Positions 1-64,000 of a stretch of 64,000 bases of DNA are shown in pieces. Location: contig JBGUEP010000001.1 in assembly GCA_041821245.1 (NCBI GenBank), positions 78,854 through 142,853 of the forward strand, in the 5' to 3' direction. Numbering within the stretch: the stretch's first letter is position 1; each line of letters begins with the position of its first letter. The notes under the pieces are model-generated. The model was not told the DNA's origin. It made no database searches and saw nothing but the letters and a program-made list of their open reading frames with translations. The translations under genes and the position numbers were made by a program. The stretch is from Prolixibacteraceae bacterium (GTDB lineage: Bacteria > Bacteroidota > Bacteroidia > Bacteroidales > Prolixibacteraceae).

Positions 1-559
1 GGAGGACCTGATTGCTGATGCTTGCCGTTAAATGTAAATATGGTTGAATGATTTGCTCTTTGTTGTACAGCTGAATTTTTTTGACTCTTTTGTCCTTCGC
101 ATTTTTCACATCAACTGGAATTTCAAAAAGGCCTTCTACGGTATGCACAATAATTAAAGAAGATAGTTCAGAAATTTTTAGAATATTAATGGGATTATTG
201 GATGAACGATCGAAGGAAAATGTTTCAACCTGAAAGTTTTTTAAATTCATCCGGGCCAAATTCTTTTCAGTTGCTATCCATAAATGATCCTTGGAATCAA
301 TAAAGAGTTGTTTGATTTTTTTATCCGGAAGACTGTTTTCGTCGCCTAATATTGGTCGAAAGTTGGAAAATTCATAGGCATCATAAGATACTAAACCTGT
401 CCAGGTAGCCAGCCATATGCGTCCTTCTTTATCCTGGGCAATATGATTGATCTCACCGGAGCTTAAGCCATCGTTTGGTTGTAAATACCGAAATGAATTC
501 TCATTTGCAAAAAGCAATGTTTGTATGATCAGAAACGCAAGCAGAAACGCAGCTTTCAT
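1..559 (-). CDS. Partial CDS (N-terminal part; rest lies beyond the left window edge): signal peptide plus two-component-regulator propeller repeats, probably the N-terminus of a hybrid sensor kinase/response regulator
   Basis: Not in the ORF track because it runs off the window. Minus-strand ATG (CAT at 557-559). Hand translation gives MKAAFLLAFLIIQTLLFANENSFRYLQPNDGLSSGEINHIAQDKEGRIWLATWTGLVSYDAYEFSNFRP..., i.e. a signal peptide followed by the G-x-IWLAT / GL-x-YDGY-F propeller repeat signature. Confidence 0.45.
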   Translation of the reverse strand, partial: MKAAFLLAFLIIQTLLFANENSFRYLQPNDGLSSGEINHIAQDKEGRIWLATWTGLVSYDAYEFSNFRPILGDENSLPDKKIKQLFIDSKDHLWIATEKNLARMNLKNFQVETFSFDRSSNNPINILKISELSSLIIVHTVEGLFEIPVDVKNAKDKRVKKIQLYNKEQIIQPYLHLTASISNQVL

Positions 560-1085
560 AATGGTGCTATTTTTTACTAAATTATAGATTCCCAATATAA
601 TAATAAAGCAGTGATGAATACCACATTCCATGCAGGAATATGAGTTAGAAAGAGGATGAAAGTATTTTTTTGGCTTAAAAGTTGGTCAATTTCAGCTTGT
701 TGTATATGTACGAATTGTGTTAGTGAATTAAGGATAGATTTTAAATCTTTAGGTGAAAGAATAAATTTTGGTTAAGGAATATAATTTCTTCAATTTGTGG
801 ATATTTAAAGTGTGATTAGGATAGAACACCGGACCTTTTTTGTAGTGGAAGACTATTTAAGCTGAAATATGGGTGTGAAAAGCATGAAAGGGGGTTAACT
901 GTTACTGGCTGGGGGTGTAAATAAGGCACGAGCAATGATCAATGTAATATATGATTCACAAATGAGCGATATGTTGCATTATTGCACTTTAACTTTAATT
1001 GCAGTATCTTCAAATAATTTACAATTTTAAAGTTGAATTGTTTTTTGAAAATAATGACGAGAATATTAACATAAACTATGAAACT

Positions 1086-4000
1086 ATGAAAATTAAACTT
1101 TTACTGTTTATTTTACTGTTTACTTCAATTCTTCTTAATGCGCAATCGCCATATAAGAACTTGATTATAACAGAGATTCGGATTGATCGCCCGGATTTTG
1201 CCTACGTTGAATTGACCAACATGGGCAGCACAACCGTTGATTTGGCTCAATTTTCCGTTGGTAACGTTAACCCCTGGTCTTATGCTCCATGGGATACCAT
1301 TCCGGATCATACCTTTTCAACCACGATCAACGATTACATCAACTTACCATCAAAAATGTTAAGTCCGGGCGAATCATTTGTGATTGCCAACGTTAGTGAT
1401 TGGGTGAAAGAAATGGAACCAATCAATGATGAGAAGTATACGGCAAAAACAAAAAATGATACCTGGCGATTAGCCGATATGCAAATTCATGTGCCCGAGG
1501 CACCAAACCGGATGTTAATTCCTAATTATACAGGAACGGATAGTGTAACGGTTGGCTATAATACCCTGACCAGTTGGTTCGGATCAGCATGTATCTATGT
1601 ATGTCACCACTATACTGCAACAGACTCTGCTTTTGTTGATGCGGTGAATGGTATTTTTACAAATGAAGGACAACGTCCAGGCGGGCAATCGGCAAGTGAT
1701 GTTGCCGGAGTTCCGGATGGTACCGGTAATTCCATTTTAGTTCGTAAGCACACGGTAACCAATGGTACTTTAGATTGGGAACAAGCCCGTGGAGTAGACA
1801 TCACCGATTCAGAATGGTTACCAATTCCTATATTGGTTCCGGGAGGTTGGGAAGTTGGAAGAAAAGAATATTGGACTTTCGGCAATCACGGTGATTATAC
1901 GTTGAATGCAAGCTCAATAAAGTCTTCAAAAGTTCAGGTGGATTGGACAAAACTTAGCATGAAAGTGCAATGGGGTGTTCGCAATATCGATTCCATCATG
2001 AATGCATTTGATTATGTTCCCGGTATTGCCTGGAAATATACCATGTCTCCAAGTAAACTCGATTCAGCGTATACTTCAGTTCGTACTGGTGATTCTTTAA
2101 CGCTTTATGCTTGTGGTAATCAATTAACCATCATGAAATTTGGACTGGAACTACTTGCTCCAACTAATTCGGAAGCTCGTGTGATGCCAAAAAATGCCAA
2201 TGGAGGAGGTAACTGGTATACTCCTTATATTGTCACCAATCGTGCAGATGGTAAGGACACCATTCGTAATGTACCTTTTGCTACCCGTGTTGACTCATTG
2301 TTTAAGTACCTGGAAAAACCAGCTAAAGCCACCTGGAAAATACTTTATTCCGATAACGTGGAACGCCCCGACCTCATTAATGGTGATAAGCTGAAAATTA
2401 CAGCGGAGAATGGAACTTCAACAAAAGAATATTACATTAAGGTAACCAAATACAGACCAGGCCATAATGCCACTCTTGCCTCTATTACATGGCCTGATAT
2501 TCCGGAATATTATAAAGGCATTTTTGGATGGATGGGAGATACCATTCCAGCCTTTTCACCAACAAAATACAATTATAATCTGTCGGTGCCTTATGATGCC
2601 AATGGAATTCCTGCTCTAATTGCAAAAGCGCAGGATCCTGATACCAGAATTGAAGTGACCAGAGCCACCTCGCTCTATTCAACTGAAGAAGCAAAAACCA
2701 TGACTATATATACTGTTGCTGAAGATGATACTTCAGATGCAACCTATTATATCAGAATGGAAAAAGAAAAGGATTTAGTAAATGTTCAACCTTATTCAGC
2801 CGAACCATTCTTCTCTCAGTTTACATTCAGGGCAGACTGGCGGCAATCATTTATAGAAATCTGTAATCCGGGCAATCAACCACTTGACTTGAGTCATTAT
2901 TGTATTGTTCGTTCAAATAGCACAGATCCTTATCAAGCCATAACAACAGCTTCTACTGATGCGGACTGGGCCAATAGATTTAATCGCTATGTTCCCGGTT
3001 ATATTTGGCAAGATGAAGCCAATTGGCAGGTACAACCCGGTATACTTGAACAGGATTTTGCCGTTAACCCTATTGTTGAAGGCGGCGATGTGTTTGTATT
3101 GGCATGGGCCTTTGACAGATACAAGGATGTGGCAACTGCCTATCCCGAATTTGATCAAATAGATGTGAACTTCAAAAACGGATTTAATCCCTGGGGAATT
3201 GAATTTGCCGAAGAAGCTTCAGGATTGGCAAGTACTGCTGGTGTAATGGGTGGATGGTTAAATAGTGACTGGATCTTATATAAAATTGTGAATGATTCAG
3301 TTCTTGATGGCACTAAACCTTTAATTGATCCTTATGATATCGAAGTGATTGACGTTATTGGAAGATGCAACGGACAGGATCCTGGTTTAATGGTTGCCCC
3401 ATCGACTAATTTTAACCAAAATTCAGGACTTAAACGTTTGCCTCAGTATTATAAAGGAAATCCTGAACCGGCTGGCTCTTTTCTAGATACTTTGAATAAT
3501 AAGCCTTCGGAATGGTTATACACCAACGATACCTATTGGTCAACAAGAGGATACGGATGGCCACAGACCAATTCCATGAACAGCAGTGGTTTAGGATCAC
3601 ATGAAATGAAACCTATTACAGAGTTTATCTCAACCGTTGCTTCAGGTTCATATACCGTTAGCAAGGGCTATTCATTGAAAGAAACCATTGGTGGTGGAGT
3701 ACAAACAGGGATTACTGTAGACGAATTCATGCAAAGTATTATTGTTGCTGACGCAGCCCAAAAGTTAACTTTCATGCATGGAACTACTGAAATAAGTGGA
3801 AGTGACGTGTTGCTCAACGGTGATGTACTTACTGTGGTTTCTGCTAATGGTGAGAATACAACTAAATATACCATCAATGTAACTACTGCAGGTTTGAGTA
3901 ACAATGCCTTATTGACATCGACACTATATACCGTTAAGGTAAATGGTAATACAGGAACCGTCGAAGGTTTTGCAAAAGGAACCAAATTGAAAACAGTATT

Positions 4001-4964
4001 TGACGGTGTTAAGGCTCCAACTACAGCTTCCTTGTTTGGCATGTTTAAAGCCGATGGCTCGTACGCTTCATTTAAACAAATGAAATATGACTCGACGTAT
4101 GCCGATGTTATAGCAACTGATAAAATTTATTTCGAAGTTATTGCACAGGATGGGATTACAAAAATAGATTATCAGTTGAAACCAACAAGTGCTACAACTG
4201 ATGCTTATGTTCTTTCCGATGTTTATCAAATCGATCAGGATGCAGCAGTTATCGCACTTTTACTTGACGGTACTAACGTAAATGCTTTCTTCAAATATCT
4301 GATTCCAGCACCTGGGGCAACCATCCAATTGCAGAACAAAGCCGGTCAGGTAAGAGATTTTGGTACCATTTACAAAGACGATAAGCTAATTGTAACGGCA
4401 GCCGACGGAACCACTAAAAAGGTCTATACCTTAGAATTGTGGAGTCAATTTGCTCTTCGTTACGAGGCAATTATGGCTTCAGATGTGTACACGGTCAATC
4501 AACAAACCTTCAAAGTGACTGGTGTGATTAAAGGTACTACAGTTGCCCAATTCCTCGATAGCGTTATTTTCTCGCTTGGAGCCACTTATGAATTGAAAGA
4601 TAAAGCAGGTGTTGCTAAAACTTCAACAGTGTTAGTTGATGGCGACATGGTTGTAGTAACTTCTGAAAACGGTATTGTTGTTCGCAAGTATTCAATTGTA
4701 TTATTGAAAGTTTCAGTGAACGAAGTATTTAATGGCAACATTAAAGCTTATCCAAACCCAACAACAGGCATGATCAATATTGATGGTCTTGAAGATGGGA
4801 ATGTCATTCGTATTTTTAATGTGGTGGGTAATAATGTATTGACCATTACTGCAGGTTCGATGAAGGAAAAAGCTTCTTTACAAAATCAACCCAATGGTTT
4901 ATATGTGGTTGTGGTGAACGATGGCGCTCAGCAAATTGCACGCTTTAAAGTGATTAAAAAATAG
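1086..4964 (+). CDS. Large secreted T9SS cargo protein with two lamin-tail-domain-like segments and a C-terminal T9SS sorting domain
   Basis: ORF 999..4964. The in-frame ATG at 1086 begins a signal peptide (MKIKLLLFILLFTSILLNAQ). LTD-like segments are LIITEIRIDRPDFAYVELTNMGSTTVDL and SFIEICNPGNQPLDLSHYCIV. The C-terminus (KAYPNPTTGMINIDGL...GLYVVVVNDG...KVIKK) matches the Bacteroidota por-secretion C-terminal domain pattern. Confidence 0.6.
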   Translation: MKIKLLLFILLFTSILLNAQSPYKNLIITEIRIDRPDFAYVELTNMGSTTVDLAQFSVGNVNPWSYAPWDTIPDHTFSTTINDYINLPSKMLSPGESFVIANVSDWVKEMEPINDEKYTAKTKNDTWRLADMQIHVPEAPNRMLIPNYTGTDSVTVGYNTLTSWFGSACIYVCHHYTATDSAFVDAVNGIFTNEGQRPGGQSASDVAGVPDGTGNSILVRKHTVTNGTLDWEQARGVDITDSEWLPIPILVPGGWEVGRKEYWTFGNHGDYTLNASSIKSSKVQVDWTKLSMKVQWGVRNIDSIMNAFDYVPGIAWKYTMSPSKLDSAYTSVRTGDSLTLYACGNQLTIMKFGLELLAPTNSEARVMPKNANGGGNWYTPYIVTNRADGKDTIRNVPFATRVDSLFKYLEKPAKATWKILYSDNVERPDLINGDKLKITAENGTSTKEYYIKVTKYRPGHNATLASITWPDIPEYYKGIFGWMGDTIPAFSPTKYNYNLSVPYDANGIPALIAKAQDPDTRIEVTRATSLYSTEEAKTMTIYTVAEDDTSDATYYIRMEKEKDLVNVQPYSAEPFFSQFTFRADWRQSFIEICNPGNQPLDLSHYCIVRSNSTDPYQAITTASTDADWANRFNRYVPGYIWQDEANWQVQPGILEQDFAVNPIVEGGDVFVLAWAFDRYKDVATAYPEFDQIDVNFKNGFNPWGIEFAEEASGLASTAGVMGGWLNSDWILYKIVNDSVLDGTKPLIDPYDIEVIDVIGRCNGQDPGLMVAPSTNFNQNSGLKRLPQYYKGNPEPAGSFLDTLNNKPSEWLYTNDTYWSTRGYGWPQTNSMNSSGLGSHEMKPITEFISTVASGSYTVSKGYSLKETIGGGVQTGITVDEFMQSIIVADAAQKLTFMHGTTEISGSDVLLNGDVLTVVSANGENTTKYTINVTTAGLSNNALLTSTLYTVKVNGNTGTVEGFAKGTKLKTVFDGVKAPTTASLFGMFKADGSYASFKQMKYDSTYADVIATDKIYFEVIAQDGITKIDYQLKPTSATTDAYVLSDVYQIDQDAAVIALLLDGTNVNAFFKYLIPAPGATIQLQNKAGQVRDFGTIYKDDKLIVTAADGTTKKVYTLELWSQFALRYEAIMASDVYTVNQQTFKVTGVIKGTTVAQFLDSVIFSLGATYELKDKAGVAKTSTVLVDGDMVVVTSENGIVVRKYSIVLLKVSVNEVFNGNIKAYPNPTTGMINIDGLEDGNVIRIFNVVGNNVLTITAGSMKEKASLQNQPNGLYVVVVNDGAQQIARFKVIKK

Positions 4965-4990
4965 ACGTAACTAATTTATAACAATAAAAA

Positions 4991-5016
4991 AGGCTACCGG
5001 GAGGTAGCCTTTTTTA
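4991..5016. terminator. Bidirectional intrinsic terminator between convergent genes
   Basis: Perfect 8 bp stem (aggctacc / ggtagcct) with a GGGA loop. It is flanked by an A-run on the left and a T-run on the right (aaaaaaggctaccgggaggtagcctttttt) and lies between the stop of the 1321-aa gene (4964) and the stop of the minus-strand gene (5014). Confidence 0.6.
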
Positions 5017-5448
5017 TTTCTTAGAACTTGGATGTAAAATTTCTTTGTTGATAAAATACCCAAGCACTAATTCAACTGATCCGACTGCCAGGTAAAGTGG
5101 CTGAAACCAACTGGCATAACCCAGATAATACAGCTGAACGATCATCCAAATGATTAAGGCAGTACCAAAGATCATCCCTAAAACTCCAGTTTCCTTTTTA
5201 AATTTTAAACTGAAATACGACGCCACCAAATTACCCAATCCATTCACTGTGAATAAGAGAATTCCCGGTATTAGGTAAGTGGTGAAGGGAGTGTTATTCA
5301 AAATTTCAGCGCTCAGGCCCGAACTCGATCCGTCAGGTGTTAAAATCATGGGTAAACCACCCGCTAAGGCACCCATTCCAATAAAAATTTGCAGGTAACC
5401 CAAATATTGATATCGTTTTATGGACATAACTTTTCTATATTTCTTCAA
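5014..5448 (-). CDS. Hypothetical multi-pass membrane protein
   Basis: 144-aa ORF with several hydrophobic helices (LGYLQIFIGMGALAGGLPMIL, LIPGILLFTVNGLGNLVASYF, LGMIFGTALIIWMIVQLYYLGY). No family recognised. Confidence 0.45.
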   Translation of the reverse strand: MKKYRKVMSIKRYQYLGYLQIFIGMGALAGGLPMILTPDGSSSGLSAEILNNTPFTTYLIPGILLFTVNGLGNLVASYFSLKFKKETGVLGMIFGTALIIWMIVQLYYLGYASWFQPLYLAVGSVELVLGYFINKEILHPSSKK

Positions 5449-5677
5449 AGTTAATGATCCATTTTAATTTTGATAATATTCTTGACCATCTCGACGGAAG
5501 CCTTCTCTTTCCAGTGAGGAAAGCTTTGTGGTAATAGCGCTTCAACATCGGCCAGGCGGGGTTGAATGGCTTTGTCCATAAATATTGGAGGTTTAGGCAT
5601 TACAGATTGTTTTGAAGATTTTCATCTGTATGGTAATACTCCTAAATGTTAACACTAAGTCAACAGGTCGAAATTTT

Positions 5678-5920
5678 TTATTTTTTCAAATTCAGTGGTT
5701 CGGTATCGATGGTCTTTTTGGATTCGTCCATTTTTACACCGCATGTACCTAAGCCCACCATAGAGTAAATTGGGCAGCACCTTTTTAAGGAGGTCATCAC
5801 CAACATAAATGCCAGAAAAAGGAAAAACTTCGATTCAACAACTTGTGTGAAATATAAAATTCCCAGAAGTGCAGCTATACTTATCCGAATAATTCGATCA
5901 ATTTTTCCTACGTTATGCAT
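5678..5920 (-). CDS. DUF2892 (YgaP-like) small membrane protein
   Basis: ORF 5678..5944. The likely start is the internal Met (MHNVGKIDRIIRI..., CAT at 5918-5920). Two TM helices followed by a CCPIYSMVGLGTCG motif are characteristic of DUF2892. Confidence 0.55.
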   Translation of the reverse strand: MHNVGKIDRIIRISIAALLGILYFTQVVESKFFLFLAFMLVMTSLKRCCPIYSMVGLGTCGVKMDESKKTIDTEPLNLKK

Positions 5921-5999
5921 ATATGGTGGTTTAATGAAGCGCAAATGTATGCTTTGCTTTCATTACTTTTGGTGACTGTTATTACATACCAAATAAAAA

Positions 6000-7004
6000 A
6001 TGAAACGTTCAATTCCAATAGTAATGAAAGCCATCAGGCAAGACGAAGCCAATGGAACTCTATATATTGCTGAAGTTCCGGTCCCTCAACCTGCCAAAGG
6101 CGAGGTGCTGGTTAAAATGGCGGCATCACCATTAAATCCTTCGGATTTTAGTTTTCTTCGGGGAACCTATGTGCATTTGCCGAATTATCCGGTTATCCCC
6201 GGAATTGAGGGAAGTGGAACAGTGGTAGCATCAGGCGGTGGAATGCTGGCCAATTATAGAATGGGAAAGAGGGTGACCTGCTCGGCCAGCGAAAACCATG
6301 GAGGAACCTGGGCAGAGTATATGGTTACCTCTGCAATGCGGGTTATTCCCTTGAAAAAACAGCTCACTATGGAGCAGGGTTCGATGTTAATTGTAAATCC
6401 GATGACTGCCCTTGCTTTTATCAACATTGCCCAAAAAGGTCATCACAAGGCAATTGTGAATAATGCAGCAGCAAGTGTTCTGGGACAAATGATGGTGAAA
6501 CTTTGTCAGAAGGAAACTTTGCCTTTAATTAATATTGTTCGCCGGCAGGAACAAGTTGATTTGCTTACATCGATGGGTGCACAATATGTGCTCAATTCAT
6601 CGGACTTAAATTTCGAAATTCAATTGAAATCTTTGTCTGAGCAATTGAAGGCAACACTTTTTTTGGATGCAGTAACCGGCGAGCAAACACAGGTATTGCT
6701 TCGAGCAGCTCCTTTCGGCAGTAAAATTCTGATTTATTCCAATATGTCGGGCGATCAGATTCAGGTTGAGCCGCGTCTTTTAATTCAAGGAAATAAAAGT
6801 ATTGAAAGTTTTTATTTGGGAATTTGGGCATCAAAAAGAAGCATTTTTCAAACTTTAAAAGCTGCAGGGCAAGCTCAAAAATTGGTGAACAATGAATTGG
6901 TGAGTGGTATTCAAAAGCGTTTTGCTTTGGAAAATGCACAGGATGCTCTGGAATATTATTCTGAGCACATGACCGGTGGAAAAGTGCTGTTGAAAATGGA
7001 ATAA
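6000..7004 (+). CDS. Zinc-binding alcohol dehydrogenase / quinone oxidoreductase family protein (MDR superfamily)
   Basis: 334 aa. N-terminal GroES-like part (GEVLVKMAASPLNPSDFSFLRGTY) and a Rossmann region (AIVNNAAASVLGQMMVKL) are typical of NADPH:quinone reductase-like MDR enzymes. Confidence 0.7.
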   Translation: MKRSIPIVMKAIRQDEANGTLYIAEVPVPQPAKGEVLVKMAASPLNPSDFSFLRGTYVHLPNYPVIPGIEGSGTVVASGGGMLANYRMGKRVTCSASENHGGTWAEYMVTSAMRVIPLKKQLTMEQGSMLIVNPMTALAFINIAQKGHHKAIVNNAAASVLGQMMVKLCQKETLPLINIVRRQEQVDLLTSMGAQYVLNSSDLNFEIQLKSLSEQLKATLFLDAVTGEQTQVLLRAAPFGSKILIYSNMSGDQIQVEPRLLIQGNKSIESFYLGIWASKRSIFQTLKAAGQAQKLVNNELVSGIQKRFALENAQDALEYYSEHMTGGKVLLKME

Positions 7005-7011
7005 TTTAGCT

Positions 7012-7617
7012 TTAATTGTTCTGATTGAACAACTGGTTCCGAAGGTTTTTTAAAGTAATCCAAGGAGACTCTACTGCCACCATATTTGCAAACCAGCCAG
7101 GAATAAACCCACCCGGATCGGCATGAACCTGAAACTTGATTTGTGTTTTTTCATCCGCAATTGGAGTTAGTTCCCAGCGCCCGTCTGAAAATTCAATTCT
7201 GATAAAACCATCTGGCACTGGTTCATCAGCAGGATAGGTTTTAATGGTTATAATTACTTCTCCAGTGGCAGGATTTCGGAATAGCTGATTACAAAAGTAG
7301 GCTTCTCTATTTTTAATGATTGGGGGAGTATCCGTTGTTGTACGGTAAAATGTTTGATTATTTTCTTGTTTGATGAGTTCAATAGATGAAGTGCGATAGG
7401 TCCATTCCGGAAATCGGGCGATGTCGGTTAAAATTGAAATGATGGCATTGATTGAGGTATCCATGATCATTTCACCTTTAAATGCTTTGAGGGAATAACC
7501 TTCCACTTCTCTGGTAAATACAGTAATTCCATCACGTTCAAATTCTTTTTCCCAGTTTTGGCATAGTACAATGCTGGAAACGAAAAGAAGGCCTATAGTA
7601 AGATGGATACCTTTCAT
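7012..7617 (-). CDS. Secreted START/SRPBCC (Bet v1-like) lipid-binding domain protein
   Basis: ORF 7012..7680. The internal Met at 7617 begins a signal peptide (MKGIHLTIGLLFVSSIVLC). The remainder (FTREVEGYSLKAFKGEMIMDTSINAIISILTDIARFPEWTY...GGFIPGWFANMVAVESPW) resembles START-domain proteins. Confidence 0.45.
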   Translation of the reverse strand: MKGIHLTIGLLFVSSIVLCQNWEKEFERDGITVFTREVEGYSLKAFKGEMIMDTSINAIISILTDIARFPEWTYRTSSIELIKQENNQTFYRTTTDTPPIIKNREAYFCNQLFRNPATGEVIITIKTYPADEPVPDGFIRIEFSDGRWELTPIADEKTQIKFQVHADPGGFIPGWFANMVAVESPWITLKNLRNQLFNQNN

Positions 7618-7729
7618 TTGATTTATTTTGAATTTAAATGCTTCTATTCGTTTATTTGCAATAAGGTATTTATAGAGCAAGTTTTGAATGATATTTATGC
7701 TTGCACAACAGTACTCCGCTCAATATTTT

Positions 7730-8149
7730 TTATTTCCCGAGAACTATGTTGATCCGCATATCATACAATAGATCAAAAGAAATGTCGTCAAATTCTGGAG
7801 GAAAACTCATTTTTTCCTGATAGGAGAAGCCCCATGGTTCAAGCGGTCCAAACAACCATTTATCGAGTTTGTGATTGCCATTTACATCCTGATAAGCCCT
7901 GATGGCATACCTTCCGGCAGGAACATTCTTAAATTCGTAAGTCACCTGGGTTTTATCATAGTTCACCCAAAATTCAAGCGTATCGATTCCGCTAAATGGG
8001 ATGTTAAATATGGAATCGTTACAGAGGAATACATAAATTTTTCCTTTCGGGTTTGCGGCATTAATACGTCCTGCAACGTTATACGTTTCTTTTTGAGCCA
8101 TTCCCAATATCGATAAAAACAGTAAAACCGATGTAATTATATGTTTCAT
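7730..8149 (-). CDS. DUF2141 family secreted protein
   Basis: ORF 7730..8221. The internal Met (CAT 8147-8149) begins a signal peptide MKHIITSVLLFLSILGMAQ. YAIRAYQDVNGNHKLDKWLFGPLEPWGFS matches the DUF2141 signature (D-N-G-N-x-K-L-D...G-x-P-x-E-x-x-G-F-S). Confidence 0.55.
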   Translation of the reverse strand: MKHIITSVLLFLSILGMAQKETYNVAGRINAANPKGKIYVFLCNDSIFNIPFSGIDTLEFWVNYDKTQVTYEFKNVPAGRYAIRAYQDVNGNHKLDKWLFGPLEPWGFSYQEKMSFPPEFDDISFDLLYDMRINIVLGK

Positions 8150-8550
8150 TCGTGTCTCTAATTTAAGTTGCTGAATACCTGTTGGATCGAAAATATAATC
8201 ATTGAAGATTAATTTACCCACTCATGGAACTCGCAGAGTTTGTACATTTCCTTTTTTGGTATTTTCTGTCCTGCTCATTTCATTCCTAAGGTTTTTAAAA
8301 GTTATGGAATTCCAGCTGAATCTTCATTAATATTCAAATATAAGGATGATCGTTCAACTGACCATCAAAATTAGCAAAGAATCAACGCCGTTCTTCTTTT
8401 TCAAGGCATCTTATCGGCTGATAAAATGTGATTTGCTTTTTTTGAGCTTAAAGAATAAGGGGTAAAAATGCTCTATATTGTCAAAACTGTATAAATTTGA
8501 TCGATGGATGTCACACTTGAAAATGTAGATAAACCAATAATTATACAGCT

Positions 8551-9222
8551 ATGAAAACTCAACTTATTTTTTTTGTACTTTTTATTTCCATGTTAACTTC
8601 TTATGGCCAAACCCGTGTTGTATTCGGTGAAGTGAGTGTTTTTGAAAATATGCGACTTGGTAATATCCTTGTTGAAGCGAAACGTTCCGGTGCAAATGCC
8701 ATGTCTGACTCCCTTGGTCACTTTGGAATTGTATGTGAGAAAAATGATGTGCTGGTTTTTAAAGCGAAGGCATTTAAACCTAAAAAGGTAAAAATACGCC
8801 CTGAAACTGACAGTGTTTTTGTAGGCCTGAAGTTTAAAGATGTTCCTGAAGTTGTAGAAATAGCACTGGAAAGTGGATATATTACACCCAATAATGCAGC
8901 AGGAGCTAAGGCTCAAATGGAAAAGGAGGATGTTGATTTTTGTAAATACAACGATATCTACGAAGCCATTCAGGGGCGTGTGCCTGGTGTTAGGATAATG
9001 GCCAACAATGACATTCTTATTCGAGGAAATACTTCACTAAGTGGAAACAACCCTGCCTTATTGGTTGTGGATGGTAGAATTGTTTCAAGTTTTTCGGACA
9101 CTTCGCCATGCGATGTGAAAGCAATTAAATTTCTGAAGGGTGGCGCAGCATCAATTTATGGTAGCCGCGGAGCCGCAGGTGTAGTGGTTATTGAAACCAA
9201 AAAAGCTAGTGGAAATAACTAG
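8551..9222 (+). CDS. Short secreted protein with a carboxypeptidase-regulatory-like domain and a TonB-dependent-receptor plug-like C-terminus (truncated SusC-like N-terminal module)
   Basis: Signal peptide MKTQLIFFVLFISMLTSYGQ. The C-terminal KFLKGGAASIYGSRGAAGVVVIETKK is the plug-domain motif of TonB-dependent receptors. No beta-barrel follows, as the protein is only 223 aa. Confidence 0.5.
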   Translation: MKTQLIFFVLFISMLTSYGQTRVVFGEVSVFENMRLGNILVEAKRSGANAMSDSLGHFGIVCEKNDVLVFKAKAFKPKKVKIRPETDSVFVGLKFKDVPEVVEIALESGYITPNNAAGAKAQMEKEDVDFCKYNDIYEAIQGRVPGVRIMANNDILIRGNTSLSGNNPALLVVDGRIVSSFSDTSPCDVKAIKFLKGGAASIYGSRGAAGVVVIETKKASGNN

Positions 9223-9267
9223 CAGTTCCATCTATTTTACTAAATTGGTGACTTTGTAAGAAGTATT

Positions 9268-9645
9268 ATGAGCAAATTTTCATTACGTAAACGAATACAA
9301 AGTTTTCGATTCGCCTTTAGAGGAATTGGTCTTGTTCTGCGATATGAACACAACGCCTGGATTCATCTGTTCGCAACTATTGTGGTGATTGGTTTTGGCT
9401 TGTGGTTAAAGATTTCGCGTCCCGAATGGTTATTTCTCATTTTGTGCATAGGGATGGTTTTTATGGCCGAGGGTTTTAATACAGCCATCGAACATTTGTC
9501 GAATGCTGTTACACGAGAAGAAAACAGTTCAATCAAAAAAGCTAAAGATGTGGCTGCCGGAGCAGTATTAATGGCCGCCATTGTTTCTGCTTCAATTGGC
9601 CTACTAATATTTATTCCACATTTACTGCTGAAATTCAATGGCTAA
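9268..9645 (+). CDS. dgkA: Diacylglycerol kinase (prokaryotic DgkA family)
   Basis: 125 aa with three TM helices. SFRFAFRGIGLVLRYEHNAWIH...MVFMAEGFNTAIEHLSN...AKDVAAGAVLMAAIVS matches the DgkA family layout and conserved E/N/D positions. Confidence 0.8.
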   Translation: MSKFSLRKRIQSFRFAFRGIGLVLRYEHNAWIHLFATIVVIGFGLWLKISRPEWLFLILCIGMVFMAEGFNTAIEHLSNAVTREENSSIKKAKDVAAGAVLMAAIVSASIGLLIFIPHLLLKFNG

Positions 9646-9744
9646 GCTTTTATAAAATTAAAAACATGGATATTTTCTCAAGAGACCTTACATTAGTGTT
9701 GGTTTAAGAATCAGTCTTGAACCAATCAATTCGGTAAATAAAAC

Positions 9745-9791
9745 AATGGCAGTAATTTTAAGATTGCTGCCATTTGTTTTTGTACTCTTTT
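9745..9791. terminator. Intrinsic-terminator-like hairpin between the convergent dgkA and small ORF
   Basis: 12 bp stem (aatggcagtaat / attgctgccatt, one G-U wobble) with loop tttaag, followed by tgtttttgtactctttt. Confidence 0.4.
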
Positions 9792-10023
9792 AAACTTTTT
9801 GAAGCTTGTATTCTGCAATAATTTCTTCTACTGTTAGAACACTGTTAGGTAAAATGTTTCCCGGACAAACTCCTGTAGCCTTATGTACCAGATAACGTTT
9901 GCATGTGATATGATTCTCCGAGTCACAGAAAAAATGAATATAAGCTTTACTTGTTAAGGTTTTACCTTTTAAAATTCCATTGTAAATGGGACATTTTTCG
10001 TAATTTGGACACTTATTGCTCAT
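9790..10023 (-). CDS. Small cysteine-rich hypothetical protein (possible zinc-ribbon)
   Basis: 77 aa with Cys at CPNYEKCP...FFCDSENHITC...GVCPG. Sits in a sensible intergenic context, convergent with dgkA and divergent from the amidase. No family recognised. Confidence 0.35.
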   Translation of the reverse strand: MSNKCPNYEKCPIYNGILKGKTLTSKAYIHFFCDSENHITCKRYLVHKATGVCPGNILPNSVLTVEEIIAEYKLQKV

Positions 10024-10135
10024 AATGGTAAGGGTTTATTGGTTGCATACAATTTAGTGAAAACAGCGTATCTTTTTACTATTATGTTAGAAAATTTAAC
10101 AAATTTAATACATATAAAACTCTAGATATCAGTAT

Positions 10136-11752
10136 ATGAAACGCAGAAGTTTTTTTAAAACAGCCGCTCTTGGTAGCAGTATTGCAGTGATTTCGCCTTT
10201 GGCTGCCTGCTCTCCGGAGGAAAATCAGACCAATGTTATTTCCTTTGTTGATTTTGATTTAAATGAAATAACTGTTCTTCAGTTGCAGAAAATGATGAAG
10301 AACGAAGAGATCACTTCAGTTAAAATTGTTCAAAAATATTTGAAGCGAATAGCCGAAGTCGACCCGTATTTAAAGGCAATGATTGAAATAAATCCGGATG
10401 CAGAAACTATAGCTGCCCATATGGACGAAGAACGCAGAGCTGGAAAAGTGCGTGGCCCATTGCACGGAATCCCTATTGTGATTAAGGATAACATCGACTC
10501 AGGTGATAAAATGATGACTACAGCCGGATCAATGGCCTTGAATGGTTTTAAGGCGGAAAATGATGCTTTTATCGTTTCCAAACTTCGCGAAGCAGGGGCT
10601 GTTCTCTTAGGTAAAACAAATTTAAGCGAGTGGGCCAACATTCGTTCTACCAATTCAAGTAGTGGTTGGAGCGGGCGAGGTGGTCAGGTTCGCAATCCAT
10701 ATGTATTGGATCGAACTCCCTGCGGATCAAGTGCCGGAACGGGTGCAGCCATAGCTGCTAATTTATGTACCATCGGAATTGGTACCGAAACCGATGGGTC
10801 CATTGTTTGTCCTTCGGGGACCAACGGGATTGTAGGAATTAAACCTACATTGGGAAGTTGGTCACGTCACGGGATCATTCCTATATCTCATAGTCAGGAT
10901 ACCGCAGGACCAATGGCCCGAACCGTTGCCGACGCAGCAATTCTTCTGGGCGCACTTTCGGCACCTCACAATTACGACGAAGCCACCTTGGATTCCAATC
11001 GATTGAATATTACGGACTATACTCAGTTTTTGGATCCTGATGGGTTAAAAGGAAAGAGGATTGGCATTGCCCGTCAGCTTTTTGGATTTAATGCTCAGGT
11101 GGACGAACAGCTCAATAAGTCGCTGGAAATACTAAAAAAACAGGGAGCAGTGCTGGTCGATGATCTTGAATTTAAGGAGCGCAGCGAGTGGAACAATGCC
11201 GAATGGGAAGTGCTGTTATATGAACTCAAAGCCGACCTGAACAACTACCTGGCAGAGCATCCCAATGCACCGGTAAAAACACTCGAAGAAATTATTCAGT
11301 ATAACATTGAGCATGCCGACGTGGAGATGCCCTGGTTTGGACAGGAAATTTTTGTCGAGGCTCAGCAGAAAGGTGATTTGAACGAAGAAGAATACCTTAG
11401 TGCATTAAAAACTTCAAAAGAGTTGAGTCGGAATGCCATAAATAAAACCATGGATGAAAATCAACTTGATGCCATTATAGCTCCGACCAACGGTCCGGCA
11501 TGGACCATCGATTGGGTGAACGGGGATAATTATGGTGGTGGAAGTTCTGATTTTGCTGCCATTTCAGGTTATCCAAATATTACGGTGCCTGCCGGTTATG
11601 TGCATGAAATCCCCCTTGGTCTGTCCTTTTTCGGAAGGGCTTGGAGCGAACCGGTGCTCATTGAAATTGCTTATGCCTATGAACAAGCTTCTAAATTCAG
11701 AAAATCACCGAAGTTCATTTCGTCATTGCTTGCTTATACAGCTGATGAGTAA
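10136..11752 (+). CDS. Amidase (amidase-signature family), secreted/lipoprotein
   Basis: Tat/lipobox-like N-terminus (MKRRSFFKTAALGSSIAVISPLAACS). Amidase-signature region GKTNLSEW...PCGSSAGTGAAIAANLCTIGIGTETDGSIVCPS with the Ser-cisSer-Lys context. Confidence 0.8.
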   Translation: MKRRSFFKTAALGSSIAVISPLAACSPEENQTNVISFVDFDLNEITVLQLQKMMKNEEITSVKIVQKYLKRIAEVDPYLKAMIEINPDAETIAAHMDEERRAGKVRGPLHGIPIVIKDNIDSGDKMMTTAGSMALNGFKAENDAFIVSKLREAGAVLLGKTNLSEWANIRSTNSSSGWSGRGGQVRNPYVLDRTPCGSSAGTGAAIAANLCTIGIGTETDGSIVCPSGTNGIVGIKPTLGSWSRHGIIPISHSQDTAGPMARTVADAAILLGALSAPHNYDEATLDSNRLNITDYTQFLDPDGLKGKRIGIARQLFGFNAQVDEQLNKSLEILKKQGAVLVDDLEFKERSEWNNAEWEVLLYELKADLNNYLAEHPNAPVKTLEEIIQYNIEHADVEMPWFGQEIFVEAQQKGDLNEEEYLSALKTSKELSRNAINKTMDENQLDAIIAPTNGPAWTIDWVNGDNYGGGSSDFAAISGYPNITVPAGYVHEIPLGLSFFGRAWSEPVLIEIAYAYEQASKFRKSPKFISSLLAYTADE

Positions 11753-11899
11753 TAGCGAATAATATTTTTTAAGGCTATAATTTAAACTGCAAGATATGTT
11801 GGTTGAAGTTTTTTATTCGCAGTAGCTCGCTATTCCTTAAAAAAATGCCTTGTATATCAGGTTTTTATTTCAATCTGAATTCGAAAATTTAAATCGAAC

Positions 11900-12295
11900 T
11901 CAGCTTAGTAAGTGAAGGCCTTCGATATTTACTTTACTAAAGGCATTCCAGGTAAGCTCAGTGCAATAAATTTCATTGTTGTTGTGCTGAAAAACTTGAA
12001 AGCCATACTTTAAAAGTATTTCTGAAGACTTTGCAGAAATAAACAATTCATACCCCAATTCCCAGGCAAGCATGGTAGCTTGTTTGATGAATTGTTGTGC
12101 GACTATTTCTTCCTCAATATTGAGGTTCTGAAGAATCGCCACCTTGATTCCTTCAAAAGTATATCCTGCAAATTCAAGCTCATAGTTTGAAGACTCGTTT
12201 TGTAAAATGTATTTCGCTCCTTGATTTTTAAATTGAGACAAACTTTCTTCAACCATTATATTAATGTTGCCGTTATACAATGCTGCATTTTTCAT
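11900..12295 (-). CDS. Hypothetical protein
   Basis: 131-aa ORF in a gap between the amidase and the AraC-family gene. No recognisable motifs. Confidence 0.3.
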   Translation of the reverse strand: MKNAALYNGNINIMVEESLSQFKNQGAKYILQNESSNYELEFAGYTFEGIKVAILQNLNIEEEIVAQQFIKQATMLAWELGYELFISAKSSEILLKYGFQVFQHNNNEIYCTELTWNAFSKVNIEGLHLLS

Positions 12296-12418
12296 CTTCT
12301 GCTATGTTTAATTCGAGATCAAAGCTATGAGGAAGACACACGCGCGTCGTCCCACTTTTCGAAAGTGAGCCCAATACACGCAAAAATAGGTGTCAATTTA
12401 ATGAAACTGCCCGGAATG

Positions 12419-13573
12419 TTAGGCGTTTTTTCGAAATTCGCCGGGTGTTGTTCCTGTGTATTCCTTAAAAATTCGGTTAAACGAAGCTTTAGAGTTGAAC
12501 CCACATTCGTAAGCAATGGCTAAAATGGTGTAGTGTTGGTAGTGAGGTAAATTCGCAATTTCTTTGAAATAATTCACCCGATAACGGTTTACAAATTCGA
12601 AGAAATTCATTCCAAAATCGCGGTGGATCACCTTGGATAGTTGATGTGGTGGAATACTGGTTTCATTGGTCAAATCGTGAAGGCTTAAACTTTGATTCAG
12701 AAATAGCTTGCGGTCACTCATAATTGACTCCAACATTTTCCCTTCTTCTGATTTTTTTTGAGTGTTAAAGCTGTTGGCTTGACTTTCGATTACAAGGCTT
12801 TCCTTTTCTGCAGTTTCTAAAAATCCGTTTTCGTAGCTAAAAATAGTCCCCTGTTGCCAACCCCAATATCCTAAAAAAAAGATAAAAACGACCAGCAAGC
12901 TATAGAAAACGAAATCGCTTAGGTAAAGTGGTGTTCCGATAAAATAGAATACAATTGCCAAAGTTATCACAATTGCATAAATGATTGAAAAAGTAATGAG
13001 TAGCTTCCACAACCAATAAAGATCAATATTATCGCGGTAAGAGAATAGTTGCAGTACTTTACGTTTATGTTTTCTCAATTTGATAAAAGATAAACCCAGA
13101 TATATTTCAAGGCACGATAAGATTCCAATAAAAGCGCCCCAAATTTTCAATGGCATAGCTAAATTGGCTTGAAAAAGTTGGACTCTTTCTTTGTGGGTGA
13201 GTGAAATTAAAACCACAATAAAATATATGGTTAATATAAACGCAGGAAGGAAATTCCGAAAAATTCGTTTTCTTGGACATCTTTCGCCGGTAATTAAAAT
13301 AATGTAATTGAAAAGAAATATGGCGTGATAGGCCATGAGAATACTTTCATAACCGGCCAATCTGAGCGTTTTCGATTCATCCATTAAATAGAAAAATGGA
13401 ATAAAAAGTTGTGCTGAAAGTACCAGCAACCAAATGCCCAGCATAACATCGGCCCGTGAGCGTTTTGCTTTTTTGAAAATCAAAATGGAAAAGAAGACAG
13501 CGTTCACTGCTCCCAATAAATAGATAAATCTAAAAAACTGAGCGTATTCCATTTTTGTTAGTTTGACCTTCAA
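12419..13573 (-). CDS. Membrane-anchored AraC-family transcriptional regulator (multi-TM N-terminal domain plus C-terminal HTH)
   Basis: About 260 aa of hydrophobic helices, then an AraC HTH (LHDLTNETSIPPHQLSKVIHRDFGMNFFEFVNRYRVNYFKEI...GFNSKASFNRIFKEYTGTTPGEFRKN). Confidence 0.75.
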   Translation of the reverse strand: MKVKLTKMEYAQFFRFIYLLGAVNAVFFSILIFKKAKRSRADVMLGIWLLVLSAQLFIPFFYLMDESKTLRLAGYESILMAYHAIFLFNYIILITGERCPRKRIFRNFLPAFILTIYFIVVLISLTHKERVQLFQANLAMPLKIWGAFIGILSCLEIYLGLSFIKLRKHKRKVLQLFSYRDNIDLYWLWKLLITFSIIYAIVITLAIVFYFIGTPLYLSDFVFYSLLVVFIFFLGYWGWQQGTIFSYENGFLETAEKESLVIESQANSFNTQKKSEEGKMLESIMSDRKLFLNQSLSLHDLTNETSIPPHQLSKVIHRDFGMNFFEFVNRYRVNYFKEIANLPHYQHYTILAIAYECGFNSKASFNRIFKEYTGTTPGEFRKNA

Positions 13574-13649
13574 ATGTAATAGAAAACTTTTTTAAACGGG
13601 AAAAGTAAGGGTAAAACACTGAATAGGCATCTATATTGTAAAGTTGTAA

Positions 13650-16574
13650 ATGAATGCCCGAAATATTTTAGTTATTTTGGCACAACTAAACTTGAAAACC
13701 TGCGTATTGATGTTGCTTAAATTCACTACAAAATTCATTCTCCTGATGTTTGTTCTTGTTGGGATGCAAGAGCCATTATTGTCGCAAAATCCCGAAGAAT
13801 TTTCAAAAGTAATCTTTAGTCATAAAGCAGGATTTTATGACCAGGTTTTCTCTTTAACCTTGAGTACCCCCGACCAGAAATACGACATTCTTTATACCAT
13901 TGATGGAAGTAATCCTCAGAATTCTTCAACAGTAAAGAATGGGGGAAAGAGCACTTCGATAAATATCAATCCAACTTCTGGCACAGGCAGGCCTCGTACC
14001 CCTTGTTATTTGGTGCGGGCCTCACTGAAAAAACCGGGCGAAACCACATTGCTGCCAACGTCCCGAACTTTTATCTTTTTACCTGAAGTGGTGAATCAGA
14101 AAGCTCCGGGCGGTGGATGGCCCACAAGCAATGTAAATGGCCAGATTATCGACATGGAAATGGACGCTAAGGTGACCAATAGTAGCGCCTACCAATGGCA
14201 AATGGAAGATGCACTGAAGGCCATTCCATCCATTTCAATTGTTAGCGACATTGATGGCTTGTTTGGTTCGGCCAAAGGAATTTATGTGAATGCCGATCGT
14301 CATGGAGAAGAGTGGGAGCGCTTTTGTTCGGTGGAATTAATTGATCCGAAGCAAGAAAATGAATTTAATGTCAATGCAGGACTTCGTATTCGGGGAGGGT
14401 GGAGTCGTCACGATAATTATCCAAAGCATGCCTTTCGTTTGTTTTTTAATGCCAATTATGGCTATTCGAAATTGAATTTTCCCTTATTCGACGATGAAGG
14501 AGTTGATCAGTTCGACAAAATTGATTTGAGAACTGCAGAGAATTATGGATGGAACAACGGCCAAGATCACAACACTTTTGTTCGCGAAGTTTTTTCAAGA
14601 GATTCGCAACGCGATATGGGACAACCCTATACCCGCAGTCGTTACTATCATTTGTATCTGAATGGGATGTATTGGGGGCTTTATCAAACTCAGGAACGTT
14701 CCGAAGCACGTTATGCTGCTGATTATTTTGGAGGTAGCGACGAAGATTACGATGTAGTTAAAGTAAACACTGAAGATTTTAATTACCGTGTTGAAGCAAC
14801 AGACGGTAATCTGGATAGCTGGGAAACCGTCTGGAATTATTGCAAAACAGATTTAGGAAACGATAGATTTTATTTTGAGCTGGAAGGAAAAAATAGTAGT
14901 GGCAAAGTGGCACCCGGAAAACAGAAATGGGTCGACATTGACAACCTGATCGATTATATGATGACCATTTTTTATACCGGCAATTTCGATGCACCTACTA
15001 CCGCTTTTGGTGGGAATCAGGGACCAAATAATTTTTATGCCATCAATAAGCGCGATGATAAAACCAAATGTTTTGTATTCTTTGCCCACGATGCAGAACA
15101 CAGTATGATGATTGATCCCATATCGCCTGGAATTGGTATTCAGGAAAACAGGGTGGAAATTTCCAACATGAGGGTGAATGGTTTCTCTGCTTTTCATCCG
15201 CAATGGCTTCATGAAAAATTGACAGCGAATGTGGAATACCGTCAACGTTTTGCCGACAGAGCTTACATGCATTTGTTTAACGATGGGGTGTTTACTTCCG
15301 AAAATGCGGAAGCTCGTTTTGTAAAGCGGGCTAAAGAAATTGATGTGGCAATTATCGCCGAATCGGCACGCTGGGGCGATACTTTTCGGGACGTGGCGCA
15401 CACCCGTGACGACGATTGGTTGCCTGAAATAGATAACATGAAATATTACTTCTTTCCTTATCGAACCGACATTGTAATTGATCAGTTGATTGAAGCGAAC
15501 TTATTAACTTATCTCGTTCCTCCAAAATTTACGGTGGATGGAAAAACGTTGTTCACACGTAAAAAGCAGTTTGATAATACCACCAAAGTGGTGATTTCTT
15601 CAACAAATACAAAAGGTGATATTTACATGACTACCGATGGAACCGACCCTCGTGAAATAGGAGGAAAAGTAAGTTCTACTGCACATTTGGTTGAAAATGG
15701 GAAAGAGTTTAATTTAATTGAAACCGCCTGGTTTAAAACGAGGGTGAAAAATGGAAATGAATGGAGTCCCTTACGCGAAGTGAAATTTGTGCTGGGCTGG
15801 GAAAATTATTTTAATTTAACAGCTACAGAATTAAATTACCATCCGCTCGATTCTATCATTGGAGGCGATACGGTTTCGGAAAGTAAATTTGAATTTATTG
15901 AAATAAAAAATATTGGGTCGCATCCTGTAGAGCTCTCAAGGTTGAAATTTAATTCGGCCATTGAATTTCATTTTGGACCGAAAGAAATGCTTGCACCCGG
16001 AAAATTTTATGTTATTGCGGCTTCTTCAAAATGGTTTTTTGAACGTTATGGCAAGCTGCCTTCTGATGTCTACAAAAAATCATTTTCGAATTCGGGAGAA
16101 CTGGTCAGTATCATTTCGGACAATAACCGGGAGGTGATATCTTTTCAGTATTCCGATCAGCCGCCCTGGCCAAGTGAAGCCGATGGTGAGGGGGGATCGC
16201 TTACCTGCAAAAGTGTATATCCGCTGGATGATCCCAATAATGCCGATTATTGGAAAAATGCGACATTTGTTCATGGTTCTCCTTTTTACGACGATATGGG
16301 CTGGAAGTTGGATGTGGAAGAAGCAATAGATTTGGACCAGGTGGTGAAGGTATTTCCTAATCCAACGGCCGATTTCCTATTTGTGAAACTTACCGATGAA
16401 AAAGCACTATTACTGGAATTGTATACTATATCGGGTCGTTTGATTCATCAGCAACGTTTGTTTCAGGATACCATGTTCGATTTGAATGAACTAAACGTGA
16501 AACCTGGTTTATTATTGATAAAACTATCGGAAAATGGGAGTTCTATGGTAAAGAAGATAGTGTATCAACCATAA
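13650..16574 (+). CDS. CotH-family (spore-coat-protein-H-like atypical kinase fold) secreted protein with a lamin-tail domain and T9SS C-terminal sorting domain
   Basis: Possible start at ATG 13710 (MLLKFTTKFILLMFVLVG). CotH-like core (IYVNADRHGEEWERFCSVELID...GLRIRGGWSRHDNYPKHAFRLFFN...YHLYLNGMYWGLYQTQER). LTD (FEFIEIKNIGSHPVELSRLKF). C-terminal VFPNPTADFLFVKL...GLLLIKL sorting-domain pattern. Confidence 0.7.
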   Translation: MNARNILVILAQLNLKTCVLMLLKFTTKFILLMFVLVGMQEPLLSQNPEEFSKVIFSHKAGFYDQVFSLTLSTPDQKYDILYTIDGSNPQNSSTVKNGGKSTSININPTSGTGRPRTPCYLVRASLKKPGETTLLPTSRTFIFLPEVVNQKAPGGGWPTSNVNGQIIDMEMDAKVTNSSAYQWQMEDALKAIPSISIVSDIDGLFGSAKGIYVNADRHGEEWERFCSVELIDPKQENEFNVNAGLRIRGGWSRHDNYPKHAFRLFFNANYGYSKLNFPLFDDEGVDQFDKIDLRTAENYGWNNGQDHNTFVREVFSRDSQRDMGQPYTRSRYYHLYLNGMYWGLYQTQERSEARYAADYFGGSDEDYDVVKVNTEDFNYRVEATDGNLDSWETVWNYCKTDLGNDRFYFELEGKNSSGKVAPGKQKWVDIDNLIDYMMTIFYTGNFDAPTTAFGGNQGPNNFYAINKRDDKTKCFVFFAHDAEHSMMIDPISPGIGIQENRVEISNMRVNGFSAFHPQWLHEKLTANVEYRQRFADRAYMHLFNDGVFTSENAEARFVKRAKEIDVAIIAESARWGDTFRDVAHTRDDDWLPEIDNMKYYFFPYRTDIVIDQLIEANLLTYLVPPKFTVDGKTLFTRKKQFDNTTKVVISSTNTKGDIYMTTDGTDPREIGGKVSSTAHLVENGKEFNLIETAWFKTRVKNGNEWSPLREVKFVLGWENYFNLTATELNYHPLDSIIGGDTVSESKFEFIEIKNIGSHPVELSRLKFNSAIEFHFGPKEMLAPGKFYVIAASSKWFFERYGKLPSDVYKKSFSNSGELVSIISDNNREVISFQYSDQPPWPSEADGEGGSLTCKSVYPLDDPNNADYWKNATFVHGSPFYDDMGWKLDVEEAIDLDQVVKVFPNPTADFLFVKLTDEKALLLELYTISGRLIHQQRLFQDTMFDLNELNVKPGLLLIKLSENGSSMVKKIVYQP

Positions 16575-16579
16575 ATAAT

Positions 16580-17593
16580 TTACTTTAAACTTACATCGGA
16601 ATAATCGATCACTACATCGTGGTAACGTTCTGCAATGACATCCAAAATCCGAATTACGTCGTTGTAGCTTTCGGAACGAAGCAGTTCAATTCTGAGTTCC
16701 CTGAAGTTAGGTAGGGAAGGAAAGTATTTGGCAAAGTGACGACGCATTTCAAATATGGCCCGGGTAGTATCGTCTTTCCATTCCGCGGCTATATTAAGCT
16801 GATCTTTTACGTTTTGAATCACTTCAGGCACCGTAGGAGGAGGTAAAATTTCTCCGGTTTCAAAATAATGTTTGATCTCTTTAAAGATCCAGGGGCGACC
16901 AATTGCCCCACGGCCAATCATCAAAGCATCTACTCCGGTTTGTTCATAAAACTGTTTCGCCTTGAGGGGACCGTTAATGTCGCCGTTGCCAATTATAGGG
17001 ATGTGCATCCGGGGATTGTTTTTGACGTCACCAATTAAAGTCCAATCTGCTTCTCCTGTATAAAGTTGAGCACGGGTACGTCCATGAATAGCCAATGCTT
17101 TTATGCCAACATCTTGCAATCGTTCAGCAACATCAACAATTTGTTTGGAGTTTTCGTCCCAGCCCAATCGTGTTTTTGCCGTTACCGGAAGGTTGACTGC
17201 ATTTACGATTTGTCGGGTCATTTCCACCATGTTAGGTACATCGCGTAACATACCAGCCCCGGCTCCTTTTTTCACAATTTTTTTCATGGGGCAACCAAAG
17301 TTGATGTCGATAAAATCGGGTTGAAATTCTTCAGCAACCTTGGCCGCTTGCACCATCGATTCGATGTTATGTCCAAAAATTTGAATGGCCACCGGACGGT
17401 CAAAATCGAACAAGGTCATTTTTATCTTTGTTTTTTTCACATCGCGAATGAGTGCTTCGCTCGATACAAATTCGGTATACATAACATCGGCTCCGTACTT
17501 TTTGCACATGTACCGGAACGATTTGTAGGTTACGTCTTCCATGGGAGCCAGGAAGAGGGGCAGTTTGCCTAAATCAATGTTGCCTATTTGCAT
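16580..17593 (-). CDS. dusB: tRNA-dihydrouridine synthase (Dus family)
   Basis: LAPMEDVTYKSFRYMCKKYGADVMYTEFVSSEAL...PVAIQIFG...DINFGCP...HGRTR are classical Dus motifs. The likely start is the internal Met (CAT 17591-17593, MQIGNIDLGK). Confidence 0.85.
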   Translation of the reverse strand: MQIGNIDLGKLPLFLAPMEDVTYKSFRYMCKKYGADVMYTEFVSSEALIRDVKKTKIKMTLFDFDRPVAIQIFGHNIESMVQAAKVAEEFQPDFIDINFGCPMKKIVKKGAGAGMLRDVPNMVEMTRQIVNAVNLPVTAKTRLGWDENSKQIVDVAERLQDVGIKALAIHGRTRAQLYTGEADWTLIGDVKNNPRMHIPIIGNGDINGPLKAKQFYEQTGVDALMIGRGAIGRPWIFKEIKHYFETGEILPPPTVPEVIQNVKDQLNIAAEWKDDTTRAIFEMRRHFAKYFPSLPNFRELRIELLRSESYNDVIRILDVIAERYHDVVIDYSDVSLK

Positions 17594-17793
17594 GGCGCAA
17601 AAATAAGGAAAATTACGAAGTGCCAATACCTTCTTTTTAATGTGTGATCTTGATTAGAAAATGCCCTCTTTTTTAGGGAAATAGAAAATTTGGTAAGTGA
17701 ACGATATGTAATTATGTTGAACCAGCTATTCGTTCAACATGAAGTTTATGATATTATTATTTATATTTACACCAGATTTTAATAATCCCTAAA

Positions 17794-18726
17794 ATGAAAC
17801 CTAAGCAACCTAAAATGCACCTACTGCCATTGCTTGTATTTGGTAGTTTACTTCTATCCGGTTGTCTCAAACTAGTTACCGATGAGTTTCCTAAGATGGA
17901 ACCTATTCCCACTGTGAATGCCTATTTAAGAACCGGTGATACCTTAAAACTTCACCTGTCACTTGCAGGAACAATTGACACTTCTGAAATAAAAAATGTT
18001 AACAATGCTGACGTGCAGCTTTTGGTGAACGGAAATTTTATTGAGAAGATGGCATACCTGAGTGAAGGAAATTATACTTCCCATGTACTTATCGAATCTG
18101 GTAAAGAATACGAATGCATTATTACCATACCAGGACTCGACACGGTTCGTTGCAAACAATACATTCCGAAAGTGAGCCCCATTATCAATATTGAGCACAT
18201 CGATACTTCTGGATTTGATGAAGAGGGCCATCCGTATGCTGCTTTCGAGTTGACCTTTTCAAATGACCAGGATCTGGACAATTACTATGAATTGGTATTG
18301 TATAAATTGAGTTTAGATCGGGAAACCAATGCATACACCAGCTATTGGTCCAGTTGGATGATTCAGGTTGAAGATCCCGTGTTTTTGAATGAAGGGATTG
18401 AAAAACCTGTTTTTTCAGATGAGCTGATTTCCGATTCAACTTACACCATTCATTACAACTACTATCGTCATTTCAATACATGGAAATGCGGTGATAATGG
18501 TTGCACCGCTTACAGTCAGCCCGAAATCGTTGAACTCCGATCGGTAAGTGAAGCCTACTACCTGTACAAAAAACAACTCGATTTGTATGAACTGGGCCGG
18601 TATACAGGTTTTGAGGGTACACTGGCTACCTTCCCCTTGTATTCCAACATTGAAAATGGCTATGGAATATTTGCTGGTTATTCTTTTGCACAAACCGATA
18701 CAATAATTGCGAGCTATGTTGAATAA
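17794..18726 (+). CDS. DUF4249-like lipoprotein (partner of the downstream TonB-dependent receptor)
   Basis: Lipoprotein signal (MHLLPLLVFGSLLLSGC). The size and position immediately upstream of, and overlapping, a CarbopepD_reg-type TonB-dependent receptor match the DUF4249/TBDR pairs common in Bacteroidota. Confidence 0.45.
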   Translation: MKPKQPKMHLLPLLVFGSLLLSGCLKLVTDEFPKMEPIPTVNAYLRTGDTLKLHLSLAGTIDTSEIKNVNNADVQLLVNGNFIEKMAYLSEGNYTSHVLIESGKEYECIITIPGLDTVRCKQYIPKVSPIINIEHIDTSGFDEEGHPYAAFELTFSNDQDLDNYYELVLYKLSLDRETNAYTSYWSSWMIQVEDPVFLNEGIEKPVFSDELISDSTYTIHYNYYRHFNTWKCGDNGCTAYSQPEIVELRSVSEAYYLYKKQLDLYELGRYTGFEGTLATFPLYSNIENGYGIFAGYSFAQTDTIIASYVE

Positions 18727-21598
18727 AGCGATTCTACTTCTGTTTGTTGCCTGCCTGATTTCTTTTTCCGCGTTCGCAAAAATACACGTGGCTGGTTATG
18801 TTAAAGATGAATTGACGGGTGAAAAACTGATTGGTGCTTACGTAATTGAAACTGGCACATCCAATGGTACCAGTACCGATAATAACGGTTATTTCAGTTT
18901 GGTCCTGGCCGGAAATGAACTGCGTACATCTTTTATTGGCTATAAAACCAAATACATGCGAGTGGAACAGGACACACTTCTCATCATTAACCTGGAAAGT
19001 GGTCATGAGATTGAAACAATAACTGTTGAAGGGCAACGCTTTCAAAAGTTCAATGTGACGTCTTTAAATGCCAAGGAAATCATTTCGATTCCGGCCATAG
19101 GTGGGAAGCCCGACGTGATTAAAACCTTGCAATTACTTCCCGGTATTCAAACGCAAAGTGAAGGAACCAGTTTAATGAATGTCCGTGGAGGAAATCCTGG
19201 TGAAAATTTGTATTTGATCGACAATGTTCCCCTTATTTATATGAATCATTTGGGTGGTTTTACTTCTGTATTTAACCCCGATATGATCAATAGTATTGAA
19301 GTGTACAAAGGGGGATTCCCGGCAAGATATGGAGGAAAGCTTTCATCTGTGGTCGCCATTTCACAACGTGAAGGGAATAAGGATCGCATAAAAGGTTCCT
19401 TTGGCATTGGTGTTACCGATGTTTCCATAAGTTTGGAAGGCCCCATTAACGATAAAGTTAGTTTTATAGTGAATGGTCGTAAAACTTTAACGGATGGTTT
19501 GTTTCTTATCGCCAGTAATTTGGCCGATCAGGATTTTTTAGTTCGTTATGGATTTCACGATATCAATGCGAAAGTCACTTGGCGTCCCAATGTAAAAAAC
19601 TCAGTATCTTTTAACGTGTATCAGGGCGACGATTATTTGCACTACATGAATAAGTACAAGCTTCATAAAGAAGACGGTCGTAACGAGTTACAAAATATTT
19701 GGGGAAATTGGTTAGCATCAGCCCGCTGGAGCAGTACCCTTTCACCTAAATTGTTCGTGGATAATTCCGTCTCGTTTTGCCGTTATCGTTTAAAAATGAA
19801 CTGGGATTATAAAAACGAAAAAGACTCGGTCGATTTTCATCAGGAAAATATTTCATCGGTTCAGGACGTAAGGCTAAGTTCTGATTGGAAGTATAAAATG
19901 AATAAAGCCTGGTCGTTGAACTTTGGTCTTCAAAGCTCAAGTTTGAGGTACGTACCCAATAAATATTACCGAACATATGCCACTGCAATACAGGATTTTG
20001 AAATAATAAATACCAACGAAACAGCCCTGTATTTGAGCAATATAATCCTTCTATTCAATAAAATTGAGGCGAACATTGGTGGACGTTTTGTGGGATACAT
20101 CAATGCCGATTATTCTGATTTCTCCTTTGAACCTCGTTTTTCACTGAATGCACAAATCACAAAAAATCATGCCATTAACCTGTCGTATCAACGGGTAAAA
20201 CAGTATTCACACCTTATTTTCTCGGCCGCGAATATTCTGAATAACGAAGTCTGGGTGCCTGCAAGTGGCCGATTTAAGCCGTCGCAATCGAATCAATTCA
20301 GTGTAGGAATCAAAGGAAGTTTTAACAAGCAGATGTTTGAGCACGAAATAAGTGTGTATTATAAGGACATGCTCAACCTTTCGACTTACAAAGAAGGATA
20401 TCAGAATTTCCTGGGTGATGGTGGCTGGCGTTCAAAAATTGAAACTGACGGGAAGGGCGTTTCATACGGCGCCGAATTTTTACTGAAAAAGGTGGCAGGG
20501 GATTGGACTGGATTTGCTGCTTATACCTATTCAAAAACAACGCGCCAATTTCCGGGTATTAACCGGGGCATTGAGTTTCTATTCGACTACGATCGGCCGC
20601 ATGCAATTGCAGTTAATATCAATAAAAAACTAAACCACAAATGGGATTTTGGCATGAATTGGGTGTATCAGACCGGCTTGCCTTACACCCCTGTTTTGGG
20701 CCGACAGATGGCTTTGCAGGACAATGGCCTTGGTGAAGCGCTGATCTATGGTGAACGAAATAGTGGAAGAATTAATGATTATCACCGGCTGGATTTAGGA
20801 CTTACCTTACACTCTTATACCAAACGAGGCAGAAGCAGTGAGTGGGTGTTCTCCGTTTACAATGCTTACAACCGTAAAAATGCCTACAACTACCTGTACC
20901 TGTACAGTAAGGATGCTGATCGCGGCTACCGGAAGAGAAGTCCGGAAGAGTCATTAAAGTTGTATCAGCAAAGTATGTTCCCTATTCTACCAACTGTGGC
21001 TTACAAGGTGTATTTCGATAAAGAAATCAATCCACAACAAATGTTTTTCAAGAAGAATGCTAAGACAATTAAAAAAGAAGAAATAGCTAATTATACCCGA
21101 AAAGGTCGTTGGAATTTGAAGGTTGGAAGTACGTTTTCACCAGTTTTGAAAAGTAGCTATGGTCACATGTACAGCCTACAATACGACCCATTCAATAGGC
21201 TGAATGTTTCCTGCGGTATTTCCGAATATTTAGAAACCGGAGTATACTTGGGTCAGGAGAAGTATTTGGCAATGGTCCCGGCAAATGTGGATGGGCAATT
21301 TTTCGGTTCGAAAGAAAAGTCGTTGCATTACGGTGTGCTGTCCAATGTACATCTTGCACCCTTATTGCCGGTGGTGAATCATTTTATGGACATTTATGTA
21401 ACGGGTAGTCTGGGTGTACAGCGTTATAACCCTCCTTACGGCTATCAACCAAATGGAACACAGTTCAGGTATGGTTTAGCTTTGGGTACTTCGGTTTTCA
21501 TTACGAAACACATTGGAGCATTTGCCGAATATGGTATTCGAAAAGCAAGTTGGAGGAATATTGCCGAAGTGAACTATGGTTTAAACATTAGGTTTTAA
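18716..21598 (+). CDS. TonB-dependent receptor with N-terminal carboxypeptidase-regulatory-like domain
   Basis: The ORF track starts at TTG 18707; the in-frame ATG at 18716 gives a signal peptide MLNKAILLLFVACLISFSAFA. CarbopepD_reg (YVKDELTGEKLIGAYVIE...TDNNGYFSL), a plug region, and C-terminal beta-barrel strands ending in an aromatic residue (NYGLNIRF). Confidence 0.8.
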   Translation: MLNKAILLLFVACLISFSAFAKIHVAGYVKDELTGEKLIGAYVIETGTSNGTSTDNNGYFSLVLAGNELRTSFIGYKTKYMRVEQDTLLIINLESGHEIETITVEGQRFQKFNVTSLNAKEIISIPAIGGKPDVIKTLQLLPGIQTQSEGTSLMNVRGGNPGENLYLIDNVPLIYMNHLGGFTSVFNPDMINSIEVYKGGFPARYGGKLSSVVAISQREGNKDRIKGSFGIGVTDVSISLEGPINDKVSFIVNGRKTLTDGLFLIASNLADQDFLVRYGFHDINAKVTWRPNVKNSVSFNVYQGDDYLHYMNKYKLHKEDGRNELQNIWGNWLASARWSSTLSPKLFVDNSVSFCRYRLKMNWDYKNEKDSVDFHQENISSVQDVRLSSDWKYKMNKAWSLNFGLQSSSLRYVPNKYYRTYATAIQDFEIINTNETALYLSNIILLFNKIEANIGGRFVGYINADYSDFSFEPRFSLNAQITKNHAINLSYQRVKQYSHLIFSAANILNNEVWVPASGRFKPSQSNQFSVGIKGSFNKQMFEHEISVYYKDMLNLSTYKEGYQNFLGDGGWRSKIETDGKGVSYGAEFLLKKVAGDWTGFAAYTYSKTTRQFPGINRGIEFLFDYDRPHAIAVNINKKLNHKWDFGMNWVYQTGLPYTPVLGRQMALQDNGLGEALIYGERNSGRINDYHRLDLGLTLHSYTKRGRSSEWVFSVYNAYNRKNAYNYLYLYSKDADRGYRKRSPEESLKLYQQSMFPILPTVAYKVYFDKEINPQQMFFKKNAKTIKKEEIANYTRKGRWNLKVGSTFSPVLKSSYGHMYSLQYDPFNRLNVSCGISEYLETGVYLGQEKYLAMVPANVDGQFFGSKEKSLHYGVLSNVHLAPLLPVVNHFMDIYVTGSLGVQRYNPPYGYQPNGTQFRYGLALGTSVFITKHIGAFAEYGIRKASWRNIAEVNYGLNIRF

Positions 21599-21654
21599 TG
21601 GTGCGACCATCCATTATTTATAATAAACCACAATGGTGATGCAAAAATAGATTT

Positions 21655-22491
21655 TTATTTTATTGGAATAACCATTGAAATTCCAGCGCCTTTCGGAACA
21701 AAAGTTGGATAGAATTTTATCGATTTCTTTTCCCATTGTTTGCACAATAAAATTCCGGTAGCAGTTCCTACTGCAGCTCCCATAAAAACATCGCTGGCCC
21801 AGTGGCGATTGTCGTATATTCGCTGCATACCGCAAAGTGTGGCCAAACTATAGGATAAAATGGGTACCCAGGTGGTTTCCTTGTATCGATAGGCAAAAAC
21901 GGAAGCCACAGAAAAAGCGGTTGAGGTGTGGCCCGAAAAGAAGGAATTACCATGGAAAAATGGGCCGGTCCATTCATCCGGATGAGTAGTGCCCTCATCG
22001 TTGGGGCGATTACGTCCGGCAGTACTTTTTACAACTTGTGCAAGCATCCCTGTAAGCAAGTAACTTTCAGCAGCAATTAAGGAGGTTTCGACGGAATAAT
22101 TGTCCTTGTATACTATTCCTTTCAAAAGCAGAGCACCAGCGATTATTGCAGGGTAGGTATGTCCGAAAGGTTCCACATTTTTGAAAAAAACATCTTTTCC
22201 CGGACTATGTTGGGTATTGGCAAAGTTATAAACGGCCTGGTCACCAAAGAGGATGAGTGCGCCTGTGGCAGCACCAACTCCGCCTGCTATGGCCCAATCC
22301 TTTTTGTCCCATTTTATAGGGGAAATTACCAGTTCTTTTGTATCGTTGAGGCCATGTTGGAACACTTTTAGTAGCAGCAAAGAATCTCTTTCCTGTGCTT
22401 TTATGCTGTTGACAATGAAAAGAAGTGCAAGCAGAAAAAAAACTGACTGCTTCCATTTATCTATTTTCCATTTTTTAATTGTCATTCTCAT
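21655..22491 (-). CDS. PAP2-family phosphatase (phosphatidic acid phosphatase type 2 / haloperoxidase fold)
   Basis: PAP2 motifs KSTAGRNRP, SFFSGHTS and YDNRHWASDV (KxxxxxxRP / SGH / SRxxxxxHxxxD). Confidence 0.75.
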   Translation of the reverse strand: MRMTIKKWKIDKWKQSVFFLLALLFIVNSIKAQERDSLLLLKVFQHGLNDTKELVISPIKWDKKDWAIAGGVGAATGALILFGDQAVYNFANTQHSPGKDVFFKNVEPFGHTYPAIIAGALLLKGIVYKDNYSVETSLIAAESYLLTGMLAQVVKSTAGRNRPNDEGTTHPDEWTGPFFHGNSFFSGHTSTAFSVASVFAYRYKETTWVPILSYSLATLCGMQRIYDNRHWASDVFMGAAVGTATGILLCKQWEKKSIKFYPTFVPKGAGISMVIPIK

Positions 22492-23264
22492 TTATCAAAT
22501 CTTTTTGCTTCTTCCCAAATCACATTCATGTCGTCAAGGCTCATGTCGTGCAACGATTGTCCTTTCATCATGGTGTTTTCCTCCAGATAGTTAAACCGTT
22601 TTATAAATTTCAGATTGGTGCGTTCCAGTGCGGCTTCCGGGTCAACGTTATAGAGTCGTGCAGCGTTCACCATTGAAAAGAAAAGGTCGCCAAACTCTTT
22701 TTCCATATCAATTTGATTACCGGCTTTCATTTCGGTTTCCAATTCGGCCAATTCTTCTTTTACTTTGTCCCAAACCTGTTCTTTTTTTTCCCAGTCGAAA
22801 CCTACACCGCGCACTTTATCCTGAATTCGATGGGCTTTCACTATTGAAGGAAGCGATTGAGGAACACCTTCCAGCACACGTTTGTTTCGTCCTTTTTCTT
22901 TCAATTTTAAAGCTTCCCAATTTTCGAGAACATTGTTGGAATCGGTAACGGTGGCATCACCAAAAACATGGGGATGGCGGAAAATTAATTTTTCGCACAA
23001 TGAATCAATGACTTCGGCCATGCCGAATGCTTGTTTTTCTTCGGCAATTTTAGCGTAAAAGACAATGTGGAGCAGGAGATCTCCCAATTCTTTTTTTATT
23101 TCAGGGAGATCGTTGTTCAGAATGGCTTCTCCCAATTCGTAAGTTTCTTCAATGGTTAAATGGCGTAGACTTTCGAGTGTTTGTTCTCTGTCCCAGGGAC
23201 ATTTTACCCTAAGTTCGTCCATAATGTTGAGCAGGCGCTCGAACTGTTCCAGTTTTTTTTGCAT
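22488..23264 (-). CDS. mazG: Nucleoside triphosphate pyrophosphohydrolase MazG
   Basis: LRVKCPWDREQTLESLRHLTIEETYELGEAI plus a second EE-x-x-E repeat (KEELAELETEM) indicate a tandem MazG-domain architecture. Overlaps the PAP2 gene by 4 bp. Confidence 0.85.
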   Translation of the reverse strand: MQKKLEQFERLLNIMDELRVKCPWDREQTLESLRHLTIEETYELGEAILNNDLPEIKKELGDLLLHIVFYAKIAEEKQAFGMAEVIDSLCEKLIFRHPHVFGDATVTDSNNVLENWEALKLKEKGRNKRVLEGVPQSLPSIVKAHRIQDKVRGVGFDWEKKEQVWDKVKEELAELETEMKAGNQIDMEKEFGDLFFSMVNAARLYNVDPEAALERTNLKFIKRFNYLEENTMMKGQSLHDMSLDDMNVIWEEAKRFDK

Positions 23265-23334
23265 GATATCAGCTTATAACAAAAAAATCCTGTCAAAGTT
23301 GGACAGGACAGCTTTGTTGATGGTAGTATATAGT

Positions 23335-23949
23335 TTAAAACAGGCCATGTAATTCGGCATCGATGCGATCGATAATTTTGCTCAAATCTTCCATGTTGGT
23401 ATGAAAGCTTAAATCATCGACGTTCACGATTAAAAGTTTACTGTCCTTGTATCGACTCACCCACAATTCGTAGCGTTCGTTCAGCATTTTAAGGTAATCG
23501 AGACGAATTGATTCTTCATATTCCCGTCCACGAGCTTGTATTTGACTGACCAGTGTAGGGACCGATGCTCTCAAGTAAATCATTAAATCGGGTGGCTCAA
23601 TTAAATCGACCATTAAATTAAAAAGCGAACGGTAGTTTTCGAAATCACGGGTTGACATGAGTCTCATGTCGTGTAAATTGGGGGCAAATATTTCGGCATC
23701 TTCGTAAATGGTGCGATCCTGAATAACAGTTTGTCCTGATTTTCGAATGTCGACTACTTGTTTAAACCGACTGTTTAAAAAGAAGATCTGAAGATTAAAC
23801 GACCAGCGTTGCATGTCGTTGTAAAAATCATTCAGATATGGATTATCATCGACGATTTCATAATTGGGTATCCATCCATAGTGTTTTGAAAGCAAGGTGG
23901 TTAACGTGGTTTTACCAGCCCCAATATTTCCGGCTATAGCAATGTGCAT
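23335..23949 (-). CDS. Deoxynucleoside kinase (dCK/dGK family)
   Basis: P-loop IAIAGNIGAGKTT, followed by ERS-like and arginine-rich lid regions typical of deoxynucleoside kinases. Confidence 0.8.
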   Translation of the reverse strand: MHIAIAGNIGAGKTTLTTLLSKHYGWIPNYEIVDDNPYLNDFYNDMQRWSFNLQIFFLNSRFKQVVDIRKSGQTVIQDRTIYEDAEIFAPNLHDMRLMSTRDFENYRSLFNLMVDLIEPPDLMIYLRASVPTLVSQIQARGREYEESIRLDYLKMLNERYELWVSRYKDSKLLIVNVDDLSFHTNMEDLSKIIDRIDAELHGLF

Positions 23950-24074
23950 TTCAACTAAGTTTTTATAAAATTGGAGGTACTAAGGTAATAAATCAATGCT
24001 TTTTTGATTGCTTTTGTTTGTACTAAATTGAAATGAATGCAATTTAGTTCTGAAACACTTGCTGTACCAGCATT

Positions 24075-25595
24075 TTAGTCTGCTTCAATAATTTCAAGTA
24101 GTGAATCGAGGTATTCCCGGTCGTTGGCCAAACGAGGTATTTTATTTTGGCCTCCCACTTTCCCGCGTTTTTTCATCCATTTGTAAAAGGTGTCTTTTGG
24201 TGCATTCACCACTTCAAGATGTGTTAAAGCCATGTTTTTATATCGTTTGGCTTCATAATCAGAATTGAGCGACTGTAATTCTTTATCCAAAATTTGAGTG
24301 AAATTTTCCAGATTATCAGGTTCCTTTTCAAATTCAATAATCCACTGATGGCAACCCTTACTTTCGGCATTCATAAATACTGGTCCGGCCGAATATTCAC
24401 TGATAATTGCATTGGTTGCTTTGCACGCTACCTGTAATCCTTTATTGGCATTATCAATGATGAGTTCTTCACCAAAAGCATTAATGAAATGTTTGGTTCG
24501 GCCGGTAATTTTGAATTTGAACGGGTACTTTTTGGTGAACTTTACGGTATCACCAATCACATAGCGCCATAAACCACCATTGGTACTAATCACCATGGCG
24601 TAGTTAATGCCGGTTTCCACCTCGCTAAGCGGAATGGCTTTTTTGTCATCCTTCAAAAACTCATCCATGGCAATAAATTCGTAATAAATACCATTATCGA
24701 GCATAAGGAGCAGGTCGTCCTGATTCAAATCATTTTGAAGGCCAAAAAATCCTTCGGATGCATTGTAGGTATTCATGTAATGCATGTTTGGCGAAGGAAT
24801 CAGTTTTTCGTATTGTTCGCGATAGGGTTCGAAATTGATTCCACCATGCGCAAATACTTCGAGATTTGGCCATACTTCCAGCAAGTTTTCCTTACCAGTT
24901 ACCTCTAGTACTTTTTTAATCATTACTAAAAACCACGAAGGCACTCCTGAAAAGCTGGTAATATTTTCGTTAATGGTAGTTTGTATGATTTTATCAATCT
25001 TTTCCTCGAAGTCGGGAAGTAAGGCAATTTCTGAAGATGGGGCATTTAAGAACTTCGATAAATAGGGCAAGTTCTGCAACATAACGGCTGAAAGGTCACC
25101 CGTGCGCGTAGAAGTGCTTAAAGTGCTAACCTTATGACTTCCGCCAATGGTCAGGTTTTTACCTTTCAATATTTTGGTGTCAGGATTACTCTTAATGTAA
25201 TGGGCAAAAACATCAATCGAGGCTTTGTAGTGGCACTTGTGTAAAGATTCATCACTAACCGGGATGTATTTGCTTTTATCGTTGGTGGTCCCTGATGATT
25301 TGGCGAACCATTTTACTTTACCCGGCCAGAGTATATTTTTTTCACCGGCAATCATTCTTTCAATCCATGATTTTAAGACCTCGTAATCGGTTAGAGGAAC
25401 TTTACGCGCGAATTCAGCAGACGAATGTATATGCGAAAAATCATACTGAATTCCCCATTCGGTTTTCCTTGCTGCACGAATTAAATCTTTCAAGACCTGT
25501 TCTTGTTGTTCCACAGGATATTTACTGAAATATTCAAACTTCTTGTAGCGAAGGGTAAAAATTTTTTGAATGCTCTGATTAAACAATCGGATCAT
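24075..25595 (-). CDS. GH3-family (auxin-responsive-promoter family) adenylate-forming enzyme homologue
   Basis: 506 aa. N-terminal FTLRYKKFEYF...VLKDLIRAARKTEWG and the overall length match bacterial GH3 (acyl-acid amido synthetase-like) proteins common in Bacteroidota. Confidence 0.7.
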   Translation of the reverse strand: MIRLFNQSIQKIFTLRYKKFEYFSKYPVEQQEQVLKDLIRAARKTEWGIQYDFSHIHSSAEFARKVPLTDYEVLKSWIERMIAGEKNILWPGKVKWFAKSSGTTNDKSKYIPVSDESLHKCHYKASIDVFAHYIKSNPDTKILKGKNLTIGGSHKVSTLSTSTRTGDLSAVMLQNLPYLSKFLNAPSSEIALLPDFEEKIDKIIQTTINENITSFSGVPSWFLVMIKKVLEVTGKENLLEVWPNLEVFAHGGINFEPYREQYEKLIPSPNMHYMNTYNASEGFFGLQNDLNQDDLLLMLDNGIYYEFIAMDEFLKDDKKAIPLSEVETGINYAMVISTNGGLWRYVIGDTVKFTKKYPFKFKITGRTKHFINAFGEELIIDNANKGLQVACKATNAIISEYSAGPVFMNAESKGCHQWIIEFEKEPDNLENFTQILDKELQSLNSDYEAKRYKNMALTHLEVVNAPKDTFYKWMKKRGKVGGQNKIPRLANDREYLDSLLEIIEAD

Positions 25596-25811
25596 GCTCG
25601 GTTCTGGTTTTCAAAAGTGGTTTTCTAATCCTGAATATAACGTTTCGCTTTTATGGCCATCAACGTTCAACGCAAATCTAGCTATTTTTTCCTTCAGAAA
25701 ATTACTTTTAAGGATTATCAAAGTCAACGCAAAATAATAAAAAAAAACACTCAAAAGGTGTTCGTTCTAAGTTTAGCTTATATTTTTGTATTGAACTCAA
25801 CATCACTTGCT

Positions 25812-26327
25812 ATGAATTACATTGATTACATTATTGTTATACTTGTTGTTATCTCGGCCATTAAAGGGGCAACCAAGGGTTTAATCTATGAATTGGCTTC
25901 ATTACTGGCCTTAATTGGTGGGTTATGGGGAGCCATTAAATTTTCACATGCGACAAAAACATTTCTGATTGAACGATTGGATTTTAACAACAATTACATT
26001 CATATTATTGCTTTTGTGATCACTTTTGTGATCATTATTGTTTTGGTCCATTTAATCGCAAAAGCCATTGAAAAAGCTTTGGAATCGGTTTCACTTGGTG
26101 TGGCGAATCGTATTTTGGGTTTTGTATTCGCCGGATTTAAAACTTTATTTATACTTGGCATTCTGATGATTTTGGTTGAAAAAATTGATGAATCACTTCC
26201 TTTTATTCCTGAAAATGACGTTCAGGAGTCTAAATTTTATCAACCCATTAGAGCCATTACTGTAAGTACTTTCCCTTTGGTTCAGGGCCTTTTTGAAAGT
26301 GAAAAGAGAAAAAGAGAGAACAAATAG
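25812..26327 (+). CDS. cvpA: CvpA-family membrane protein (colicin V production protein homologue)
   Basis: ORF 25653..26327. The likely start at ATG 25812 (MNYIDYIIVILVVISAIKG...) gives the four-TM CvpA layout. Confidence 0.6.
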   Translation: MNYIDYIIVILVVISAIKGATKGLIYELASLLALIGGLWGAIKFSHATKTFLIERLDFNNNYIHIIAFVITFVIIIVLVHLIAKAIEKALESVSLGVANRILGFVFAGFKTLFILGILMILVEKIDESLPFIPENDVQESKFYQPIRAITVSTFPLVQGLFESEKRKRENK

Positions 26328-26648
26328 GATGATAAAATTTCTGAAGAATCGTAAAGCAGCAATGCTGTTCAGCCTTCAAAATAGTCGTATTTTTCAGGGA
26401 GATATTCTGCAAACAATCATGGCTGTTAACAATTGGCAAATTTTTCATTTTAACAACGTTATATAATTTTGTACTTTTGGCCGCTCTTGTAATTGTTTTC
26501 ATGTTTACTTTAGGTGCTTTTTTAGTTTGTCTAAAATGGCATAGGTAGGACGAAACAAACCAATTGATCGATATTTTGGAACAATTTTGTTCGCGGTTTT
26601 TTGGAAAGGAGCAGTTAAATAGTCAATGTTACATAGTAATATAGAAGA

Positions 26649-27941
26649 ATGAATTTTATTGAAGAATTGAAATGGAGGGGCATGATCCACGATGTGATGC
26701 CAGGTACCGAAGAGCAATTGGCCAAAGAAGTTACTACAGCTTATATAGGTTTTGACCCCACTGCAGATTCACTTCATGTGGGAAGTTTTGCCCAAATCAT
26801 GTTGTTAAAACGGTTTCAACTCGCTGGTCATAAGCCTTTGGCTTTAATTGGTGGAGCTACCGGAATGATTGGCGACCCATCGGGAAAATCACAGGAACGT
26901 AACTTGCTCACCGAGGATGGCTTAAATAAAAACCTGGAAGGCATTAAAAATCAATTGTCGAAATTCCTCGATTTTGATGCTAGTCAAGAAAACGGCGCCG
27001 AATTGGTGAACAATTACGATTGGATGAAAAATTATTCCTTTTTGGAATTCATTCGCGATATTGGGAAACATCTTACGGTGAATTACATGATGTCCAAGGA
27101 TTCGGTAAAAAAACGTTTGGGCAGTGAATCAAAAGCGGGTATGTCCTTCACTGAATTCTCCTACCAATTGGTGCAGGGATTCGACTTCTATTGGTTAAAT
27201 GTGAACAAAAACTGCAAATTGCAGATGGGTGGTTCCGACCAGTGGGGCAACATTACCACCGGTACTGAATTGATACGACGTAAAAATGGAGGCGATGCAT
27301 TTGCCTTAACCATTCCATTGATCACAAAAGCCGATGGCGGTAAATTCGGAAAAACCGAACAGGGAAATGTTTGGCTCGATCCGGAGCGTACTTCACCATA
27401 TGCCTTTTACCAGTTCTGGTTAAATACATCCGATGGCGATGCCGAACGTTACATTAAAGTATTCACTCTTTTAGGAAAGGAAGAAATTGAAACTTTAATT
27501 TCGAAACATCTGGAGGCGCCTCATCTTCGTTTACTTCAAAAATGTTTAGCTGAGGAGGTCACCGCTATGGTTCATTCAAAGGACGAGTTGGATGCTGCAA
27601 TTGAGGCTTCTCAAATTTTATTTGGAAACGGAACAGCCGATCAATTAAAAAAGCTCAACGAAAGAACATTCCTGGCAGTTTTTGAAGGCGTTCCTCAGTT
27701 TAAAATAGCAAAAGAAGAGCTGGAGGCAGGCATAAACATTATGGATTTGTTGGCCGAAAAAACGGCTGTTTTTCCTTCAAAAGGTGAATTGCGAAGAACC
27801 ATACAGGGTAATGGCTTGAGTTTAAATAAAGAAAAAGTGGGCGACATGAATTTAAGTGTAGATCAAAGCTTTTTAATTGGACAAAAGTACCTTTTGGTGC
27901 AAAAAGGAAAGAAGAACTATTTTTTAATTGTTGCTGAATAA
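26649..27941 (+). CDS. tyrS: Tyrosine--tRNA ligase
   Basis: Class I HIGH-type region ([15 protein letters not shown]), KMSKS-type KFGKTE, and a C-terminal S4-like domain ([17 protein letters not shown]). Confidence 0.95.
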
Positions 27942-27991
27942 TAATTTCATGTTTTAAACGTTGAACAGCTTAGACTAACGAAACGAAACTT

Positions 27992-28942
27992 ATGGATAAT
28001 TTTTTTGATAATAAGCGAATTCTAAATTCAATTTGGAAATGGAAGTTGCACATTGTAATTGTGATTTTCATCTCTATTGTGCTTTCTGCAATTATTTCGG
28101 GTCCCTATTTTATTGAACCTAAATATAAGTCGGTTACACGCATTTATCCGGTGAATATTTCCGAAGCCAGTAAGGAATCGGAAAGCGAACATTTACTGGA
28201 AAACCTTCAATCAACCGACATCAAATTCAGAGTGATTGATGCGTTTCATTTAGATGAAGTTTATAAAATAAGTAAGGACGAAAAGTTGTATCAAACGTAC
28301 ATGCTCGCCGAATATGATCTCAACATTAGCTATAAAAAGACAGAATTCGAAACGGTCGAAATTAAAGTACTCGATCCGGATCCCAAAAGGGCTTGTGTGA
28401 TTTGTGATTCGATTGTAGTTTATCTCAATCAATCCATTCAGGAGCAACGTGCTGTTAAGTATCGTGAATTTGCCGAAGTAAATAAAAAACGTTTAGATCA
28501 AAAAAGTAACGAAATTGATTCTCTATTTGAAAAAATTGAAGCCTTAAGAAAAGAAACCGGATTGATCGATTATTTTACTCAGGCCGAAACAGCTACAAGA
28601 GGTTTGATGGATGCTGCAGCCTATAAGGGGGACAAGAATCCTTCGAACGAAATGATTGGCAAACTGGTAAACAATGGTGGTATGTTACGAAAATATCAGG
28701 AGTTGTTGGAAAACTACGAAGTGGCTGCTGATACACTCAAATTACGTTACGATTACAACATGGCCATGGCTGATCAAAAACTATCATATTCAAAAGTGGT
28801 TGAACATCCCTTTGTTGCGGATAAAAAGTCATATCCAATCAGGTGGTTAATTGTATTTTTGGCGGCTGTTGCTGCAACCATTGTTTCATTCATAACCGTA
28901 TCGTTGATCGATTATATTCGTGAGGCTAAATCAACTTTATAA
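27992..28942 (+). CDS. Wzz-like polysaccharide chain-length determinant (PCP) candidate
   Basis: One N-terminal TM (HIVIVIFISIVLSAIISGPYF), a long coiled-coil-like periplasmic region, one C-terminal TM (WLIVFLAAVAATIVSFITV). Directly upstream of, and overlapping, an O-antigen ligase-family gene. Confidence 0.45.
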   Translation: MDNFFDNKRILNSIWKWKLHIVIVIFISIVLSAIISGPYFIEPKYKSVTRIYPVNISEASKESESEHLLENLQSTDIKFRVIDAFHLDEVYKISKDEKLYQTYMLAEYDLNISYKKTEFETVEIKVLDPDPKRACVICDSIVVYLNQSIQEQRAVKYREFAEVNKKRLDQKSNEIDSLFEKIEALRKETGLIDYFTQAETATRGLMDAAAYKGDKNPSNEMIGKLVNNGGMLRKYQELLENYEVAADTLKLRYDYNMAMADQKLSYSKVVEHPFVADKKSYPIRWLIVFLAAVAATIVSFITVSLIDYIREAKSTL

Positions 28943-30413
28943 AAACGTGCCTGAAAAGTCGATCAGAATTATTCTGTTCTACGGTTTTTCATTTGCATTT
29001 GTATTGCTCAATGCCTGGTTGCTTTTAAAAAAAGATACCATGCTGGGTGTGCTGATACCTGCAGTGCTTGTGATTTTGCTTACTGCAATTTTCGAGTATC
29101 AGAAATTGATTTGGCTCGTTGTTTTTCTAACTCCCTTATCGGTTCCCTTGCATGAGCTTTATTTCGGGCTTCCTGTTGACATGTTTATACCTACCGAACC
29201 CTTATTGTTTGGGATCCTGATTTTGTTTCTTTTTTCATTTTTCAGAGGTAAGCGCATCGATAAAAATATTACCAAACATCCGGTCTCAATAGTCATTTAT
29301 GTCTATTTGGGATGGATGATATTCACCACCTTTTTTAGTACTTTACCTCTTGTTTCAATTAAGTTTGTACTTACACGAATTTGGTATGTTTTAATTTTCT
29401 TTTTTCTAATGACCTACCTGTTCAAAGATCAAAAGAAAATAGAACAATTCGTTTGGTTATATACCATTGCTTTTGTTCCGGTAATTGGATACACCATAAC
29501 CCGACACATCATGTTTGGTTTATACGACGATCAGGTTGCACATTGGGTAATGTCTCCCTTTTTTAACGACCACACTTCGTATGGGGCTGTTCTGGCCATG
29601 TTTATTCCTTTTTTATTGGGTTTATCGTTGGCAAAATGGATGAAACCGAAGCAAAGAATTTGGTTGTGGGCATTATTGCTAATACTTGTTGTGGCCGAAC
29701 TATTGTCTTATACAAGGGCAGCTTGGCTCAGTTTGATCATTTCGTTCGGCGTTTGGGCAATTTTAAAGTTGAAGATTAAATTTAAAACACTCGCCATAAC
29801 GGTCGTATCCATCGTATTGGTTCTGCTTCTTTTTCAGAATCAGATTTTGCAAAAACTGGAGCAGAATTCGACTGATTCATCGGCTAATTTGACGGACCAT
29901 ATCACCTCAATGACGAACATATCCACCGATGCTTCAAATGTGGAAAGGATCAATCGCTGGCAATGTGCCCTTCAAATGTTTAAAGAAAAACCAGTGTTTG
30001 GATGGGGCCCTGGGACTTATGCTTTTAACTATGCTCCTTATCAACTGACGAGTCAACGTACCATCATTAGTACCAATTCAGGCGATGGGGGAAATGCTCA
30101 CAGTGAATATTTTGGATCGCTGGCTGAAGCGGGTTTGTTGGGAATGCTTAATTTTATTGTCTTGATTATTGTGGTGCTTTTTACCGGTGTGACGGCCTAT
30201 TCACGTACCAACGACAAACGGATTAAAACTATTTTAATGTCTGCAATAATGGGTTTGGTGACCTATTACATTCATAGTTTATTAAATAATTTTCTGGATA
30301 CCGATAAAGCTTCTGTACCATTCTGGGGGTTTACCGCCATGATTGTGGCCCTGGACATTTATACGCGCGGGGAGCAAAAGAAAACTCCGACTGAACAACA
30401 GACGGAGTTATAA
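28920..30413 (+). CDS. O-antigen ligase / polymerase family (Wzy_C domain) membrane protein
   Basis: About 12 TM helices with a large loop containing RINRWQCALQMFKEKPVFGWGPGTYAFNY, which is the O-antigen ligase domain signature. Confidence 0.65.
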   Translation: MRLNQLYKNVPEKSIRIILFYGFSFAFVLLNAWLLLKKDTMLGVLIPAVLVILLTAIFEYQKLIWLVVFLTPLSVPLHELYFGLPVDMFIPTEPLLFGILILFLFSFFRGKRIDKNITKHPVSIVIYVYLGWMIFTTFFSTLPLVSIKFVLTRIWYVLIFFFLMTYLFKDQKKIEQFVWLYTIAFVPVIGYTITRHIMFGLYDDQVAHWVMSPFFNDHTSYGAVLAMFIPFLLGLSLAKWMKPKQRIWLWALLLILVVAELLSYTRAAWLSLIISFGVWAILKLKIKFKTLAITVVSIVLVLLLFQNQILQKLEQNSTDSSANLTDHITSMTNISTDASNVERINRWQCALQMFKEKPVFGWGPGTYAFNYAPYQLTSQRTIISTNSGDGGNAHSEYFGSLAEAGLLGMLNFIVLIIVVLFTGVTAYSRTNDKRIKTILMSAIMGLVTYYIHSLLNNFLDTDKASVPFWGFTAMIVALDIYTRGEQKKTPTEQQTEL

Positions 30414-30436
30414 ATAAGTGGTTTTGTATTCTTTTA

Positions 30437-31162
30437 TTAATAGACCAAGGTTCCTATTTTACTTCCAGTAAGTACCTTTTTAAGATTTCCCGGGGTATCC
30501 ATGTCGAAAACAATGATTGGCATGTTATTTTCTTTGCACATGGTAGTAGCCGTGAGATCCATAATTTTTAATCCTAGCTGGTAGACTTCATCGTAGGTAA
30601 TTTTATCAAATTTTTTGGCATTTGGATTTTTTTCCGGATCATCGTCGTAGATACCATCAACACGAGTGCCTTTTAACATAACATCGGCACCAATCTCAAT
30701 GGCACGAAGTGCTGAGGCGGTATCGGTTGTGAAAAAAGGATTGCCTGTACCTGCGGCCATAATGGCCACTTCGCTTTGTTTAAAAGCATCGATCGCTTTT
30801 TGTTTGGAATACATTTCCCCAATGGGTTCCATATTAATGGCGGTGAATAAACGTGCAATGACGCCCTTTTTTTCTAATTCGGATTGAAGGGCAAGACTAT
30901 TAATTACTGTTGCCAACATTCCCATTTGATCGCCTTTTACACGGTCGAAACCCACAGTGGCACCACTTAATCCCCGAAAGATGTTTCCTCCTCCAATCAC
31001 AATTCCCACACGAATTCCTGCGTCAACTATTTCTTTAATTTGAATGGCGTAGCTATTAAGCTGTTTGCTGTCGAGGCCATATCCTTTATCGCCCATTAAT
31101 GACTCGCCTGAGAGTTTTAGCAATATTTTTTTGTACGGAGTAATCATTGATTTATTTTTCAA
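30437..31162 (-). CDS. pyrH: UMP kinase
   Basis: KILLKLSGESLMG...GIVIGGGNIFRG...AIEIGADVMLKGTRVDGIYDDDP is the canonical PyrH sequence pattern. Confidence 0.95.
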   Translation of the reverse strand: MKNKSMITPYKKILLKLSGESLMGDKGYGLDSKQLNSYAIQIKEIVDAGIRVGIVIGGGNIFRGLSGATVGFDRVKGDQMGMLATVINSLALQSELEKKGVIARLFTAINMEPIGEMYSKQKAIDAFKQSEVAIMAAGTGNPFFTTDTASALRAIEIGADVMLKGTRVDGIYDDDPEKNPNAKKFDKITYDEVYQLGLKIMDLTATTMCKENNMPIIVFDMDTPGNLKKVLTGSKIGTLVY

Positions 31163-31294
31163 GTTCTAGGTAAAGATAAAAAATTGAAGCGAATAAATTG
31201 TCTTTGTTAAAGTACTCCTTTCACTTTTTGAGTATTGTTTCAACGTGATTGAGGATAAAAAAAGGCTGTCGTAAATTTGACAGCCTTAATTGGT

Positions 31295-32707
31295 TTATTC
31301 TTTTTCTTCTTTTATTTCAACGGCATCTTGAGTTGTTTCCTGCTCCTTTTGTTTGCCTTTCAAATAGTCGGGCAGTTCCATTCCTGCCATTTTAAATAAG
31401 TCCTCCATTGGAGGAATTGCACCTAACATTCCGGAAAGGAAGTTGGCAGTAGCAGGTGATTTACCATCTTTTCCACTGCTCATGGTATCCCAAACGGTAA
31501 CCTTATCAATTTTAAGGTTTTTCACTGCCTCAACCTGTGTTCTTACCAGTTCTGGCAGTTTATCGGCAATCATCATCATTACCGCACTGTTTGGATCTTT
31601 CGTGGCGCCCACCAATTGTTTGAATCCTTCGGCTTGTTTACTCAAAATTTCATAAATACCTTTTCCTTCAGCTTCCATTTTCATAAAAATAGCATCGGCT
31701 TCACCCTTCGCATGACGGCGGGTTTGTTCTGCGATGGCTTCAGCAGCAATCTCGATTTTTTCTTTATCGATCATGGCTGGAATTACGATGTCGGCTTTTT
31801 GACTTGAGCGGTCTCTTTCAGCACGTGCGTCTTCAGCAAGACGTTCAGCAGCATAGGCTTCCTCCAAGGCTTTGGCCTGAGTTACTTTTTCAGCAGCTAC
31901 AGCTTTTCGTTCGGCTTCGGCTTCGCGCTCTCTACGTGTGGCATTCGAGTTGGCAATGGTAATTTTCGCTGTGTTTTCTCCTTCAACAGCAGTTGCATCG
32001 GCGCTAGCAACCTGAACCCGTTGATCCTGGTGCGCGTTGGCCTCTCCAATAGAACCATCGCGATTTTTTTCGGCAACAGTTTTTTTGGCATCGTTAATGG
32101 CTTTGGCGGCTGCTTCTTTTCCTAATGCTTCAATATAGCCCGATTCATCATTAATATCGGTTACGTTAACGTTGATGAGTTTTAAACCAATTTTTTTCAA
32201 TTCTTGCTCAACATTGCTCGATACAGCTGCTAAAAATTTGTCGCGGTTGCTATTGATTTCTTCAATGTCCATGGTGGCAACCACTAAACGTAATTGACCG
32301 AAAATAATGTCTTTGGCTAAATTACTGATGTCGGTCTGTGTTAAACCCAGCAGACGTTCCGCTGCATTGGTCATGATTCCAGGTTCAGTTGAAATACCAA
32401 CAGTAAACCGTGAAGGTACATCTACACGAATGTTCTGCTTACTCAAAGCATTGGTTAAATTGATTTCGATGGACAGAGGTGTTAAATCCAAAAAGGAATA
32501 ATCCTGAATGATTGGCCAAATAAAAGCCGCACCTCCGTGGATGCACTTGGCCGAAACCGATTCATTGTCGGAGCTATGTCCAACTTTGCCATATACTACT
32601 AAAATACGGTCCGAGGGACAACGTTTGTAACGGCGAAAAAAGGAAATAATTAGAATAAAAACGAAAACTACAGCTACTGCAATTATCATTACAATGTATT
32701 CACCCAT
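31295..32707 (-). CDS. Flotillin-like SPFH/band-7 domain protein
   Basis: N-terminal TM, SPFH domain, then an Ala/Glu-rich coiled coil (TRREREAEAERKAVAAEKVTQAKALEEAYAAERLAEDARAERD). Confidence 0.8.
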   Translation of the reverse strand: MGEYIVMIIAVAVVFVFILIISFFRRYKRCPSDRILVVYGKVGHSSDNESVSAKCIHGGAAFIWPIIQDYSFLDLTPLSIEINLTNALSKQNIRVDVPSRFTVGISTEPGIMTNAAERLLGLTQTDISNLAKDIIFGQLRLVVATMDIEEINSNRDKFLAAVSSNVEQELKKIGLKLINVNVTDINDESGYIEALGKEAAAKAINDAKKTVAEKNRDGSIGEANAHQDQRVQVASADATAVEGENTAKITIANSNATRREREAEAERKAVAAEKVTQAKALEEAYAAERLAEDARAERDRSSQKADIVIPAMIDKEKIEIAAEAIAEQTRRHAKGEADAIFMKMEAEGKGIYEILSKQAEGFKQLVGATKDPNSAVMMMIADKLPELVRTQVEAVKNLKIDKVTVWDTMSSGKDGKSPATANFLSGMLGAIPPMEDLFKMAGMELPDYLKGKQKEQETTQDAVEIKEEKE

Positions 32708-32735
32708 AAGTTTTTAAAATTTGAAGGTTTTTGAT

Positions 32736-33326
32736 TTATTGGCCACTGGCTTTTACCAGTAGAATGTTGTTGTTTATTATTTCGAGTACTTCAACAATGG
32801 CTCCTGTTGGTATAGCATCACCATCGGTCATGGCATCAAGAGTTTGGAATCCTTGCACTTTAATTTGCACCTGACCCATGCCTGCTCTTTTTCCGGGTAT
32901 AGGCAAATATACCGTACCTGTTTTTCCTTTGGCATTGTTTAATACCAGTGTGCCGTCCTCTGCCAGCTTACTCATGTAATACATGATGGTAGCCATGATC
33001 AACATCATCAATAAACCGGAAACGGTTGCGATGACTGATGAAATAAAAGGATGTAGATTGGCATGCAGAGTTAAAATGCCAACCCATCCAAAAATGGTAA
33101 AAAAGGCAATAAGGTTTTTTATGGAAAGGAACTGGAAATCGATTCCTCCATCGCCATCCACCGCCATGTCAGCATTTCCATCTGCTTCGCCACTTTCAAA
33201 ATCACCACCAAAAAAGGTGAGAATCATTTGAATAACAAAAAGAAGAGAAAAAGGAAGTGCTATACACCAAAATATTTTGAGTAGTGTATCCATGGATTCC
33301 CACCAGGTAGAAATATTCATGATCAT
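32736..33326 (-). CDS. NfeD-family (YqiJ-like) membrane protein, partner of the flotillin
   Basis: TM helices plus a C-terminal OB-fold beta-barrel (GKTGTVYLPIPGKRAGMGQVQIKVQG...GAIVEVLEIINNNILLVK). Immediately upstream of the flotillin gene, as in canonical nfeD-floT pairs. Confidence 0.65.
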   Translation of the reverse strand: MIMNISTWWESMDTLLKIFWCIALPFSLLFVIQMILTFFGGDFESGEADGNADMAVDGDGGIDFQFLSIKNLIAFFTIFGWVGILTLHANLHPFISSVIATVSGLLMMLIMATIMYYMSKLAEDGTLVLNNAKGKTGTVYLPIPGKRAGMGQVQIKVQGFQTLDAMTDGDAIPTGAIVEVLEIINNNILLVKASGQ

Positions 33327-33446
33327 AATTTCAAGGTTTAGTTCTATCTAAAAGTATAGATAAACATGCGAAAATTACAGTTGAAGCTTATGTTTTGTAA
33401 AACTTTTTTAAATAATTTGCCAATTCTACGTTTTTCACAAATGTAA

Positions 33447-33484
33447 AAACGGTTTCATGCGAGCTATTGTGCATGAAACCGTTT
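33447..33484. terminator. Hairpin downstream of the minus-strand PLD-family gene
   Basis: Perfect 14 bp stem (aaacggtttcatgc / gcatgaaaccgttt) with a 10-nt loop, about 25 bp after the stop of the gene ending at 33509. The minus-strand transcript would be followed by tttacatttgtgaaaaa. Confidence 0.4.
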
Positions 33485-33508
33485 GCATTTGGCAAAGCCA
33501 ATGTGGTT

Positions 33509-36040
33509 CTATTTTCGTATGAATTGATCGAAATACAAGTTTCCTGAATCATCTTTTATTTCCAGCAAATAGTTGCCTTTTTGCAAGCCAGATACATTCA
33601 CTGTTGATGAAGTGCTCTTTTGTATCAGTGCTCCGTTTAAACTATAAACAGTTAAACCTGAAATGTTGAAATCGGCTTTCACCTGAAGCATATTTTCAAC
33701 AGGGTTTGGATAGATGGTAATGTTGGTTTTTTTGTTTAATGATGTTATTCCATTTGACCCTACGGTTACATAAATGGTTGCAACTGCCGATAGTGAGACA
33801 TCGGTTTGATAGCTAATGCGATATTGAATACTATCTAATCCGGTGAAATCATTTTGAGCCTGATAGGCAATTACGTTGGGATTGGTGAACGGAATGTATG
33901 AACGTCCATTGACAGCTTCTTTTTCAATGGATAAATCAACACTTGATTGAATTTGGTCGTTGTCCAAAACATTGATGGTTACGGTGCCATTTTTTACAAC
34001 GGTAGCTTCGTCGTTTATTGCCATTGGCGCGTTGTCTATTTCAACAAAACTACCTTTATTGTCGGTAAAAATTTTGACAAATTGTTGATAGTAGATATTG
34101 GCAATGGTTTCGTCGTGAACGATCAAGGTGTTTTCATCATTCCGATCATTAGCCGAGGCGCTCCAGTTGTGGCTTCCGGTAATTAGGGTTGGATCGGAAG
34201 AGGGTAAATCCTGATCGATTACAGCATATTTGTGGTGCATGATTCCAGGAACAAATTCGTTGTATACATAGTGTTGAACTCCAATGGCTGCAATAATGGT
34301 TTCGTTAACCAAATCGGTGTTGTTGCCGGCTTGGTTAGTCAGGATATTTACGGCTACGCCTCTTTCTTTGGCATCTCTTATACTGTACGCCAGGTCGGAC
34401 CTGGTGATCAGCATAGTGGCAATGCTCAAATCATGATCGGCACCATTAAGGGCTTCAATCAATTTTTGGTTGGTTCCGTCCGAAGGACTAAAGTAACATT
34501 CAACGCGTTTTCCTCCAATAATAAATTCATGCGGAGTATTGTCCTGTTTGAATAGTCCGTAGCGAGCATTTGCCGCATCCGGAACGTCTGTTTTGGAACC
34601 CCACATTTCAATAAATTCCAATTCGTAGGCCAAGGCTAAACTTTGATCCTGCAGAATAATCACGTTATTGGGATCAGTATTGATCTGCCCGTCGGTAAAA
34701 TTGGTGGCACCGGTCCAAACAACAGGAACGTTGGGATTAGTAGAATGTGCGTCGAAAATCACAAATTTATTGTGCATGATGCCATCGCGGTTGTTGCTGT
34801 CCGGGCTTTTCAAATAAGGTACACCTGCAGCAAGATCGTCGATACCAAAATTGTTGGCCGTTCCGCAGCTAATAATTCGAACTTTTACTCCGCGTACAAA
34901 TGCCGCATTTAGGGCAGTGCTAATGTTGCTGATGTTATCGTTGTTGAAATTGTAAATGGTGAAATCGATGGATTCCTGAGCCCTGTTAATGTAGGCAATC
35001 AATGTATCGTCAATGGCTTTATTGAGGTAAATAGCATCAACTCCTTTAGAAACGGAATGGTCCACTTCGGTATTGAAATAGACCTTGATGTCGCCCGACG
35101 AATTCGATTGAGTGGCGTAGGCATTGATGTTTGATTTTGCTGAATCGATACCCGAAACAGTATATGACCTGGCAAAAATGATTGATCCTGCATTTAGCTT
35201 GCTTAGGTTCACAACATTCAGAAAGTCATCGCCATCGGCTGTAACTGTGCCGACAATTTTTTGGGTTAAGGCTTGATTTTCGTCTTCAAATCCATAGCTT
35301 ACTTCAGCATTTCCAGTGGTATTTGTTCTCCAGCTCAAAGTAAATCCTTCTTTTGTTAAATTTGAAATTGAAATGGGTGATGTAAAATGGATGCTACTTT
35401 CACGAATGAAATCAGCCATTGTGCGGGGCAACAATTGATAGCCGGTTTGGGTATCGTCTGCATTGTATGAAAACTGAGAACAGATGGTCACCAGATCGAT
35501 CATCCCTGACGGTACTATTTGTCCGATAATGCCATCAGAGTCTTTGTTAATTCTAATAACACCGGTTTCTCCATTGGCACTGAAGTTATAATTTTTATTT
35601 CCTTCGAAAACACTACCGGCATTGTCGAATACAACGTTTTTAATTTTAATGAGTTGAGCCTCGTATGCTTCGCCTACTTCACCAATGGTGACTACTTTGG
35701 CCTCATGCAATGGATTTCCACTGGAAATAACGCTTACCGAAGTGAGTGGTGAAATTTCCAAGAGGTTGTTGTAAACCACCAATTTGCCGGTAACAACGAT
35801 AGAGTCTCCGGGAACAACGGCCAACAAGTCGGTGTATCCATATACGGCCAGACCACCGGTTCCGTCTTGAAAATAGCGAATGCCACCCAGCTCCAGACCA
35901 TTGGTTACAATGCCACCAACCGTGATGGTTTGATTCACTTTTAATCGCGCTGTGGCGATGGTCTCCTGTGAAAAGGAATGAAATGACACTATTACAAGTA
36001 TGAATAGTGTAACAATTGAATTCTTCATAATTGATATCAT
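33509..36040 (-). CDS. Secreted phospholipase-D-superfamily enzyme with two HKD motifs (nuclease or phospholipase) and a T9SS C-terminal sorting domain
   Basis: HKD motifs GIMHNKFVIFD...GATNFTDGQ and GIMHHKYAVIDQD...TGSHNWSASAND. Signal peptide present. C-terminal ITIYPNPVENMLQV...GNYLLEI sorting-domain pattern. Confidence 0.7.
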   Translation of the reverse strand: MISIMKNSIVTLFILVIVSFHSFSQETIATARLKVNQTITVGGIVTNGLELGGIRYFQDGTGGLAVYGYTDLLAVVPGDSIVVTGKLVVYNNLLEISPLTSVSVISSGNPLHEAKVVTIGEVGEAYEAQLIKIKNVVFDNAGSVFEGNKNYNFSANGETGVIRINKDSDGIIGQIVPSGMIDLVTICSQFSYNADDTQTGYQLLPRTMADFIRESSIHFTSPISISNLTKEGFTLSWRTNTTGNAEVSYGFEDENQALTQKIVGTVTADGDDFLNVVNLSKLNAGSIIFARSYTVSGIDSAKSNINAYATQSNSSGDIKVYFNTEVDHSVSKGVDAIYLNKAIDDTLIAYINRAQESIDFTIYNFNNDNISNISTALNAAFVRGVKVRIISCGTANNFGIDDLAAGVPYLKSPDSNNRDGIMHNKFVIFDAHSTNPNVPVVWTGATNFTDGQINTDPNNVIILQDQSLALAYELEFIEMWGSKTDVPDAANARYGLFKQDNTPHEFIIGGKRVECYFSPSDGTNQKLIEALNGADHDLSIATMLITRSDLAYSIRDAKERGVAVNILTNQAGNNTDLVNETIIAAIGVQHYVYNEFVPGIMHHKYAVIDQDLPSSDPTLITGSHNWSASANDRNDENTLIVHDETIANIYYQQFVKIFTDNKGSFVEIDNAPMAINDEATVVKNGTVTINVLDNDQIQSSVDLSIEKEAVNGRSYIPFTNPNVIAYQAQNDFTGLDSIQYRISYQTDVSLSAVATIYVTVGSNGITSLNKKTNITIYPNPVENMLQVKADFNISGLTVYSLNGALIQKSTSSTVNVSGLQKGNYLLEIKDDSGNLYFDQFIRK

Positions 36041-36048
36041 CTGTTGTT

Positions 36049-38790
36049 TTAAAATCTAATTCCGATAGAAGTTGAAATGTTGCGTGGTGCTCCAAAAAAT
36101 ACCGTAGCCGATTTTGCATCGAAATCCTGATAGGGTAAGGCACTATATGAATCGTTGTTGACTGCATCCGAAATATATTCGGTATTCAAGGCATTTAACA
36201 CATTCACCCGCCAATTGAAATGCACCTTTTTCATCTTTTTGAATCTGAATTTATAGCCGGCATGCAAATCAACTAGTGTATAGGATGGCAATTTCCATGA
36301 ATCAACAGGATTTCCATCTTCATCGGTTGTTGATTCAGGTGAGAAATCGGCATAATAGCGATCAAAGTAAGTCATCCGTCCACTTAGGTAAAAGTCTTTA
36401 ATGGGTTCGTATCTCAAGGCAAGACCAAATTGTGTTTGTGCTGCATCGCCAACATGGATTCCTGTTGCATCAAAATCAATTTGATGTGTTGGTTGATGAG
36501 TGTCATCGTTATAAAATTGCAAACCTTGAATGGCTTTGTCCCATGTCCAATCTCCAACAGAAAGTAAACCTTGTAAATCCAGATTGTGCAAAATTTTATA
36601 GGCAAAATCAAATTCGATACCCATGTGCAAAGCATCCATTCCCGGCATGTCGGCAAAGGTTCTAATGTTGTTTTTTTCTAAGTCATCGGTATTAAAACCA
36701 ACATCGCCGGGTTTTAAAATATAAGTGGAGTAAACGCGGTTGGTCGGTTTATTTTGCCACTGGGTAAAATAGCCGTTTACATTGGCCGAAAAGCGCGATG
36801 AAGAGTAATGGTAGCCTAATTCAATGGCCTTTACTTTTTCGTTTTCTGTATCGCTGCTCAGTTCAGCGGTATATCCCAGGAAGAAGTATTTGAAATCGCG
36901 AGTTTTTGACAGATAACCCAGGTTGAAGAATACGTTTGAATGTTTGGAAATGTTAAAATTAGCTCCTGTTTTAAAAGTAAAACTAGGTGTAAAAACCCAG
37001 GGCGAATTTAAGTTCCCATAATAGTCTTCTTTTTTATATCCGGTATAAGCTGTACTGATATTGATGAAGGTGGAAATAAAGTCAGTGGTATATTCTGCCT
37101 GTCCAAACAGACCAGCCCATCGCACCAATCCTTTATCGTAAAAATAAACAGTGTCGCCAACATATCGCATTGCTTCCAGTGGAGTTTCAGTGTAATCGAT
37201 TCGACTATCGTTTTGATCAACCGCATAATCTCCGCCAAACAAATCTTTAATTGTTTGATAATGAGTTCCATTATAATACCTGGCGTCGACACCACCTGAA
37301 ATGGTTAGCATGTCGTTCACTTTATAGGTTCCTGTTCCCAAATAACCCACCCAGAAGTGATCGTTATTTGATCGCACTAAATAATTATCTGATTCATAAA
37401 GTGAATCACTATAATCATCGTTAATGGGTGGAATATATCCAAATGCTGTTTTGGTGGGTTTACTATTGGTATCGTATATTTTTTGCCAATTGATCTGGCC
37501 GTAATCGTCCCTTGTTGGATCACTCACCAATTGCGTTTCTTTGATACTTGAACGGGTTCCATCGCCCCCTCCTGTTCCGATTGACATGTAAAGAATGTTG
37601 GAAATGGAGAACTGATCACCAATGCTCCAAAAATCGCGGATACTAAATTGAGGTTTGTGATAAACATTAACTTTTTCATGAACAACTTCACGGGGAGCAT
37701 TTTCGTCATAGCGGTTGCGGTTTACGTATCCCCAATGTTGATTGTATCCAATACCTAAATTATTAATTGGTGTGAATTGCTCAACGCCTAATTCCTTTGC
37801 ATAGTCAGTGTCGTATTTGCCAATTGATCGTTTATACGACCGTTGTGAATGCTCCTGTGGAGCCCCCATGGCACTCATTGATGTGACGTGGTTTTTCCAA
37901 CGTTTGTCTATTTTAAGGTAATAGAAAAAACCTTCTGTGTACAATTGATCGACCCATCCTTTTCCATTCTTATAAGCGAAAGCACCGGTAATTCCCCATC
38001 CATGGTTCAACATTCCGGTGGTAAAACCAACGCTGGTTTGTACTTTACCATATTGATCAATGGATTGATCGATGTTGTTTTCCGCTTTACTTTCTACTCC
38101 TTTGGTAATGATATTTAGAGTGCCTCCCACTGAAGGCAGAGCCAATTTTGAAGCACTTAATCCACGTTGTACCTGAATGTTGCGGGTTACGCCGTCAAGA
38201 CCAAACCAATTGCTCCAGTATACCCAACCGTTTTCCATATCATTTACAGGAATTCCGTCGAGCATTACAGCTACATTTCTTTGGTTAAATCCACGAATGG
38301 TAATTCGGGCATCACCGTCTCCACCGCCCTGTGCTGTGGCATATACTCCCGGTGTTGAATTTAAAATCATGGGGATATCCTGTCCGGATAATTCTTCCTG
38401 AATTTTGGCTGGTAATATATTGGTAAAGGCAACAGGTGTTTCCCTGTTTTTGGCTATGTCTGATGTGATTAAAACCTCATCTATTAGTAGGTCTGGCGTT
38501 AGAGAGAAGTCCAGATAAAGGGTTTTTATGTCTACGATGATGGATTGTTCGATGGTTTTATACCCTACATAAGAGACCTGCAATTCATAAGTTCCTTTTT
38601 GAAGTTTAAAACTATAATTTCCATCCAGATCGGATACAGTGCCTATTGTGGTGCCTTTGACCAAAATGTTTGCTCCAATAAGGGTTTCACCGCTATTGAT
38701 ATCTTTAATCGTTCCGTTAATTAAGGTCTGTCCAAAAGCAAAATAGTGGAAGAAAACCATCAGGATGAATGATGTGATTTTAAGTCTCAT
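36049..38790 (-). CDS. TonB-dependent receptor with carboxypeptidase-regulatory-like N-terminal domain
   Basis: CarbopepD_reg (GTIKDINSGETLIGANILVKGTTIGTVSDLDGNYSF), a plug region, and a beta-barrel ending ...TSIGIRF. The start sits 8 bp past the end of the PLD-family gene, so the two are probably co-transcribed. Confidence 0.8.
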   Translation of the reverse strand: MRLKITSFILMVFFHYFAFGQTLINGTIKDINSGETLIGANILVKGTTIGTVSDLDGNYSFKLQKGTYELQVSYVGYKTIEQSIIVDIKTLYLDFSLTPDLLIDEVLITSDIAKNRETPVAFTNILPAKIQEELSGQDIPMILNSTPGVYATAQGGGDGDARITIRGFNQRNVAVMLDGIPVNDMENGWVYWSNWFGLDGVTRNIQVQRGLSASKLALPSVGGTLNIITKGVESKAENNIDQSIDQYGKVQTSVGFTTGMLNHGWGITGAFAYKNGKGWVDQLYTEGFFYYLKIDKRWKNHVTSMSAMGAPQEHSQRSYKRSIGKYDTDYAKELGVEQFTPINNLGIGYNQHWGYVNRNRYDENAPREVVHEKVNVYHKPQFSIRDFWSIGDQFSISNILYMSIGTGGGDGTRSSIKETQLVSDPTRDDYGQINWQKIYDTNSKPTKTAFGYIPPINDDYSDSLYESDNYLVRSNNDHFWVGYLGTGTYKVNDMLTISGGVDARYYNGTHYQTIKDLFGGDYAVDQNDSRIDYTETPLEAMRYVGDTVYFYDKGLVRWAGLFGQAEYTTDFISTFINISTAYTGYKKEDYYGNLNSPWVFTPSFTFKTGANFNISKHSNVFFNLGYLSKTRDFKYFFLGYTAELSSDTENEKVKAIELGYHYSSSRFSANVNGYFTQWQNKPTNRVYSTYILKPGDVGFNTDDLEKNNIRTFADMPGMDALHMGIEFDFAYKILHNLDLQGLLSVGDWTWDKAIQGLQFYNDDTHQPTHQIDFDATGIHVGDAAQTQFGLALRYEPIKDFYLSGRMTYFDRYYADFSPESTTDEDGNPVDSWKLPSYTLVDLHAGYKFRFKKMKKVHFNWRVNVLNALNTEYISDAVNNDSYSALPYQDFDAKSATVFFGAPRNISTSIGIRF

Positions 38791-38862
38791 TTTTTAGTTG
38801 TTACGGCATAAGACAAAAACAGGTACTCAGATGAGTACCTGTATAAAAATTATGTTGTTTTG

Positions 38863-39981
38863 TTATTGAATGGCAATACGAGTGATACGTCGCGCATTTT
38901 TATCGGTGGTTGTTTTAACCACATAAATACCTTTATTTAATGGAGGCAATTGAACTTGGACACGATGATCGGCCTGGAAATTTTGAATGAAAACCTGTTC
39001 TCCTCTTAAATTAAACAGCGTTACCTGATGAATTAATTCGCTTGTTGATGTAATGGTAAAAGATTGTTTCACCAGTGTTGGGAAAATATTTATACCTTGA
39101 TCTATAAGGTTTTCAACTGCATTTCCGCCATTGGTTTCTGCAACACAAGCATGTTTGCCTAAATCATTCCAAATATCTTTGTAACTACGGTAAGTGTATG
39201 GTTCTCCTGTAAGTTCATCAACACCTTGCAGGGCAACTGAAACGGTATCCCATTCTGCACTCACATTAAATTGTGCGGGATTTTCTTTAACGCCGTCAAC
39301 GACATCGTATTTTCTACGTAAAGTATGGTCTTGTGTCCAGGCCAACCAATAAGGTCCGTAGGCTGCCGCTTTGGTATCGTCGGTAGATTTAATGATGTAA
39401 TCGGTAATGGTATGTTTGTATTCCACTTCACCAATTTTGTAGGTGATAATGGTATCGGTAAAAGGTGCCCACCCGGCTTCTGCTTTAATTTTAGAACCCA
39501 GACCAATGTTGCCGATCAGGTCAACGGGCAAAGCATCGGCTGCATCACCTGTTTCGCTTTTCAATAAAGCAATGGCATCATTTCCATTCATATAGGTTGC
39601 AGCCGGATAAGGATTATCCATTTGCGTGGCCAGTGCTTGCAATGCAGCGTCAGGTGCAGGTGAAGATTCGGTTGACGTTGTTTGCCCGTTTACCAAAACA
39701 AAAGTTTTATAGGGTTCCAATGTGCCGGTAAGTTGAACAATACCACCGGTTGAATAATCGGTACTCCCATTGCTAAAACGAGCAACATAATATTTCGTCA
39801 TATCGATGGTCTGATTGGTTGGATTATATATTTCAACAGCTTTGTTGTTTCCTGTGCCTTCAACATATTCTGAGAAAAACAAATCGGTTTGGGCTAGTGC
39901 TCCAAAGGACAAGAGCAAGCCGGCTAAAAAGGGTAAAAATTTAATCATATAATTCGCAATTTTAATTAGTAAAGATCTCAA
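38863..39981 (-). CDS. Secreted lamin-tail-domain protein with T9SS C-terminal sorting domain
   Basis: Signal peptide. LTD (DLFFSEYVEGTGNNKAVEIYNPTNQTIDMTKYYVARFSNGS). C-terminal VTLFNLRGEQVFIQNF...GIYVVKTTT. Confidence 0.6.
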   Translation of the reverse strand: MRSLLIKIANYMIKFLPFLAGLLLSFGALAQTDLFFSEYVEGTGNNKAVEIYNPTNQTIDMTKYYVARFSNGSTDYSTGGIVQLTGTLEPYKTFVLVNGQTTSTESSPAPDAALQALATQMDNPYPAATYMNGNDAIALLKSETGDAADALPVDLIGNIGLGSKIKAEAGWAPFTDTIITYKIGEVEYKHTITDYIIKSTDDTKAAAYGPYWLAWTQDHTLRRKYDVVDGVKENPAQFNVSAEWDTVSVALQGVDELTGEPYTYRSYKDIWNDLGKHACVAETNGGNAVENLIDQGINIFPTLVKQSFTITSTSELIHQVTLFNLRGEQVFIQNFQADHRVQVQLPPLNKGIYVVKTTTDKNARRITRIAIQ

Positions 39982-40168
39982 ATTTATAACAAATCTTTGA
40001 ATACTTTACTGTTATTCCTCATCAATAAGCATCATTAAACTAAACAATAAAGATAAATTGAGGAGAATTTAATACAAGGGCGAATACTTATTAAGCCTTT
40101 TTATCAAAGTTTTAATGAATTTGTGATTTGAAAAGCTGAACTTTGGATAAATCAAAACTCTTAAAAAA

Positions 40169-40753
40169 ATGAGAAGTTTAATGATGAATTGTATATTCTT
40201 ATTTATCACGACACTAGCTTTAGCGCAGGAAAAGACCGATACCTTAGATCTTTACTCTGTGCCTCCAAAAGCTAATATTAGCCAATTTTTATTCGACAAC
40301 AGTTTTGAAATAGAATATCCTTTAAGTAGTCCGTTTATGGTTAACCAGCAAATGCTTTATCAACTATTTAATTACGACGGTCAGAATAGTAATGGATATG
40401 AATACGTTATTTATCCATTTAATGTTTTTTATTCGTTTTCAAAAAATGGATATACCTTCTGGCAAAACAATAATCCTTTAGTTATGGGATTCTCATACCA
40501 TTTAAACAGGGCGATGGGTTGGAAAAAGTTAGATATTTTTATGGACGGCCAAGGTGGAATGTACAATGAATACAAGGTGGAAGATGAAGTGTTTGTCCCT
40601 ACCGACAAGAAAAAATTCGACTGGAATGCAGGAGTAGGAGTGGGCTACAAAGTTTCAAAAGGGAATACCATCTTTATTAAAAGCTCGGTCTCTTTCCAGA
40701 ATATATCTCCCGTTGGTAATAGAAGTTTTGGTGGAGTGAACATGAAATTTTAA
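40169..40753 (+). CDS. Hypothetical secreted protein; intact member of a tandem paralogue pair
   Basis: Signal peptide MRSLMMNCIFLFITTLALAQ. The C-terminus ...SFGGVNMKF ends in an aromatic residue, as in outer-membrane beta-barrels. The downstream frameshifted copy is homologous at both ends. Confidence 0.45.
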   Translation: MRSLMMNCIFLFITTLALAQEKTDTLDLYSVPPKANISQFLFDNSFEIEYPLSSPFMVNQQMLYQLFNYDGQNSNGYEYVIYPFNVFYSFSKNGYTFWQNNNPLVMGFSYHLNRAMGWKKLDIFMDGQGGMYNEYKVEDEVFVPTDKKKFDWNAGVGVGYKVSKGNTIFIKSSVSFQNISPVGNRSFGGVNMKF

Positions 40754-40883
40754 TTTTTCGCCATGCGCGATGCAATGAATATGAGTTTTTAGCAAGCTGT
40801 GTTTTAATTTATTTTACCAAATATTCTGGTTTCTTCACATAAATAATATTGAACTTTAAGGGTGTTATTTATCTCCAACCCTT

Positions 40884-41304
40884 ATGATAAAAATTTACCT
40901 TTTCGTCTGCTTTTCATTTATTTTTTTTAAGCTCGCTTTTTCTCAGGAAAAACCTGATACCCTCAGTGTTCTATCGCATCATTCCGAATTCGTAATCGAT
41001 CGGTTGAATTTCGATAATGCTTTTTTCAACGAATTCTATCCACTATCTGGTAACCTAAATCTTAAAAACAGAATGAATAGTATTGTTTTCACAGAACTTA
41101 AGAATGTTTCAAAAAATCAATCTTTCAGCTATTGAACAAGAAATGAACCCCAACGGACAACAAATGCTTATGTGGGATGCAGGCCTGGGAGTGAGTTATG
41201 AAATTGTGCCTAATGTTTATCTGTTTATGCAAACACGTTCTGTTTTTGCAGGAAAGAAATATCTGGGACAATCGAATGAAGGTGGGGTAAAAATGAAATT
41301 TTGA
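40884..41304 (+). pseudogene. Frameshifted and shortened paralogue of 40169..40753
   Basis: Two overlapping ORFs in different frames (40884..41135 and 41083..41304). The first shares the N-terminus with the upstream gene (SQEKPDTLSVLS vs AQEKTDTLDLYS) and the second shares its C-terminus (WDAGLGVSYEI...GGVKMKF vs WNAGVGVGYKV...GGVNMKF). The frame switch coincides with an A6 run at 41101..41106. Confidence 0.45.
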
Positions 41305-41415
41305 TGTAGCAATTACAATGAGCATTTATTAAAGATGGAAATCTCTTTATATTATCAGCAATTTATAAGGATGGTTTTTTTAAATTTGCGCCCAATCATT
41401 TAAGAAGGAGGAAAG

Positions 41416-42411
41416 ATGGTGTCCAATTTTACAACTATAGCTTTGCAGTTGGATCGTGATGGTTTTCTGGATGAAAATATCCCGAAAGGAATAAACCTGG
41501 TCGAGGAAATAGCTCGTTTGAAGAAAGAGAAAAATGCAGTAATTCTTGGCCATTATTACATCGATGCCGAATTACAGGATATTTCTGATTTTGTGGGCGA
41601 TAGTCTGGCTTTAGCACAGGAAGCAGCTCGTACCGAAGCCGATATTATCGTGTTTGTGGGGGTCCATTTTATGGCCGAAACAGCCAAGATAATTAATCCT
41701 TCGAAGAAAGTTCTGCTTCCCGATTTAAAGGCTGGTTGTTCATTGGCTGAATCTGCTCCTATTGACGAGTTTCGAATTTTTAAGGCGAAATATCCCGATC
41801 ATAAGGTAATTAGTTACATCAATTGTACAGCCGATTTAAAAACAGAAACGGATATTGTTTGTACTTCATCGAATGCCGTAAAAATAGTCAACAGTTTTCC
41901 TCAGAATGAAAAACTTATTTTCGGCCCCGATAAAAATTTAGGCAATTACATTAACTCTTTAACCGGGCGCAACATGGTGTTGTGGAACGGAGCCTGCATG
42001 GTGCATGAGCAGTATTCTGTTGAAAAGATTGTTGACCTGATGAATGCGCATGCCGATGCCGAAACCATTGCTCATCCCGAGTGTGAAACACCGGTATTGT
42101 TACTATCAAAGTACATTGGTTCAACGGCAGCTTTGTTAAGTTATGTTCAGGAAAGTAAAACTCAGAAATTTATTGTGGCTACCGAAAGTGGAATTCTCCA
42201 CCAGATGAAAAAAGTTTGTCCTGAGAAAATCTTTATCCCAGCTCCTTCAAACGACTCCACCTGTGCCTGCAACGACTGTTCGTACATGAAGTTGAATTCC
42301 ATACGCAAGTTATATCTGTGTTTAAAAAACGAATTGCCTGAAGTTGCTTTAAGTGCTGATGTAATTGAAAAAGCCCGAAAGCCTATTGAGCGAATGTTGG
42401 CGCTTTCGTAA
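41416..42411 (+). CDS. nadA: Quinolinate synthase A
   Basis: AVILGHYYIDAELQDISDFVGDSLALAQ...IVFVGVHFMAETAKIINP...CSLAE and a C-terminal cysteine triad region (CACNDCSYMK) typical of NadA. Confidence 0.9.
   Translation: MVSNFTTIALQLDRDGFLDENIPKGINLVEEIARLKKEKNAVILGHYYIDAELQDISDFVGDSLALAQEAARTEADIIVFVGVHFMAETAKIINPSKKVLLPDLKAGCSLAESAPIDEFRIFKAKYPDHKVISYINCTADLKTETDIVCTSSNAVKIVNSFPQNEKLIFGPDKNLGNYINSLTGRNMVLWNGACMVHEQYSVEKIVDLMNAHADAETIAHPECETPVLLLSKYIGSTAALLSYVQESKTQKFIVATESGILHQMKKVCPEKIFIPAPSNDSTCACNDCSYMKLNSIRKLYLCLKNELPEVALSADVIEKARKPIERMLALS
42323..42411 (+). repeat. Direct repeat copy 1: native 3' end of nadA
   Basis: ttaaaaaacgaattgcctgaagttgctttaagtgctgatgtaattgaaaaagcccgaaagcctattgagcgaatgttggcgctttcgtaa recurs at 45217..45306 with 3 mismatches. 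Confidence 0.85.
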
Positions 42412-42460
42412 TCGAGCAAGGTTATAAGTAATTGACAAAACTTAAACTATTATTCCGTTG

Positions 42461-44926
42461 TTAATGAACTATTATTTTTCCTGATACAATTGACTGGTTT
42501 TCAAATTCGACCTTATAAAACAATAGTTTACTCGTTGTTTTTAGTTCCGAACGGTTAACTTGTATGCGGCTGTTTCCTGAAATGTAATAATCAGTGTGCC
42601 CGTAAATTTTTTGCCCTGTTACAGTTGAAATGCTTATGTTGATGTTTTGATCCACTTCAGAATAAAACTGGATGTAAAACTGATCAATTGCAGGATTGGG
42701 GTATACTTTAACCAAATTATCCATCGTAAAGCTTTCAGTTGAAGTACTATTCAATACCGTCACCTTCACTTTATTTGAATCGGTCAATTTCCCATCGTTA
42801 ACGGTTAGTTTAAAGGTGAACGTGCTATCAGTATCAACTTCCGGAGCCATGAACTGTATCTCAGCATTGAATGGATCATTAATGGGTACGCCTTCCGGAC
42901 CTTCCCATTTATACGTTAATTCATCTCCATCTGGATCGTCACCAGTCCCCGTTAATGTTACGAGGGTATTCTCTTTTACTGAAAAATCGCTGCCTGCATG
43001 AGCCGTTGGTGCATTATTATACTCAAAGGCGGGAACAATTTGTTCAAATTGCTCATCCAGCCATTCCATACGTTGCAATACCCAATTTCGCAAGAACTCA
43101 ACATGTTCTTCATAGGTGCCATTACTAAAAACATTGGGCCACACATAGGAGTTTAAAATATTCCACTGATTAAAATTACGATTAGCCGGAACCATCAAAT
43201 CGTTGTAACATGAATCGATAAATGTATTTATTGAATGGTTACTTAATGCTGCCTGACGCAGATCTTCCCAGCGGTATTTTAAGGTGGTTTGCCAGTAAGG
43301 ATCTTCTTTAAATTTATCCCACCAAAATGGAATTTCATTTCCCTGATCGCCTGCGCCAATTCCATCAGCAGCCCAGCCTACAGTATTGCCTCCCTGATAG
43401 AAATTGGCATTTCCAAAGCAAAGGTTGTAATCCCAAAATGGAGTCATAGTTAATTTGCCGCCATTACTGTCTTTATCTTTATGAAAGAAAACACTAACTC
43501 TGTATCCGTCAATATCGCGACTGATTTCAGTGATAAAGAAGTAATCAATGAATGATTCAACATCGATATAGTTTCGATATCCCAATTCCGGATCTATAAA
43601 ATTATTACCATGTAAAGCATCTTCAAAACTGAAAATGTAGTTTTTGATATATTCTCTTTGTTGAACGTTTAATTCATCATACTTCGGATCAATATAAGAG
43701 AATGTCATCTGATAAGTTCCGGTTCTTCCAGGGTAAGGTGAATTAAAACTACCTTCTTGTTGCCGATCGATACTCATAATATAACCACCTGTAAGTTCAT
43801 CACCTTCTATATCTTCTTCTTTTAAGGTCGCAATATCAACTCGGTTTTGATCAATTTTGATTTTCTCAACAAACAGATAAACTCCTCGGTATTCGCTGTT
43901 GATAACCACCTCGACAAATTGCGTTCGTGGATGCCACCCACTCATATTGTTTCCAAAATAATAGGCCAGCGCGTTGCGCATCAGTGATTTGTCAGCATAT
44001 GGACCATGTAGTACCCAGTCGTTCTCTGCAGGCATTCCAAAAAGTGAAACATTGTTATTCGACTCATCTTCATTTCTGGTTTCAACTGTATAGCTTTTCT
44101 TAGGATACGTCTGGGCTGTATTCCCCCTAATTTCTATCCCAATAAACCCGTCATAGGCTAATGAGTCGTTTTTGTCAACATTAAAATAATTTATCTTGTT
44201 TTCATTGTCAACAACTTTCATTTTAGCCATTATCTTGGGCTCGTCAGGAATGGATTTACCTTCAGTATCAATTACAATAATTGGCAAAGAAGAATATTCA
44301 ATTTCCACGGGTTCCTGAAACCAATTGGGTATTTCATTGAATTCAATTGTTGTTCCTTCAATTTGAGCATTTAAGAACACTCTTCCCGATAGATCAGAAG
44401 AATTGCTTGAAATGTTAATTATCTGAACAGCAAGGATGTTGTTGCCCTCAACTAAAAGTGTTGGATCAATTCCAATACGTTCCGGGTTTCCACCACTGTA
44501 CATTATTGCTTCGTGATCGGCAGATACAGAAGGAGTTAATCCTACCTCTCCGGCAGCTAAATTCAATGAGCGTGCAACTTCATCTCCATTTAAGTACGCC
44601 ACAAATGCATCGTCGTAGTCAATATCCAGCAACAAACTCATTATGTTTACCCCACTTCGGATATTAAATGTTTTGCGCATGTATACCGAAGATGTTCCTA
44701 CAGGTACAGTGGTATTGTCGTCTTCGTCGGCATACCCAAAGCCACCAGGTCCCTGGAGCCAATTGTTATCATCAAAGGATATTGAGACCCAATCAGAAGA
44801 AGGTGCTTCGGTTGGTACAAAGTAGGTCCAGGTATTATCTTCAAGAATAATACTTTCCCAATGTGATTGTGCCCATAATTGGTTTGAAAATAGAAATAGA
44901 AGCAGGATGATATTATACTTTTTCAT
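42461..44926 (-). CDS. CotH-family secreted protein with a PKD-like domain and T9SS C-terminal sorting domain; sole gene inside the nadA-3'-repeat-bracketed insert
   Basis: Signal peptide MKKYNIILLLFLFSNQLWAQ. CotH-like core (SYTVETRNEDESNNNVSLFGMPAENDWVLHGPYADKSLMRNALAYYF...EYRGVYLFVEKIKID). PKD-like segment (APTAHAGSDFSVKENTLVTLTGTGDDPDGDELTYKWEGPEG). C-terminal VYPNPAIDQFYIQF...KIIVH. Confidence 0.7.
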   Translation of the reverse strand: MKKYNIILLLFLFSNQLWAQSHWESIILEDNTWTYFVPTEAPSSDWVSISFDDNNWLQGPGGFGYADEDDNTTVPVGTSSVYMRKTFNIRSGVNIMSLLLDIDYDDAFVAYLNGDEVARSLNLAAGEVGLTPSVSADHEAIMYSGGNPERIGIDPTLLVEGNNILAVQIINISSNSSDLSGRVFLNAQIEGTTIEFNEIPNWFQEPVEIEYSSLPIIVIDTEGKSIPDEPKIMAKMKVVDNENKINYFNVDKNDSLAYDGFIGIEIRGNTAQTYPKKSYTVETRNEDESNNNVSLFGMPAENDWVLHGPYADKSLMRNALAYYFGNNMSGWHPRTQFVEVVINSEYRGVYLFVEKIKIDQNRVDIATLKEEDIEGDELTGGYIMSIDRQQEGSFNSPYPGRTGTYQMTFSYIDPKYDELNVQQREYIKNYIFSFEDALHGNNFIDPELGYRNYIDVESFIDYFFITEISRDIDGYRVSVFFHKDKDSNGGKLTMTPFWDYNLCFGNANFYQGGNTVGWAADGIGAGDQGNEIPFWWDKFKEDPYWQTTLKYRWEDLRQAALSNHSINTFIDSCYNDLMVPANRNFNQWNILNSYVWPNVFSNGTYEEHVEFLRNWVLQRMEWLDEQFEQIVPAFEYNNAPTAHAGSDFSVKENTLVTLTGTGDDPDGDELTYKWEGPEGVPINDPFNAEIQFMAPEVDTDSTFTFKLTVNDGKLTDSNKVKVTVLNSTSTESFTMDNLVKVYPNPAIDQFYIQFYSEVDQNINISISTVTGQKIYGHTDYYISGNSRIQVNRSELKTTSKLLFYKVEFENQSIVSGKIIVH

Positions 44927-45216
44927 AATCGGAATATTGTAATTTGGCTGCCGTTTAATTAAAAAGCACTAAATGTAATGTAAAAAAGGCACAACTCGTT
45001 TTTAATGATAAACGAATAGAATTCAAAGAAGATAGAAAGCTGATCGTTTCGCTAGCTGTTTTGAATACATCCTGTTTTTATCGCTGGGACTTAAAAATCA
45101 AATATTTCAGCAAGGTATTTCTGCTCCTCAATTACTAAAATTGTTTTTACAATCATGTGTTTGTGTGTTGGGCTTACTAATTTGACCGAGTCAATTGTTT
45201 TAGCTATATCTCCGCC

Positions 45217-45306
45217 TTAAAAAACGAATTGCCTGAAGTTGCTTTAAGTGATGATGTAATTGAAAAAGCCCGAAAGCCCATTGAACGAATGTTGGCGCTT
45301 TCGTAA
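45217..45306 (+). repeat. Direct repeat copy 2: displaced duplicate of the nadA 3' end, in frame and ending in the same TAA
   Basis: About 90 bp identical to 42323..42411 except for 3 substitutions. Two are synonymous in the nadA frame (ccc/cct Pro, gaa/gag Glu) and one changes Ala to Asp. Confidence 0.85.
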
Positions 45307-45323
45307 GGTATTCAATCGATAAA

Positions 45324-46046
45324 CTAAAAAGTATCCGTTAAATCAGCAATTTTAAAAAGTTTTTGCGTATCTAAAACTATAATTTTTCGCCCTTTTTTTT
45401 CAATTAAATTTTCCTTTTCAAATGTGCTTAAGATGCGAACAAGGGTTTCAACCGCAATCCCAACAATGTTTGCAAAGTCTTCGCGGGTAAGCACAATTTG
45501 AATCTCATTGTCGTCATTTCTGTTTTGTCTGAAGTTTTCGTTGAGGATGAGTAGCGTAAGTGCCACCCTTTCTCTTACACTTTTTGTGGTAAAGGTAGCG
45601 ATGAAGTTAACCATTACTCCAAATTCATGACTTAGCTTTTTAGTCAGCAGGTTGGATAGTTCTTCGTGTTTATCCAACAATCGATCTAGTTTATCTTTTG
45701 AAACAAAACCGATCAATGAATCGGTAATTGCGGCGGCCGAATCCTGATATTTTTCTTCTCCCAGAAATGCTGCGTATCCAATCATCTCACCTTCGTTACA
45801 CAAATAAATTATTTGTTCCTTTCCTCCATTGAGACTTTTAAATTTTTTTACCTTTCCCTTCTTCACAAAATAAATGCCTAGTGGGTATGCCCCTTCTGTG
45901 AAAATATTTTGCCCCCGCTTAAATTGCTTGGCGATCATCTGGTTTTTGAAATCTAGCTGAACATTTTCAGGTAAGCTTTCAAAATCAAATTCCCGTTTCA
46001 GGTTAAATCGTTCCTTTATTTTATTTAAAAGACTATCCATATTCAA
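45324..46046 (-). CDS. Crp/Fnr-family transcriptional regulator (cNMP-binding domain plus C-terminal HTH)
   Basis: cNMP-binding beta-roll (IFTEGAYPLGIYFVKKGKVKKFKSLNGGKEQIIYLCNEGEMIGY) and HTH (LTREDFANIVGIAVETLVRILSTFEKENLIEKKGRKIIV). No N-terminal Cys cluster, so it is not an FNR-type O2 sensor. Confidence 0.8.
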   Translation of the reverse strand: MNMDSLLNKIKERFNLKREFDFESLPENVQLDFKNQMIAKQFKRGQNIFTEGAYPLGIYFVKKGKVKKFKSLNGGKEQIIYLCNEGEMIGYAAFLGEEKYQDSAAAITDSLIGFVSKDKLDRLLDKHEELSNLLTKKLSHEFGVMVNFIATFTTKSVRERVALTLLILNENFRQNRNDDNEIQIVLTREDFANIVGIAVETLVRILSTFEKENLIEKKGRKIIVLDTQKLFKIADLTDTF

Positions 46047-46072
46047 AATTCATGTTCAAAAATAGTCAAATA

Positions 46073-46086
46073 TTGATTTCAATCAA
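46073..46086. promoter_or_regulatory. Perfect FNR/CRP-family-type palindrome TTGAT-N4-ATCAA in the divergent intergenic region
   Basis: ttgatttcaatcaa at 46073..46086. It lies about 27 bp upstream of the Crp/Fnr-family gene start (46046, minus strand) and about 430 bp upstream of the Ehr-like operon. Confidence 0.4.
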
Positions 46087-46516
46087 CTTTATTCCTGATT
46101 TAGATCAAGATTACGATTTCCAAATGAATTACTTTTGTCAATAATTAAGATTATATTTTTTGAATTATTTTATGTCATTTCCGTGTTGTCATTGTTAACT
46201 GTTTTGTTTCTGGTGTTGGGGATTATAGGAATTTTATTTGTTTAGGTAAAGAACAGAGCATTGGTTTCCATTACTGTTGTAACAACAAATGTAATAATTC
46301 CACATAATACATAGATATTTAGGTTGGTAAGTGTTGTTCCGACCATTCGGATACTTCACTATTTGAAATTCTTTTGATAAGAAAATTGCCATCTGAAATT
46401 ACACAAATCTAAGTGCCAGGTCACAATTCGATGATGCCATCAAGGATAAGCAGATTCATTGTTTGGTATGTACTGACACTGAATTAGGTTTAATTATTTA
46501 TGAACTAAAAAAGAGA

Positions 46517-48532
46517 ATGGAAAAACATATTGTTGAAATATTAAATTTGTTGGCCATCTTGTCTTTGGCAATTTTCCCATTTTTGAAGGCACGAAAATTA
46601 GCTTTTACGGCACTTGTTTCAATTATCGTTCAAGTTCTTTTATCGTTCGTTCTGGTTTATCAGGTTTTTACCAATGGAAGCGTCGAATACAGCTATAGCG
46701 GGTCGTTAATCACAGGAAGTATTTCGGTGAAAATTGATTATTTGTCGGCATGGTTCATTCTGGTTATCGTGTTTACCTATTTCACAGGTGCCTGGTATGG
46801 AATACACTACATGAAAAAATACCGTGAACAAACAAGCAACCTAATTTTACATGCCATTGCTTACATATTCGTTTTTATAGGCTTGATTGATATTTGCATT
46901 GTGCAAAACAGCATTGTGTTTCTGGTTGTTTGGGAAATTATGGCTTTTAGTTCATTTATCGTGATCGTTTTTGAACACTATAACAAAGAAACCTTAAAGG
47001 CGGGATTAAATTTTTTGATTCAGTCGCACATCTCCATTCTGTTTTTAACCATCGCATTTATTTGGGCCAAAGTAAAAACAGGTTCTTTTGATTTTTCAGC
47101 CATTTCGGTTTATACCGCACTTCATCCACGCATGGGTTTAGGTTTGTTCGCCTTGTTTTTTATCGGATTTGCAATAAAAGCAGGATTCGTACCTTTTCAT
47201 ACCTGGCTACCCCATGCACACCCTGTTGCTCCTGCCCATATTTCAGGTGTAATGTCGGGAGTGATTATTAAAATCGGAATTTTTGGAATTTTACGAATGC
47301 TCACAATAATCAACGCCAATTATACCATCATTGGAGTTTGCATCCTGATCATTTCAATAGTTACTGGTTTATACGGGGTAATGATGGCCATTGTGCAAAA
47401 TAACCTGAAACGTTTGCTAGCCTATAGTAGTATCGAAAACATTGGGATTATTGGTTTGGGAATTGGGTTGGGTTGTCTCGGAAAAGCATCGAATCATCAA
47501 TGGCTGGTGATTGCCGGATTTGGAGGGGCATTGCTGCACACACTCAACCATTCACTTTTTAAATCGTTACTTTTTTATATTGCCGGAAATGTTTATCAGG
47601 CTACCCACACCTTGAATATTGATTCGTTGGGCGGGTTGCTGAAGAAAATACCACGCACTGCATACCTGTTTCTTATCGGATCGTTGGCTATTTGCGGCTT
47701 TCCGCCTTTCAATGGATTTGTGTCGGAGTTCTATATTTACAATGGATTTTTCAAAGGCCTTCAATCGAACCAGTCGATGTTTAACCTTGCCATGCTTTTT
47801 TCCATTTTTGCCTTGGTGCTTATTGGTGGATTGGCATTAATCACCTTTACCAAAGCTTTTGGTATTGTTTTTTTAGGCAAAAGCCGCGAACCTTTGCATG
47901 TTGATGAAACATTCGATAATCAGGCTGTGGTTTTCCCATTCTATCTCATTGCCTTGGCCATGTTGCTTGTGGGTTTATTTCCGATTCTGTTTTCGTCATC
48001 GCTATTAAAAACAAGTTCTCTTTTTTTCAATACAAGTGATTCATATTCTTTTGTATATCTTGACAAAATGGTAGGTGATATTTCTTCGATTGGATTTTAT
48101 TCAATCGGTTTTATATTGCTGGCGGCTACTTTTTTCGTTTTACGAAAGATGATCACCAGCAAACGACCTTCGCAAACTTATGAAACCTGGGGTTGTGGTT
48201 ATGTTGCCCCAATCCAAAAGGCACAATATTCAGGGAGATCATACACTCGAACTTATAGCCGTCTGTTTGCTCCTATAGTATATGAAGGGAAAGATTTTAA
48301 ACGAATTAAAAAGACAAGTCTTTATCCGAATCATCGTAAATTCTCGACTTACTACGCCGACTTTTGGGAACAATACCTTGTACTTCCGCCTACACGATGG
48401 GTCTCTTTTATTTTGGATAAGTTTCAATTTATTCAAAATGGAAATGTTCAGTCGTATGTGATTTATGGTTTAGCTTTTATTCTTGTGATTGTGATCGTTT
48501 CGATGTTAAGTTCAATTAATCTGGGAGTTTAA
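46517..48532 (+). CDS. Complex-I NuoL / hydrogenase-4 HyfB-like antiporter-type membrane subunit (copy 1)
   Basis: ORF 46463..48532. Start placed at ATG 46517 (MEKHIVEILNLLAIL...) by alignment with the start of paralogue copy 2. WLPHAHPVAPAHISGVMSGVIIKIGIFGILR matches the NuoL/ND5 consensus region ([31 protein letters not shown]). Confidence 0.8.
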   Translation: MEKHIVEILNLLAILSLAIFPFLKARKLAFTALVSIIVQVLLSFVLVYQVFTNGSVEYSYSGSLITGSISVKIDYLSAWFILVIVFTYFTGAWYGIHYMKKYREQTSNLILHAIAYIFVFIGLIDICIVQNSIVFLVVWEIMAFSSFIVIVFEHYNKETLKAGLNFLIQSHISILFLTIAFIWAKVKTGSFDFSAISVYTALHPRMGLGLFALFFIGFAIKAGFVPFHTWLPHAHPVAPAHISGVMSGVIIKIGIFGILRMLTIINANYTIIGVCILIISIVTGLYGVMMAIVQNNLKRLLAYSSIENIGIIGLGIGLGCLGKASNHQWLVIAGFGGALLHTLNHSLFKSLLFYIAGNVYQATHTLNIDSLGGLLKKIPRTAYLFLIGSLAICGFPPFNGFVSEFYIYNGFFKGLQSNQSMFNLAMLFSIFALVLIGGLALITFTKAFGIVFLGKSREPLHVDETFDNQAVVFPFYLIALAMLLVGLFPILFSSSLLKTSSLFFNTSDSYSFVYLDKMVGDISSIGFYSIGFILLAATFFVLRKMITSKRPSQTYETWGCGYVAPIQKAQYSGRSYTRTYSRLFAPIVYEGKDFKRIKKTSLYPNHRKFSTYYADFWEQYLVLPPTRWVSFILDKFQFIQNGNVQSYVIYGLAFILVIVIVSMLSSINLGV

Positions 48533-48535
48533 GTT

Positions 48536-50566
48536 ATGGGAAAAAACCTGATTGAAATAATTAACCTGCTCGCAATCATCACCATTGTGATTTTACCTTT
48601 TTTAAGTACAAAAAAAATGGGCATTGTCACGCTCACGGTAATTTCAGTTCAAGTTGTTTTGGCTTTTGTGGTTGCGTTTTTGGCTTTTTCAGACGGGTTT
48701 ATTTCATTCACATACAAGGGTTCGCTGGCTACCGGCGAAATTCCTATCCGCATTGACTATTTATCGGCATGGTTTATCGGTATTATCAGTTTCACTTTTT
48801 TTACCGGGGCATGGTATGGTTTTCAGTATATGAAAATGTATCGTGATCAACACTCCAATTTAGTTTTACATGCAACTGCATTTATTCTGGCATACACCGC
48901 GCTAATCGACATTTGCATCGTTCAAAATGCTATCGTCTTTTTAGTGATGTGGGAAATAATGACCATTAGTTCGTTTATAACCATCATTTTTGAACACTAT
49001 AAAAAAGAGACCTTAAAGGCTGGGATCAATTTTTTCATTCAATCGCATGTGGCCATTCTTTTTCTCACCATCGCCTTTATTTGGGTGAAAGTAAAAACCG
49101 GATCATTCGACTTTGCAGAAATATCAAAGCTCACAGCCATGCATCCTGCAATGGGAATCGGATTGTTTGTCTTTTTCTTTATTGGATTTGCCATCAAAGC
49201 CGGATTTGTTCCTTTTCATACCTGGCTCCCATTGGCCCACCCGGTAGCACCTGCCCATATCTCAGGAATCATGTCGGGCGTTATCATAAAAATTGGCATT
49301 TTTGGCATTCTGCGTATGATTGTTTTGATCAAAACCGATTACATGACCATTGGTTACTTCATTTTAATTGTTTCGGTAATTACCGGAGTGTACGGGGTTT
49401 CGCTGGCCATTATTCAACACAATCTGAAACGTTTACTAGCCTACCACAGCATCGAAAATATAGGGATCATTGGCATTGGCATTGGTCTGGGATGTCTGGG
49501 CATTGGGATGGAAAATCAGTTATTGCTTATGGCTGGATTTGGCGGGGCGCTGCTACACACCTTGAACCACTCACTTTTTAAATCGCTGTTGTTTTATAGT
49601 GCCGGAAATGTTTATCAGGCAACTCACACCTTAAATATTGAATCGTTGGGAGGACTAATCAAAAAGATTCCACAATCGACCTATCTGTTTTTGATTGGAG
49701 CTTTGGCCATTTGTGGTTTGCCTCCTTTTAATGGTTTTGTTTCCGAATTTCTGATTTACAATGGCTTGTTCAAAGGATTGTTGTCGAATCATTTTATGTT
49801 TATACTGGTGATGCTTTTTTCCATTTTAGCCATGGTTTTAATCGGAGGCCTTGCCCTTATTTGTTTTACCAAGGCTTTTGGAATAGTGTTTTTAGGCAAA
49901 GCCCGAAAAGAATTGCCATCGGATAAAATCATTGAAAAACCCTTACAAGTTGGCTCCTTATACTTAATTGCTTATGCGATAACCGTGATTGGGGTATTGC
50001 CGATTTTATTCACTTCGCCCCTAAGTAAAGCAGCACATCTTTTTCAAAAAAATCCAGACCTGTTTCTTGCTGATGGTCTCACCCAAAACCTAACTATTTT
50101 GACTCTTATCGGTTTGTATTCTTTGGGCTTTGTGGCACTTACAGTACTGGCTTTGTATATCCGACGATTGATTATAAAACGCCGATCGGTTTTAACTGAC
50201 GCTACCTGGGGTTGTGCCTATGTGGGTGATGGAAAAAATATGCAGTACACCGCTTCATCTTTCATCCGTACTTTCAGGAAACTGGCTGAGCCGCTGTTTT
50301 TAATTAAAAAAACAAAAACAGTGGCAACCGGCCTTTACCCAACAACCATAAAACAAAGCACACACCCCTACGACAGATTGGAGTCGGCTTTGATTGACAA
50401 ACCAATTTATTTTTTCAGAAAGGTGTTGAACCGCTTTGTTTTTTTGCAGAATGGTAACATTCAAGCCTACATTCTTTACGGATTTATTTTTATTTCAACG
50501 GCCATAATTTTGCCAATACTAATTTCTAAGTTCATGGTATTTATTCACTTCTTAAATCAATTGTAA
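48536..50566 (+). CDS. Complex-I NuoL / HyfB-like antiporter-type membrane subunit (copy 2, tandem paralogue)
   Basis: Roughly 70 percent identical to copy 1 along its full length (e.g. YLSAWFIGIISFTFFTGAWYGFQYMKMYRDQHSNLVLHA vs YLSAWFILVIVFTYFTGAWYGIHYMKKYREQTSNLILHA). Starts 3 bp after copy 1 ends. Confidence 0.8.
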   Translation: MGKNLIEIINLLAIITIVILPFLSTKKMGIVTLTVISVQVVLAFVVAFLAFSDGFISFTYKGSLATGEIPIRIDYLSAWFIGIISFTFFTGAWYGFQYMKMYRDQHSNLVLHATAFILAYTALIDICIVQNAIVFLVMWEIMTISSFITIIFEHYKKETLKAGINFFIQSHVAILFLTIAFIWVKVKTGSFDFAEISKLTAMHPAMGIGLFVFFFIGFAIKAGFVPFHTWLPLAHPVAPAHISGIMSGVIIKIGIFGILRMIVLIKTDYMTIGYFILIVSVITGVYGVSLAIIQHNLKRLLAYHSIENIGIIGIGIGLGCLGIGMENQLLLMAGFGGALLHTLNHSLFKSLLFYSAGNVYQATHTLNIESLGGLIKKIPQSTYLFLIGALAICGLPPFNGFVSEFLIYNGLFKGLLSNHFMFILVMLFSILAMVLIGGLALICFTKAFGIVFLGKARKELPSDKIIEKPLQVGSLYLIAYAITVIGVLPILFTSPLSKAAHLFQKNPDLFLADGLTQNLTILTLIGLYSLGFVALTVLALYIRRLIIKRRSVLTDATWGCAYVGDGKNMQYTASSFIRTFRKLAEPLFLIKKTKTVATGLYPTTIKQSTHPYDRLESALIDKPIYFFRKVLNRFVFLQNGNIQAYILYGFIFISTAIILPILISKFMVFIHFLNQL

Positions 50567-50567
50567 T

Positions 50568-51473
50568 ATGCTTAGCTTTTTACTCATCATATTGTCGAGC
50601 TTTGTTTTTATGGGCATTGTTGTTCGCACCAAAAGCTTGTCATCGGGACGAAAAGGACCAGGTATATTTCAACCTATGAAAGATATTTTCAGACTTTGGA
50701 AAAAAGGATCGGTAATCAGCACCACAACAAGCCTGATCTTTCAAATTGCCCCAACCATTTATTTTGCTTCTATTGTAATGGCCATTTTAATGATCCCTCA
50801 TGGAAAATTACCGGGAATTATTTCATTCGACGGCGATTTTGTAATGTTTGCCTATGTACTTGCCATTGGGAAATTTATGATGATTGTTTCGGCACTCGAT
50901 ACGGGAAGCAGCTTTGAAGGGATGGGAGCGAGCCGCGAGGCACTTTTCTCCATGTTGGTTGAACCTGCGTTTTTTATCATCATGGGATCGTTTGCGCTTT
51001 TCACCGGCCATACTTCATTTTACGAGATATTCAGTACGCTCAATTACGGACCTTACATTTCGTACCTGATTGGCGGCCTGGCCACTTTTGTGATCATACT
51101 AATTGCCATGGTCGAAAATAGCCGAATGCCCGTTGACGATCCGAAGACCCACCTGGAGCTTACCATGGTTCACGAAGTAATGATTTTGGACAATAGCGGT
51201 TTCGATTTGGGTTTGATCATGTATGCCACTCCCCTAAAATTTGCCATGTATGGCGCACTGATCTCAAACTTTTTTATTGGCGAAATCCCAATTCTGATAT
51301 CGATTCCAATGTTTTTCGGGATTCAATTTGTAATTGCTGTTTTCGTTGGCTTACTTGAATCGTTTATGGCACGGTTCAGGATGAACCACAACCCTCAGTT
51401 TATATTTATTCTAACTTCGGTATCGCTGCTTATCTTTTTCGGAGTGTTACTGGTATTGGGTAAATTCATTTAA
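50568..51473 (+). CDS. NuoH / HycD / HyfC-like membrane subunit
   Basis: IVVRTKSLSSGRKGPGIFQPMKDIFRLWKKGSV matches the NuoH N-terminal ERK...R.GPN..G..G.LQP.AD..K consensus. Eight predicted TM helices. Confidence 0.8.
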   Translation: MLSFLLIILSSFVFMGIVVRTKSLSSGRKGPGIFQPMKDIFRLWKKGSVISTTTSLIFQIAPTIYFASIVMAILMIPHGKLPGIISFDGDFVMFAYVLAIGKFMMIVSALDTGSSFEGMGASREALFSMLVEPAFFIIMGSFALFTGHTSFYEIFSTLNYGPYISYLIGGLATFVIILIAMVENSRMPVDDPKTHLELTMVHEVMILDNSGFDLGLIMYATPLKFAMYGALISNFFIGEIPILISIPMFFGIQFVIAVFVGLLESFMARFRMNHNPQFIFILTSVSLLIFFGVLLVLGKFI

Positions 51474-51484
51474 ATTATACGACT

Positions 51485-52114
51485 ATGACTGATATCTTGC
51501 TGATAACATTTACCATAACGCTACTCTTTATGAGTATTGCCAACCGGATTTATACCTACCTGAATATTCTGATTTTTCAGGGGATAATCCTTTTTGGCGC
51601 CACCTATCTTTCATTGACCGAAATTAACACGGCCAATCTGATATTCATCATGATTGAAACCATTGTGGTAAAAGCCATTGCTGTGCCCATGTTTATGAAA
51701 TACATCATTAAACGAAATAAAATCACCAGAGAAACAGAACCCTTTCTGCCCAACTTCATTTCGTTGATTATTGTAACCGCGATCATCATCATTACAATTA
51801 TTTTATCAAGTGCTGTTAGCGATGTAAATCTCGATAAGACTTATTTTGTTGTCGCTTTATCGAACCTTTTTACGGGTTTGTATTTAATTGTTTCACGTAA
51901 AAAAATCATTGTCCATGTTATCGGATATCTGGTTATTGAAAATGGAGTTTTTGTATTGGCACTTGCCGTTGGTAACGAAATGCCGATGCTGGTAAACATG
52001 GGAATTATGCTCGATATTTTTGCCAGTGTGTTAATTCTTGGGATCTTCTTCAATAAAATTGGCGATTATTTGAATAACCCTGATGTAACTCTTCTAAGCA
52101 ATCTAAAAGATTAA
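51485..52114 (+). CDS. HyfE-like (NuoK-related) small membrane subunit
   Basis: 209 aa, all hydrophobic helices. The C-terminal GYLVIENGVFVLALAVGNEMPMLVNMGIMLDIFASVLILGIF resembles the NuoK/HyfE conserved E-N-G region. Confidence 0.5.
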   Translation: MTDILLITFTITLLFMSIANRIYTYLNILIFQGIILFGATYLSLTEINTANLIFIMIETIVVKAIAVPMFMKYIIKRNKITRETEPFLPNFISLIIVTAIIIITIILSSAVSDVNLDKTYFVVALSNLFTGLYLIVSRKKIIVHVIGYLVIENGVFVLALAVGNEMPMLVNMGIMLDIFASVLILGIFFNKIGDYLNNPDVTLLSNLKD

Positions 52115-52118
52115 TAAT

Positions 52119-53543
52119 ATGATTGGTATTTTTTTAATAGGAACAATTGTCATTTCGGCCTGGCTGTTTTTTAACAAAAACAGAATTGTCAACTACTCTT
52201 TACTTGTGGGCTATACGATTCTACTTTGGGCATTGGGATTTTACGAGTACAATCATATTAACCTCATCGAACTTAGATTCTTTAAACCTGATGCTTTAGG
52301 AATTTTACTTCTTTTTGCCATGTGTATTGTTAGCATTCCCGCCTTTTACCATGGTTACAGGTATATTGTTACGCACGATGAAACGCCTCACACCCGAGGA
52401 TTGTTCTTTGCCGCGATGGTATTGTTGATGTCGGCCTGCAGTATGGCATACCTGTCAAACCACATTGCAGTTACCTGGATTTTTGTTGAAATTACAACAC
52501 TTAGTGCATCGGCACTAATCTACCATCACCGCAACATTAGGGCACTCGAAGGAGTTTGGAAATATGTTTTTATTTGTGCGCTCAGTATCACTTTTATCTA
52601 CATTGGCATTCTGTTTTTGAGTTTATCGATGAAACAAGCGGGTATCGAAGGCATGTCGTTCGATTCAATTCTTCAAAATGTGGAAAAGCTTGATTTGTTT
52701 TGGTTGAAACTCGCCTTCCTTTTCATTTTCACCGGATTTACAGCAAAAATTGGTTTGGTACCCATGTATACTGCGGGTGTCGATGCCAAGGATAAAGCCC
52801 CGGCTCCGGCAGGTGCATTGCTCTCAAGTGTTTTAATGAACATGGGATTTGTGGGTATTTACAGGGTGTATGCAATTCTTACCCACACTGAGTTACAACA
52901 TTGGGCATCAGTTATTATGATTATATCTGGCCTGTTATCAGTATTCGTAGCAACGGTTTACATGACCCATATCAAAAACATCAAACGCATGTTCGCCTAT
53001 TCGAGCATCGAACACATGGGATTAGTGATGTTGGGCCTAGCCGTTGGTGGAATTGGTGTTTATGCCGCCATTTTACATCTCATTCTTCATACTTTTGTAA
53101 AATCCAGTTTATTTTTTCAATACAATCAAATTTTTCTGGTTTATAAAAGCAAAAGCATCTACGATTCAGGTCATTACTTTAAATACAACAAGATTGGTGC
53201 TATTGTAATCTTGTTGGCCTTTATTTCGGCCACGGCTATGCCTCCATCAGGTTTGTTCGTCTCCGAATTTTTAATTTTTCAGGCCCTGTTCGAAGCTCAT
53301 TACATTGTTATTCTAATTGCACTTTTAATCCTATTGACCATGATTATCTGGGGATTTGGAACAAATATTTTCAAATTACTTTTTACGCCTCCATTGAAAC
53401 TAGATGAAACCACTATTCCTAAGATAAATCCTTGGAATTCGTTCTCTCAATTTGCATTGTTGGCATTGTCGGTTTATTTAGCCTATAGCCCGCCACCAGT
53501 ATTTGTGCAACTGATTCAGGATGCTGTAACCCTTGTTCAATAA
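52119..53543 (+). CDS. NuoN/NuoM / HyfF-like antiporter-type membrane subunit
   Basis: 474 aa with about 14 TM helices and a proton-pumping-subunit core (FTAKIGLVPMYTAGVDAKDKAPAPAGALLSSVLMNMGFVGIYR). Confidence 0.7.
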   Translation: MIGIFLIGTIVISAWLFFNKNRIVNYSLLVGYTILLWALGFYEYNHINLIELRFFKPDALGILLLFAMCIVSIPAFYHGYRYIVTHDETPHTRGLFFAAMVLLMSACSMAYLSNHIAVTWIFVEITTLSASALIYHHRNIRALEGVWKYVFICALSITFIYIGILFLSLSMKQAGIEGMSFDSILQNVEKLDLFWLKLAFLFIFTGFTAKIGLVPMYTAGVDAKDKAPAPAGALLSSVLMNMGFVGIYRVYAILTHTELQHWASVIMIISGLLSVFVATVYMTHIKNIKRMFAYSSIEHMGLVMLGLAVGGIGVYAAILHLILHTFVKSSLFFQYNQIFLVYKSKSIYDSGHYFKYNKIGAIVILLAFISATAMPPSGLFVSEFLIFQALFEAHYIVILIALLILLTMIIWGFGTNIFKLLFTPPLKLDETTIPKINPWNSFSQFALLALSVYLAYSPPPVFVQLIQDAVTLVQ

Positions 53544-53549
53544 AACGAT

Positions 53550-55052
53550 ATGAATACCATAAAACTACATAACAATCAGACGGTTAATTTGAAGGACATT
53601 CCCGAACTGAACTATCAAGAGTTCATGAATACGAACCTTGAATTACTGGCTAATAATCCCGAAAGGCATTGTGTTAACTATTTTGGTGTTGACGATGAAA
53701 ACTGCCTGACACTCTACTGTTGTATTGCCGACGATGCAACGCACGAAATTTATGTTTCATGTTCTGTTTTGAAAGGAAAAACTGAATACCCATCGTTTTC
53801 GGCTCAGAATCATAATTTTGAAAAGTTTGAAAGGGAAATCCACGAAAACTTTGGAATTGCATATACCGATCATCCCTGGTTAAAACCTTTCAGGTACAGC
53901 CACAATCGATTCGATTCAGGAAAAACCATTCGCAACTATCCGTTTTATGGGGTTGAAAGTGATGAATTGCATGAAGTAGGTGTTGGTCCGATTCATGCAG
54001 GGATTATCGAACCCGGGCATTTCCGTTTTATTTGTAACGGAGAACAAATCATGCACCTCGAAATTCAACTGGGCTATCAGCACCGGGGCATTGAACAACT
54101 GTTTCTGCAAAAAACAAAAATATTAGAGCGCGCTACACTTGCCGAAAATATAACAGGTGATACCACGGTTGGACATTCTACCGCGTTCGCAAATCTTTGG
54201 GAAAGCTTGAGTGATTACACAGCCGATCCTTCCTTGCAATTTTCGCGTACCCTTGCTCTCGAATTGGAACGTATTGCCATACATACCGGAGATATGGCAG
54301 GTGTATGTGCCGACATTGCTTACCAATTGGGCAACTCGGTTTATGGGCGCTTGCGAACCCCAATCGTTAACTTTTTCCAGGAATGGGGAGGCAATCGTTT
54401 GGCCAAAGGCTTAATCAGGCCCGGCAAAATAAACTACCCCTTTTCACCCGAATTAGGAAATCGGCTCATTGAAATTTTTAAAGCTTACGAGCCCGACTTT
54501 AACGAAATGACCCATAAGTTCTTTTCCCTTCCCAGCGCTTTGTCGCGTATGGAAAGGACAGGAATTGTAACTTACGACGAGGCACTTGAAATCGGTGCTG
54601 TGGGCATGGCTGCCCGTGCAAGTGGATTAAACAGAGATATTAGATCATCCCATCCGCACAATTTATACAATCAGACAATTACTCATGAACCCGAAATTAA
54701 ACATCATGGTGATGTGTATTCCAGGGTGCGGATTAGAAGGGAAGAAATTGTACAGTCTGTTTCCTATTGTAAAAAGCTGATAGAATCTATCCCTGAATTT
54801 GATTCGCCCAAAAATATTCCATTTAAACCTGGCAGTGACAAATTCACTATTGCATTGGTTGAAGGCTGGCGAGGCGAAATTTGTCATTGTGCCATTACCG
54901 ATGCTGAAGGAAAGTTGAAAATCTATAAAATTAAAGATCCATCGCATCACAATTGGATGGCTTTAGCTCAATCGGTAAGGAACAACGAAATTTCTGATTT
55001 CCCAATCTGTAACAAGAGTTTTAACCTATCATACAGTGGTCACGATTTATAA
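53550..55052 (+). CDS. NuoC-NuoD fusion / HycE-like large subunit homologue lacking all four Ni-Fe-binding cysteines
   Basis: N-terminal NuoC-like part (FEREIHENFGIAYTDHPWLKP), then the NuoD/[NiFe]-large-subunit core (GVGPIHAGIIEPGHFRF...GYQHRGIEQ). The N-terminal RxCGxCxxxH site reads ITGDTTVGHSTAF (both Cys replaced by Thr). The C-terminal DPCxxCxxH site reads DPSHHNWMA (Cys replaced by Ser and Asn). Confidence 0.8.
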   Translation: MNTIKLHNNQTVNLKDIPELNYQEFMNTNLELLANNPERHCVNYFGVDDENCLTLYCCIADDATHEIYVSCSVLKGKTEYPSFSAQNHNFEKFEREIHENFGIAYTDHPWLKPFRYSHNRFDSGKTIRNYPFYGVESDELHEVGVGPIHAGIIEPGHFRFICNGEQIMHLEIQLGYQHRGIEQLFLQKTKILERATLAENITGDTTVGHSTAFANLWESLSDYTADPSLQFSRTLALELERIAIHTGDMAGVCADIAYQLGNSVYGRLRTPIVNFFQEWGGNRLAKGLIRPGKINYPFSPELGNRLIEIFKAYEPDFNEMTHKFFSLPSALSRMERTGIVTYDEALEIGAVGMAARASGLNRDIRSSHPHNLYNQTITHEPEIKHHGDVYSRVRIRREEIVQSVSYCKKLIESIPEFDSPKNIPFKPGSDKFTIALVEGWRGEICHCAITDAEGKLKIYKIKDPSHHNWMALAQSVRNNEISDFPICNKSFNLSYSGHDL

Positions 55053-55067
55053 AAAAGGAAGATTGAA

Positions 55068-55829
55068 ATGTTAGATAATCTAAAAATATTATGGCATCAG
55101 GGGAAACAGTTTATTCCAGATGTTACCACCGCAAAAGTACCAGGCATCTTTAGAGGACGACCAATCATAACTAAAAATCAAGTGAATGAAGAGCTGCTGG
55201 TTGACTTATGTCCAACAAAAGCCATTTCAAGAAACCCATTGTGCATCGATTTGGGCAAGTGCACTTTTTGCGGCGAATGTGCGGTGCAATTTCCAGATAA
55301 GATTTCATTTACCAAGGATTATAAATTATCAACAAATATAAGGGAACGCTTAATAATTCATGAAGTTGAAGATGCGCCAATTATGGTTGATCCAACGCTT
55401 GTTCGAAAAGAAATTCATCGTTTGTTTGGACGTTCGCTTAAGTTGAGGCAGGTTTCAGCAGGTGGCGATAACAGTACTGAATGGGAATTGAACGCATCGA
55501 ATAATGTTCAGTTCGACATAAGCCGCTTTGGGATCGATTTTGTAGCCTCGCCTCGCCATGCCGATGGAGTTGTAATTACAGGCCCCATTACCTCAAACAT
55601 GGCCGAGTCCCTCGAACGATGCTACCATGCCATTCCCGAGCCTAAAATCATCATCCTTGCCGGTACTGATGCCATCAGCGGAGGTATTTTTGCCGACAGC
55701 CCGGCAATCGACCGGAGCTTTTTAACGAAATACCCAATCGACTTATATATTGCAGGTAACCCTGTTCATCCTTTAACATTTATCAATGGTGTATTAAATT
55801 TAACACGAACCAAATCTACCAGAAGATGA
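55068..55829 (+). CDS. Fusion of a ferredoxin-like (NuoI/HycF-related) domain with a NuoB / hydrogenase-small-subunit-like domain that lacks all four N2-cluster cysteines
   Basis: N-terminal DLCPTKAI...CIDLGKCTFCGECAVQFP has one possible 4Fe-4S site. The C-terminal part aligns to NuoB (SPRHADGVVITGPIT...EPKIIILAGTDAISGGIF...LYIAGNPVHP vs SPRQADLMVVAGT...EPKWVISMGACANSGG...VYIPGCPPRPE). The cluster cysteines are replaced: CC to N/S, C to T, C to N. Confidence 0.7.
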   Translation: MLDNLKILWHQGKQFIPDVTTAKVPGIFRGRPIITKNQVNEELLVDLCPTKAISRNPLCIDLGKCTFCGECAVQFPDKISFTKDYKLSTNIRERLIIHEVEDAPIMVDPTLVRKEIHRLFGRSLKLRQVSAGGDNSTEWELNASNNVQFDISRFGIDFVASPRHADGVVITGPITSNMAESLERCYHAIPEPKIIILAGTDAISGGIFADSPAIDRSFLTKYPIDLYIAGNPVHPLTFINGVLNLTRTKSTRR

Positions 55830-56245
55830 AGAATTTACGATTTGCTTTTGCCATAGGAGATGATAATCTAATTGCTGAAACGAAATTTAGTGATGCTTCT
55901 ATGATCCGAATTTACGAGTATCTTTTTACTGAAAAATGTTTGAATTTTATTTCAGAAGAGATAAATCCTGTTTTTGAAATAAAAGATCATGATGAAAAAG
56001 TCAGCATTTTGATTGATTTCCTCAGCAGCAATAATATTGATTTGCTTGTCGCAAAAAAATATGGAATAATGATAGAAGTTGAAAATAAATATTTTGTTCC
56101 AATAGTTGTTTCAAATTCATCACCCCAAAGAGTGGTCGAATTAATCACAAAACAAATCAACTGGCTTTATGATGAACTTGAATTAGAAAAAAAAGAACAC
56201 ATGATTATTCGAATTGACAAAGGTGTTTTTAAGTATAAATTATAA
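55826..56245 (+). CDS. Small hypothetical protein, possibly a NifX/NifB-like (Nitro_FeMo-Co family) cofactor-binding fold; translationally coupled to the preceding gene
   Basis: The ATGA start/stop overlap with 55068..55829 indicates coupling. MKNLRFAFAIGDDNLIAETKFSDASMIRIYEY resembles the MKIAIP..DG..S.HFG.A..F.IYE start of NifX-like proteins. The similarity is weak. Confidence 0.3.
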   Translation: MKNLRFAFAIGDDNLIAETKFSDASMIRIYEYLFTEKCLNFISEEINPVFEIKDHDEKVSILIDFLSSNNIDLLVAKKYGIMIEVENKYFVPIVVSNSSPQRVVELITKQINWLYDELELEKKEHMIIRIDKGVFKYKL

Positions 56246-56248
56246 GAA

Positions 56249-57238
56249 ATGAATAAAATAAATGCTGCAATTACAGGAATCGAATCCTACTTGCCCGAGT
56301 ATATTTTAACCAACGAAGAATTAAGCCAAATGGTTGATACCTCTGATGAGTGGATCATGCAACGAGTTGGAATTAAGGAAAGACGGATTCTTAAGGGCGA
56401 TGGTTTGGCCACCTCGGATATGGGTGCCGCGGCGACTAAAAAATTATTGGCTAAAACGGGTACAAAACCAGAAGAAATTGATTTTGTAATAGTGGCAACA
56501 GCAACGCCCGACATGTCTTTCCCTTCTACTGCTTGTCTCATAGCTGAAAAATCAGGTATAAAAAACTCCTGGGGCTTTGATTTGAGTGCAGCTTGTTCCA
56601 GTTTTTTGTTTGCACTTGAAACTGCCAGTCATTTTATTGAATCAGGAAAATATAAAAAAATTCTGTTGGTTGCTGCCGATAAAATGTCATCGATTACAGA
56701 TTATACAAATAGAAATACTTGCGTTTTGTTTGGCGATGCAGCTGTAGCTATGCTAATTGAACCTACAACGGAAGAAGTTGGCGTAATGGATTCCCTCTTG
56801 CAAATTGATGGTATTGGGAAAGACTTCCTTTATATGAAAGCGGGAGGATCATTGAAACCTGCTTCCCATGAAACGGTTGATGCAAAAGAGCATTTTATGT
56901 ATCAGGATGGAAAAGCCGTATTTAAAGTGGCTGTATCTAAAATGTCTGATGTTTCGGTAGAAATAATGAGGCGAAATGAATTAAAGCCTGAAGACCTGGC
57001 CTGGTTTATTCCTCATCAGGCAAATTTAAGGATCATTGACGCTGTTGGTCGTCGTATGGGCATGACTGCAGATAAAGTGATGATAAACATTGAAAAATAT
57101 GGAAATACAACCAATGCTACAATTCCATTATGCCTTTGGGAACTTGAGCATAAATTAAAGAAAGGTGATAATCTAATTTTATCTGCTTTTGGAGGAGGAT
57201 ATACGTGGGGATCGATCTATTTGAAATGGGCTTATTAA
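56249..57238 (+). CDS. fabH: 3-oxoacyl-ACP synthase III (KAS III)
   Basis: Cys-His-Asn triad context: [27 protein letters not shown]. Starts 4 bp after the previous gene. Confidence 0.9.
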
Positions 57239-57267
57239 TTAAGAAAAGATCTTTAAAAACAAACGAT

Positions 57268-58521
57268 ATGAAACTAAAAAGAGTTGTTATTACAGGATTA
57301 GGAGCTTTAACTCCCATTGGAAATAATGTTAATGATTTCTGGAAGAATCTTATTCAGGGTAAAAGTGGTATTGCCGAGATTACAAAATTTGATGCCTCTC
57401 CTTTTAAAACAAAATTTGCCGGAGAATTAAAAGGCTTCGATCCTTTGCTATTTATGGAAAAAGCACAAGCCCGCAAGATGGACTCCTATTCACAATATGC
57501 CGTTGCGGTTGTTGATGAATGCATCAAAGATTCAAATATTGATTTAAAAAATACCGATCTCAGCAAAGTTGGTGTAATATGGGGTACTGGTATTGGTGGC
57601 ATCGAAACTTTCGAAAAGGAGATTATTGAATATGGAGCAAATTTAGATTCCCCTCGTTTCAGTCCTTTTTTTGCTACTAAAATGATTTCGAATATGGCTG
57701 CCGGTAATATTTCAATTCATTATGGTTTTCGTGGAGTCAGTTATGTTACTGCATCAGCCTGTGCTTCAAGCAACAATGCAATTATCAATGCATATAATAA
57801 TATACAACTAGGTAAAGCTAATGTTATTTTTGCCGGAGGTTCTGAAGCAAGCATTACCCCTGCTGGAATTGGAGGGTTTAGTTCGATGAAAGCAATTTCG
57901 CAACGCAACGAATCCCCCGAAACAGCTTCTCGTCCCTTTGATGTTTCACGCGATGGTTTTGTATTGGCTGAAGGTGCCGGTGTAATTATGCTTGAGGAAC
58001 TGGAGCACGCTAAAAACAGGGGAGCAAAAATATATGGCGAAATTGCAGGTGGCGGCTGTGCTTCTGATGCCTACCATATTGCTGCACCTCATCCCGAAGG
58101 CATTGGTGCCGTGGCGGCAATGACCGAAGCCATTAACGAAGCCGGTTTGTTGCCCGAAGATGTCGACTATGTAAGTACGCACGGCACGGCTACTCCTATT
58201 GGCGACTTAAGCGAATGTAAAGCTATCGTAACCGTTTTCGAAAACTCGCTCGATAAATTACACATTAGTGCAACAAAATCAATGACCGGACACTTATTGG
58301 GTGCTGCCGGGGCAATTGAAGCAATTGCTTGTATAAAATCCATAAACACTGGAATCGTACCTCCAACCAGCAATCTCAATGAAATTGATCCTGCCATTGA
58401 TAAACGAATTAACTTAACGCCAAATGTAGCAGTAACGAAAACGGTGAATGTGGCTTTAAACAACACATTTGGTTTTGGTGGACATATTTTTGTTTCGCTT
58501 TTTAAGAAATACAAAGAATAG
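57268..58521 (+). CDS. fabF: 3-oxoacyl-ACP synthase II (KAS II)
   Basis: ORF 57205..58521. The likely start is ATG 57268 (MKLKRVVITGLGALTPIGN). Cys-His-His triad: SACASS, VSTHGTATPIGD, SMTGHLLGAAG. Confidence 0.9.
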   Translation: MKLKRVVITGLGALTPIGNNVNDFWKNLIQGKSGIAEITKFDASPFKTKFAGELKGFDPLLFMEKAQARKMDSYSQYAVAVVDECIKDSNIDLKNTDLSKVGVIWGTGIGGIETFEKEIIEYGANLDSPRFSPFFATKMISNMAAGNISIHYGFRGVSYVTASACASSNNAIINAYNNIQLGKANVIFAGGSEASITPAGIGGFSSMKAISQRNESPETASRPFDVSRDGFVLAEGAGVIMLEELEHAKNRGAKIYGEIAGGGCASDAYHIAAPHPEGIGAVAAMTEAINEAGLLPEDVDYVSTHGTATPIGDLSECKAIVTVFENSLDKLHISATKSMTGHLLGAAGAIEAIACIKSINTGIVPPTSNLNEIDPAIDKRINLTPNVAVTKTVNVALNNTFGFGGHIFVSLFKKYKE

Positions 58522-58572
58522 GTTTGTCCATAGGAATACGAAATCTTTTTTTGATGGGATTCGACCTGTAGA

Positions 58573-59286
58573 TTACAGGTTTAAATAGAATGCTTTTACA
58601 AATTGAATAAAACCGGAAGTGTAAGTATGGCGGGTTTCAGTTTCTATTATCAATTCATCTTCTTTAAGGTTTAATGATTCAAATTGAAATTTAATTAATA
58701 CTCTTTTTACCGGTTTTAATGGATTCGGTTTAACCTGTGTGATGCGTGAAGGGTAAAGCTTGAATTTCGAGGCAATTGTAATCATTTCAATTTTAGCTTC
58801 AATGGGCAAAATCACACAAAACCTGCCTGTATGTTTTAACAATTTTGCAACTCCATCAATCAATTCCTCGAAACTGAGGGTGTCGGTATGCCTTGCAAGT
58901 GACTTTTCCATTTGCTTCGATTTTAATGAATTAGAAAAGAAGGGGGGATTCGAAACAATACAATCGTAGAGCTTCGCAGTTTGACCAACATATTCCTGAA
59001 TGGAACAATGAACTACGGTCATGCGTTCGGCCCAGGGAGATTGATTGAAATTAAATCCGGCATCTTTGATGGCGCCTTCTTCAATATCAATGGCATCGAT
59101 TTGAGCATTTGAGCGTTGAGCCAGCATCAATGCGATTACACCGGTGCCCGTTCCTATATCCAGAATGGTCGTAGCTTTTTCTGCTTCGGCCCATGCACCA
59201 AGCAATACACCGTCGGTACCTACGCGCATGGCTGCATGGTTTTGCACGACTCTGAACTGCTTAAACTGAAAATAATTATTGGACAT
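58573..59286 (-). CDS. tRNA (adenine37-N6)-methyltransferase TrmN6/YfiC-like
   Basis: FQFKQFRVVQNHAAMRVGTDGVLLGAWA, a SAM-binding DIGTGTGVIALMLAQR, and IVSNPPFF (the NPPF/Y N6-adenine methyltransferase motif). Confidence 0.7.
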   Translation of the reverse strand: MSNNYFQFKQFRVVQNHAAMRVGTDGVLLGAWAEAEKATTILDIGTGTGVIALMLAQRSNAQIDAIDIEEGAIKDAGFNFNQSPWAERMTVVHCSIQEYVGQTAKLYDCIVSNPPFFSNSLKSKQMEKSLARHTDTLSFEELIDGVAKLLKHTGRFCVILPIEAKIEMITIASKFKLYPSRITQVKPNPLKPVKRVLIKFQFESLNLKEDELIIETETRHTYTSGFIQFVKAFYLNL

Positions 59287-59357
59287 ATTTAGTCAATGGT
59301 CAAAAGTCATTGGTCATTTGTTTTTCTCAGAAATGATCAATTCACAAAAATAGCAAT

Positions 59358-60137
59358 TTACAAATCGTGATTGACTCCCAATCCAAACAAGGCAAAATCG
59401 TATTTCACAGGGTCGTTGGGATCAAGTTCGGATAGTTGGGCCGTAAGCTCTTCCACAGCTTGCCAATCGTTTTGAGTTCGATGGAGTAGCCCCAGTTTTC
59501 TTGAAATGTTGCCGGTATGTAAATCCAGTGGAAGCATCAGTGCAGAGGAAGGAATTTCGTTCCAAATGCCGAAATCTACTCCTCTTCCATCGTTTCGAAC
59601 CATCCAGCGAAGGTACATGCAAAGTCGTTTCCCACTTGATTTTTTCAACACATTAGCCACATGTTTTTCGGTTCGGGTTTCGTGTTCTAGGCTGAAAAAA
59701 ACCGTTCTGAAATTTTGAAGCGATGATTTTAAGCTAAGGTCTTTTTGATAGCCTTCAGCAAATACCTTTTCCAAACCTCCATAGTGCCGGTAAATGTTTT
59801 GTAATGCTTTGAGAAAATAAATCAAATCGGTTCCGTTAAAGGTGCGATGCACGAAGTTGGCAAAGGCCTTCAAATCGGAAGGACTGGCATTTAAAATAAA
59901 TTCATGGGGGAAATAGCCCATTCCCTTCATCAGTTTTTCTGCATTCGTGATGATGGATTTGCGCATGCCCCACGCAATAGTGGCTGTTAAAAAACCCGCA
60001 ATTTCAATGTCTTCCTTTCGATCGAATAGATGAGGTATGGAGATGGGATCGTTGGGAATAAACCCGGGCACATTGTATTTATCGTAACTCTGATCTAAAA
60101 AATCTTTCCACTCTTGTGGGTTCAGTTTATCCGTCAT
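59358..60137 (-). CDS. Conserved hypothetical protein (TIGR02757/DUF2400-like)
   Basis: 259 aa. FIPNDPISIPHLFDRKEDIEIAGFLTATIAWGMRKSII is reminiscent of this Bacteroidota-conserved family. Low certainty. Confidence 0.4.
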   Translation of the reverse strand: MTDKLNPQEWKDFLDQSYDKYNVPGFIPNDPISIPHLFDRKEDIEIAGFLTATIAWGMRKSIITNAEKLMKGMGYFPHEFILNASPSDLKAFANFVHRTFNGTDLIYFLKALQNIYRHYGGLEKVFAEGYQKDLSLKSSLQNFRTVFFSLEHETRTEKHVANVLKKSSGKRLCMYLRWMVRNDGRGVDFGIWNEIPSSALMLPLDLHTGNISRKLGLLHRTQNDWQAVEELTAQLSELDPNDPVKYDFALFGLGVNHDL

Positions 60138-60832
60138 TGGTCAATTTTGAACAGGCACTTTTTAAGCAGTTTCCGTGCAATTGGTCTGCCATGGCCTGGA
60201 AGAAAAATAGTACATCCGGTATCGTACAATTTTTCCCATTGCTCAGAAAGCCGATGGGGCTGGTCAGCAAAAGGTGGAAAAACCGAACCGGGAATAACAC
60301 CGAACAGCGTGTCACCAACAATTGCATATTGGTGATTCACCTGAATGCTGATTGAATCAGAGGAATGACCCGGTGTTGGAAACAATTCCAGACTTGTTGA
60401 ACCTAGTTTCAAAATTGTTTCGGCATCGATGTATTCATTTGCCGAAAAGGGTTCAAATGAAATACCCTGCTCGCCAAGTCGGTTGGCCAATTCAATAAGC
60501 TTTCTATAATATGCGGTGGTTCCTTTTGGAAGAGGAGAAAATCCATCTGAAATCTGCCTTTTGGCATTTTTACTCACAATAATTGATGCTTTAAATTCCT
60601 TTTGGATATAAGCTGCATTTTGGCAATGATCGAAATGGGTATGGGTAAGAATTAGAAAATCGATTTGAACGATGCCCAGTTTCTTTAAATTTCTGGTCAA
60701 CTTGGTTCTTACATTTTTTTTACCGGTATCTATTAAAACCGATTTAGATCCGGATTGCAGCAGATAGGCATTGCTGCGTCCTGATAATACTTGTATAAGT
60801 TTAGACTCTTTGTCGATGATCCATTTTTTCAT
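60134..60832 (-). CDS. MBL-fold metallo-hydrolase
   Basis: HxHxDH motif (ILTHTHFDHCQN) plus downstream His/Asp ligands (PTPGHSSDSIS, LPGHG). Overlaps the previous gene by 4 bp. Confidence 0.75.
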   Translation of the reverse strand: MKKWIIDKESKLIQVLSGRSNAYLLQSGSKSVLIDTGKKNVRTKLTRNLKKLGIVQIDFLILTHTHFDHCQNAAYIQKEFKASIIVSKNAKRQISDGFSPLPKGTTAYYRKLIELANRLGEQGISFEPFSANEYIDAETILKLGSTSLELFPTPGHSSDSISIQVNHQYAIVGDTLFGVIPGSVFPPFADQPHRLSEQWEKLYDTGCTIFLPGHGRPIARKLLKKCLFKIDQ

Positions 60833-60962
60833 ACGTAAATAATTTGCTTTTTTAATTGTCGTATGGAACTTATATATCTAATTTTGGCTTAGGCCGATTT
60901 TTAATTCATTTGTGTTTGTGATTGCCTCTAAGCAAATTCATTTCATAATGAATTATTTTTTA

Positions 60963-61613
60963 CTATAAAATCACACCATCTTTAATTTCCAAAATTTCAT
61001 CACTCATTTTTGCAAATTCCCGATCGTGGGTTACTATAATTAAGGTTACTCCAAATTTGTCGCGAAGGGAGAAAAACAAGTCGTGCATTTCGTCCTGATT
61101 TTTACTATCGAGGTTTCCGGTAGGTTCATCGGCAAAAATTACCGAAGGATTGTTAATCAGTGCTCGTGCAACAGCAACACGTTGTTTTTCACCACCCGAT
61201 AGTTCATTGGGTTTGTGAGTCAGCCGATCGCCAAGGCCTAGAAAGGTAAGCAATTCCTCTGCTCTTTTTTCTACCTCTGCTTTTGATTTGTTGGCAATAA
61301 ATCCGGGAAGGCAAACATTTTCGAGCGCAGTAAATTCAGGCAAAAGATGATGAAATTGAAAAACAAAGCCAATGGTTTGGTTACGGAAAGCTGCCAATTC
61401 CTTTTCGTTCAGCTTTAAGGGATTTTTACCATCAATGGTAAGCTTTCCGGAATCGGGTTGGCTGAGTGTACCTAAAATTTGCAATAAGGTTGTTTTACCT
61501 GCCCCACTGGCACCTACTATGGAAACAACTTTTCCCTTGGCAATTTCCAGATCAATGTTTTTTAGTACCTGAAGTGATCCGAAGGATTTTGTGATGTTTT
61601 TGGCGGTTATCAA
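60963..61613 (-). CDS. ABC transporter ATP-binding protein (LolD/MacB-ATPase-like)
   Basis: Walker [12 protein letters not shown], signature [15 protein letters not shown], Walker [13 protein letters not shown]. Confidence 0.85.
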
Positions 61614-61617
61614 AAGT

Positions 61618-62625
61618 TTAACTTTTAAAAATGAGAATTATGTAACTAACGTACAAAAGTACAAAAATGCTGCCTTGTATCCTCGAAATTTTTCCTTGGG
61701 TTACAGCCCGGTATCGGCTGGCAAACGAAGTCCCATTATTCCTGAATAAAAACCCAAGGGGCATCATCGATAAGAGTAAAAGCAGATAGAAGATCATCAT
61801 AAAAGTGAGGTCTATGCTGAATTCACTAAATTTTAAGGGAATTGATCGATAGCCGGCAGTAATACCAATTACAGCAAAAACATTAAAAATATTTGATCCG
61901 ATGATGTTCCCTACAGAGATATCGGATTCCTTTCGAAAGGCAGCAATAATGGAGGTGGTCAATTCCGGGATACTGGTTCCAAAGGCTACAACAGTAATGG
62001 AAATAATTCGTTCGCTGATCCCCATGTTCAATGCCAAACCAGAGGCGCCATTCACCAGAAATTTGGAGCCAAAAGCCAAGCCGGCCGATGCAATAATTAC
62101 CATCAGGACATAAAAGCCAATTTTATGTTCGTTTTTAGGTTTAGGAATTTTGATGTGTATCGGAAATTTATTGGCGCTTCTTATAGAGCTGATAATGAAA
62201 AGAATGAGTAAGGCAAATAAAGCAACTCCTTCAATTTGATCAATCAAATTGTTTGACATGAAAGCGAAAAGTAAGCCTCCCGAAAGGAACATGATTGGCC
62301 AGCTGCGTTTAATGGTTTGTTGGTTTACCGGCATGGGTAAAATTATAACGGTAAGGCCAAGAACCAGGGCAATGTTGGCAATGTTCGATCCAATTACATT
62401 CCCCAGAGCAATTTCGGGGTGACCGGTAAGCGCTGCATCGAAACTCACCATAAGTTCAGGTGCCGAGGTTCCAAATGCTACAACGGTAAGCCCAATCACA
62501 AGGGATGAAATTTTGAAATGATTGGCTATGGACACACTTCCCCGGACCAGAAATTCGCCACCTACAACAAGAAATAGTATGCCTAACAGAAGTTGGCCAA
62601 TGTTGATTATGAAAGCCTGATCCAT
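61618..62625 (-). CDS. Na+/Ca2+ exchanger (CaCA) family membrane protein (YrbG-like)
   Basis: Two alpha-repeat regions ([17 protein letters not shown]...[13 protein letters not shown] and [17 protein letters not shown]...[12 protein letters not shown]). Confidence 0.8.
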
Positions 62626-62888
62626 TAAGCGTTTAGGTTTTTATCGATGTTACCTTTTATATCACGGGCGTCACTTTCCAGTTTTTTATTCACTTCGTTA
62701 AGGTCCTTTTTAACATCGGATGTGGCATCGTTAAATTCGCGCTGAATTTCATTGGTCGCCTTCCGGAATTCCCGAACTCCTTTTCCCATCATTTTTGCAA
62801 TTTCAGGTATCGATTTGGCACCAAAAAATATCAGCGCCAGCGCCAATACCATAATAATTTCCTGACCACTAATAAAAAGTATCATCAT
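62625..62888 (-). CDS. tatA: Twin-arginine translocase TatA/TatE-family subunit
   Basis: ORF 62625..63095. The plausible start is an internal Met (CAT 62886-62888). It gives an N-terminal TM plus amphipathic helix (IIMVLALALIFFGAKSIPEIAKMMGKGVREFRKATNEIQ), matching the TatA LLFG.K.LPELGR.LGKGIREFKKA consensus. Confidence 0.65.
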   Translation of the reverse strand: MMILFISGQEIIMVLALALIFFGAKSIPEIAKMMGKGVREFRKATNEIQREFNDATSDVKKDLNEVNKKLESDARDIKGNIDKNLNA

Positions 62889-63039
62889 AAATGTGTGTTT
62901 TTTGCCAGGTGCAAATTTAGATGAAAACATTCGATTTATATAATTTGAAGGATTGATTGTTTCAGGGAAAAAAAATAGACTATTTCTTCCCGTCATTTTT
63001 GTAAATTTGAGCACAGTAAAACTAAACCAAATAAATACT

Positions 63040-64000
63040 ATGAAAAACTTGAAAAGCCAGCTACTATTGGCATTTTTGTTTCTGCTATTTGTCAATGCAA
63101 AGGCCGGGGACTACCATGTCCGCTTTGCATTTATGGGCAATAGTATCACCATTGGATCAGGTCTTGGCAATGCCCCCGTTGAATGTTATCCGTCACAAAT
63201 TCAACTTTTACTGAATCAGAAATATGGCGATACCTGTCTGGTGGAAAATTTTGCTGTTTCAGGCAGAACCATGTTAAAAAAAGGAGATTTCCCACTTTGG
63301 AACGAACCGCAATTTCAACAAAGTTTAGATTATGCCCCCGATATTGTTTTTATAATGCTGGGTACAAATGATACCAAACCCTACAATTGGGACGACTACG
63401 GTGATGAATTTATAGCCGATTATCAGTCGATGATTGATACCTTTAAGGTTCGAAATCCACGTTGTAAATTTATTCTGGCCTATCCTCCGCCTGCATTTGC
63501 TGTGAATTACGACATTCGTAATACCGTTATTGTGGATGGTGTATTGCCTGCTCTTGATTCTTTACTATTAATGAATGAAGCAGAATCTATTGATTTTTAC
63601 CACCCATTGCTCGATAGTGCATACCTTTTTCCGGATGCAATTCATCCAAATGCTGCCGGAGCAAAAGTATTGGCACAAATGGCATTCAATAAGATTGTGG
63701 AGACTGATATCGTGCATCAGGTGGAAAGCGGTTATACGTATGTAACCGGAATTAGTTCGAGTAGTGCAATTATTGCACAAAACGGTGAAGTAACCATTTC
63801 GTGGACCAGCCGTAGTGCCGATTCGGTATACTTCAACGGTGAATTGGTCGATGTGGAAGGGAGCACAGTTTTTATTGTTGCTGAAAATACCACTTTTACT
63901 GTTCGGGCTGTTGGGTCTAAAAACAGCGATGAAAAGACCTTTTTCCAGGAAACGTATGTTCCTGAACTCGTGAAATTGAAGGCAGAACGTAAGCCCTTGA
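63040..64000 (+). CDS. Partial CDS (C-terminus beyond window): secreted SGNH/GDSL-family hydrolase
   Basis: Not in the ORF track (no stop before the window end). ATG 63040. Hand translation: MKNLKSQLLLAFLFLLFVNAKAGDYHVRFAFMGNSITIGSG...FIMLGTNDTKPY...FPDAIHPNAAGAKVLAQ. This shows the SGNH blocks I (GNSIT), III (GTND) and V (DAIHPN). Confidence 0.6.
   Translation, partial: MKNLKSQLLLAFLFLLFVNAKAGDYHVRFAFMGNSITIGSGLGNAPVECYPSQIQLLLNQKYGDTCLVENFAVSGRTMLKKGDFPLWNEPQFQQSLDYAPDIVFIMLGTNDTKPYNWDDYGDEFIADYQSMIDTFKVRNPRCKFILAYPPPAFAVNYDIRNTVIVDGVLPALDSLLLMNEAESIDFYHPLLDSAYLFPDAIHPNAAGAKVLAQMAFNKIVETDIVHQVESGYTYVTGISSSSAIIAQNGEVTISWTSRSADSVYFNGELVDVEGSTVFIVAENTTFTVRAVGSKNSDEKTFFQETYVPELVKLKAERKPL

What the first reader, a model, noticed from the sequence alone, without database searches (positions are those of the whole stretch)
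42323..45306. About 90 bp direct repeat of the nadA 3' end bracketing a 2.8 kb single-gene insert (CotH-family T9SS cargo)
The last ~89 nt of nadA (42323..42411) recur at 45217..45306 with 3 mismatches. Two of them are synonymous in the nadA frame, and the second copy keeps the frame and the TAA. This is the footprint of site-specific integration into the 3' end of a protein-coding gene. The incoming DNA supplies a replacement 3' end and the displaced original is left at the far junction. The bracketed segment (42412..45216) carries only the minus-strand CotH/PKD/T9SS gene and no integrase. It is therefore either a decayed island remnant or a cargo cassette moved in trans.
Basis: seen in the sequence. 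Interest (0 to 1): 0.7.

Follow-up and report, generated by a model that had tools for sequence, protein, structure and literature searches.

The report
Orphan nadA tail: a recombination scar
A real 90-base second copy of the end of the nadA gene marks the seam where two alternative gene blocks, each found directly after nadA in related bacteria, were joined in tandem, most likely by ordinary host recombination and not by a mobile element.

Summary
The repeat is real. Window 42322-42411 (the last 29 codons of nadA plus TAA) recurs at 45217-45306 with 87/90 identity, where none is expected by chance. The same junctions occur in independent contigs from run SRR29254070.

The "site-specific integration of a cassette" reading is only partly supported.
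- **For it:** relative L091 has nadA running straight into crp, with no CotH. Copy 2 and its right flank are collinear with that intact junction, so copy 2 is a displaced original nadA end.
- **Against it:**
  - None of the 52 ORFs of at least 120 aa in the 64 kb window is an integrase or transposase.
  - None of 88 other nadA loci carries a second nadA end.
  - CotH has host-like composition.
  - CotH sits just downstream of nadA in two other relatives (L088, L089).

The interval between nadA and a conserved methyltransferase/DUF2400 pair holds at least six different gene sets across eight relatives.

Best reading: a scar of homology-anchored insertion of a chromosomal fragment into a hypervariable interval that lacks mobile-element genes. 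Which block arrived last is unresolved. This is an ordinary kind of feature and of low interest.

The parts
41416..42411 (+). nadA (quinolinate synthase), intact, 331 aa
   Evidence: Pfam NadA, E = 2.9e-116, full length. Same length as its closest homologues, which are 89% identical.
42322..42411 (+). Repeat copy 1: the working 3' end of nadA (29 codons plus TAA)
42412..42460 (.). 49-nt spacer between the convergent nadA and CotH stop codons
   Evidence: No significant similarity to the flank of copy 2 (P = 0.15) or to the nadA-CotH spacer of L088 (P = 0.98).
42461..44926 (-). CotH-family protein with a PKD-like domain and a T9SS C-terminal sorting domain, 821 aa, intact
   Evidence: Pfam. Host-like GC, GC3 and codon usage. 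Orthologues of 65-73% identity lie just downstream of nadA in L088 and L089, and elsewhere in L090 and L094.
44927..45203 (.). 277-nt non-coding stretch upstream of CotH (presumed promoter region). Its right end is the non-homologous junction.
   Evidence: No nadA-like or methyltransferase-like remnant. No ORF over 25 aa. No Rfam match at the gathering threshold; the one sub-threshold match touching it (44876-44969, 25.7 bits against a gathering score of 80, E = 0.73) is chance level. About 60 nt next to the start codon are weakly conserved with L089.
45204..45216 (+). Left extension of copy 2: nadA-like (CTA TAT CTC CGC C) with a 1-nt indel and 5 differences from copy 1
   Evidence: Alignments. 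The blastn matches of L082 and L091 to copy 2 both start at 45204. The clustering of differences has P = 7e-4.
45217..45306 (+). Repeat copy 2: orphan nadA 3' end, with no upstream coding sequence, presumed non-functional
   Evidence: Collinear with the intact nadA end of L091.
45324..46040 (-). Crp/Fnr-family regulator, 238 aa
   Evidence: Pfam cNMP_binding and HTH_Crp_2. 89% identical to the L091 orthologue.
46463..55829 (+). Group-4 hydrogenase-like / Mrp-like membrane complex genes (three antiporter-like subunits, NADHdh, a 209-aa ORF, a fused 30/49 kDa subunit, a 20 kDa subunit)
   Evidence: Pfam. 82-95% aa identity and the same gene order in L091.
55826..58521 (+). 139-aa ORF, FabH and FabF: extra genes absent from L091 at this position
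58573..60137 (-). Conserved right flank of the variable interval: a methyltransferase gene and a DUF2400 gene
   Evidence: Pfam. Present to the right of the interval in L082, L086, L088, L089, L091 and L093.

Best explanation
Copy 2 (45204-45306) is a non-functional orphan of the nadA 3' end, left by one recombination event. That event stacked two alternative downstream-of-nadA gene blocks in tandem. One block is CotH, which lies just downstream of nadA in relatives L088 (adjacent) and L089 (one gene between). The other is crp plus the hydrogenase-like cluster, which follows nadA in relative L091. Both lie in a hypervariable interval bounded by nadA on the left and a conserved methyltransferase/DUF2400 pair on the right. 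The likely mechanism uses host recombination functions only: DNA from a closely related chromosome, one exchange in a conserved flank, and one non-homologous join at 45203/45204, about 103 nt before the nadA stop. Two routes give the same product. In route (a), a fragment [nadA end - CotH - 277 nt] enters a nadA|crp chromosome, either anchored in nadA or as a circle crossing over once in the nadA 3' homology. In route (b), a linear fragment whose ragged left end lay inside nadA [nadA' - crp - hydrogenase - ... - methyltransferase] is anchored on the methyltransferase side and joined illegitimately upstream of a resident CotH. Shown: the repeat; both junction types in relatives; the collinearity of copy 2 with an intact nadA-crp junction; the absence of recombinase genes; the variability of the interval. 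Inferred: the recombination mechanism, the donor, and which block came last.
For: (1) The repeat is real and is present in independent contigs. (2) L091 positions 647-1727 align in one piece (81%) to window 45204-46281, that is, from 102 nt before the L091 nadA stop through the spacer into crp. The copy-2 flank against the L091 flank scores 60, against 16.5 +/- 3.3 for shuffles. (3) L088 has nadA|CotH|MTase|DUF2400 and L089 has nadA|HATPase|CotH|MTase, with CotH convergent to nadA as in the window. (4) The nadA-MTase interval holds nothing in L082 and L093, crp plus hydrogenase in L091, SulP plus FG-GAP plus DUF4915 in L086, CotH in L088, HATPase plus CotH in L089, and CotH plus nadA' plus crp plus hydrogenase plus FabHF in the window. 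(5) No integrase, recombinase or transposase family matches any of the 52 window ORFs of at least 120 aa, and none is listed in the intervals of the relatives (and the gene tables above). (6) None of 88 other nadA loci has a second nadA end. (7) CotH composition is host-like: GC 0.380 against 0.401 +/- 0.020, and its codon-usage distance is among the smallest in the window. (8) The repeat ends exactly at the stop codon, as expected if the two haplotypes share nadA and differ from the first base after it. (9) Published precedent exists for hotspots without mobile-element genes that turn over by recombination in flanking core genes (PMC5635113). Precedent also exists for orphan 3' ends left by homology-facilitated illegitimate recombination in Rhs and T6SS effector loci (PMC5361080).
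Against: No genome of the same species was found, so no donor, no recent empty site and no population data exist. The relatives are only about 77-81% identical in DNA. Which block arrived last is unresolved. L091 is closest on the right-flank genes but not on nadA, and the nadA-CotH spacer shows no detectable homology to that of L088. The copies differ at 3 of 90 positions but at 5 of the 13 adjacent positions (P = 7e-4). A single clean event does not predict that pattern; it needs later gene conversion, mismatch correction or a messy junction. Classical homology-facilitated illegitimate recombination usually deletes recipient DNA and does not duplicate it (route b avoids this problem, route a needs a circle). 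Only 64 kb of the genome was visible, so a recombinase acting in trans cannot be excluded. Natural competence of this lineage is unknown.
Confidence: 0.6

Rival explanations
1. Site-specific integration. A cassette or decayed island carrying an attP that mimics the nadA 3' end was inserted by a tyrosine or serine recombinase. That recombinase has since been lost or is encoded elsewhere and acts in trans. Copy 1 is the element-supplied end (attL) and copy 2 the displaced original (attR).
For: The architecture matches e14 in icd, where a 163-bp pseudo-icd' is left behind (PMC6379469). An empty site exists in L091. Copy 1 keeps the frame, and two of the three differences are synonymous. The interval after nadA varies between genomes.
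Against: There is no recombinase in the insert or anywhere in the 64 kb window. None of 88 other nadA loci has a second nadA end. The cargo is a single host-like gene that also lies just downstream of nadA in L088 and L089. There are no phage or mobile-element gene families in the insert and no viral-contig matches. Both copies are far closer to each other (97%) than to any relative's nadA (71-84%), so any attP would have to be freshly derived from this same lineage.
Confidence: 0.13
2. An old local arrangement kept alike by gene conversion. The tandem nadA-CotH-nadA'-crp structure predates the split from L091. The central 90 nt are held alike by repeated conversion from the selected copy 1 while the edge erodes. 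The empty site in L091 is then a secondary deletion by recombination between the two repeats.
For: Differences cluster at the left edge of copy 2 (5 of 13 against 3 of 90, P = 7e-4), the pattern expected when conversion tracts rarely reach repeat ends. The edge of copy 2 (CTC CGC C) resembles the CTC TGC C of L091 and L082, whereas copy 1 has CTG TGT T, as if it had preserved an older allele. Direct repeats 2.9 kb apart readily delete the DNA between them.
Against: No relative shows the tandem structure. It needs sustained conversion of a functionless 90-nt fragment over a divergence of about 20%. Nothing shows that L091 ever carried CotH.
Confidence: 0.17
3. Assembly artefact or mixed molecules. 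The sample holds a nadA|crp chromosome plus a separate 2.9 kb circle or a second strain, and the assembler threaded them into a tandem.
For: The k=31 Logan contigs break inside the 34-nt exact repeat and are equally compatible with a chromosome plus a 2895-nt circle.
Against: The junction between the CotH upstream region and nadA' lies inside a contig built directly from reads, so that joint exists in real DNA. The longest exact repeat stretch is 34 nt, far below read length, so any assembler using a larger k resolves the path. The window's own contig, 374 kb according to the database record, runs through it. A 2.9 kb circle with no replication gene would not persist.
Confidence: 0.05

Closest known systems
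Displaced (orphan) 3' ends in Rhs, CDI and T6SS effector-immunity loci, attributed to homology-facilitated illegitimate recombination (PMC5361080 and the work it cites by de Vries and Wackernagel 2002, Prudhomme et al. 2002, Jackson et al. 2009)
   Same: A conserved upstream gene keeps an intact reading frame with a new end and new downstream gene or genes. The old 3' end survives as an orphan immediately upstream of its original neighbour. No recombinase is involved. The donor is a related chromosome.
   Different: Here the gene is a housekeeping enzyme (nadA), not a polymorphic toxin. The new and old ends are 97% identical, not divergent. Only one displacement is seen, not an array. The mechanism is inferred, not demonstrated.
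Hotspots of gene turnover without mobile-element genes, between conserved core genes (Oliveira et al. 2017, PMC5635113)
   Same: The same two flanking conserved genes (nadA, and methyltransferase/DUF2400) hold at least six different gene contents across relatives, with no integrase, transposase or tRNA gene in the window.
   Different: The published definition is statistical and applies within a species pan-genome. Here the comparison spans metagenome-assembled relatives of genus or family level, and recombination rates in the flanks were not measured.
Prophage e14 integrated in the 3' end of icd in E. coli (Hill et al. 1989, as summarised in PMC6379469)
   Same: A direct repeat of the 3' end of a protein-coding gene. 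The gene stays intact with a near-identical substitute end. A pseudo 3' end is left at the far junction (163 bp for icd').
   Different: e14 carries its own integrase and phage genes and recurs at icd in many strains. Here there is no recombinase, no element genes, no recurrence, and the cargo gene lies just downstream of nadA in other genomes.

Membership tests
Integrase-mediated integration into a gene's 3' end (e14/icd type) | Direct repeat of the target gene's 3' end at both junctions, with the gene left intact | tested here: met
   90 nt, 87/90 identical, nadA intact at 331 aa
Integrase-mediated integration into a gene's 3' end (e14/icd type) | Tyrosine or serine recombinase gene inside the bracketed DNA, usually next to one att site | tested here: not met
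   The insert has only the CotH gene and no ORF over 25 aa in the 277-nt spacer. No recombinase family matches any of the 52 window ORFs.
Integrase-mediated integration into a gene's 3' end (e14/icd type) | The bracketed DNA is a recognisable mobile element (phage, ICE or IME genes, atypical composition) | tested here: not met
   PHROGs gives only a CotH-domain family of unknown function. Composition is host-like. No viral-contig relatives.
Integrase-mediated integration into a gene's 3' end (e14/icd type) | The same site is used recurrently in other genomes | tested here: not met
   None of 88 other nadA loci (with up to 10 kb of flank each side) has a second copy of its own nadA 3' end.
Integrase-mediated integration into a gene's 3' end (e14/icd type) | An empty site exists in related genomes | tested here: met
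   L091 has nadA directly followed by crp, collinear with copy 2. It is only a genus-level relative (about 78-81% nt identity).
Integrase-mediated integration into a gene's 3' end (e14/icd type) | Excision to a circle and restoration of attB | not testable with these tools
   This needs the reads of SRR29254070 or PCR.
Homology-anchored insertion with 3'-end displacement (HFIR-type) | The orphan 3' fragment is still attached to its original downstream neighbour | tested here: met
   Copy 2, the spacer and crp align in one piece to the intact nadA-crp junction of L091.
Homology-anchored insertion with 3'-end displacement (HFIR-type) | The alternative arrangement exists as a normal chromosomal neighbourhood in related genomes (a plausible donor) | tested here: met
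   L088 has nadA|CotH; L089 has nadA|HATPase|CotH. The spacer itself shows no detectable homology.
Homology-anchored insertion with 3'-end displacement (HFIR-type) | A non-homologous junction with short microhomology at the unanchored end | tested here: inconclusive
   TATATCT is shared 4-5 nt to the left of the repeat, but it is followed by a 5-nt patch that differs and a 1-nt indel.
Homology-anchored insertion with 3'-end displacement (HFIR-type) | A recombination breakpoint is detectable in the anchoring gene | tested here: inconclusive
   A sliding-window comparison of nadA with 7 relatives shows the last ~95-140 nt of the gene (the windows starting at 42271 and 42316) most like L088, 80-83% against 68-76% for the other relatives, but the sample is too small to decide.
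Hotspot without mobile-element genes between core genes | Same conserved flanking genes, different content between them, in several genomes | tested here: met
   Six or more contents between nadA and MTase/DUF2400.
Hotspot without mobile-element genes between core genes | No integrase, transposase or tRNA gene in the interval | tested here: met
   Window. Relatives: no such Pfam family in their gene tables.
Hotspot without mobile-element genes between core genes | Raised homologous recombination in the flanking core genes, and statistical excess of transferred genes within a species | not testable with these tools
   No conspecific genomes were found.

The most novel reading that the evidence does not exclude
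The nadA 3' end is the attachment site of an undescribed, trans-acting recombination system in Prolixibacteraceae that moves integrase-less, single-gene or few-gene cargo blocks (T9SS cargo, transporters, a hydrogenase operon) in and out of the nadA-methyltransferase interval. It would resemble an integron platform whose recombinase is encoded elsewhere, and the 90-nt repeat would be its attL/attR pair.
Probability: 0.06. Interest if true: 0.7.

Novelty: new member of a known kind. Interest (0 to 1): 0.22.

Why it matters
The main value is corrective. A gene-end duplication that looks like an att-site footprint turns out, on comparison with relatives, to be a seam between two chromosomal haplotypes in a variable interval that has no mobile-element genes. 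It gives a clean example, involving a housekeeping gene, of the orphan-3'-end scars better known from toxin loci. It also flags the nadA-methyltransferase interval as a place where Prolixibacteraceae swap accessory genes (a T9SS-secreted CotH protein, a Crp-regulated hydrogenase-like complex, transporters). It does not reveal a new mechanism.

Tried and rejected
1. Genome-collection scan with nadA: 80 loci, best 75% identity, none syntenic downstream. Useful only as a negative set for repeat recurrence.
2. Exact look-up of the window's nadA: not on record, because the short-read contigs break at the repeat.
3. Metagenome scan with the first hydrogenase subunit, and a degenerate DNA pattern for the lineage-specific nadA C-terminus NELPEVALS[A/D]DVIEKA: no hits, so no conspecific contigs.
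4. Viral-contig scans with the 34-mer and with CotH: nothing.
5. Search for nadA-derived sequence further upstream of copy 2, and for a methyltransferase 3' remnant in 44927-45216: none.
6. Test of whether the repeat continues beyond the stop codon with indels, which an eye alignment suggested: not significant, P = 0.15. Rejected.
7. Promoter and terminator scan and Rfam on 40.7-46.6 kb: nothing above chance.
8. The apparent 25-nt repeat D3 (40730 and 41281), considered as a second displaced gene end: it is instead the end of a frameshifted tandem paralogue.
9. Integron-like cassette: no attC-like inverted repeat pair brackets the insert and no IntI-like gene was found. Rejected.
10. Sliding-window search for a recombination breakpoint in nadA: suggestive at the 3' end but underpowered.


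Full report
**1. The observation**

The window carries a 90-nt direct repeat, 42322-42411 and 45217-45306, with 87/90 identical.
- The first copy is the last 29 codons and the TAA of an intact 331-aa nadA (Pfam NadA, E = 2.9e-116).
- The second copy has no coding sequence upstream of it.
- The three differences are GCT/GAT (Ala/Asp), CCT/CCC and GAG/GAA.
- The shared 34-mer occurs twice in the window and never in 100 shuffles.
- Between the copies lies one gene on the minus strand (42461-44926) with CotH, PKD-like and T9SS sorting domains.

A contig from run SRR29254070 is identical to window 42326-45246. It includes the joint between the CotH upstream region and copy 2. A second contig from the same run carries crp and ends inside copy 2. 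So the joints exist in reads. Those k=31 contigs break in the 34-nt exact stretch, so the tandem order itself rests on the window's assembly.

Two refinements:
- nadA-like sequence runs 13 nt further left in copy 2 (45204-45216), with a 1-nt indel.
- The similarity stops exactly at the stop codon.

**2. What surrounds it**

None of the 52 ORFs of at least 120 aa in the window matches an integrase, recombinase or transposase family. There is no tRNA gene and no Rfam family at the gathering threshold.

To the right of copy 2 the order is:
- a Crp-family regulator (45324-46040);
- an eight-gene group-4 hydrogenase-like / Mrp-like cluster (46463-55829);
- a 139-aa ORF, FabH and FabF (to 58521);
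- on the minus strand, a methyltransferase, DUF2400, a metallo-beta-lactamase-fold protein, an ABC ATPase and a Na/Ca exchanger.

GC content is flat across the region. The GC, GC3 and codon usage of CotH are within about one SD of the other 33 genes.

**3. Relatives**

The organism is an uncultured Prolixibacteraceae bacterium. The database record names an NCBI MAG with a 374 kb contig. The closest nadA proteins are 89% identical. Gene order around nadA in the relatives I could fetch is as follows.

| Locus | Arrangement |
|---|---|
| L082, L093 | nadA \| MTase \| DUF2400 ... |
| L086 | nadA \| SulP, FG-GAP T9SS protein, DUF4915 \| MTase |
| L088 | nadA \| CotH \| MTase \| DUF2400 |
| L089 | nadA \| HATPase, CotH \| MTase |
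| L091 | nadA \| crp, hydrogenase-like cluster \| MTase \| DUF2400 \| beta-lactamase-fold \| ABC |
| L083, L084 | nadA followed by an unrelated, truncated minus-strand gene |

L082 also shares the window's genes upstream of nadA and aligns to window 28989-63964, except for 42412-58572 and a smaller gap.

The interval between nadA and the methyltransferase/DUF2400 pair is therefore hypervariable, with at least six contents. The gene tables list no mobile-element families in any of them.

**4. The two junctions**

L091 positions 647-1727 align in a single 81% piece to window 45204-46281. That runs from 102 nt before the L091 nadA stop, through the stop and the spacer (both continue TAAGGT...), and into crp. 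Copy 2 is therefore what remains of an intact nadA that once ran straight into crp.

Equally, CotH lies just downstream of nadA, in the same convergent orientation, in L088 (adjacent) and L089 (one gene between). These orthologues are 72% and 65% identical in protein. CotH orthologues of 72-73% also sit in unrelated contexts in L090 and L094.

The window thus contains both downstream-of-nadA arrangements stacked in tandem, with a nadA end in front of each.

**5. Why not a site-specific element**

The defining features of the e14/icd type, other than the repeat and the empty site, fail.
- There is no recombinase in the insert or in the 64 kb window.
- There are no element genes.
- Composition is host-like.
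- There is no recurrence. I took the last 120 nt of nadA in each of 88 other loci and searched that locus; none has a second copy (by protein).
- Both copies are much closer to each other (97%) than to any relative's nadA end (71-84%). The incoming end therefore came from this same lineage and not from an element with its own history.
- A nadA end travelling with CotH needs no attP, because nadA and CotH are plain chromosomal neighbours in related genomes.

**6. Likely mechanism (inferred)**

The mechanism is host recombination acting on DNA from a closely related chromosome, with one exchange in conserved sequence and one non-homologous join at 45203/45204.
- **Route (a):** a fragment [nadA end - CotH - 277 nt] enters a nadA|crp chromosome. 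It is either anchored in nadA or enters as a circle by one crossover in the about 100 nt of nadA homology (Campbell-type, RecA-dependent).
- **Route (b):** a linear fragment whose left end happened to lie 103 nt inside nadA [nadA' - crp - hydrogenase - ... - methyltransferase] is anchored on the methyltransferase side and joined illegitimately upstream of a resident CotH. This is classical homology-facilitated illegitimate recombination.

Both routes give exactly the observed product.

The evidence on which block came last is mixed.
- L091 is the closest relative on the right-flank genes (MTase 64% against 49-57% in the other four relatives that carry it, DUF2400 79% against 58-71%, ABC 95% against 90%).
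- On nadA, L091 is no closer than L083 or L085.
- The nadA-crp junction is demonstrably orthologous to that of L091. The nadA-CotH spacer shows no detectable homology to that of L088.

I rate "CotH came last" at roughly 60:40.

Published parallels:
- Hotspots that lack mobile-element genes and turn over by recombination in flanking core genes (PMC5635113).
- Orphan 3' ends in Rhs and T6SS effector loci, ascribed to the same kind of anchored illegitimate recombination (PMC5361080).

**7. An unexplained detail**

Copy 2 differs from copy 1 at 3 of 90 positions but at 5 of the 13 positions immediately to the left, plus one extra base. Such clustering has P = 7e-4.

Read with the indel removed, that edge spells CTA TAT CTC CGC CTT. 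This is an nadA-like Leu-Tyr-Leu-(Cys to Arg)-Leu whose differences from copy 1 (TTA TAT CTG TGT TTA) are mostly at synonymous sites. It also resembles the CTC TGC C of L091 and L082.

Two readings are possible.
- The 90 nt were homogenised, by mismatch correction during the event or by later gene conversion, while the edge escaped.
- The structure is older than it looks and is kept alike by conversion. In that case the empty site in L091 could be a secondary deletion between the repeats.

I keep the second reading as a rival at 0.17.

**8. Verdict**

- The inference that copy 2 is the displaced original end is supported.
- The inference of a site-specific mobile cassette is not supported.
- The feature is a recombination scar in a variable interval without mobile-element genes. 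This is a known kind of thing, here in a new locus and lineage.
- Copy 2 has no predicted function.
- Interest is low. A trans-acting, nadA-targeting recombination system is not excluded by 64 kb of sequence, but nothing positive supports it (about 6%).

Noticed in passing
window 40881-41304: A frameshifted tandem paralogue (31-37% aa identity, split over two frames) of the 194-aa signal-peptide protein gene at 40169-40753. Both end in GGV(N/K)MKF*. It is probably a decaying tandem duplicate and explains repeat D3.
   Followed up: partly
window 11823-11910 and L086 3927-4013: An about 88-nt non-coding stretch is 85% identical between the window (downstream of the amidase gene) and L086, where it lies inside the variable nadA-methyltransferase interval. 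The surrounding DNA is only about 70% identical or unalignable. No Rfam match. It could be a small conserved RNA or a short mobile repeat.
   Followed up: partly
window 46281-46463 versus L091 1617-3626: L091 has a third antiporter-like subunit gene (669 aa) between crp and the first subunit gene that the window lacks. This points to a paralogue deletion in the window or a duplication in L091.
   Followed up: no
window 55826-58521: A 139-aa ORF with no Pfam match, FabH and FabF sit between the hydrogenase-like cluster and the methyltransferase gene. They are absent at this position in L091, so the right side of the interval is variable too.
   Followed up: no
window 46463-55829: The Crp-linked group-4 hydrogenase-like / Mrp-like cluster is patchily distributed. 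Its nearest relative is 82% identical (L091), and the next are 64-69%, some from other families (Labilibaculum, Salinivirgaceae). It is absent from the nadA-syntenic relatives L082, L088 and L089 within the stretches fetched.
   Followed up: partly
window 31160-33799: A Band_7/SPFH gene (470 aa) and a 196-aa ORF are missing from the otherwise syntenic relative L082. This is a second indel between the two genomes.
   Followed up: no
L088 6730-6793 versus window 45307-45370: The flank downstream of nadA in L088 contains a hairpin, AAAAAGCCTGTAAAT...ATTTACAGGCTTTTT. It weakly resembles the copy-2 flank and crp 3' end of the window (shuffle P = 0.0045 before correcting for six comparisons). It is possibly a trace of a former nadA-crp junction, or low-complexity chance.
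   Followed up: partly
window 999-4964, 13650-16574, 33509-36040, 38863-39981, 42461-44926: There are five genes with a T9SS C-terminal sorting domain in 64 kb, including a second, distantly related CotH-family gene (13650-16574, with CHB_HEX_C_1 and LTD domains).
   Followed up: no

Follow-up and report, generated by a model that had tools for sequence, protein, structure and literature searches.

The window, by which we mean the entire 64-kb stretch of DNA analysed here, carries seven close-set genes on the plus strand (46517–55829), with intergenic gaps of 1–15 nt in the ORF check. All seven reading frames (g1–g7) are intact and encode two HyfB/NuoL-like proteins, a NuoH-like, a HyfE-like and a HyfF/NuoN-like protein, a NuoC-NuoD fusion and a ferredoxin-NuoB fusion. 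The operon is flanked by the gene for a Crp/Fnr-family regulator and by fabH/fabF. The features are:

45324..46046, minus strand: Crp/Fnr-family regulator, 240 aa (PF00027/PF13545/PF00325)
46073..46108, intergenic, no strand assigned: two Crp/Fnr-type palindromes (motif match)
46517..48532, plus strand: g1, HyfB/NuoL/MbhH-like antiporter-type subunit, copy 1, 671 aa (PF00361 2e-52, NF005086 8e-139)
48536..50566, plus strand: g2, HyfB/NuoL-like antiporter-type subunit, copy 2, 676 aa (PF00361 1e-51, NF005086 8e-135)
50568..51473, plus strand: g3, NuoH/HycD/HyfC-like subunit, 301 aa (PF00146 3e-31, HycD 2e-20)
51485..52114, plus strand: g4, HyfE-like small membrane subunit, 209 aa (NF008556, hydrogenase-4 membrane subunit, 3e-17)
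52119..53543, plus strand: g5, HyfF/NuoN-like antiporter-type subunit, 474 aa (PF00361 7e-39, NF005044 1e-58)
53550..55052, plus strand: g6, NuoC-NuoD fusion, hydrogenase-type large subunit, 500 aa (PF00329 and PF00346)
54147–54176, plus strand: L1 remnant NITGDTTVGH in g6 (alignment to HycE)
55017–55049, plus strand: L2 remnant SFNLSYSGHDL in g6 (alignment to HycE)
55068..55829, plus strand: g7, NuoI-type ferredoxin remnant and NuoB-like domain, 253 aa (PF01058 3e-19, TIGR01971 6e-5)
55209–55280, plus strand: g7 [4Fe-4S] ligand set Cys48-Pro49, Cys65, Cys68 and Cys71 (ortholog alignment)
about 55413–55811, plus strand: g7 NuoB-like domain (PF01058)

Genes were assigned by Pfam and NCBIfam profile searches; every NCBIfam score was below the equivalog cut-off, and the NuoB/NuoD scores of g6 and g7 were far below theirs. 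The best NCBIfam models were those of the hydrogenase-4 (Hyf) subunits B, E and F, and among solved structures the large, small, NuoH-like and antiporter-like subunits were matched best by those of E. coli Hyf/FHL-1 (7Z0S) and Pyrococcus MBH (6CFW). An earlier note on this DNA had described a seven-gene block resembling complex I and group-4 hydrogenases, with which the profile searches and solved-structure alignments agree. Its ORF coordinates match exactly, but the first gene probably has a different start. The g1 ORF opens at TTG 46463, as the note had it; ATG 46517, from which the 671 aa are counted, is the likelier start, because the alignment to the paralog begins there.

As far as the sequences can tell, the membrane arm is intact, with three antiporter-type subunits carrying a Glu/Lys/His relay, a NuoH-like loop and a HyfE-like subunit. 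The conserved residues of g1 (MbhH 3e-55 and HycC 4e-51 among solved structures) are TM5 Glu, TM7 Lys, TM8 Lys, TM11 His and TM12 Lys, and its paralog g2 has the identical relay. Both match the hydrogenase-4 subunit B model (NF005086) and the Pfam domain Proton_antipo_M, and related loci have one, two or three such HyfB/NuoL-like genes. g5 retains TM5 Glu, TM7 Lys and TM11 His/TM12 Lys, with the TM8 Lys substituted. The most conserved of the seven proteins is g3 (43% of positions invariant, 67 orthologs). Its invariant TM5-6 loop, ENSRMPxDDPKTHLELTMxHEVMILDNSG (residues 183–211), has a core that is also invariant in cluster-bearing Ehr complexes and in a true hydrogenase relative. g4 is weakly NuoK-like (PF00420, only E=0.006), and 39% of its positions are invariant, including E58, E85, E152 and E165. 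Invariant positions make up 36–43% of the junction subunits, as against 21–22% of the antiporter-like subunits.

An arm of this kind could belong to a redox-independent secondary transporter, either an Mrp-like cation/proton antiporter or a pmf-linked conformational machine, with a cap that assembles or regulates the arm and a cluster that is structural. The intact relay residues fit such a transporter, and the Mrp antiporter shares MrpA/D-type homology with the window complex. However, NuoH-, NuoD- and NuoB-like subunits are found only in the latter, and Pfam and NCBIfam searches found no MrpB/E/F/G-type subunits among the operon genes. Conservation is also higher in the hydrophilic subunits and the NuoH-like loop than in the antiporter-like subunits, contrary to what a passive cap would lead one to expect.

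The large subunit g6 (PF00346 match at 2e-31) aligns better with the solved hydrogenase-type subunits HycE (9e-30) and MbhL (2e-28) than with Nqo4 (4e-21). It lacks the group-4 hydrogenase cysteines (L1 RxCGxCxxxH, L2 DPCxxC). In the alignment to HycE (7Z0S), RVCGICGFAH pairs with NITGDTTVGH, the two Cys being replaced by Thr202 and Thr205, and DPCYSC pairs with NLSYSG, with Asn492 for Asp, and Ser494 and Gly497 for the two Cys. All four Cys of the L1/L2 Ni-Fe columns, which the earlier note had singled out for alignment, are thus substituted (Thr, Thr, Ser, Gly). The Thr/Thr that it had read at L1 is confirmed; the Ser/Asn at L2 is slightly off, because Asn492 replaces the Asp preceding the first L2 Cys, and the residues at the Cys positions are Ser494/Gly497. 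Across 80 orthologs these four positions hold A/T, T, S and G; G203, D204, S494, G497, D499, E154 and H157 are invariant and H209 is found in 79. In the alignment to Nqo4, Gly203 occupies the position of the quinone-binding Tyr87.

The small subunit g7 matches MbhJ (2e-21) and HycG (4e-18) among solved structures, and the TIGR01971 (NuoI-like) match sits in its N-terminal stretch. The proximal [4Fe-4S] ligands required of a group-4 hydrogenase small subunit are absent. Alignment to MbhJ (6CFW) places Asp134, Thr137, Asp201 and Asn231 at the N2 ligand positions, and the claimed loss of all four cysteines from the NuoB domain therefore stands. D134 and N231 occur in all 76 orthologs and D201 in 75 of them, so that cluster ligands have been replaced by acidic residues, a further point for a secondary transporter. 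At position 137, 71 of the 76 orthologs have Cys where the window protein has Thr, so the role of the residual Cys elsewhere must be dispensable or altered here. Cys48-Pro49, Cys65, Cys68 and Cys71 are invariant in 76/76 orthologs, which argues against a cofactor-free small subunit. By alignment, this sole complete [4Fe-4S] ligand set corresponds to the medial, N6b-equivalent cluster.

The loss of several cofactor sites could in principle reflect a functionless, decaying hydrogenase operon, or a true hydrogenase or complex I into whose sequence errors crept during sequencing or assembly. Sequencing error, which the earlier note had itself raised, is dismissed because 76–80 orthologs in other genomes repeat these ligand states. 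Against decay or error of any kind are the seven intact ORFs, the equal substitutions in these 76–80 independent genomes, the 36–43% of junction-subunit positions that are invariant across several families, the relatives in hundreds of species genomes (see below), the Gly at the Nqo4 Tyr position and the absence of NuoA/J/K/E/F/G. We give this explanation practically no weight, and regard it as refuted by the conservation data.

The divergently oriented regulator combines a cNMP-binding domain with an HTH of the Crp type. Among the NCBIfam models, that of the Fnr subfamily fits it best (9.8e-27, under cut-off), and the protein has a single Cys and therefore no FNR-type Fe-S motif. It is found in the same position and orientation in ~11 related loci and is probably a local regulator of the operon. 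In the intergenic region, palindrome 1, TTGATttcaATCAA (46073–46086), is perfect, and palindrome 2, CTGATttagATCAA (46095–46108), has one mismatch. Palindrome 1 is the sole perfect TTGAT-N4-ATCAA in the 64 kb, with the second copy 22 bp off. Crp/Fnr-type sites with at most one mismatch are not above chance in the whole window (12 found vs 8.3 expected), so the argument for an operator lies in the exact match, the tandem layout and the location. On these grounds the tandem palindromes are candidate operator sites.

Ehr complexes are widespread and have repeatedly been cast as an evolutionary stage intermediate between the membrane hydrogenases and complex I. The name was reportedly first given in Geobacter sulfurreducens and, to our knowledge, no function has been assigned since. 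They are defined as group-4-related complexes with a large subunit that lacks the Ni-Fe cysteines (PMC3569383, PMC6349859, PMC10284858, PMC5037454). The window cluster likewise has a group-4/NuoD-like large subunit with no Ni-Fe Cys, alongside NuoL-, NuoH-, HyfE- and NuoB-type genes, and the Ehr assignment made in the earlier note fits the literature definition in both respects. Its exclusion of a true hydrogenase and a true complex I holds as well. The Ni-Fe and N2 ligands are absent, Gly203 stands in place of Tyr87, and no member of the NuoA/J/K/E/F/G families was found in the operon or the window by Pfam and NCBIfam; the contiguous nuoA/J/K/E/F/G set of an ordinary complex I was among the things it had suggested looking for. 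Among all other ORFs of at least 100 aa in the 64-kb window, Pfam scans detected neither NuoE/F/G nor formate dehydrogenase nor hyp, again as claimed, and no rnf or nqr either. Judged by its gene content and ligand positions, the window cluster is almost certainly a member of the Ehr family, rather than a hydrogenase or complex I.

Among described systems, the Geobacter ehr cluster GSU0739-45 encodes a NuoL-like EhrA-1, a HyfE-like EhrC, EhrL and EhrS (PMC7894505), and its likeness to the window cluster is by subunit names and types only. Hyq (HyqBCEFGI), the "endo-hydrogenase" of Azorhizobium caulinodans and other diazotrophic alpha-proteobacteria, has the six subunit types B-C-E-F-G-I in common with the window operon, which has one extra HyfB-like gene. 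HyqG is a NuoC::D fusion of ~500 residues with neither CxxC motif, like g6. HyqI keeps four N2 cysteines where g7 has none, and has its first Cys at residue 55 and therefore no N-terminal ferredoxin domain (PMC3357923). The locus L084 (Planctomycetota) encodes a Cys-complete group-4 [NiFe]-hydrogenase with the gene order, the NuoCD and Fd-NuoB fusions and the g3-type loop of the window, and a large subunit 30% identical to g6. It has four Ni-Fe Cys, four N2 Cys and both ferredoxin motifs, of which the window lacks all but one ferredoxin set. L084 is probably of the uncharacterised group 4f/"Ehf" type, next to which Ehr is placed in the literature (PMC10284858, PMC5037454). Compared with Hyf/FHL-1, the window is without HyfA/HycB, a full HyfH/HycF, the Ni-Fe ligands, the proximal cluster and a nearby formate dehydrogenase or hyp. 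Pyrococcus MBS/Mbx (6U8Y) and complex I, whose MbsL, MbsJ and Nqo subunits are detectable homologs of the window proteins, also dropped H2 chemistry and kept the membrane arm. Both keep a proximal N2-type cluster that hands electrons to the substrate, whereas in the window complex this cluster is gone.

At the species level, at least 584 reference genomes contain Ehr-type relatives, and almost all of these genomes are from Bacteroidota, so the system is not rare. Most of the best 150 large-subunit representatives carry the Cys-less signature [AS]GD[ST]..H / NLSY.G.DL, and true hydrogenases (CCCC) appear among them only from ~36% identity. The small subunit divides the family. In the other Ehr clades sampled, the N2 cysteines and both ferredoxin motifs are retained in L081, L085 and L087, L083 has 3/4 N2 Cys and both motifs, and L082 keeps the N2 cysteines without an Fd domain. 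In contrast, the N2 and distal ferredoxin ligands are lost in the window, L086, L088, L090, L091 and all 76 close orthologs. Cys48/65/68/71 are invariant throughout the very divergent clades compared, which argues against a purely structural cluster in a secondary transporter. Because four N2 Cys are kept in L081, L082, L085, L087 and Hyq, N2 loss marks a subclade, not the Ehr family. The combination that the earlier note took to define Ehr is therefore correct for the large-subunit Cys and not for the N2 cysteines of the NuoB domain. The family is already known, and some features of the subclade may have been described in the founding Ehr papers; what is seen here, by ligand alignment, is a subclade with the proximal and distal clusters lost and one [4Fe-4S] ligand set kept. 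This subclade is broad, and its members with a named source are Bacteroidota. The homologs listed include the cultured Labilibaculum antarcticum, and relatives are also present in MAGs assigned to Paludibacter, Draconibacterium and Mangrovibacterium.

The operon gene order is kept in most of the 80 loci compared and the flanking genes differ between loci. A cryptic oxidoreductase with its partner encoded elsewhere, such as a formate dehydrogenase-Ehr supercomplex or a Hyq-like H2 activity, would deliver electrons to a junction substrate. Such a supercomplex has been proposed for Margulisbacteria and Geobacter (PMC6349859), Geobacter Ehr subunits increase on formate (PMC7894505), and genetic evidence ties Hyq, which has no CxxC motifs either, to the recycling of H2 while N2 is being fixed (PMC3357923). 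The invariant cluster and conserved junction of the window complex would suit this activity too. However, the systems cited for it retain the N2 cluster (PMC3357923; clade comparison), and no fdh, nuoEF or hyp was found in the window or recurring beside the operon in the 80 loci. Since the window complex has neither the proximal nor the distal cluster, no wire leads to the pocket, and we consider this activity improbable. No gene for a redox donor or acceptor was linked to the operon in the 80 loci, which again favours a secondary transporter, as does the loss of every catalytic metal site and two of the three clusters. Weighed with the opposing points above, a transporter of this type is a possible but rather unlikely explanation.

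The gene order, identical to that of Hyf/group-4 membrane [NiFe]-hydrogenases, suggests descent from such an enzyme, with subclade losses that would comprise the Ni-Fe site, the proximal N2-type cluster and the distal ferredoxin-domain cluster. With these losses there can be no H2 production or oxidation at a Ni-Fe site and no complex I chemistry, and electrons cannot travel down the canonical wire to the pocket of the large subunit. Our best reading, which we hold to be slightly better than an even chance, is an Ehr ion-translocating machine in which the canonical wire is cut and the single cluster and an acidic pocket serve as trigger or gate. Of its parts, the retention of ion translocation is the more secure, and we think it probable that H+ or Na+ is still moved across the membrane. 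The acidic pocket replacing N2 and Ni-Fe (D134, E138 and D201 of the small subunit; E154, D204 and D499 of the large subunit) would operate the junction by changing its charge or its protonation state. The cluster, as trigger or gate, might take electrons from a donor of the ferredoxin type and give them up to an acceptor close by. A redox role for it, as trigger, gate or sensor, is tentative and falls a little short of an even chance. With both neighbour clusters gone it could be purely structural, because a ferredoxin domain may depend on one cluster for its folding. A redox-driven pump also requires a net exergonic reaction, and no acceptor site is identifiable from the g1–g7 sequence.

A bolder and doubtful proposal is a complex-I-type ion pump with no electron wire at all. 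Either soluble carriers would cycle the isolated [4Fe-4S] cluster, whose charge would be electrostatically coupled to the acidic pocket and through it drive the NuoH-like loop and the antiporter modules, or the former cluster and Ni-Fe sites would be cation- or proton-binding sites free of redox chemistry.

The window subclade offers a natural dissection, in which the membrane arm and junction loop are as in the hydrogenase relative and the metal sites are mostly removed. With the Ni-Fe site and two of three clusters gone, it asks what the junction needs to drive ion translocation, and the relatives in cultured Bacteroidota open this question to experiment. Present annotations, with labels such as "NADH-quinone oxidoreductase subunit C", "hydrogenase large subunit" and "Ni,Fe-hydrogenase III", wrongly imply, for hundreds of genomes of Bacteroidota, that H2 is metabolised or that an additional complex I is present. 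If a pump with no electron wire proved true in either version, the complex I superfamily would gain a new mode of coupling, present in a large part of the Bacteroidota.

Seven plus-strand ORFs with intergenic gaps of 1-15 nt occupy positions 46463-55829 of the window. The seven-gene complex-I/group-4-like operon read there in the earlier note is real, and searches with Pfam and NCBIfam profiles confirmed the families of its genes as follows.

Genes of the operon, with window coordinates, strand, product and profile matches
46517-48532, plus strand: g1, 671 aa, HyfB/NuoL-like antiporter-type subunit (PF00361, 2e-52; NF005086, 8e-139)
48536-50566, plus strand: g2, 676 aa, HyfB/NuoL-like paralog of g1 (PF00361, 1e-51; NF005086, 8e-135)
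50568-51473, plus strand: g3, 301 aa, NuoH/HyfC-like (PF00146, 3e-31)
51485-52114, plus strand: g4, 209 aa, HyfE-like (NF008556 only, 3e-17)
52119-53543, plus strand: g5, 474 aa, HyfF/NuoN-like (NF005044, 1e-58)
53550-55052, plus strand: g6, 500 aa, NuoC+NuoD fusion, the large subunit (PF00329 and PF00346)
55068-55829, plus strand: g7, 253 aa, NuoI-like stretch plus NuoB-like domain, the small subunit (PF01058, 3e-19; TIGR01971, 6e-5)

The true start of g1 is probably the ATG at 46517, because the alignment with its paralog begins there. All NCBIfam scores were far under the equivalog cut-offs, and the seven are therefore not ordinary Hyf or Nuo proteins. The same gene order is the dominant arrangement in 80 related loci, the sole variation being the presence of one, two or three HyfB-like genes. 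Some relatives carry inserts of 1.7-3.7 kb between the large- and small-subunit genes (about 11480-13187 in L007, a Draconibacterium MAG, and about 11474-15243 in locus L010; 7220-7597 in locus L008 is also cited); the operon appears to tolerate insertion there. An ORF of ~120 aa lies within the operon span in four loci and matches no window protein.

The large subunit has none of the cysteines that would hold a Ni-Fe site. In a HMMER alignment with E. coli HycE (7Z0S), RVCGICGFAH is replaced by NITGDTTVGH and DPCYSC by NLSYSG, which places Thr202, Thr205, Ser494 and Gly497 at the four Ni-Fe positions. The Thr/Thr pair that had been read at the first motif (L1) thus stands, whereas the Ser/Asn pair proposed for the second (L2) is in fact Ser494/Gly497, with Asn492 taking the place of the former Asp. 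The g6 protein is closer to hydrogenase large subunits (HycE, 9e-30; MbhL, 2e-28) than to NuoD (Nqo4, 4e-21), and its Gly203 aligns with Tyr87 of Thermus Nqo4, which binds quinone in complex I. Across the 80 loci the Ni-Fe positions hold A/T, T, S and G; no variation is seen at G203, D204, S494, G497, D499, E154 and H157, and H209 is His in 79.

The NuoB-like domain of g7 had been reported to lack all four cysteines of the proximal N2 cluster, and alignment with Pyrococcus MbhJ (6CFW) bears this out, with Asp134, Thr137, Asp201 and Asn231 in their place. Among 76 orthologs, the first, third and fourth positions are D in 76, D in 75 and N in 76, respectively. The second (residue 137, nt 55476-55478) is Cys in 71 of the 76, which makes the window, with Thr, atypical of its own clade at this residue. 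Cys48-Pro49, Cys65, Cys68 and Cys71 do not vary in any sequence compared; by standard ferredoxin wiring, we take these cysteines to ligate the medial, N6b-equivalent cluster.

One explanation for such losses would be decay or sequencing error, and this is excluded by the conservation data. The g6 protein is identical to one protein of a Prolixibacteraceae MAG, and homologs that are 70-83% identical to it number in the hundreds in Bacteroidota. When one genome per species was scanned, at least 584 genomes proved to carry relatives, the best 80 being nearly all from Bacteroidota. Purifying selection on the operon is strong, and the system is common in Bacteroidota and no rarity.

Complexes of the energy-converting-hydrogenase-related (Ehr) type are defined as relatives of complex I and Ech with a large subunit in which the Ni-Fe cysteines are usually missing; they were first seen in Geobacter and are present in many organisms, and their function is not known (PMC3569383, PMC6349859, PMC10284858). 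HydDB deliberately leaves them out on the ground that they do not metabolise H2 (PMC5037454). Among the products of the Geobacter cluster GSU0739-45 are a NuoL-like EhrA-1, a HyfE-like EhrC, EhrL and EhrS (PMC7894505). When 1.84 billion representative proteins were searched exhaustively, 504 clusters passed E<=1e-30. The signature [AS]GD[ST]..H plus NLSY[CSA]G.DL is carried by most of the best 150 of these, down to ~32% identity, and four-Cys proteins first turn up at ~36%. The named Cys-less members come from Bacteroidota, Spirochaetia, Sulfurospirillum and Binatia, among others, and the nearest Cys-complete relatives are Planctomycetota hydrogenases. In one hydrogenase locus of this kind, L084, the layout matches that of the window's operon exactly, down to the NuoCD and ferredoxin-NuoB fusions. 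The common Cys-less signature and this identical layout argue firmly that the window operon is an Ehr operon derived from an L084-type group-4 enzyme, and they support the Ehr assignment already made in the earlier note. An orphan-looking Ehr-type large-subunit homolog, 47% identical and with the Cys-less signature, was also seen in another genome (L089, 3001-4503), directly downstream of mutS with a 3-nt gap; no membrane or small-subunit genes were found within 3 kb on each side of it.

Small subunits were compared across Ehr loci and L084 for the N2 cysteines and the ferredoxin CxxCxxCxxxC motifs.

Cluster ligands of small subunits
L081, Sulfurospirillum (Ehr): four of four N2 cysteines; both ferredoxin motifs
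L085 (Ehr): four of four; both motifs
L087 (Ehr): four of four; both motifs
L083, Spirochaetia (Ehr): three of four; both motifs
L082, Binatia (Ehr): four of four; no ferredoxin domain
L084, Planctomycetota (true hydrogenase): four of four; both motifs
Window, 76 close orthologs, L086, L088, L090 and L091 (Ehr): N2 lost; distal cluster lost

In the N2-less group, N2 positions 1 and 3 are always acidic. Since N2 and the distal cluster are lost and Cys48, Cys65, Cys68 and Cys71 never vary, exactly one ligand set is left complete, with a lost neighbour on either side. The close N2-less sequences form a monophyletic clade; one N2-less origin that includes L086, a deep Bacteroidota lineage, is favoured by the small-subunit NJ tree, with no resolution in the large-subunit NJ tree.

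Several of these loci have neighbours of their own. Two divergent N2-less metagenome loci (L088, 5396-6462; L090, 5335-6413) have a pair of chromate-transporter-family genes (PF02417) directly after the small-subunit gene on the same strand, and the cluster-bearing L087 has a CGGC-domain protein (PF08821) at 11260-11592 in that place. Downstream of the L086 operon, on the opposite strand (8572-11339, minus), lies an 821-aa fusion of pyridine-nucleotide disulfide reductase, rhodanese, TusA and DrsE domains beside an ArsR-type regulator; this single case may be a link to sulfur metabolism.

The membrane arm is preserved. Compared with MbhH/HycC, g1 and g2 keep the TM5 Glu, TM7 Lys, TM8 Lys, TM11 His and TM12 Lys, and g5 keeps the relay residues except the TM8 Lys. 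The share of positions invariant across orthologs is 43% in the NuoH-like g3, 39% in both g7 and the HyfE-like g4, 36% in g6 and 21-22% in the antiporter-like g1, g2 and g5. The TM5-6 loop of the NuoH-like subunit is invariant in 67 orthologs, and its core, RxP[VF]D[DN]PxTHLELTM[IV]HE, is invariant in the L084 true hydrogenase, the cluster-bearing Ehr and the N2-less clade alike, which rules out a remodelling of this loop tied to N2 loss. The predicted coupling element of a hydrogenase relative is thus kept unchanged in the window clade.

Features around the operon
45324-46046, divergent from the operon: Crp/Fnr-family regulator
46073-86, intergenic: TTGAT-N4-ATCAA, the sole perfect copy in the 64 kb, with a one-mismatch copy 22 bp off
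55826-56245, plus strand: 139-aa ORF with a 4-nt overlap at the small-subunit stop codon
56249-57238 and 57205-58521, plus strand: fabH, 3 nt after the 139-aa ORF, and fabF, overlapping fabH
61618-63095, minus strand, a few kb downstream: Na+/Ca2+ exchanger-family and TatA/B-family genes
999-4964, 13650-16574, 33509-36040, 38863-39981 and 42461-44926: five large proteins with a type IX secretion C-terminal sorting domain

The regulator has a single Cys and no FNR Fe-S motif, and so is not an FNR-type oxygen sensor. Scans for sigma-70 promoters and intrinsic terminators gave counts at or below shuffle expectation, with models that omit organisms having other promoter types. The 139-aa ORF was considered as an eighth subunit; it has no family match even at E<=10 and occurs with fabH/fabF in one of the 80 loci (the Draconibacterium MAG), and therefore falls outside the system. 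An impression that it is NifX-like was unsupported. From the tight spacing and overlap of these genes, one transcript may cover both the Ehr operon and the fatty-acid synthesis genes in the window. The exchanger and TatA/B genes showed no link to the operon in related loci. Five related secreted proteins, several with CotH kinase and/or lamin-tail domains and one with PLD-like domains, are a notable concentration for 64 kb.

Pfam scans of all other sizeable window ORFs found no NuoE/F/G, formate dehydrogenase, hyp, rnf or nqr genes, in agreement with the earlier note on the first three; they returned T9SS cargo with CotH/LTD domains, TonB-dependent receptors, NadA, fabH/fabF and housekeeping genes. 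When the flanking ORFs of the 80 loci were clustered for a conserved partner enzyme, only the Crp/Fnr regulator recurred (in about 10), the others being unrelated housekeeping genes. An oxidoreductase whose partner is encoded elsewhere, linked to formate dehydrogenase or H2 as has been suggested for other Ehr and for Hyq, is less likely here, because no partner is linked to the operon and those systems keep N2, as in rhizobial HyqI with its four N2 cysteines (PMC3357923).

This complex has no Ni-Fe site, proximal cluster or distal cluster, and it keeps one ligand set, the relay residues and the junction intact. The canonical wire would be cut to either side of the cluster that is left; the limit for electron tunnelling is about 14 Å, and electrons would thus be barred from the large-subunit pocket. 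We favour an ion translocator whose junction would answer to changes of charge or protonation in the acidic pocket and in which the single cluster may act as a trigger, gate or sensor. The chief alternative is a redox-independent, Mrp-like transporter in which the cluster would be structural. No description of an N2-less, single-cluster Bacteroidota subclade was found in the Ehr literature considered, which did not extend to two founding papers. What the finding adds is a conserved Ehr subclade without N2 and with a single cluster.

Follow-up and report, generated by a model that had tools for sequence, protein, structure and literature searches.

A predicted Ehr/Hyq-type complex of Prolixibacteraceae without nickel-iron cysteines and with a reduced set of iron-sulfur ligands

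The open reading frame 53550–55052 of the window (the whole analyzed stretch of 64,000 nucleotides from a Prolixibacteraceae bacterium, Bacteroidota) is, as judged from its sequence, very probably the gene for the large subunit in a complex of the Ehr/Hyq type. All four NiFe cysteines are absent from this protein, which in all likelihood descends from the group 4 [NiFe] hydrogenases and would have lost these residues long ago. Since the NiFe site is gone and the small subunit is devoid of two of three iron-sulfur clusters, the complex is almost certainly not a hydrogenase and neither makes nor uses hydrogen. The checked ion-translocation residues of the membrane arm are all invariant among the aligned relatives, and the complex most likely serves to translocate ions and has no functioning wire for electrons. 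In itself, a HycE-like protein without these cysteines is already known biology, as the Cys-less family Ehr/Hyq has been named and placed near the group 4f hydrogenases (PMC6349859, PMC10284858, PMC3357923). The apparently unreported part is the cluster-less small subunit. No description of a Bacteroidota Ehr or an N2-less Ehr was found in the literature searched, which excluded the original Ehr paper of Marreiros et al. 2013, where it may already stand.

Table 1. Features of the operon and its surroundings (positions in the window).
Feature	Position	Strand	Evidence or remark
Crp-family regulator	45324..46046	-	PF00027, PF13545, PF00325: cNMP-binding domain and Crp HTH
HyfB/NuoL-like antiporter-type subunit, copy 1	46463..48532	+	Proton_antipo_M 2e-52
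HyfB/NuoL-like subunit, copy 2	48536..50566	+	60% identical to copy 1
HycD/HyfC/NuoH-like membrane subunit	50568..51473	+	Pfam NADHdh 3e-31; TMH5-6 loop PVDDPKTHLELTMVHE
HyfE-like membrane subunit	51485..52114	+	NCBIfam 'hydrogenase 4 membrane subunit' 3e-17; weak Oxidored_q2
HyfF/NuoN-like antiporter-type subunit	52119..53543	+	Pfam/NCBIfam; charged residues invariant
Predicted EhrL/HyqG-type large subunit	53550..55052	+	fused NuoC-like N-domain and HycE-like domain; NiFe ligands: 0
Former proximal NiFe motif NITGDTTVGHSTAF	54147..54188	+	aa 200-213; D204 and H209 invariant
DPSHHNWMA, earlier taken as distal motif	54936..54962	+	aa 463-471; another conserved segment
Former distal NiFe motif NLSYSGHDL	55023..55049	+	aa 492-500, the last nine residues
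Fused HyfH(NuoI)::HyfI(NuoB/HycG)-like small subunit	55068..55829	+	253 aa; Oxidored_q6 3e-19
Remnant ferredoxin domain LCPTKAI...CIDLGKCTFCGECAVQFP	55206..55295	+	C48, C65, C68, C71 invariant
GGDNSTEWE	55461..55487	+	HycG GGCNGCEIE; Cys48 to D134, Cys51 to T137
GTDAISGG	55662..55685	+	HycG GACGNSGG; Cys115 to D201
AGNPVHP	55752..55772	+	HycG PGCPPTP; Cys145 to N231
139-aa ORF	55826..56245	+	overlaps the small-subunit stop codon; outside the conserved module

Affinity and former NiFe motifs of the large subunit

The reading frame of the large subunit is intact, starts with ATG on the forward strand and encodes 500 amino acids with the Pfam domains Complex1_30kDa and Complex1_49kDa. The best solved match is HycE of E. 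coli hydrogenase 3 (FHL-1; hyc; 7Z0S) with 107 bits, followed by MbhL of Pyrococcus furiosus MBH (6CFW) with 103 bits, and Nqo4 reaches 79 bits. Because the HycE match has an E-value of 9e-30 (HMMER, PDB 7z0s_E) and a canonical cysteine at any of the four NiFe positions occurs in none of the 120 relatives with at least 70% identity, the result for the large subunit is not due to chance. The sequence-only reading had proposed a HycE-like large subunit without both NiFe cysteine pairs, derived from a hydrogenase rather than from NuoD, and the HMMER and MAFFT alignments bear this out. The core signature is kept as had been described, with VGPIHAGIIEPGHFRF at residues 145–160 (nucleotides 53982–54029) and GYQHRGIEQ at residues 175–183. 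VGPIHAGIIEPGHFRF is common to the large subunit and genuine four-cysteine hydrogenases. In a neighbor-joining tree rooted on NuoCD, which was built from BLOSUM distances without support values and is crude enough to serve for coarse placement only, the protein falls inside a clade whose basal members carry four cysteines. In addition, H209 is kept, and E. coli NuoCD has an asparagine at this position. By PDB scores and tree, the protein is nearer overall to group 4 large subunits than to NuoD.

A place of the protein in the NuoD lineage, where it would be a component of a quinone-reducing complex I of 11 subunits, is highly improbable, although this form occurs in Bacteroidota (PMC3144371). 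The NCBI name of protein P0001, 'NADH-quinone oxidoreductase subunit C', agrees with such a role, as do the best NCBIfam matches, which are NuoD models, though at 137 bits they lie far below the cut-off of 360. The Q-module of complex I (NuoB, NuoCD, NuoI) also shares homologous folds, a NiFe-free large subunit and, in E. coli and B. fragilis, the fusion of NuoC and NuoD. However, HycE and MbhL score above Nqo4, the protein nests with four-cysteine hydrogenases in the tree, and the neighboring genes encode Hyf-type membrane subunits (HyfB, HyfE, HyfF) and no NuoA, J or K. The ligands of cluster N2 are absent, and in the HMMER alignment to 2fug_4 the positions of Nqo4 H38 and Y87 are occupied by I153 and G203. 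These two residues (T. thermophilus numbering) are the ligands of the quinone head group in complex I.

The former proximal NiFe site was located correctly by the sequence-only reading, which had seen a T..T pair in NITGDTTVGHSTAF. This segment matches HycE RVCGICGFAHSTAY (residues 239–252) column for column in both HMMER (7z0s_E) and MAFFT alignments, with C241 replaced by T202, C244 by T205 and H248 kept as H209, so that the R-x-C-G-x-C-x-x-x-H pair of group 4 hydrogenases is missing. The distal motif had been read at the wrong place. DPSHHNWMA is ruled out as the distal NiFe motif by both alignments, as it is homologous to HycE AATYANWPT (YANWPTL being residues 503–509), MbhL EPTFPNLFT and Nqo4 APSFVNLQS. 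In group 4, the C-terminal ligand pair lies in D-P-C-x-x-C-x-x-H/R at the very end of the protein (PMC3144371). This pair is not present in the large subunit, where HycE DPCYSCTDR (529–537) corresponds to NLSYSGHDL, with C531 replaced by S494, C534 by G497 and DP by NL. Thus the proposed S..N should be S..G, and the dipeptide thought to be retained is not homologous to that of the DPC motif. Of the argument that a kept histidine and a kept DP betray the hydrogenase ancestor, the histidine stands and the DP does not. Although the distal segment aligns elsewhere, conserved cysteine pairs at other positions were not found: there is no compensating CxxC pair anywhere in the large subunit, only scattered conserved cysteines (C162, C487, C445/C447 and C41/57/58). 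The last residue of the protein aligns with HycE R537, so that no C-terminal extension follows; R537 is the cleavage point in HycE maturation.

The same substitutions are present in close relatives. They are fixed in the 120 relatives and in a large and diverse Cys-less radiation, which indicates that the Cys-less state is ancient and not a recent decay; it defines the named family Ehr/Hyq. Among the 120 relatives, D204, T205, H209, D463, C162 and C487 show little or no variation, and H467 is also counted in this invariant polar pocket. C162 and C487 are conserved widely in the family, and C445-H446-C447 is fixed in the close family. The site has thus not simply degenerated, as had been supposed, but was remodelled into a strongly conserved pocket. 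A decaying relic, that is, a pseudogenised hydrogenase operon adrift, has a negligible probability. The loss of the NiFe site and two Fe-S clusters does look like stepwise degeneration, but the reading frames are intact, with constant lengths (nearly all large subunits have 497–503 residues) and constant order in at least 80 loci, and a relative occurs in at least 584 species-level genomes. The proteins are 62–90% identical (62–83% for the large subunits, 63–90% for the small subunits) with many invariant functional residues per subunit, and the replacement residues themselves are fixed. This strong conservation effectively refutes the relic.

Loss of iron-sulfur ligands in the small subunit

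The small subunit combines NuoI-family matches at residues 58–98 with a NuoB/HycG-like part. Its sequence matches in the PDB are MbhJ (2e-21) and HycG (4e-18), and HycG and MbhJ are also the top Foldseek matches, with PSST as a further neighbor. The underlying AlphaFold2 model is moderate (mean pLDDT 68), and the loop of the former CxxC (residues 132–148) lies below 50.

The four cysteines of the proximal [4Fe-4S] cluster of group 4 small subunits are replaced by D134, T137, D201 and N231. Alignment with E. coli NuoB shows that the ligands of complex I cluster N2 (the CC pair, the GxC cysteine and the GCPP cysteine) are likewise missing. The replacements are themselves conserved: Asp at position 134 in 76/76 relatives, Asp at 201 in 75 of 76 and Asn at 231 in all 76, with a cysteine at position 137 in 71/76. 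The cysteine in most relatives, together with Asp/Asp/Asn, could bind some metal, which would speak against a purely regulatory peripheral arm. In the ferredoxin part, two complete CxxCxxCxxxCP motifs are not found. The first CxxCxxC is absent and the fourth cysteine of the second motif is a phenylalanine (F75), leaving C48 from the 'CP' of motif 1 and C65/C68/C71 from the CxxCxxC of motif 2 in the NdhI alignment. These four cysteines are kept in 76/76 relatives and form one complete set by standard ferredoxin topology. The retained cluster would presumably sit at the N6b-like position, judging from general ferredoxin topology and Nqo9 numbering. For the other of the two HyfH/NuoI-type clusters, all four ligands are gone in the subclade. 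With the proximal and one HyfH/NuoI-type ligand set lost, no unbroken path for electrons leads from a donor in the cytoplasm to the former active site.

This loss is specific to a subclade. Both CxxCxxCxxxCP motifs and the four proximal cysteines are kept in the more distant, Cys-less loci L086, L087, L089 and L096, but not in the window protein and L084, L092 and L094; the intact 2x[4Fe-4S] versions used for comparison were those of L085–L087, L089 and L096. The fused small subunits of L086, L087, L089 and L096 have three complete Fe-S sites, whereas the subclade of the window has one. MBS of P. furiosus keeps its proximal cluster and a ferredoxin-type subunit and is a redox enzyme, in contrast to the window complex with its missing proximal ligands. 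Both MBH and MBS/MBX (6U8Y) share with the window complex the group 4 peripheral module on an Mrp-like membrane arm, and MBX/MBS provides a precedent for a hydrogenase-derived complex that has lost NiFe chemistry (PMC6349859).

It is very improbable that the complex is a true hydrogenase with an unusual active site, which is what has been claimed of the Cys-less 'endo-hydrogenase' Hyq in Azorhizobium caulinodans. HyqG is a comparable NuoC::NuoD fusion of 504 residues (500 in the window) without both CxxC motifs and with a few other conserved cysteines, the hyqBCEFGI gene order B-C-E-F-G-I is the same (PMC3357923), and genetic evidence of H2 recycling, both uptake and evolution, has been reported (PMC3357923, PMC2650096). 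If this activity is true, NiFe-independent chemistry would be possible in the family, which also bears against a merely regulatory peripheral arm. However, the NiFe ligands are all missing, and the four N2-type proximal cysteines stated for all HyqI orthologues (PMC3357923) have no counterpart in the D/T/D/N of the window small subunit. The numbering of HyqI further implies that it has no N-terminal ferredoxin domain, unlike the window protein with its NuoI-like remnant, and HyfB is duplicated in the window operon. For HyqG, the presence of a NiFe site is 'uncertain, if not unlikely' in the words of the Hyq authors themselves, and HydDB (PMC5037454) and later authors (PMC10284858) leave Ehr out of the hydrogenases. 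In addition, no hyp, maturation-protease, formate-dehydrogenase or NuoEF genes are located within the 64-kb window.

Operon organization and membrane arm

The seven-gene operon (46463–55829) has the order HyfB-HyfB-HyfC-HyfE-HyfF-large subunit-fused HyfH::HyfI. The order [B1]-B2-C-E-F-G-HI occurs in all 80 related Bacteroidota loci, contig ends allowed for, and also in the distant members L086, L087 and L092. Ehr stands for Ech- or energy-converting-hydrogenase-related complexes, a family whose definition goes back to Coppi and to Marreiros et al. 2013. The window complex shares its features: the genes for NuoL/HyfB-like, HyfF, NuoH-like, HyfE-like and small subunits form one cluster, and the large subunit without both CxxC motifs is related to group 4 (near 4f) and nests inside the Cys-less Ehr radiation. 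Further signatures present here are G-D-[ST] in place of G-x-C, a C-terminal LSYxGxDL and the HycD loop DDPxTHLELTM, which were derived in this analysis and are not a published definition. Ehr complexes, such as EhrA-1, EhrC, EhrL and EhrS of Geobacter sulfurreducens (GSU0739-0745; PMC6349859, PMC10284858, PMC7894505), have been described as devoid of the CxxC motifs, as improbable hydrogenases and as being of unknown function (PMC10284858, PMC6349859). HyfB, C, E, F, G, H and I of E. coli hydrogenase 4 (FHL-2, hyfABCDEFGHIJ) all have counterparts in the window operon, in the same order. The window complex differs from Hyf and Hyc by the lack of the NiFe site, the proximal cluster and half of HyfH, by the fusion of HyfH and HyfI, and by the absence of HyfA, HyfD, HyfJ, FdhF, a maturation protease and hyp from the window.

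The Crp-family regulator is divergent from the operon, and a homologue is located upstream on the opposite strand in 10 related loci. It contains a single cysteine and thus is not an Fnr-type Fe-S sensor. No other conserved neighbor and no conserved partner oxidoreductase or maturation genes were found around the 80 loci. The 139-aa ORF downstream is probably co-transcribed with the operon. It has no significant family match and, among the related loci, a homologue in L007 only; it was rejected as a HycH/HyfJ-type assembly factor because it shows no HycH similarity, no family match and no conservation. fabH/fabF were dropped as functional partners because they adjoin the operon on its 3' side in L007 only. 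Scans for promoters and terminators in the intergenic region before the operon and in the sequence behind it gave no useful information, and the sigma-70 consensus is in any case unsuited to Bacteroidota.

The membrane subunits retain the residues expected for ion translocation. HyfB-like copy 1, for which ATG 46517 is the probable start codon and which reaches 464 bits against NCBIfam 'hydrogenase 4 subunit B' (under the family cut-off), has TM5 Glu, TM7 Lys, TM8 Lys, TM11 Lys and TM12 Glu invariant in 51/51 relatives. The key charged residues of copy 2 are invariant in all 59, and those of the HyfF-like subunit (TM5 Glu, TM7 Lys, TM11 Lys, TM12 Glu) in 75/75, with an asparagine at the TM8 position as in E. 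coli HyfF. The Mrp-type combination of TM5 Glu, TM7 Lys and TM12 Lys/Glu is therefore found in every sequence of the three subunits (51/51, 59/59 and 75/75). Glu152 of the HyfE-like subunit is invariant in 71 of 71 relatives, and the checked loop residues of the HycD-like subunit in 67 of 67. Its loop, DDPKTHLELTM, is of an Ehr type that is common to the cluster-containing Ehr loci L086–L088, whereas Hyc, Hyf and Nuo have PFDxxEAEQEL.

Possible function of the complex and its meaning

We propose that the intact antiporter-like membrane arm still translocates H+ or Na+ and that the peripheral arm would act as a conformational or regulatory cap that does not conduct electrons. The remodelled pocket (D204, T205, H209, D463, C162, C487) and the Ehr-specific HycD loop would couple this cap to the membrane arm, and the one cluster left would have a structural role or sense redox state or O2. 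In its mode of action, the complex would then resemble a secondary cation/proton antiporter of the Mrp type that carries a regulatory head, and not a redox pump. The pocket residues and the HycD loop are the same in Ehr complexes with and without the clusters, which suggests that the core function may not need the Fe-S chain. Taken as a whole, an Ehr/Hyq variant with a non-conducting head on an ion translocator is advanced tentatively. It is possible, though doubtful, that the Bacteroidota-centred Ehr subclade as such runs without a continuous electron chain, with the peripheral arm as a non-redox module that gates or drives the Mrp-like translocator; that this module binds a ligand or metal, or senses redox state, is suggested with the same reserve.

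The similarity to Mrp antiporters concerns the canonical TM5/7/8/11/12 charges in the three antiporter-like subunits, except TM8 of the HyfF-like subunit (Asn), and means that the complex may work like them; membership is not claimed, as Mrp antiporters lack both a NuoB/C/D/I-like peripheral arm and a subunit like NuoH. To our knowledge, no Mrp antiporter needs a peripheral arm, so that keeping four Q-module domains for regulation alone is not parsimonious. The strict conservation of pocket and Fe-S site could equally mean catalysis.

It is conceivable, if rather unlikely, that the complex has remained a redox enzyme. Ferredoxin or another soluble donor would reduce the single [4Fe-4S] cluster, from which electrons would pass to a new acceptor and on to menaquinone or another compound, with ion pumping driven as in other Ehr complexes, MBS or complex I. 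The acceptor would be a metal or cofactor at D134/C137/D201/N231, or the thiols C162, C445/C447 and C487 of the large subunit. The invariant ferredoxin cysteines (76/76), the invariant replacements at the old proximal site as potential metal ligands, the conservation of these thiols and the full chain of three clusters by which cluster-containing Ehr relatives reach the same pocket are consistent with this. Furthermore, the Ehr subunits of Geobacter increase on formate (PMC7894505), a response that hints at a redox role in at least some Ehr and likewise counts against a regulatory cap. However, the outer cluster, where electrons enter Hyc and Nuo, is the one with all four ligands lost, the quinone ligands of complex I are replaced, and no partner oxidoreductase is conserved near the 80 loci. 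One or no cysteine combined with Asp/Asp/Asn is not known as an Fe-S ligand set, and the window protein has Thr137.

It is improbable that ion translocation is coupled to a non-redox reaction at the remodelled Asp/Thr/His/Cys pocket, for which a hydration, a decarboxylation or a reaction that depends on a metal would come into question. This reaction would be modelled on CupA of the cyanobacterial NDH-1MS or on the DabAB CO2-hydration systems, so that its basis is analogy alone. The invariant polar pocket (D204, T205, H209, D463, H467, C162, C487), which is unchanged after the loss of Fe-S clusters, and the intact membrane arm would fit such a reaction, but family searches revealed no similarity to any hydratase or CA-type site, and the neighborhood contains no conserved genes related to a substrate.

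The term 'missing link' between membrane hydrogenases and complex I has been applied to the Ehr complexes. The present subclade is widespread and keeps the whole scaffold, the coupling loop and the checked ion-translocation residues, but has given up the NiFe site, the N2-type cluster and one of the ferredoxin clusters. Related genes are annotated as 'Ni,Fe-hydrogenase III large/small subunit' or 'NADH-quinone oxidoreductase subunit C/B', and such annotations inflate the H2 metabolism and respiration inferred for Bacteroidota MAGs. A cultured carrier, Labilibaculum antarcticum (P0024/P0332), offers a tractable test system. If the complex is active, it would be a natural experiment that separates the parts needed for ion translocation from those needed only for electron delivery, and if the non-redox reading is true, the core function of the whole Ehr family would be independent of the Fe-S wire.

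The large subunit and its former NiFe motifs

The open reading frame of the large subunit is intact, and its 500-aa product combines a NuoC-like 30-kDa domain (aa 30-114) with a NuoD/HycE-like 49-kDa domain. The best PDB sequence match was E. coli HycE (7z0s_E; 107 bits, E = 9e-30), followed by P. furiosus MbhL (6cfw_L; 103 bits), T. thermophilus Nqo4 (79 bits) and other complex-I 49-kDa subunits. The two core signatures recognized in the sequence-only reading are located at aa 145-160 (VGPIHAGIIEPGHFRF) and aa 175-183 (GYQHRGIEQ). The proximal motif had also been positioned correctly, as 200-NITGDTTVGHSTAF-213 matches HycE 239-RVCGICGFAHSTAY-252 in every column of the alignment. Here C241 and C244 of HycE are replaced by T202 and T205, and the motif histidine is retained. 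The distal motif had been misplaced. The segment DPSHHNWMA (aa 463-471) aligns with another conserved segment, represented by AATYANWPT in HycE, EPTFPNLFT in MbhL and APSFVNLQS in Nqo4. The second NiFe ligand pair is known to be located at the extreme C-terminus (PMC3144371). The segment truly equivalent to HycE 529-DPCYSCTDR-537 is the C-terminal 492-NLSYSGHDL-500, in which S494 and G497 correspond to C531 and C534, so that both the S..N reading of this site and the argument from a retained DP dipeptide fail. The protein stops at the position of HycE R537, which we take to be the maturation cleavage point, without any C-terminal extension. The claim that no NiFe ligands remain holds, since all four HycE cysteine positions harbor other residues (T202, T205, S494 and G497). 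A canonical NiFe centre cannot be bound by this subunit, and a hydrogenase with a non-canonical site, as Hyq was claimed to be, is very improbable. The quinone ligands of complex I are absent from the large subunit as well (Nqo4 H38 and Y87 align with I153 and G203), and a complex I of the NuoD lineage is even harder to credit.

Family, ancestry and operon

[quoted passage not shown] In Geobacter sulfurreducens, EhrA-1, EhrC, EhrL and EhrS showed higher abundance on formate (PMC7894505). The hyqBCEFGI 'endo-hydrogenase' of Azorhizobium caulinodans has a matching gene order and a 504-aa NuoC::NuoD fusion without both CxxC motifs (PMC3357923). A HycE-like large subunit devoid of NiFe cysteines belongs to a family already described and would not surprise a specialist.

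A protein from a Prolixibacteraceae MAG (P0001) is 100% identical to the large subunit of the window, and relatives are encoded in at least 584 genomes, counted with one genome per species. The best 80 of these at least 584 carriers are nearly all Bacteroidota (Prolixibacteraceae, Paludibacter, Lentimicrobiaceae, Salinivirgaceae and Labilibaculum). Close relatives carry the same kind of substitutions, the check proposed in the sequence-only reading: canonical ligand cysteines occur in none of 120 proteins with at least 70% identity, and their consensus is [NS]I[AT]GDT.VGH..AF at the proximal site and [NS]LSY[CS]GHDL at the C-terminus. A search of 1.8 billion cluster representatives yielded 504 clusters at E < 1e-30. 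The motifs G-D-[ST] and LSYxGxDL are present in nearly all of the best 150 of these 504, down to 32% identity. A few representatives (34-37% identity) harbor the full hydrogenase motifs R[IV]CG[AV]C...H and LCYSCTDR and have VGPIHAGIIEPGHFRF in common with the query. With E. coli NuoCD as the root of a neighbor-joining tree, HycE and HyfG were the first to branch, the 4-Cys proteins fell close to the base of an extensive Cys-less radiation, whose sources include Acidobacteriota, Nitrospirota, Wallbacteria and Hydrogenedentota, and the query was located deep inside it. The tree and these motifs therefore support the proposed hydrogenase ancestor, with the qualification that the loss itself is old and family-wide.

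The public names of related proteins (P0001-P0120 and P0271-P0390) are in some cases 'Ni,Fe-hydrogenase III large/small subunit' and in others 'NADH-quinone oxidoreductase subunit C/B'; neither name fits, because NiFe, N2 and quinone ligands are absent. An orphan Ehr-type large subunit of the NuoC::HycE-like type (P0124, L093:9001-10503), 47% identical to that of the window, is found on 10 contigs. The neighbours of its gene are mutS and an unrelated gene of 532 aa, and the 9 kb to each side contain no genes for membrane subunits or a small subunit.

Instead of having eroded, the region of the former active site has been remodelled. Residues D204, T205, H209, D463, H467, C162 and C487 show complete or near-complete conservation among the 120 relatives, and C162, C487 and a cysteine at position 496 (serine in the window) are widely kept across the Cys-less radiation. 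Fixation of C445-H446-C447 and C41/C57/C58 is confined to the close Bacteroidota family. Judged by sequence, a substitute metal or thiol site may be made up of the conserved non-canonical cysteines (aa 41, 57, 58, 162, 445-447, 487 and 496). It appears improbable that the pocket catalyses a non-redox reaction coupled to ion flow.

The large-subunit gene is the sixth in a same-strand cluster with intergenic gaps of 1-15 nt, comprising two HyfB/NuoL-like genes, a HycD/HyfC/NuoH-like, a HyfE-like and a HyfF-like gene, the large subunit and the 253-aa small subunit. The gene order matches that of E. coli hyf, whereas hyfA, hyfD and hyfJ are missing and hyfH and hyfI are fused. The order [B1]-B2-C-E-F-G-HI (HyfB copies 1 and 2, HyfC, HyfE, HyfF, large and small subunit) is kept in every related locus that reaches far enough, and no conserved neighbours were found around these loci beyond the module, except for a Crp-family gene in 10 of them. 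A Crp-family regulator gene is the divergent upstream neighbour of the operon in the window. The Ehr-type operon is under strong purifying selection, and a decaying relic, being contradicted by this conservation, can practically be dismissed.

The tandem HyfB-like proteins are 60% identical over 666 aa. Both copies occur in most related Bacteroidota loci, while distant Ehr loci and hyq carry one. The TTG listed as the start of copy 1 probably lies too far 5'; the ATG at 46517 corresponds to the start of copy 2. Downstream, a 139-aa ORF shares 4 nt with the small-subunit gene at its stop codon and is directly followed by fabH and fabF without a gap or terminator-like site. The ORF has no family match and no similarity to HycH and was rejected as a HycH-like protein; fabH and fabF were rejected as conserved partners, since among the related loci this extension recurs in L007 only. 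Promoter and terminator scans at the operon were uninformative, and the 64-kb window contains no other gene related to hydrogen, formate or metallocentre maturation. Most of the sorting-domain proteins encoded elsewhere in the window harbor lamin-tail domains, one a CotH kinase-like domain and one PLD-like domains.

Coordinates of features in the window
Feature	Position	Strand
Large protein with type-IX-secretion C-terminal sorting domain	999-4964	
Large protein with type-IX-secretion C-terminal sorting domain	13650-16574	
Full-length GH3-family protein in a bacterial genome (acyl-acid amido synthetase-like; N, M, C domains)	24075-25595	-
Large protein with type-IX-secretion C-terminal sorting domain	33509-36040	
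Large protein with type-IX-secretion C-terminal sorting domain	38863-39981	
Tandem HyfB-like genes	46463-50566	+
HycD-like gene	50568-51473	+
Large subunit	53550-55052	+
Small subunit	55068-55829	+
139-aa ORF	55826-56245	
fabH and fabF	56249-58521	

Cluster sites of the small subunit

Residues ~116-247 of the small subunit are HycG/MbhJ/NuoB-like, with PDB sequence matches to MbhJ (2e-21) and HycG (4e-18), which were also the top Foldseek matches. The ligands of the proximal cluster, C48, C51, C115 and C145 of HycG, are replaced by D134, T137, D201 and N231. In the family, position 134 is Asp in 76/76 members, 137 is Cys in 71/76 (Thr in the window), 201 is Asp in 75/76 and 231 is Asn in 76/76. 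A canonical proximal cluster cannot be bound by this subunit. In A. caulinodans HyqI, the four cysteines of the N2-type cluster are kept (PMC3357923), unlike the D/T/D/N of the window.

The N-terminal 100 residues match the NuoI family and represent a HyfH/NuoI remnant that has lost the first CxxCxxC motif and has Phe in place of the final cysteine of the second. All 76 members keep C48, the 'CP' cysteine of motif 1, together with C65, C68 and C71. According to the standard 2x[4Fe-4S] ferredoxin topology, these residues form exactly one full cluster site, and the four lost cysteines are exactly the ligands of the other cluster. Thus one 4-Cys site is retained. The AlphaFold2 model is of moderate quality (mean pLDDT 68): confidence is good for the ferredoxin remnant and for the NuoB core, and drops below 50 in the former CxxC loop (aa 132-148).

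Four more distant loci with a Cys-less large subunit (L086 from Acidobacteriota, L087, L089 and L096) encode a fused protein with both ferredoxin motifs and the four proximal cysteines. In L085, a true 4-Cys relative, the ferredoxin (114 aa) and the small subunit (158 aa) are separate proteins. The cluster-poor form is common to the query family and the loci L084 (50% identity), L092 (47%) and L094 (44%). We infer that NiFe loss was accompanied by the HyfH::HyfI fusion in Ehr, and that two of three Fe-S clusters were lost later in the query subclade. The cluster-poor small subunit is widespread in Bacteroidota and matches neither the published account of Hyq nor the remaining Ehr loci examined; no description of it was found in the accessible literature, the original Ehr papers aside.

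Membrane arm and possible mode of action

All ion-translocation residues are present in the membrane arm. Relatives of both HyfB copies (51/51 and 59/59) and of the HyfF-like subunit (75/75) carry, without exception, the Glu of TM5 and TM12 and the Lys of TM7 and TM11; Glu152 of the HyfE-like subunit is likewise invariant (71/71). The TM8 Lys is invariant in both HyfB copies, whereas the HyfF-like subunit has Asn at this position, as does E. coli HyfF. In the HycD-like subunit the TMH5-6 loop PVDDPKTHLELTMVHE (aa 189-204), which contains a 3-residue insertion, is invariant. All Ehr loci examined, including those containing the clusters, have this loop as a signature, in place of the PFDxxEAEQEL found in Hyc, Hyf and Nuo. 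From its residues, the machine outside the lost metal sites looks functional.

The wire that would carry electrons from a donor in the cytoplasm to the former active site appears to be gone. That the complex is still a redox enzyme, using its single cluster and a new acceptor site, is rather unlikely: the lost ferredoxin cluster is probably the outer, electron-receiving one, and Asp/Thr/Asp/Asn is not known to ligate any Fe-S cluster. The pocket and the coupling loop appear identical between cluster-containing and cluster-less Ehr complexes. Because of this and the loss of the wire, the simplest reading, which we favor only tentatively, is Mrp-like behaviour of an ion-moving membrane arm with a peripheral head that does not conduct electrons. 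The membrane arm would still move H+ or Na+, the peripheral arm would serve as a conformational or regulatory head, and the single remaining cluster would be structural or act as a redox sensor.
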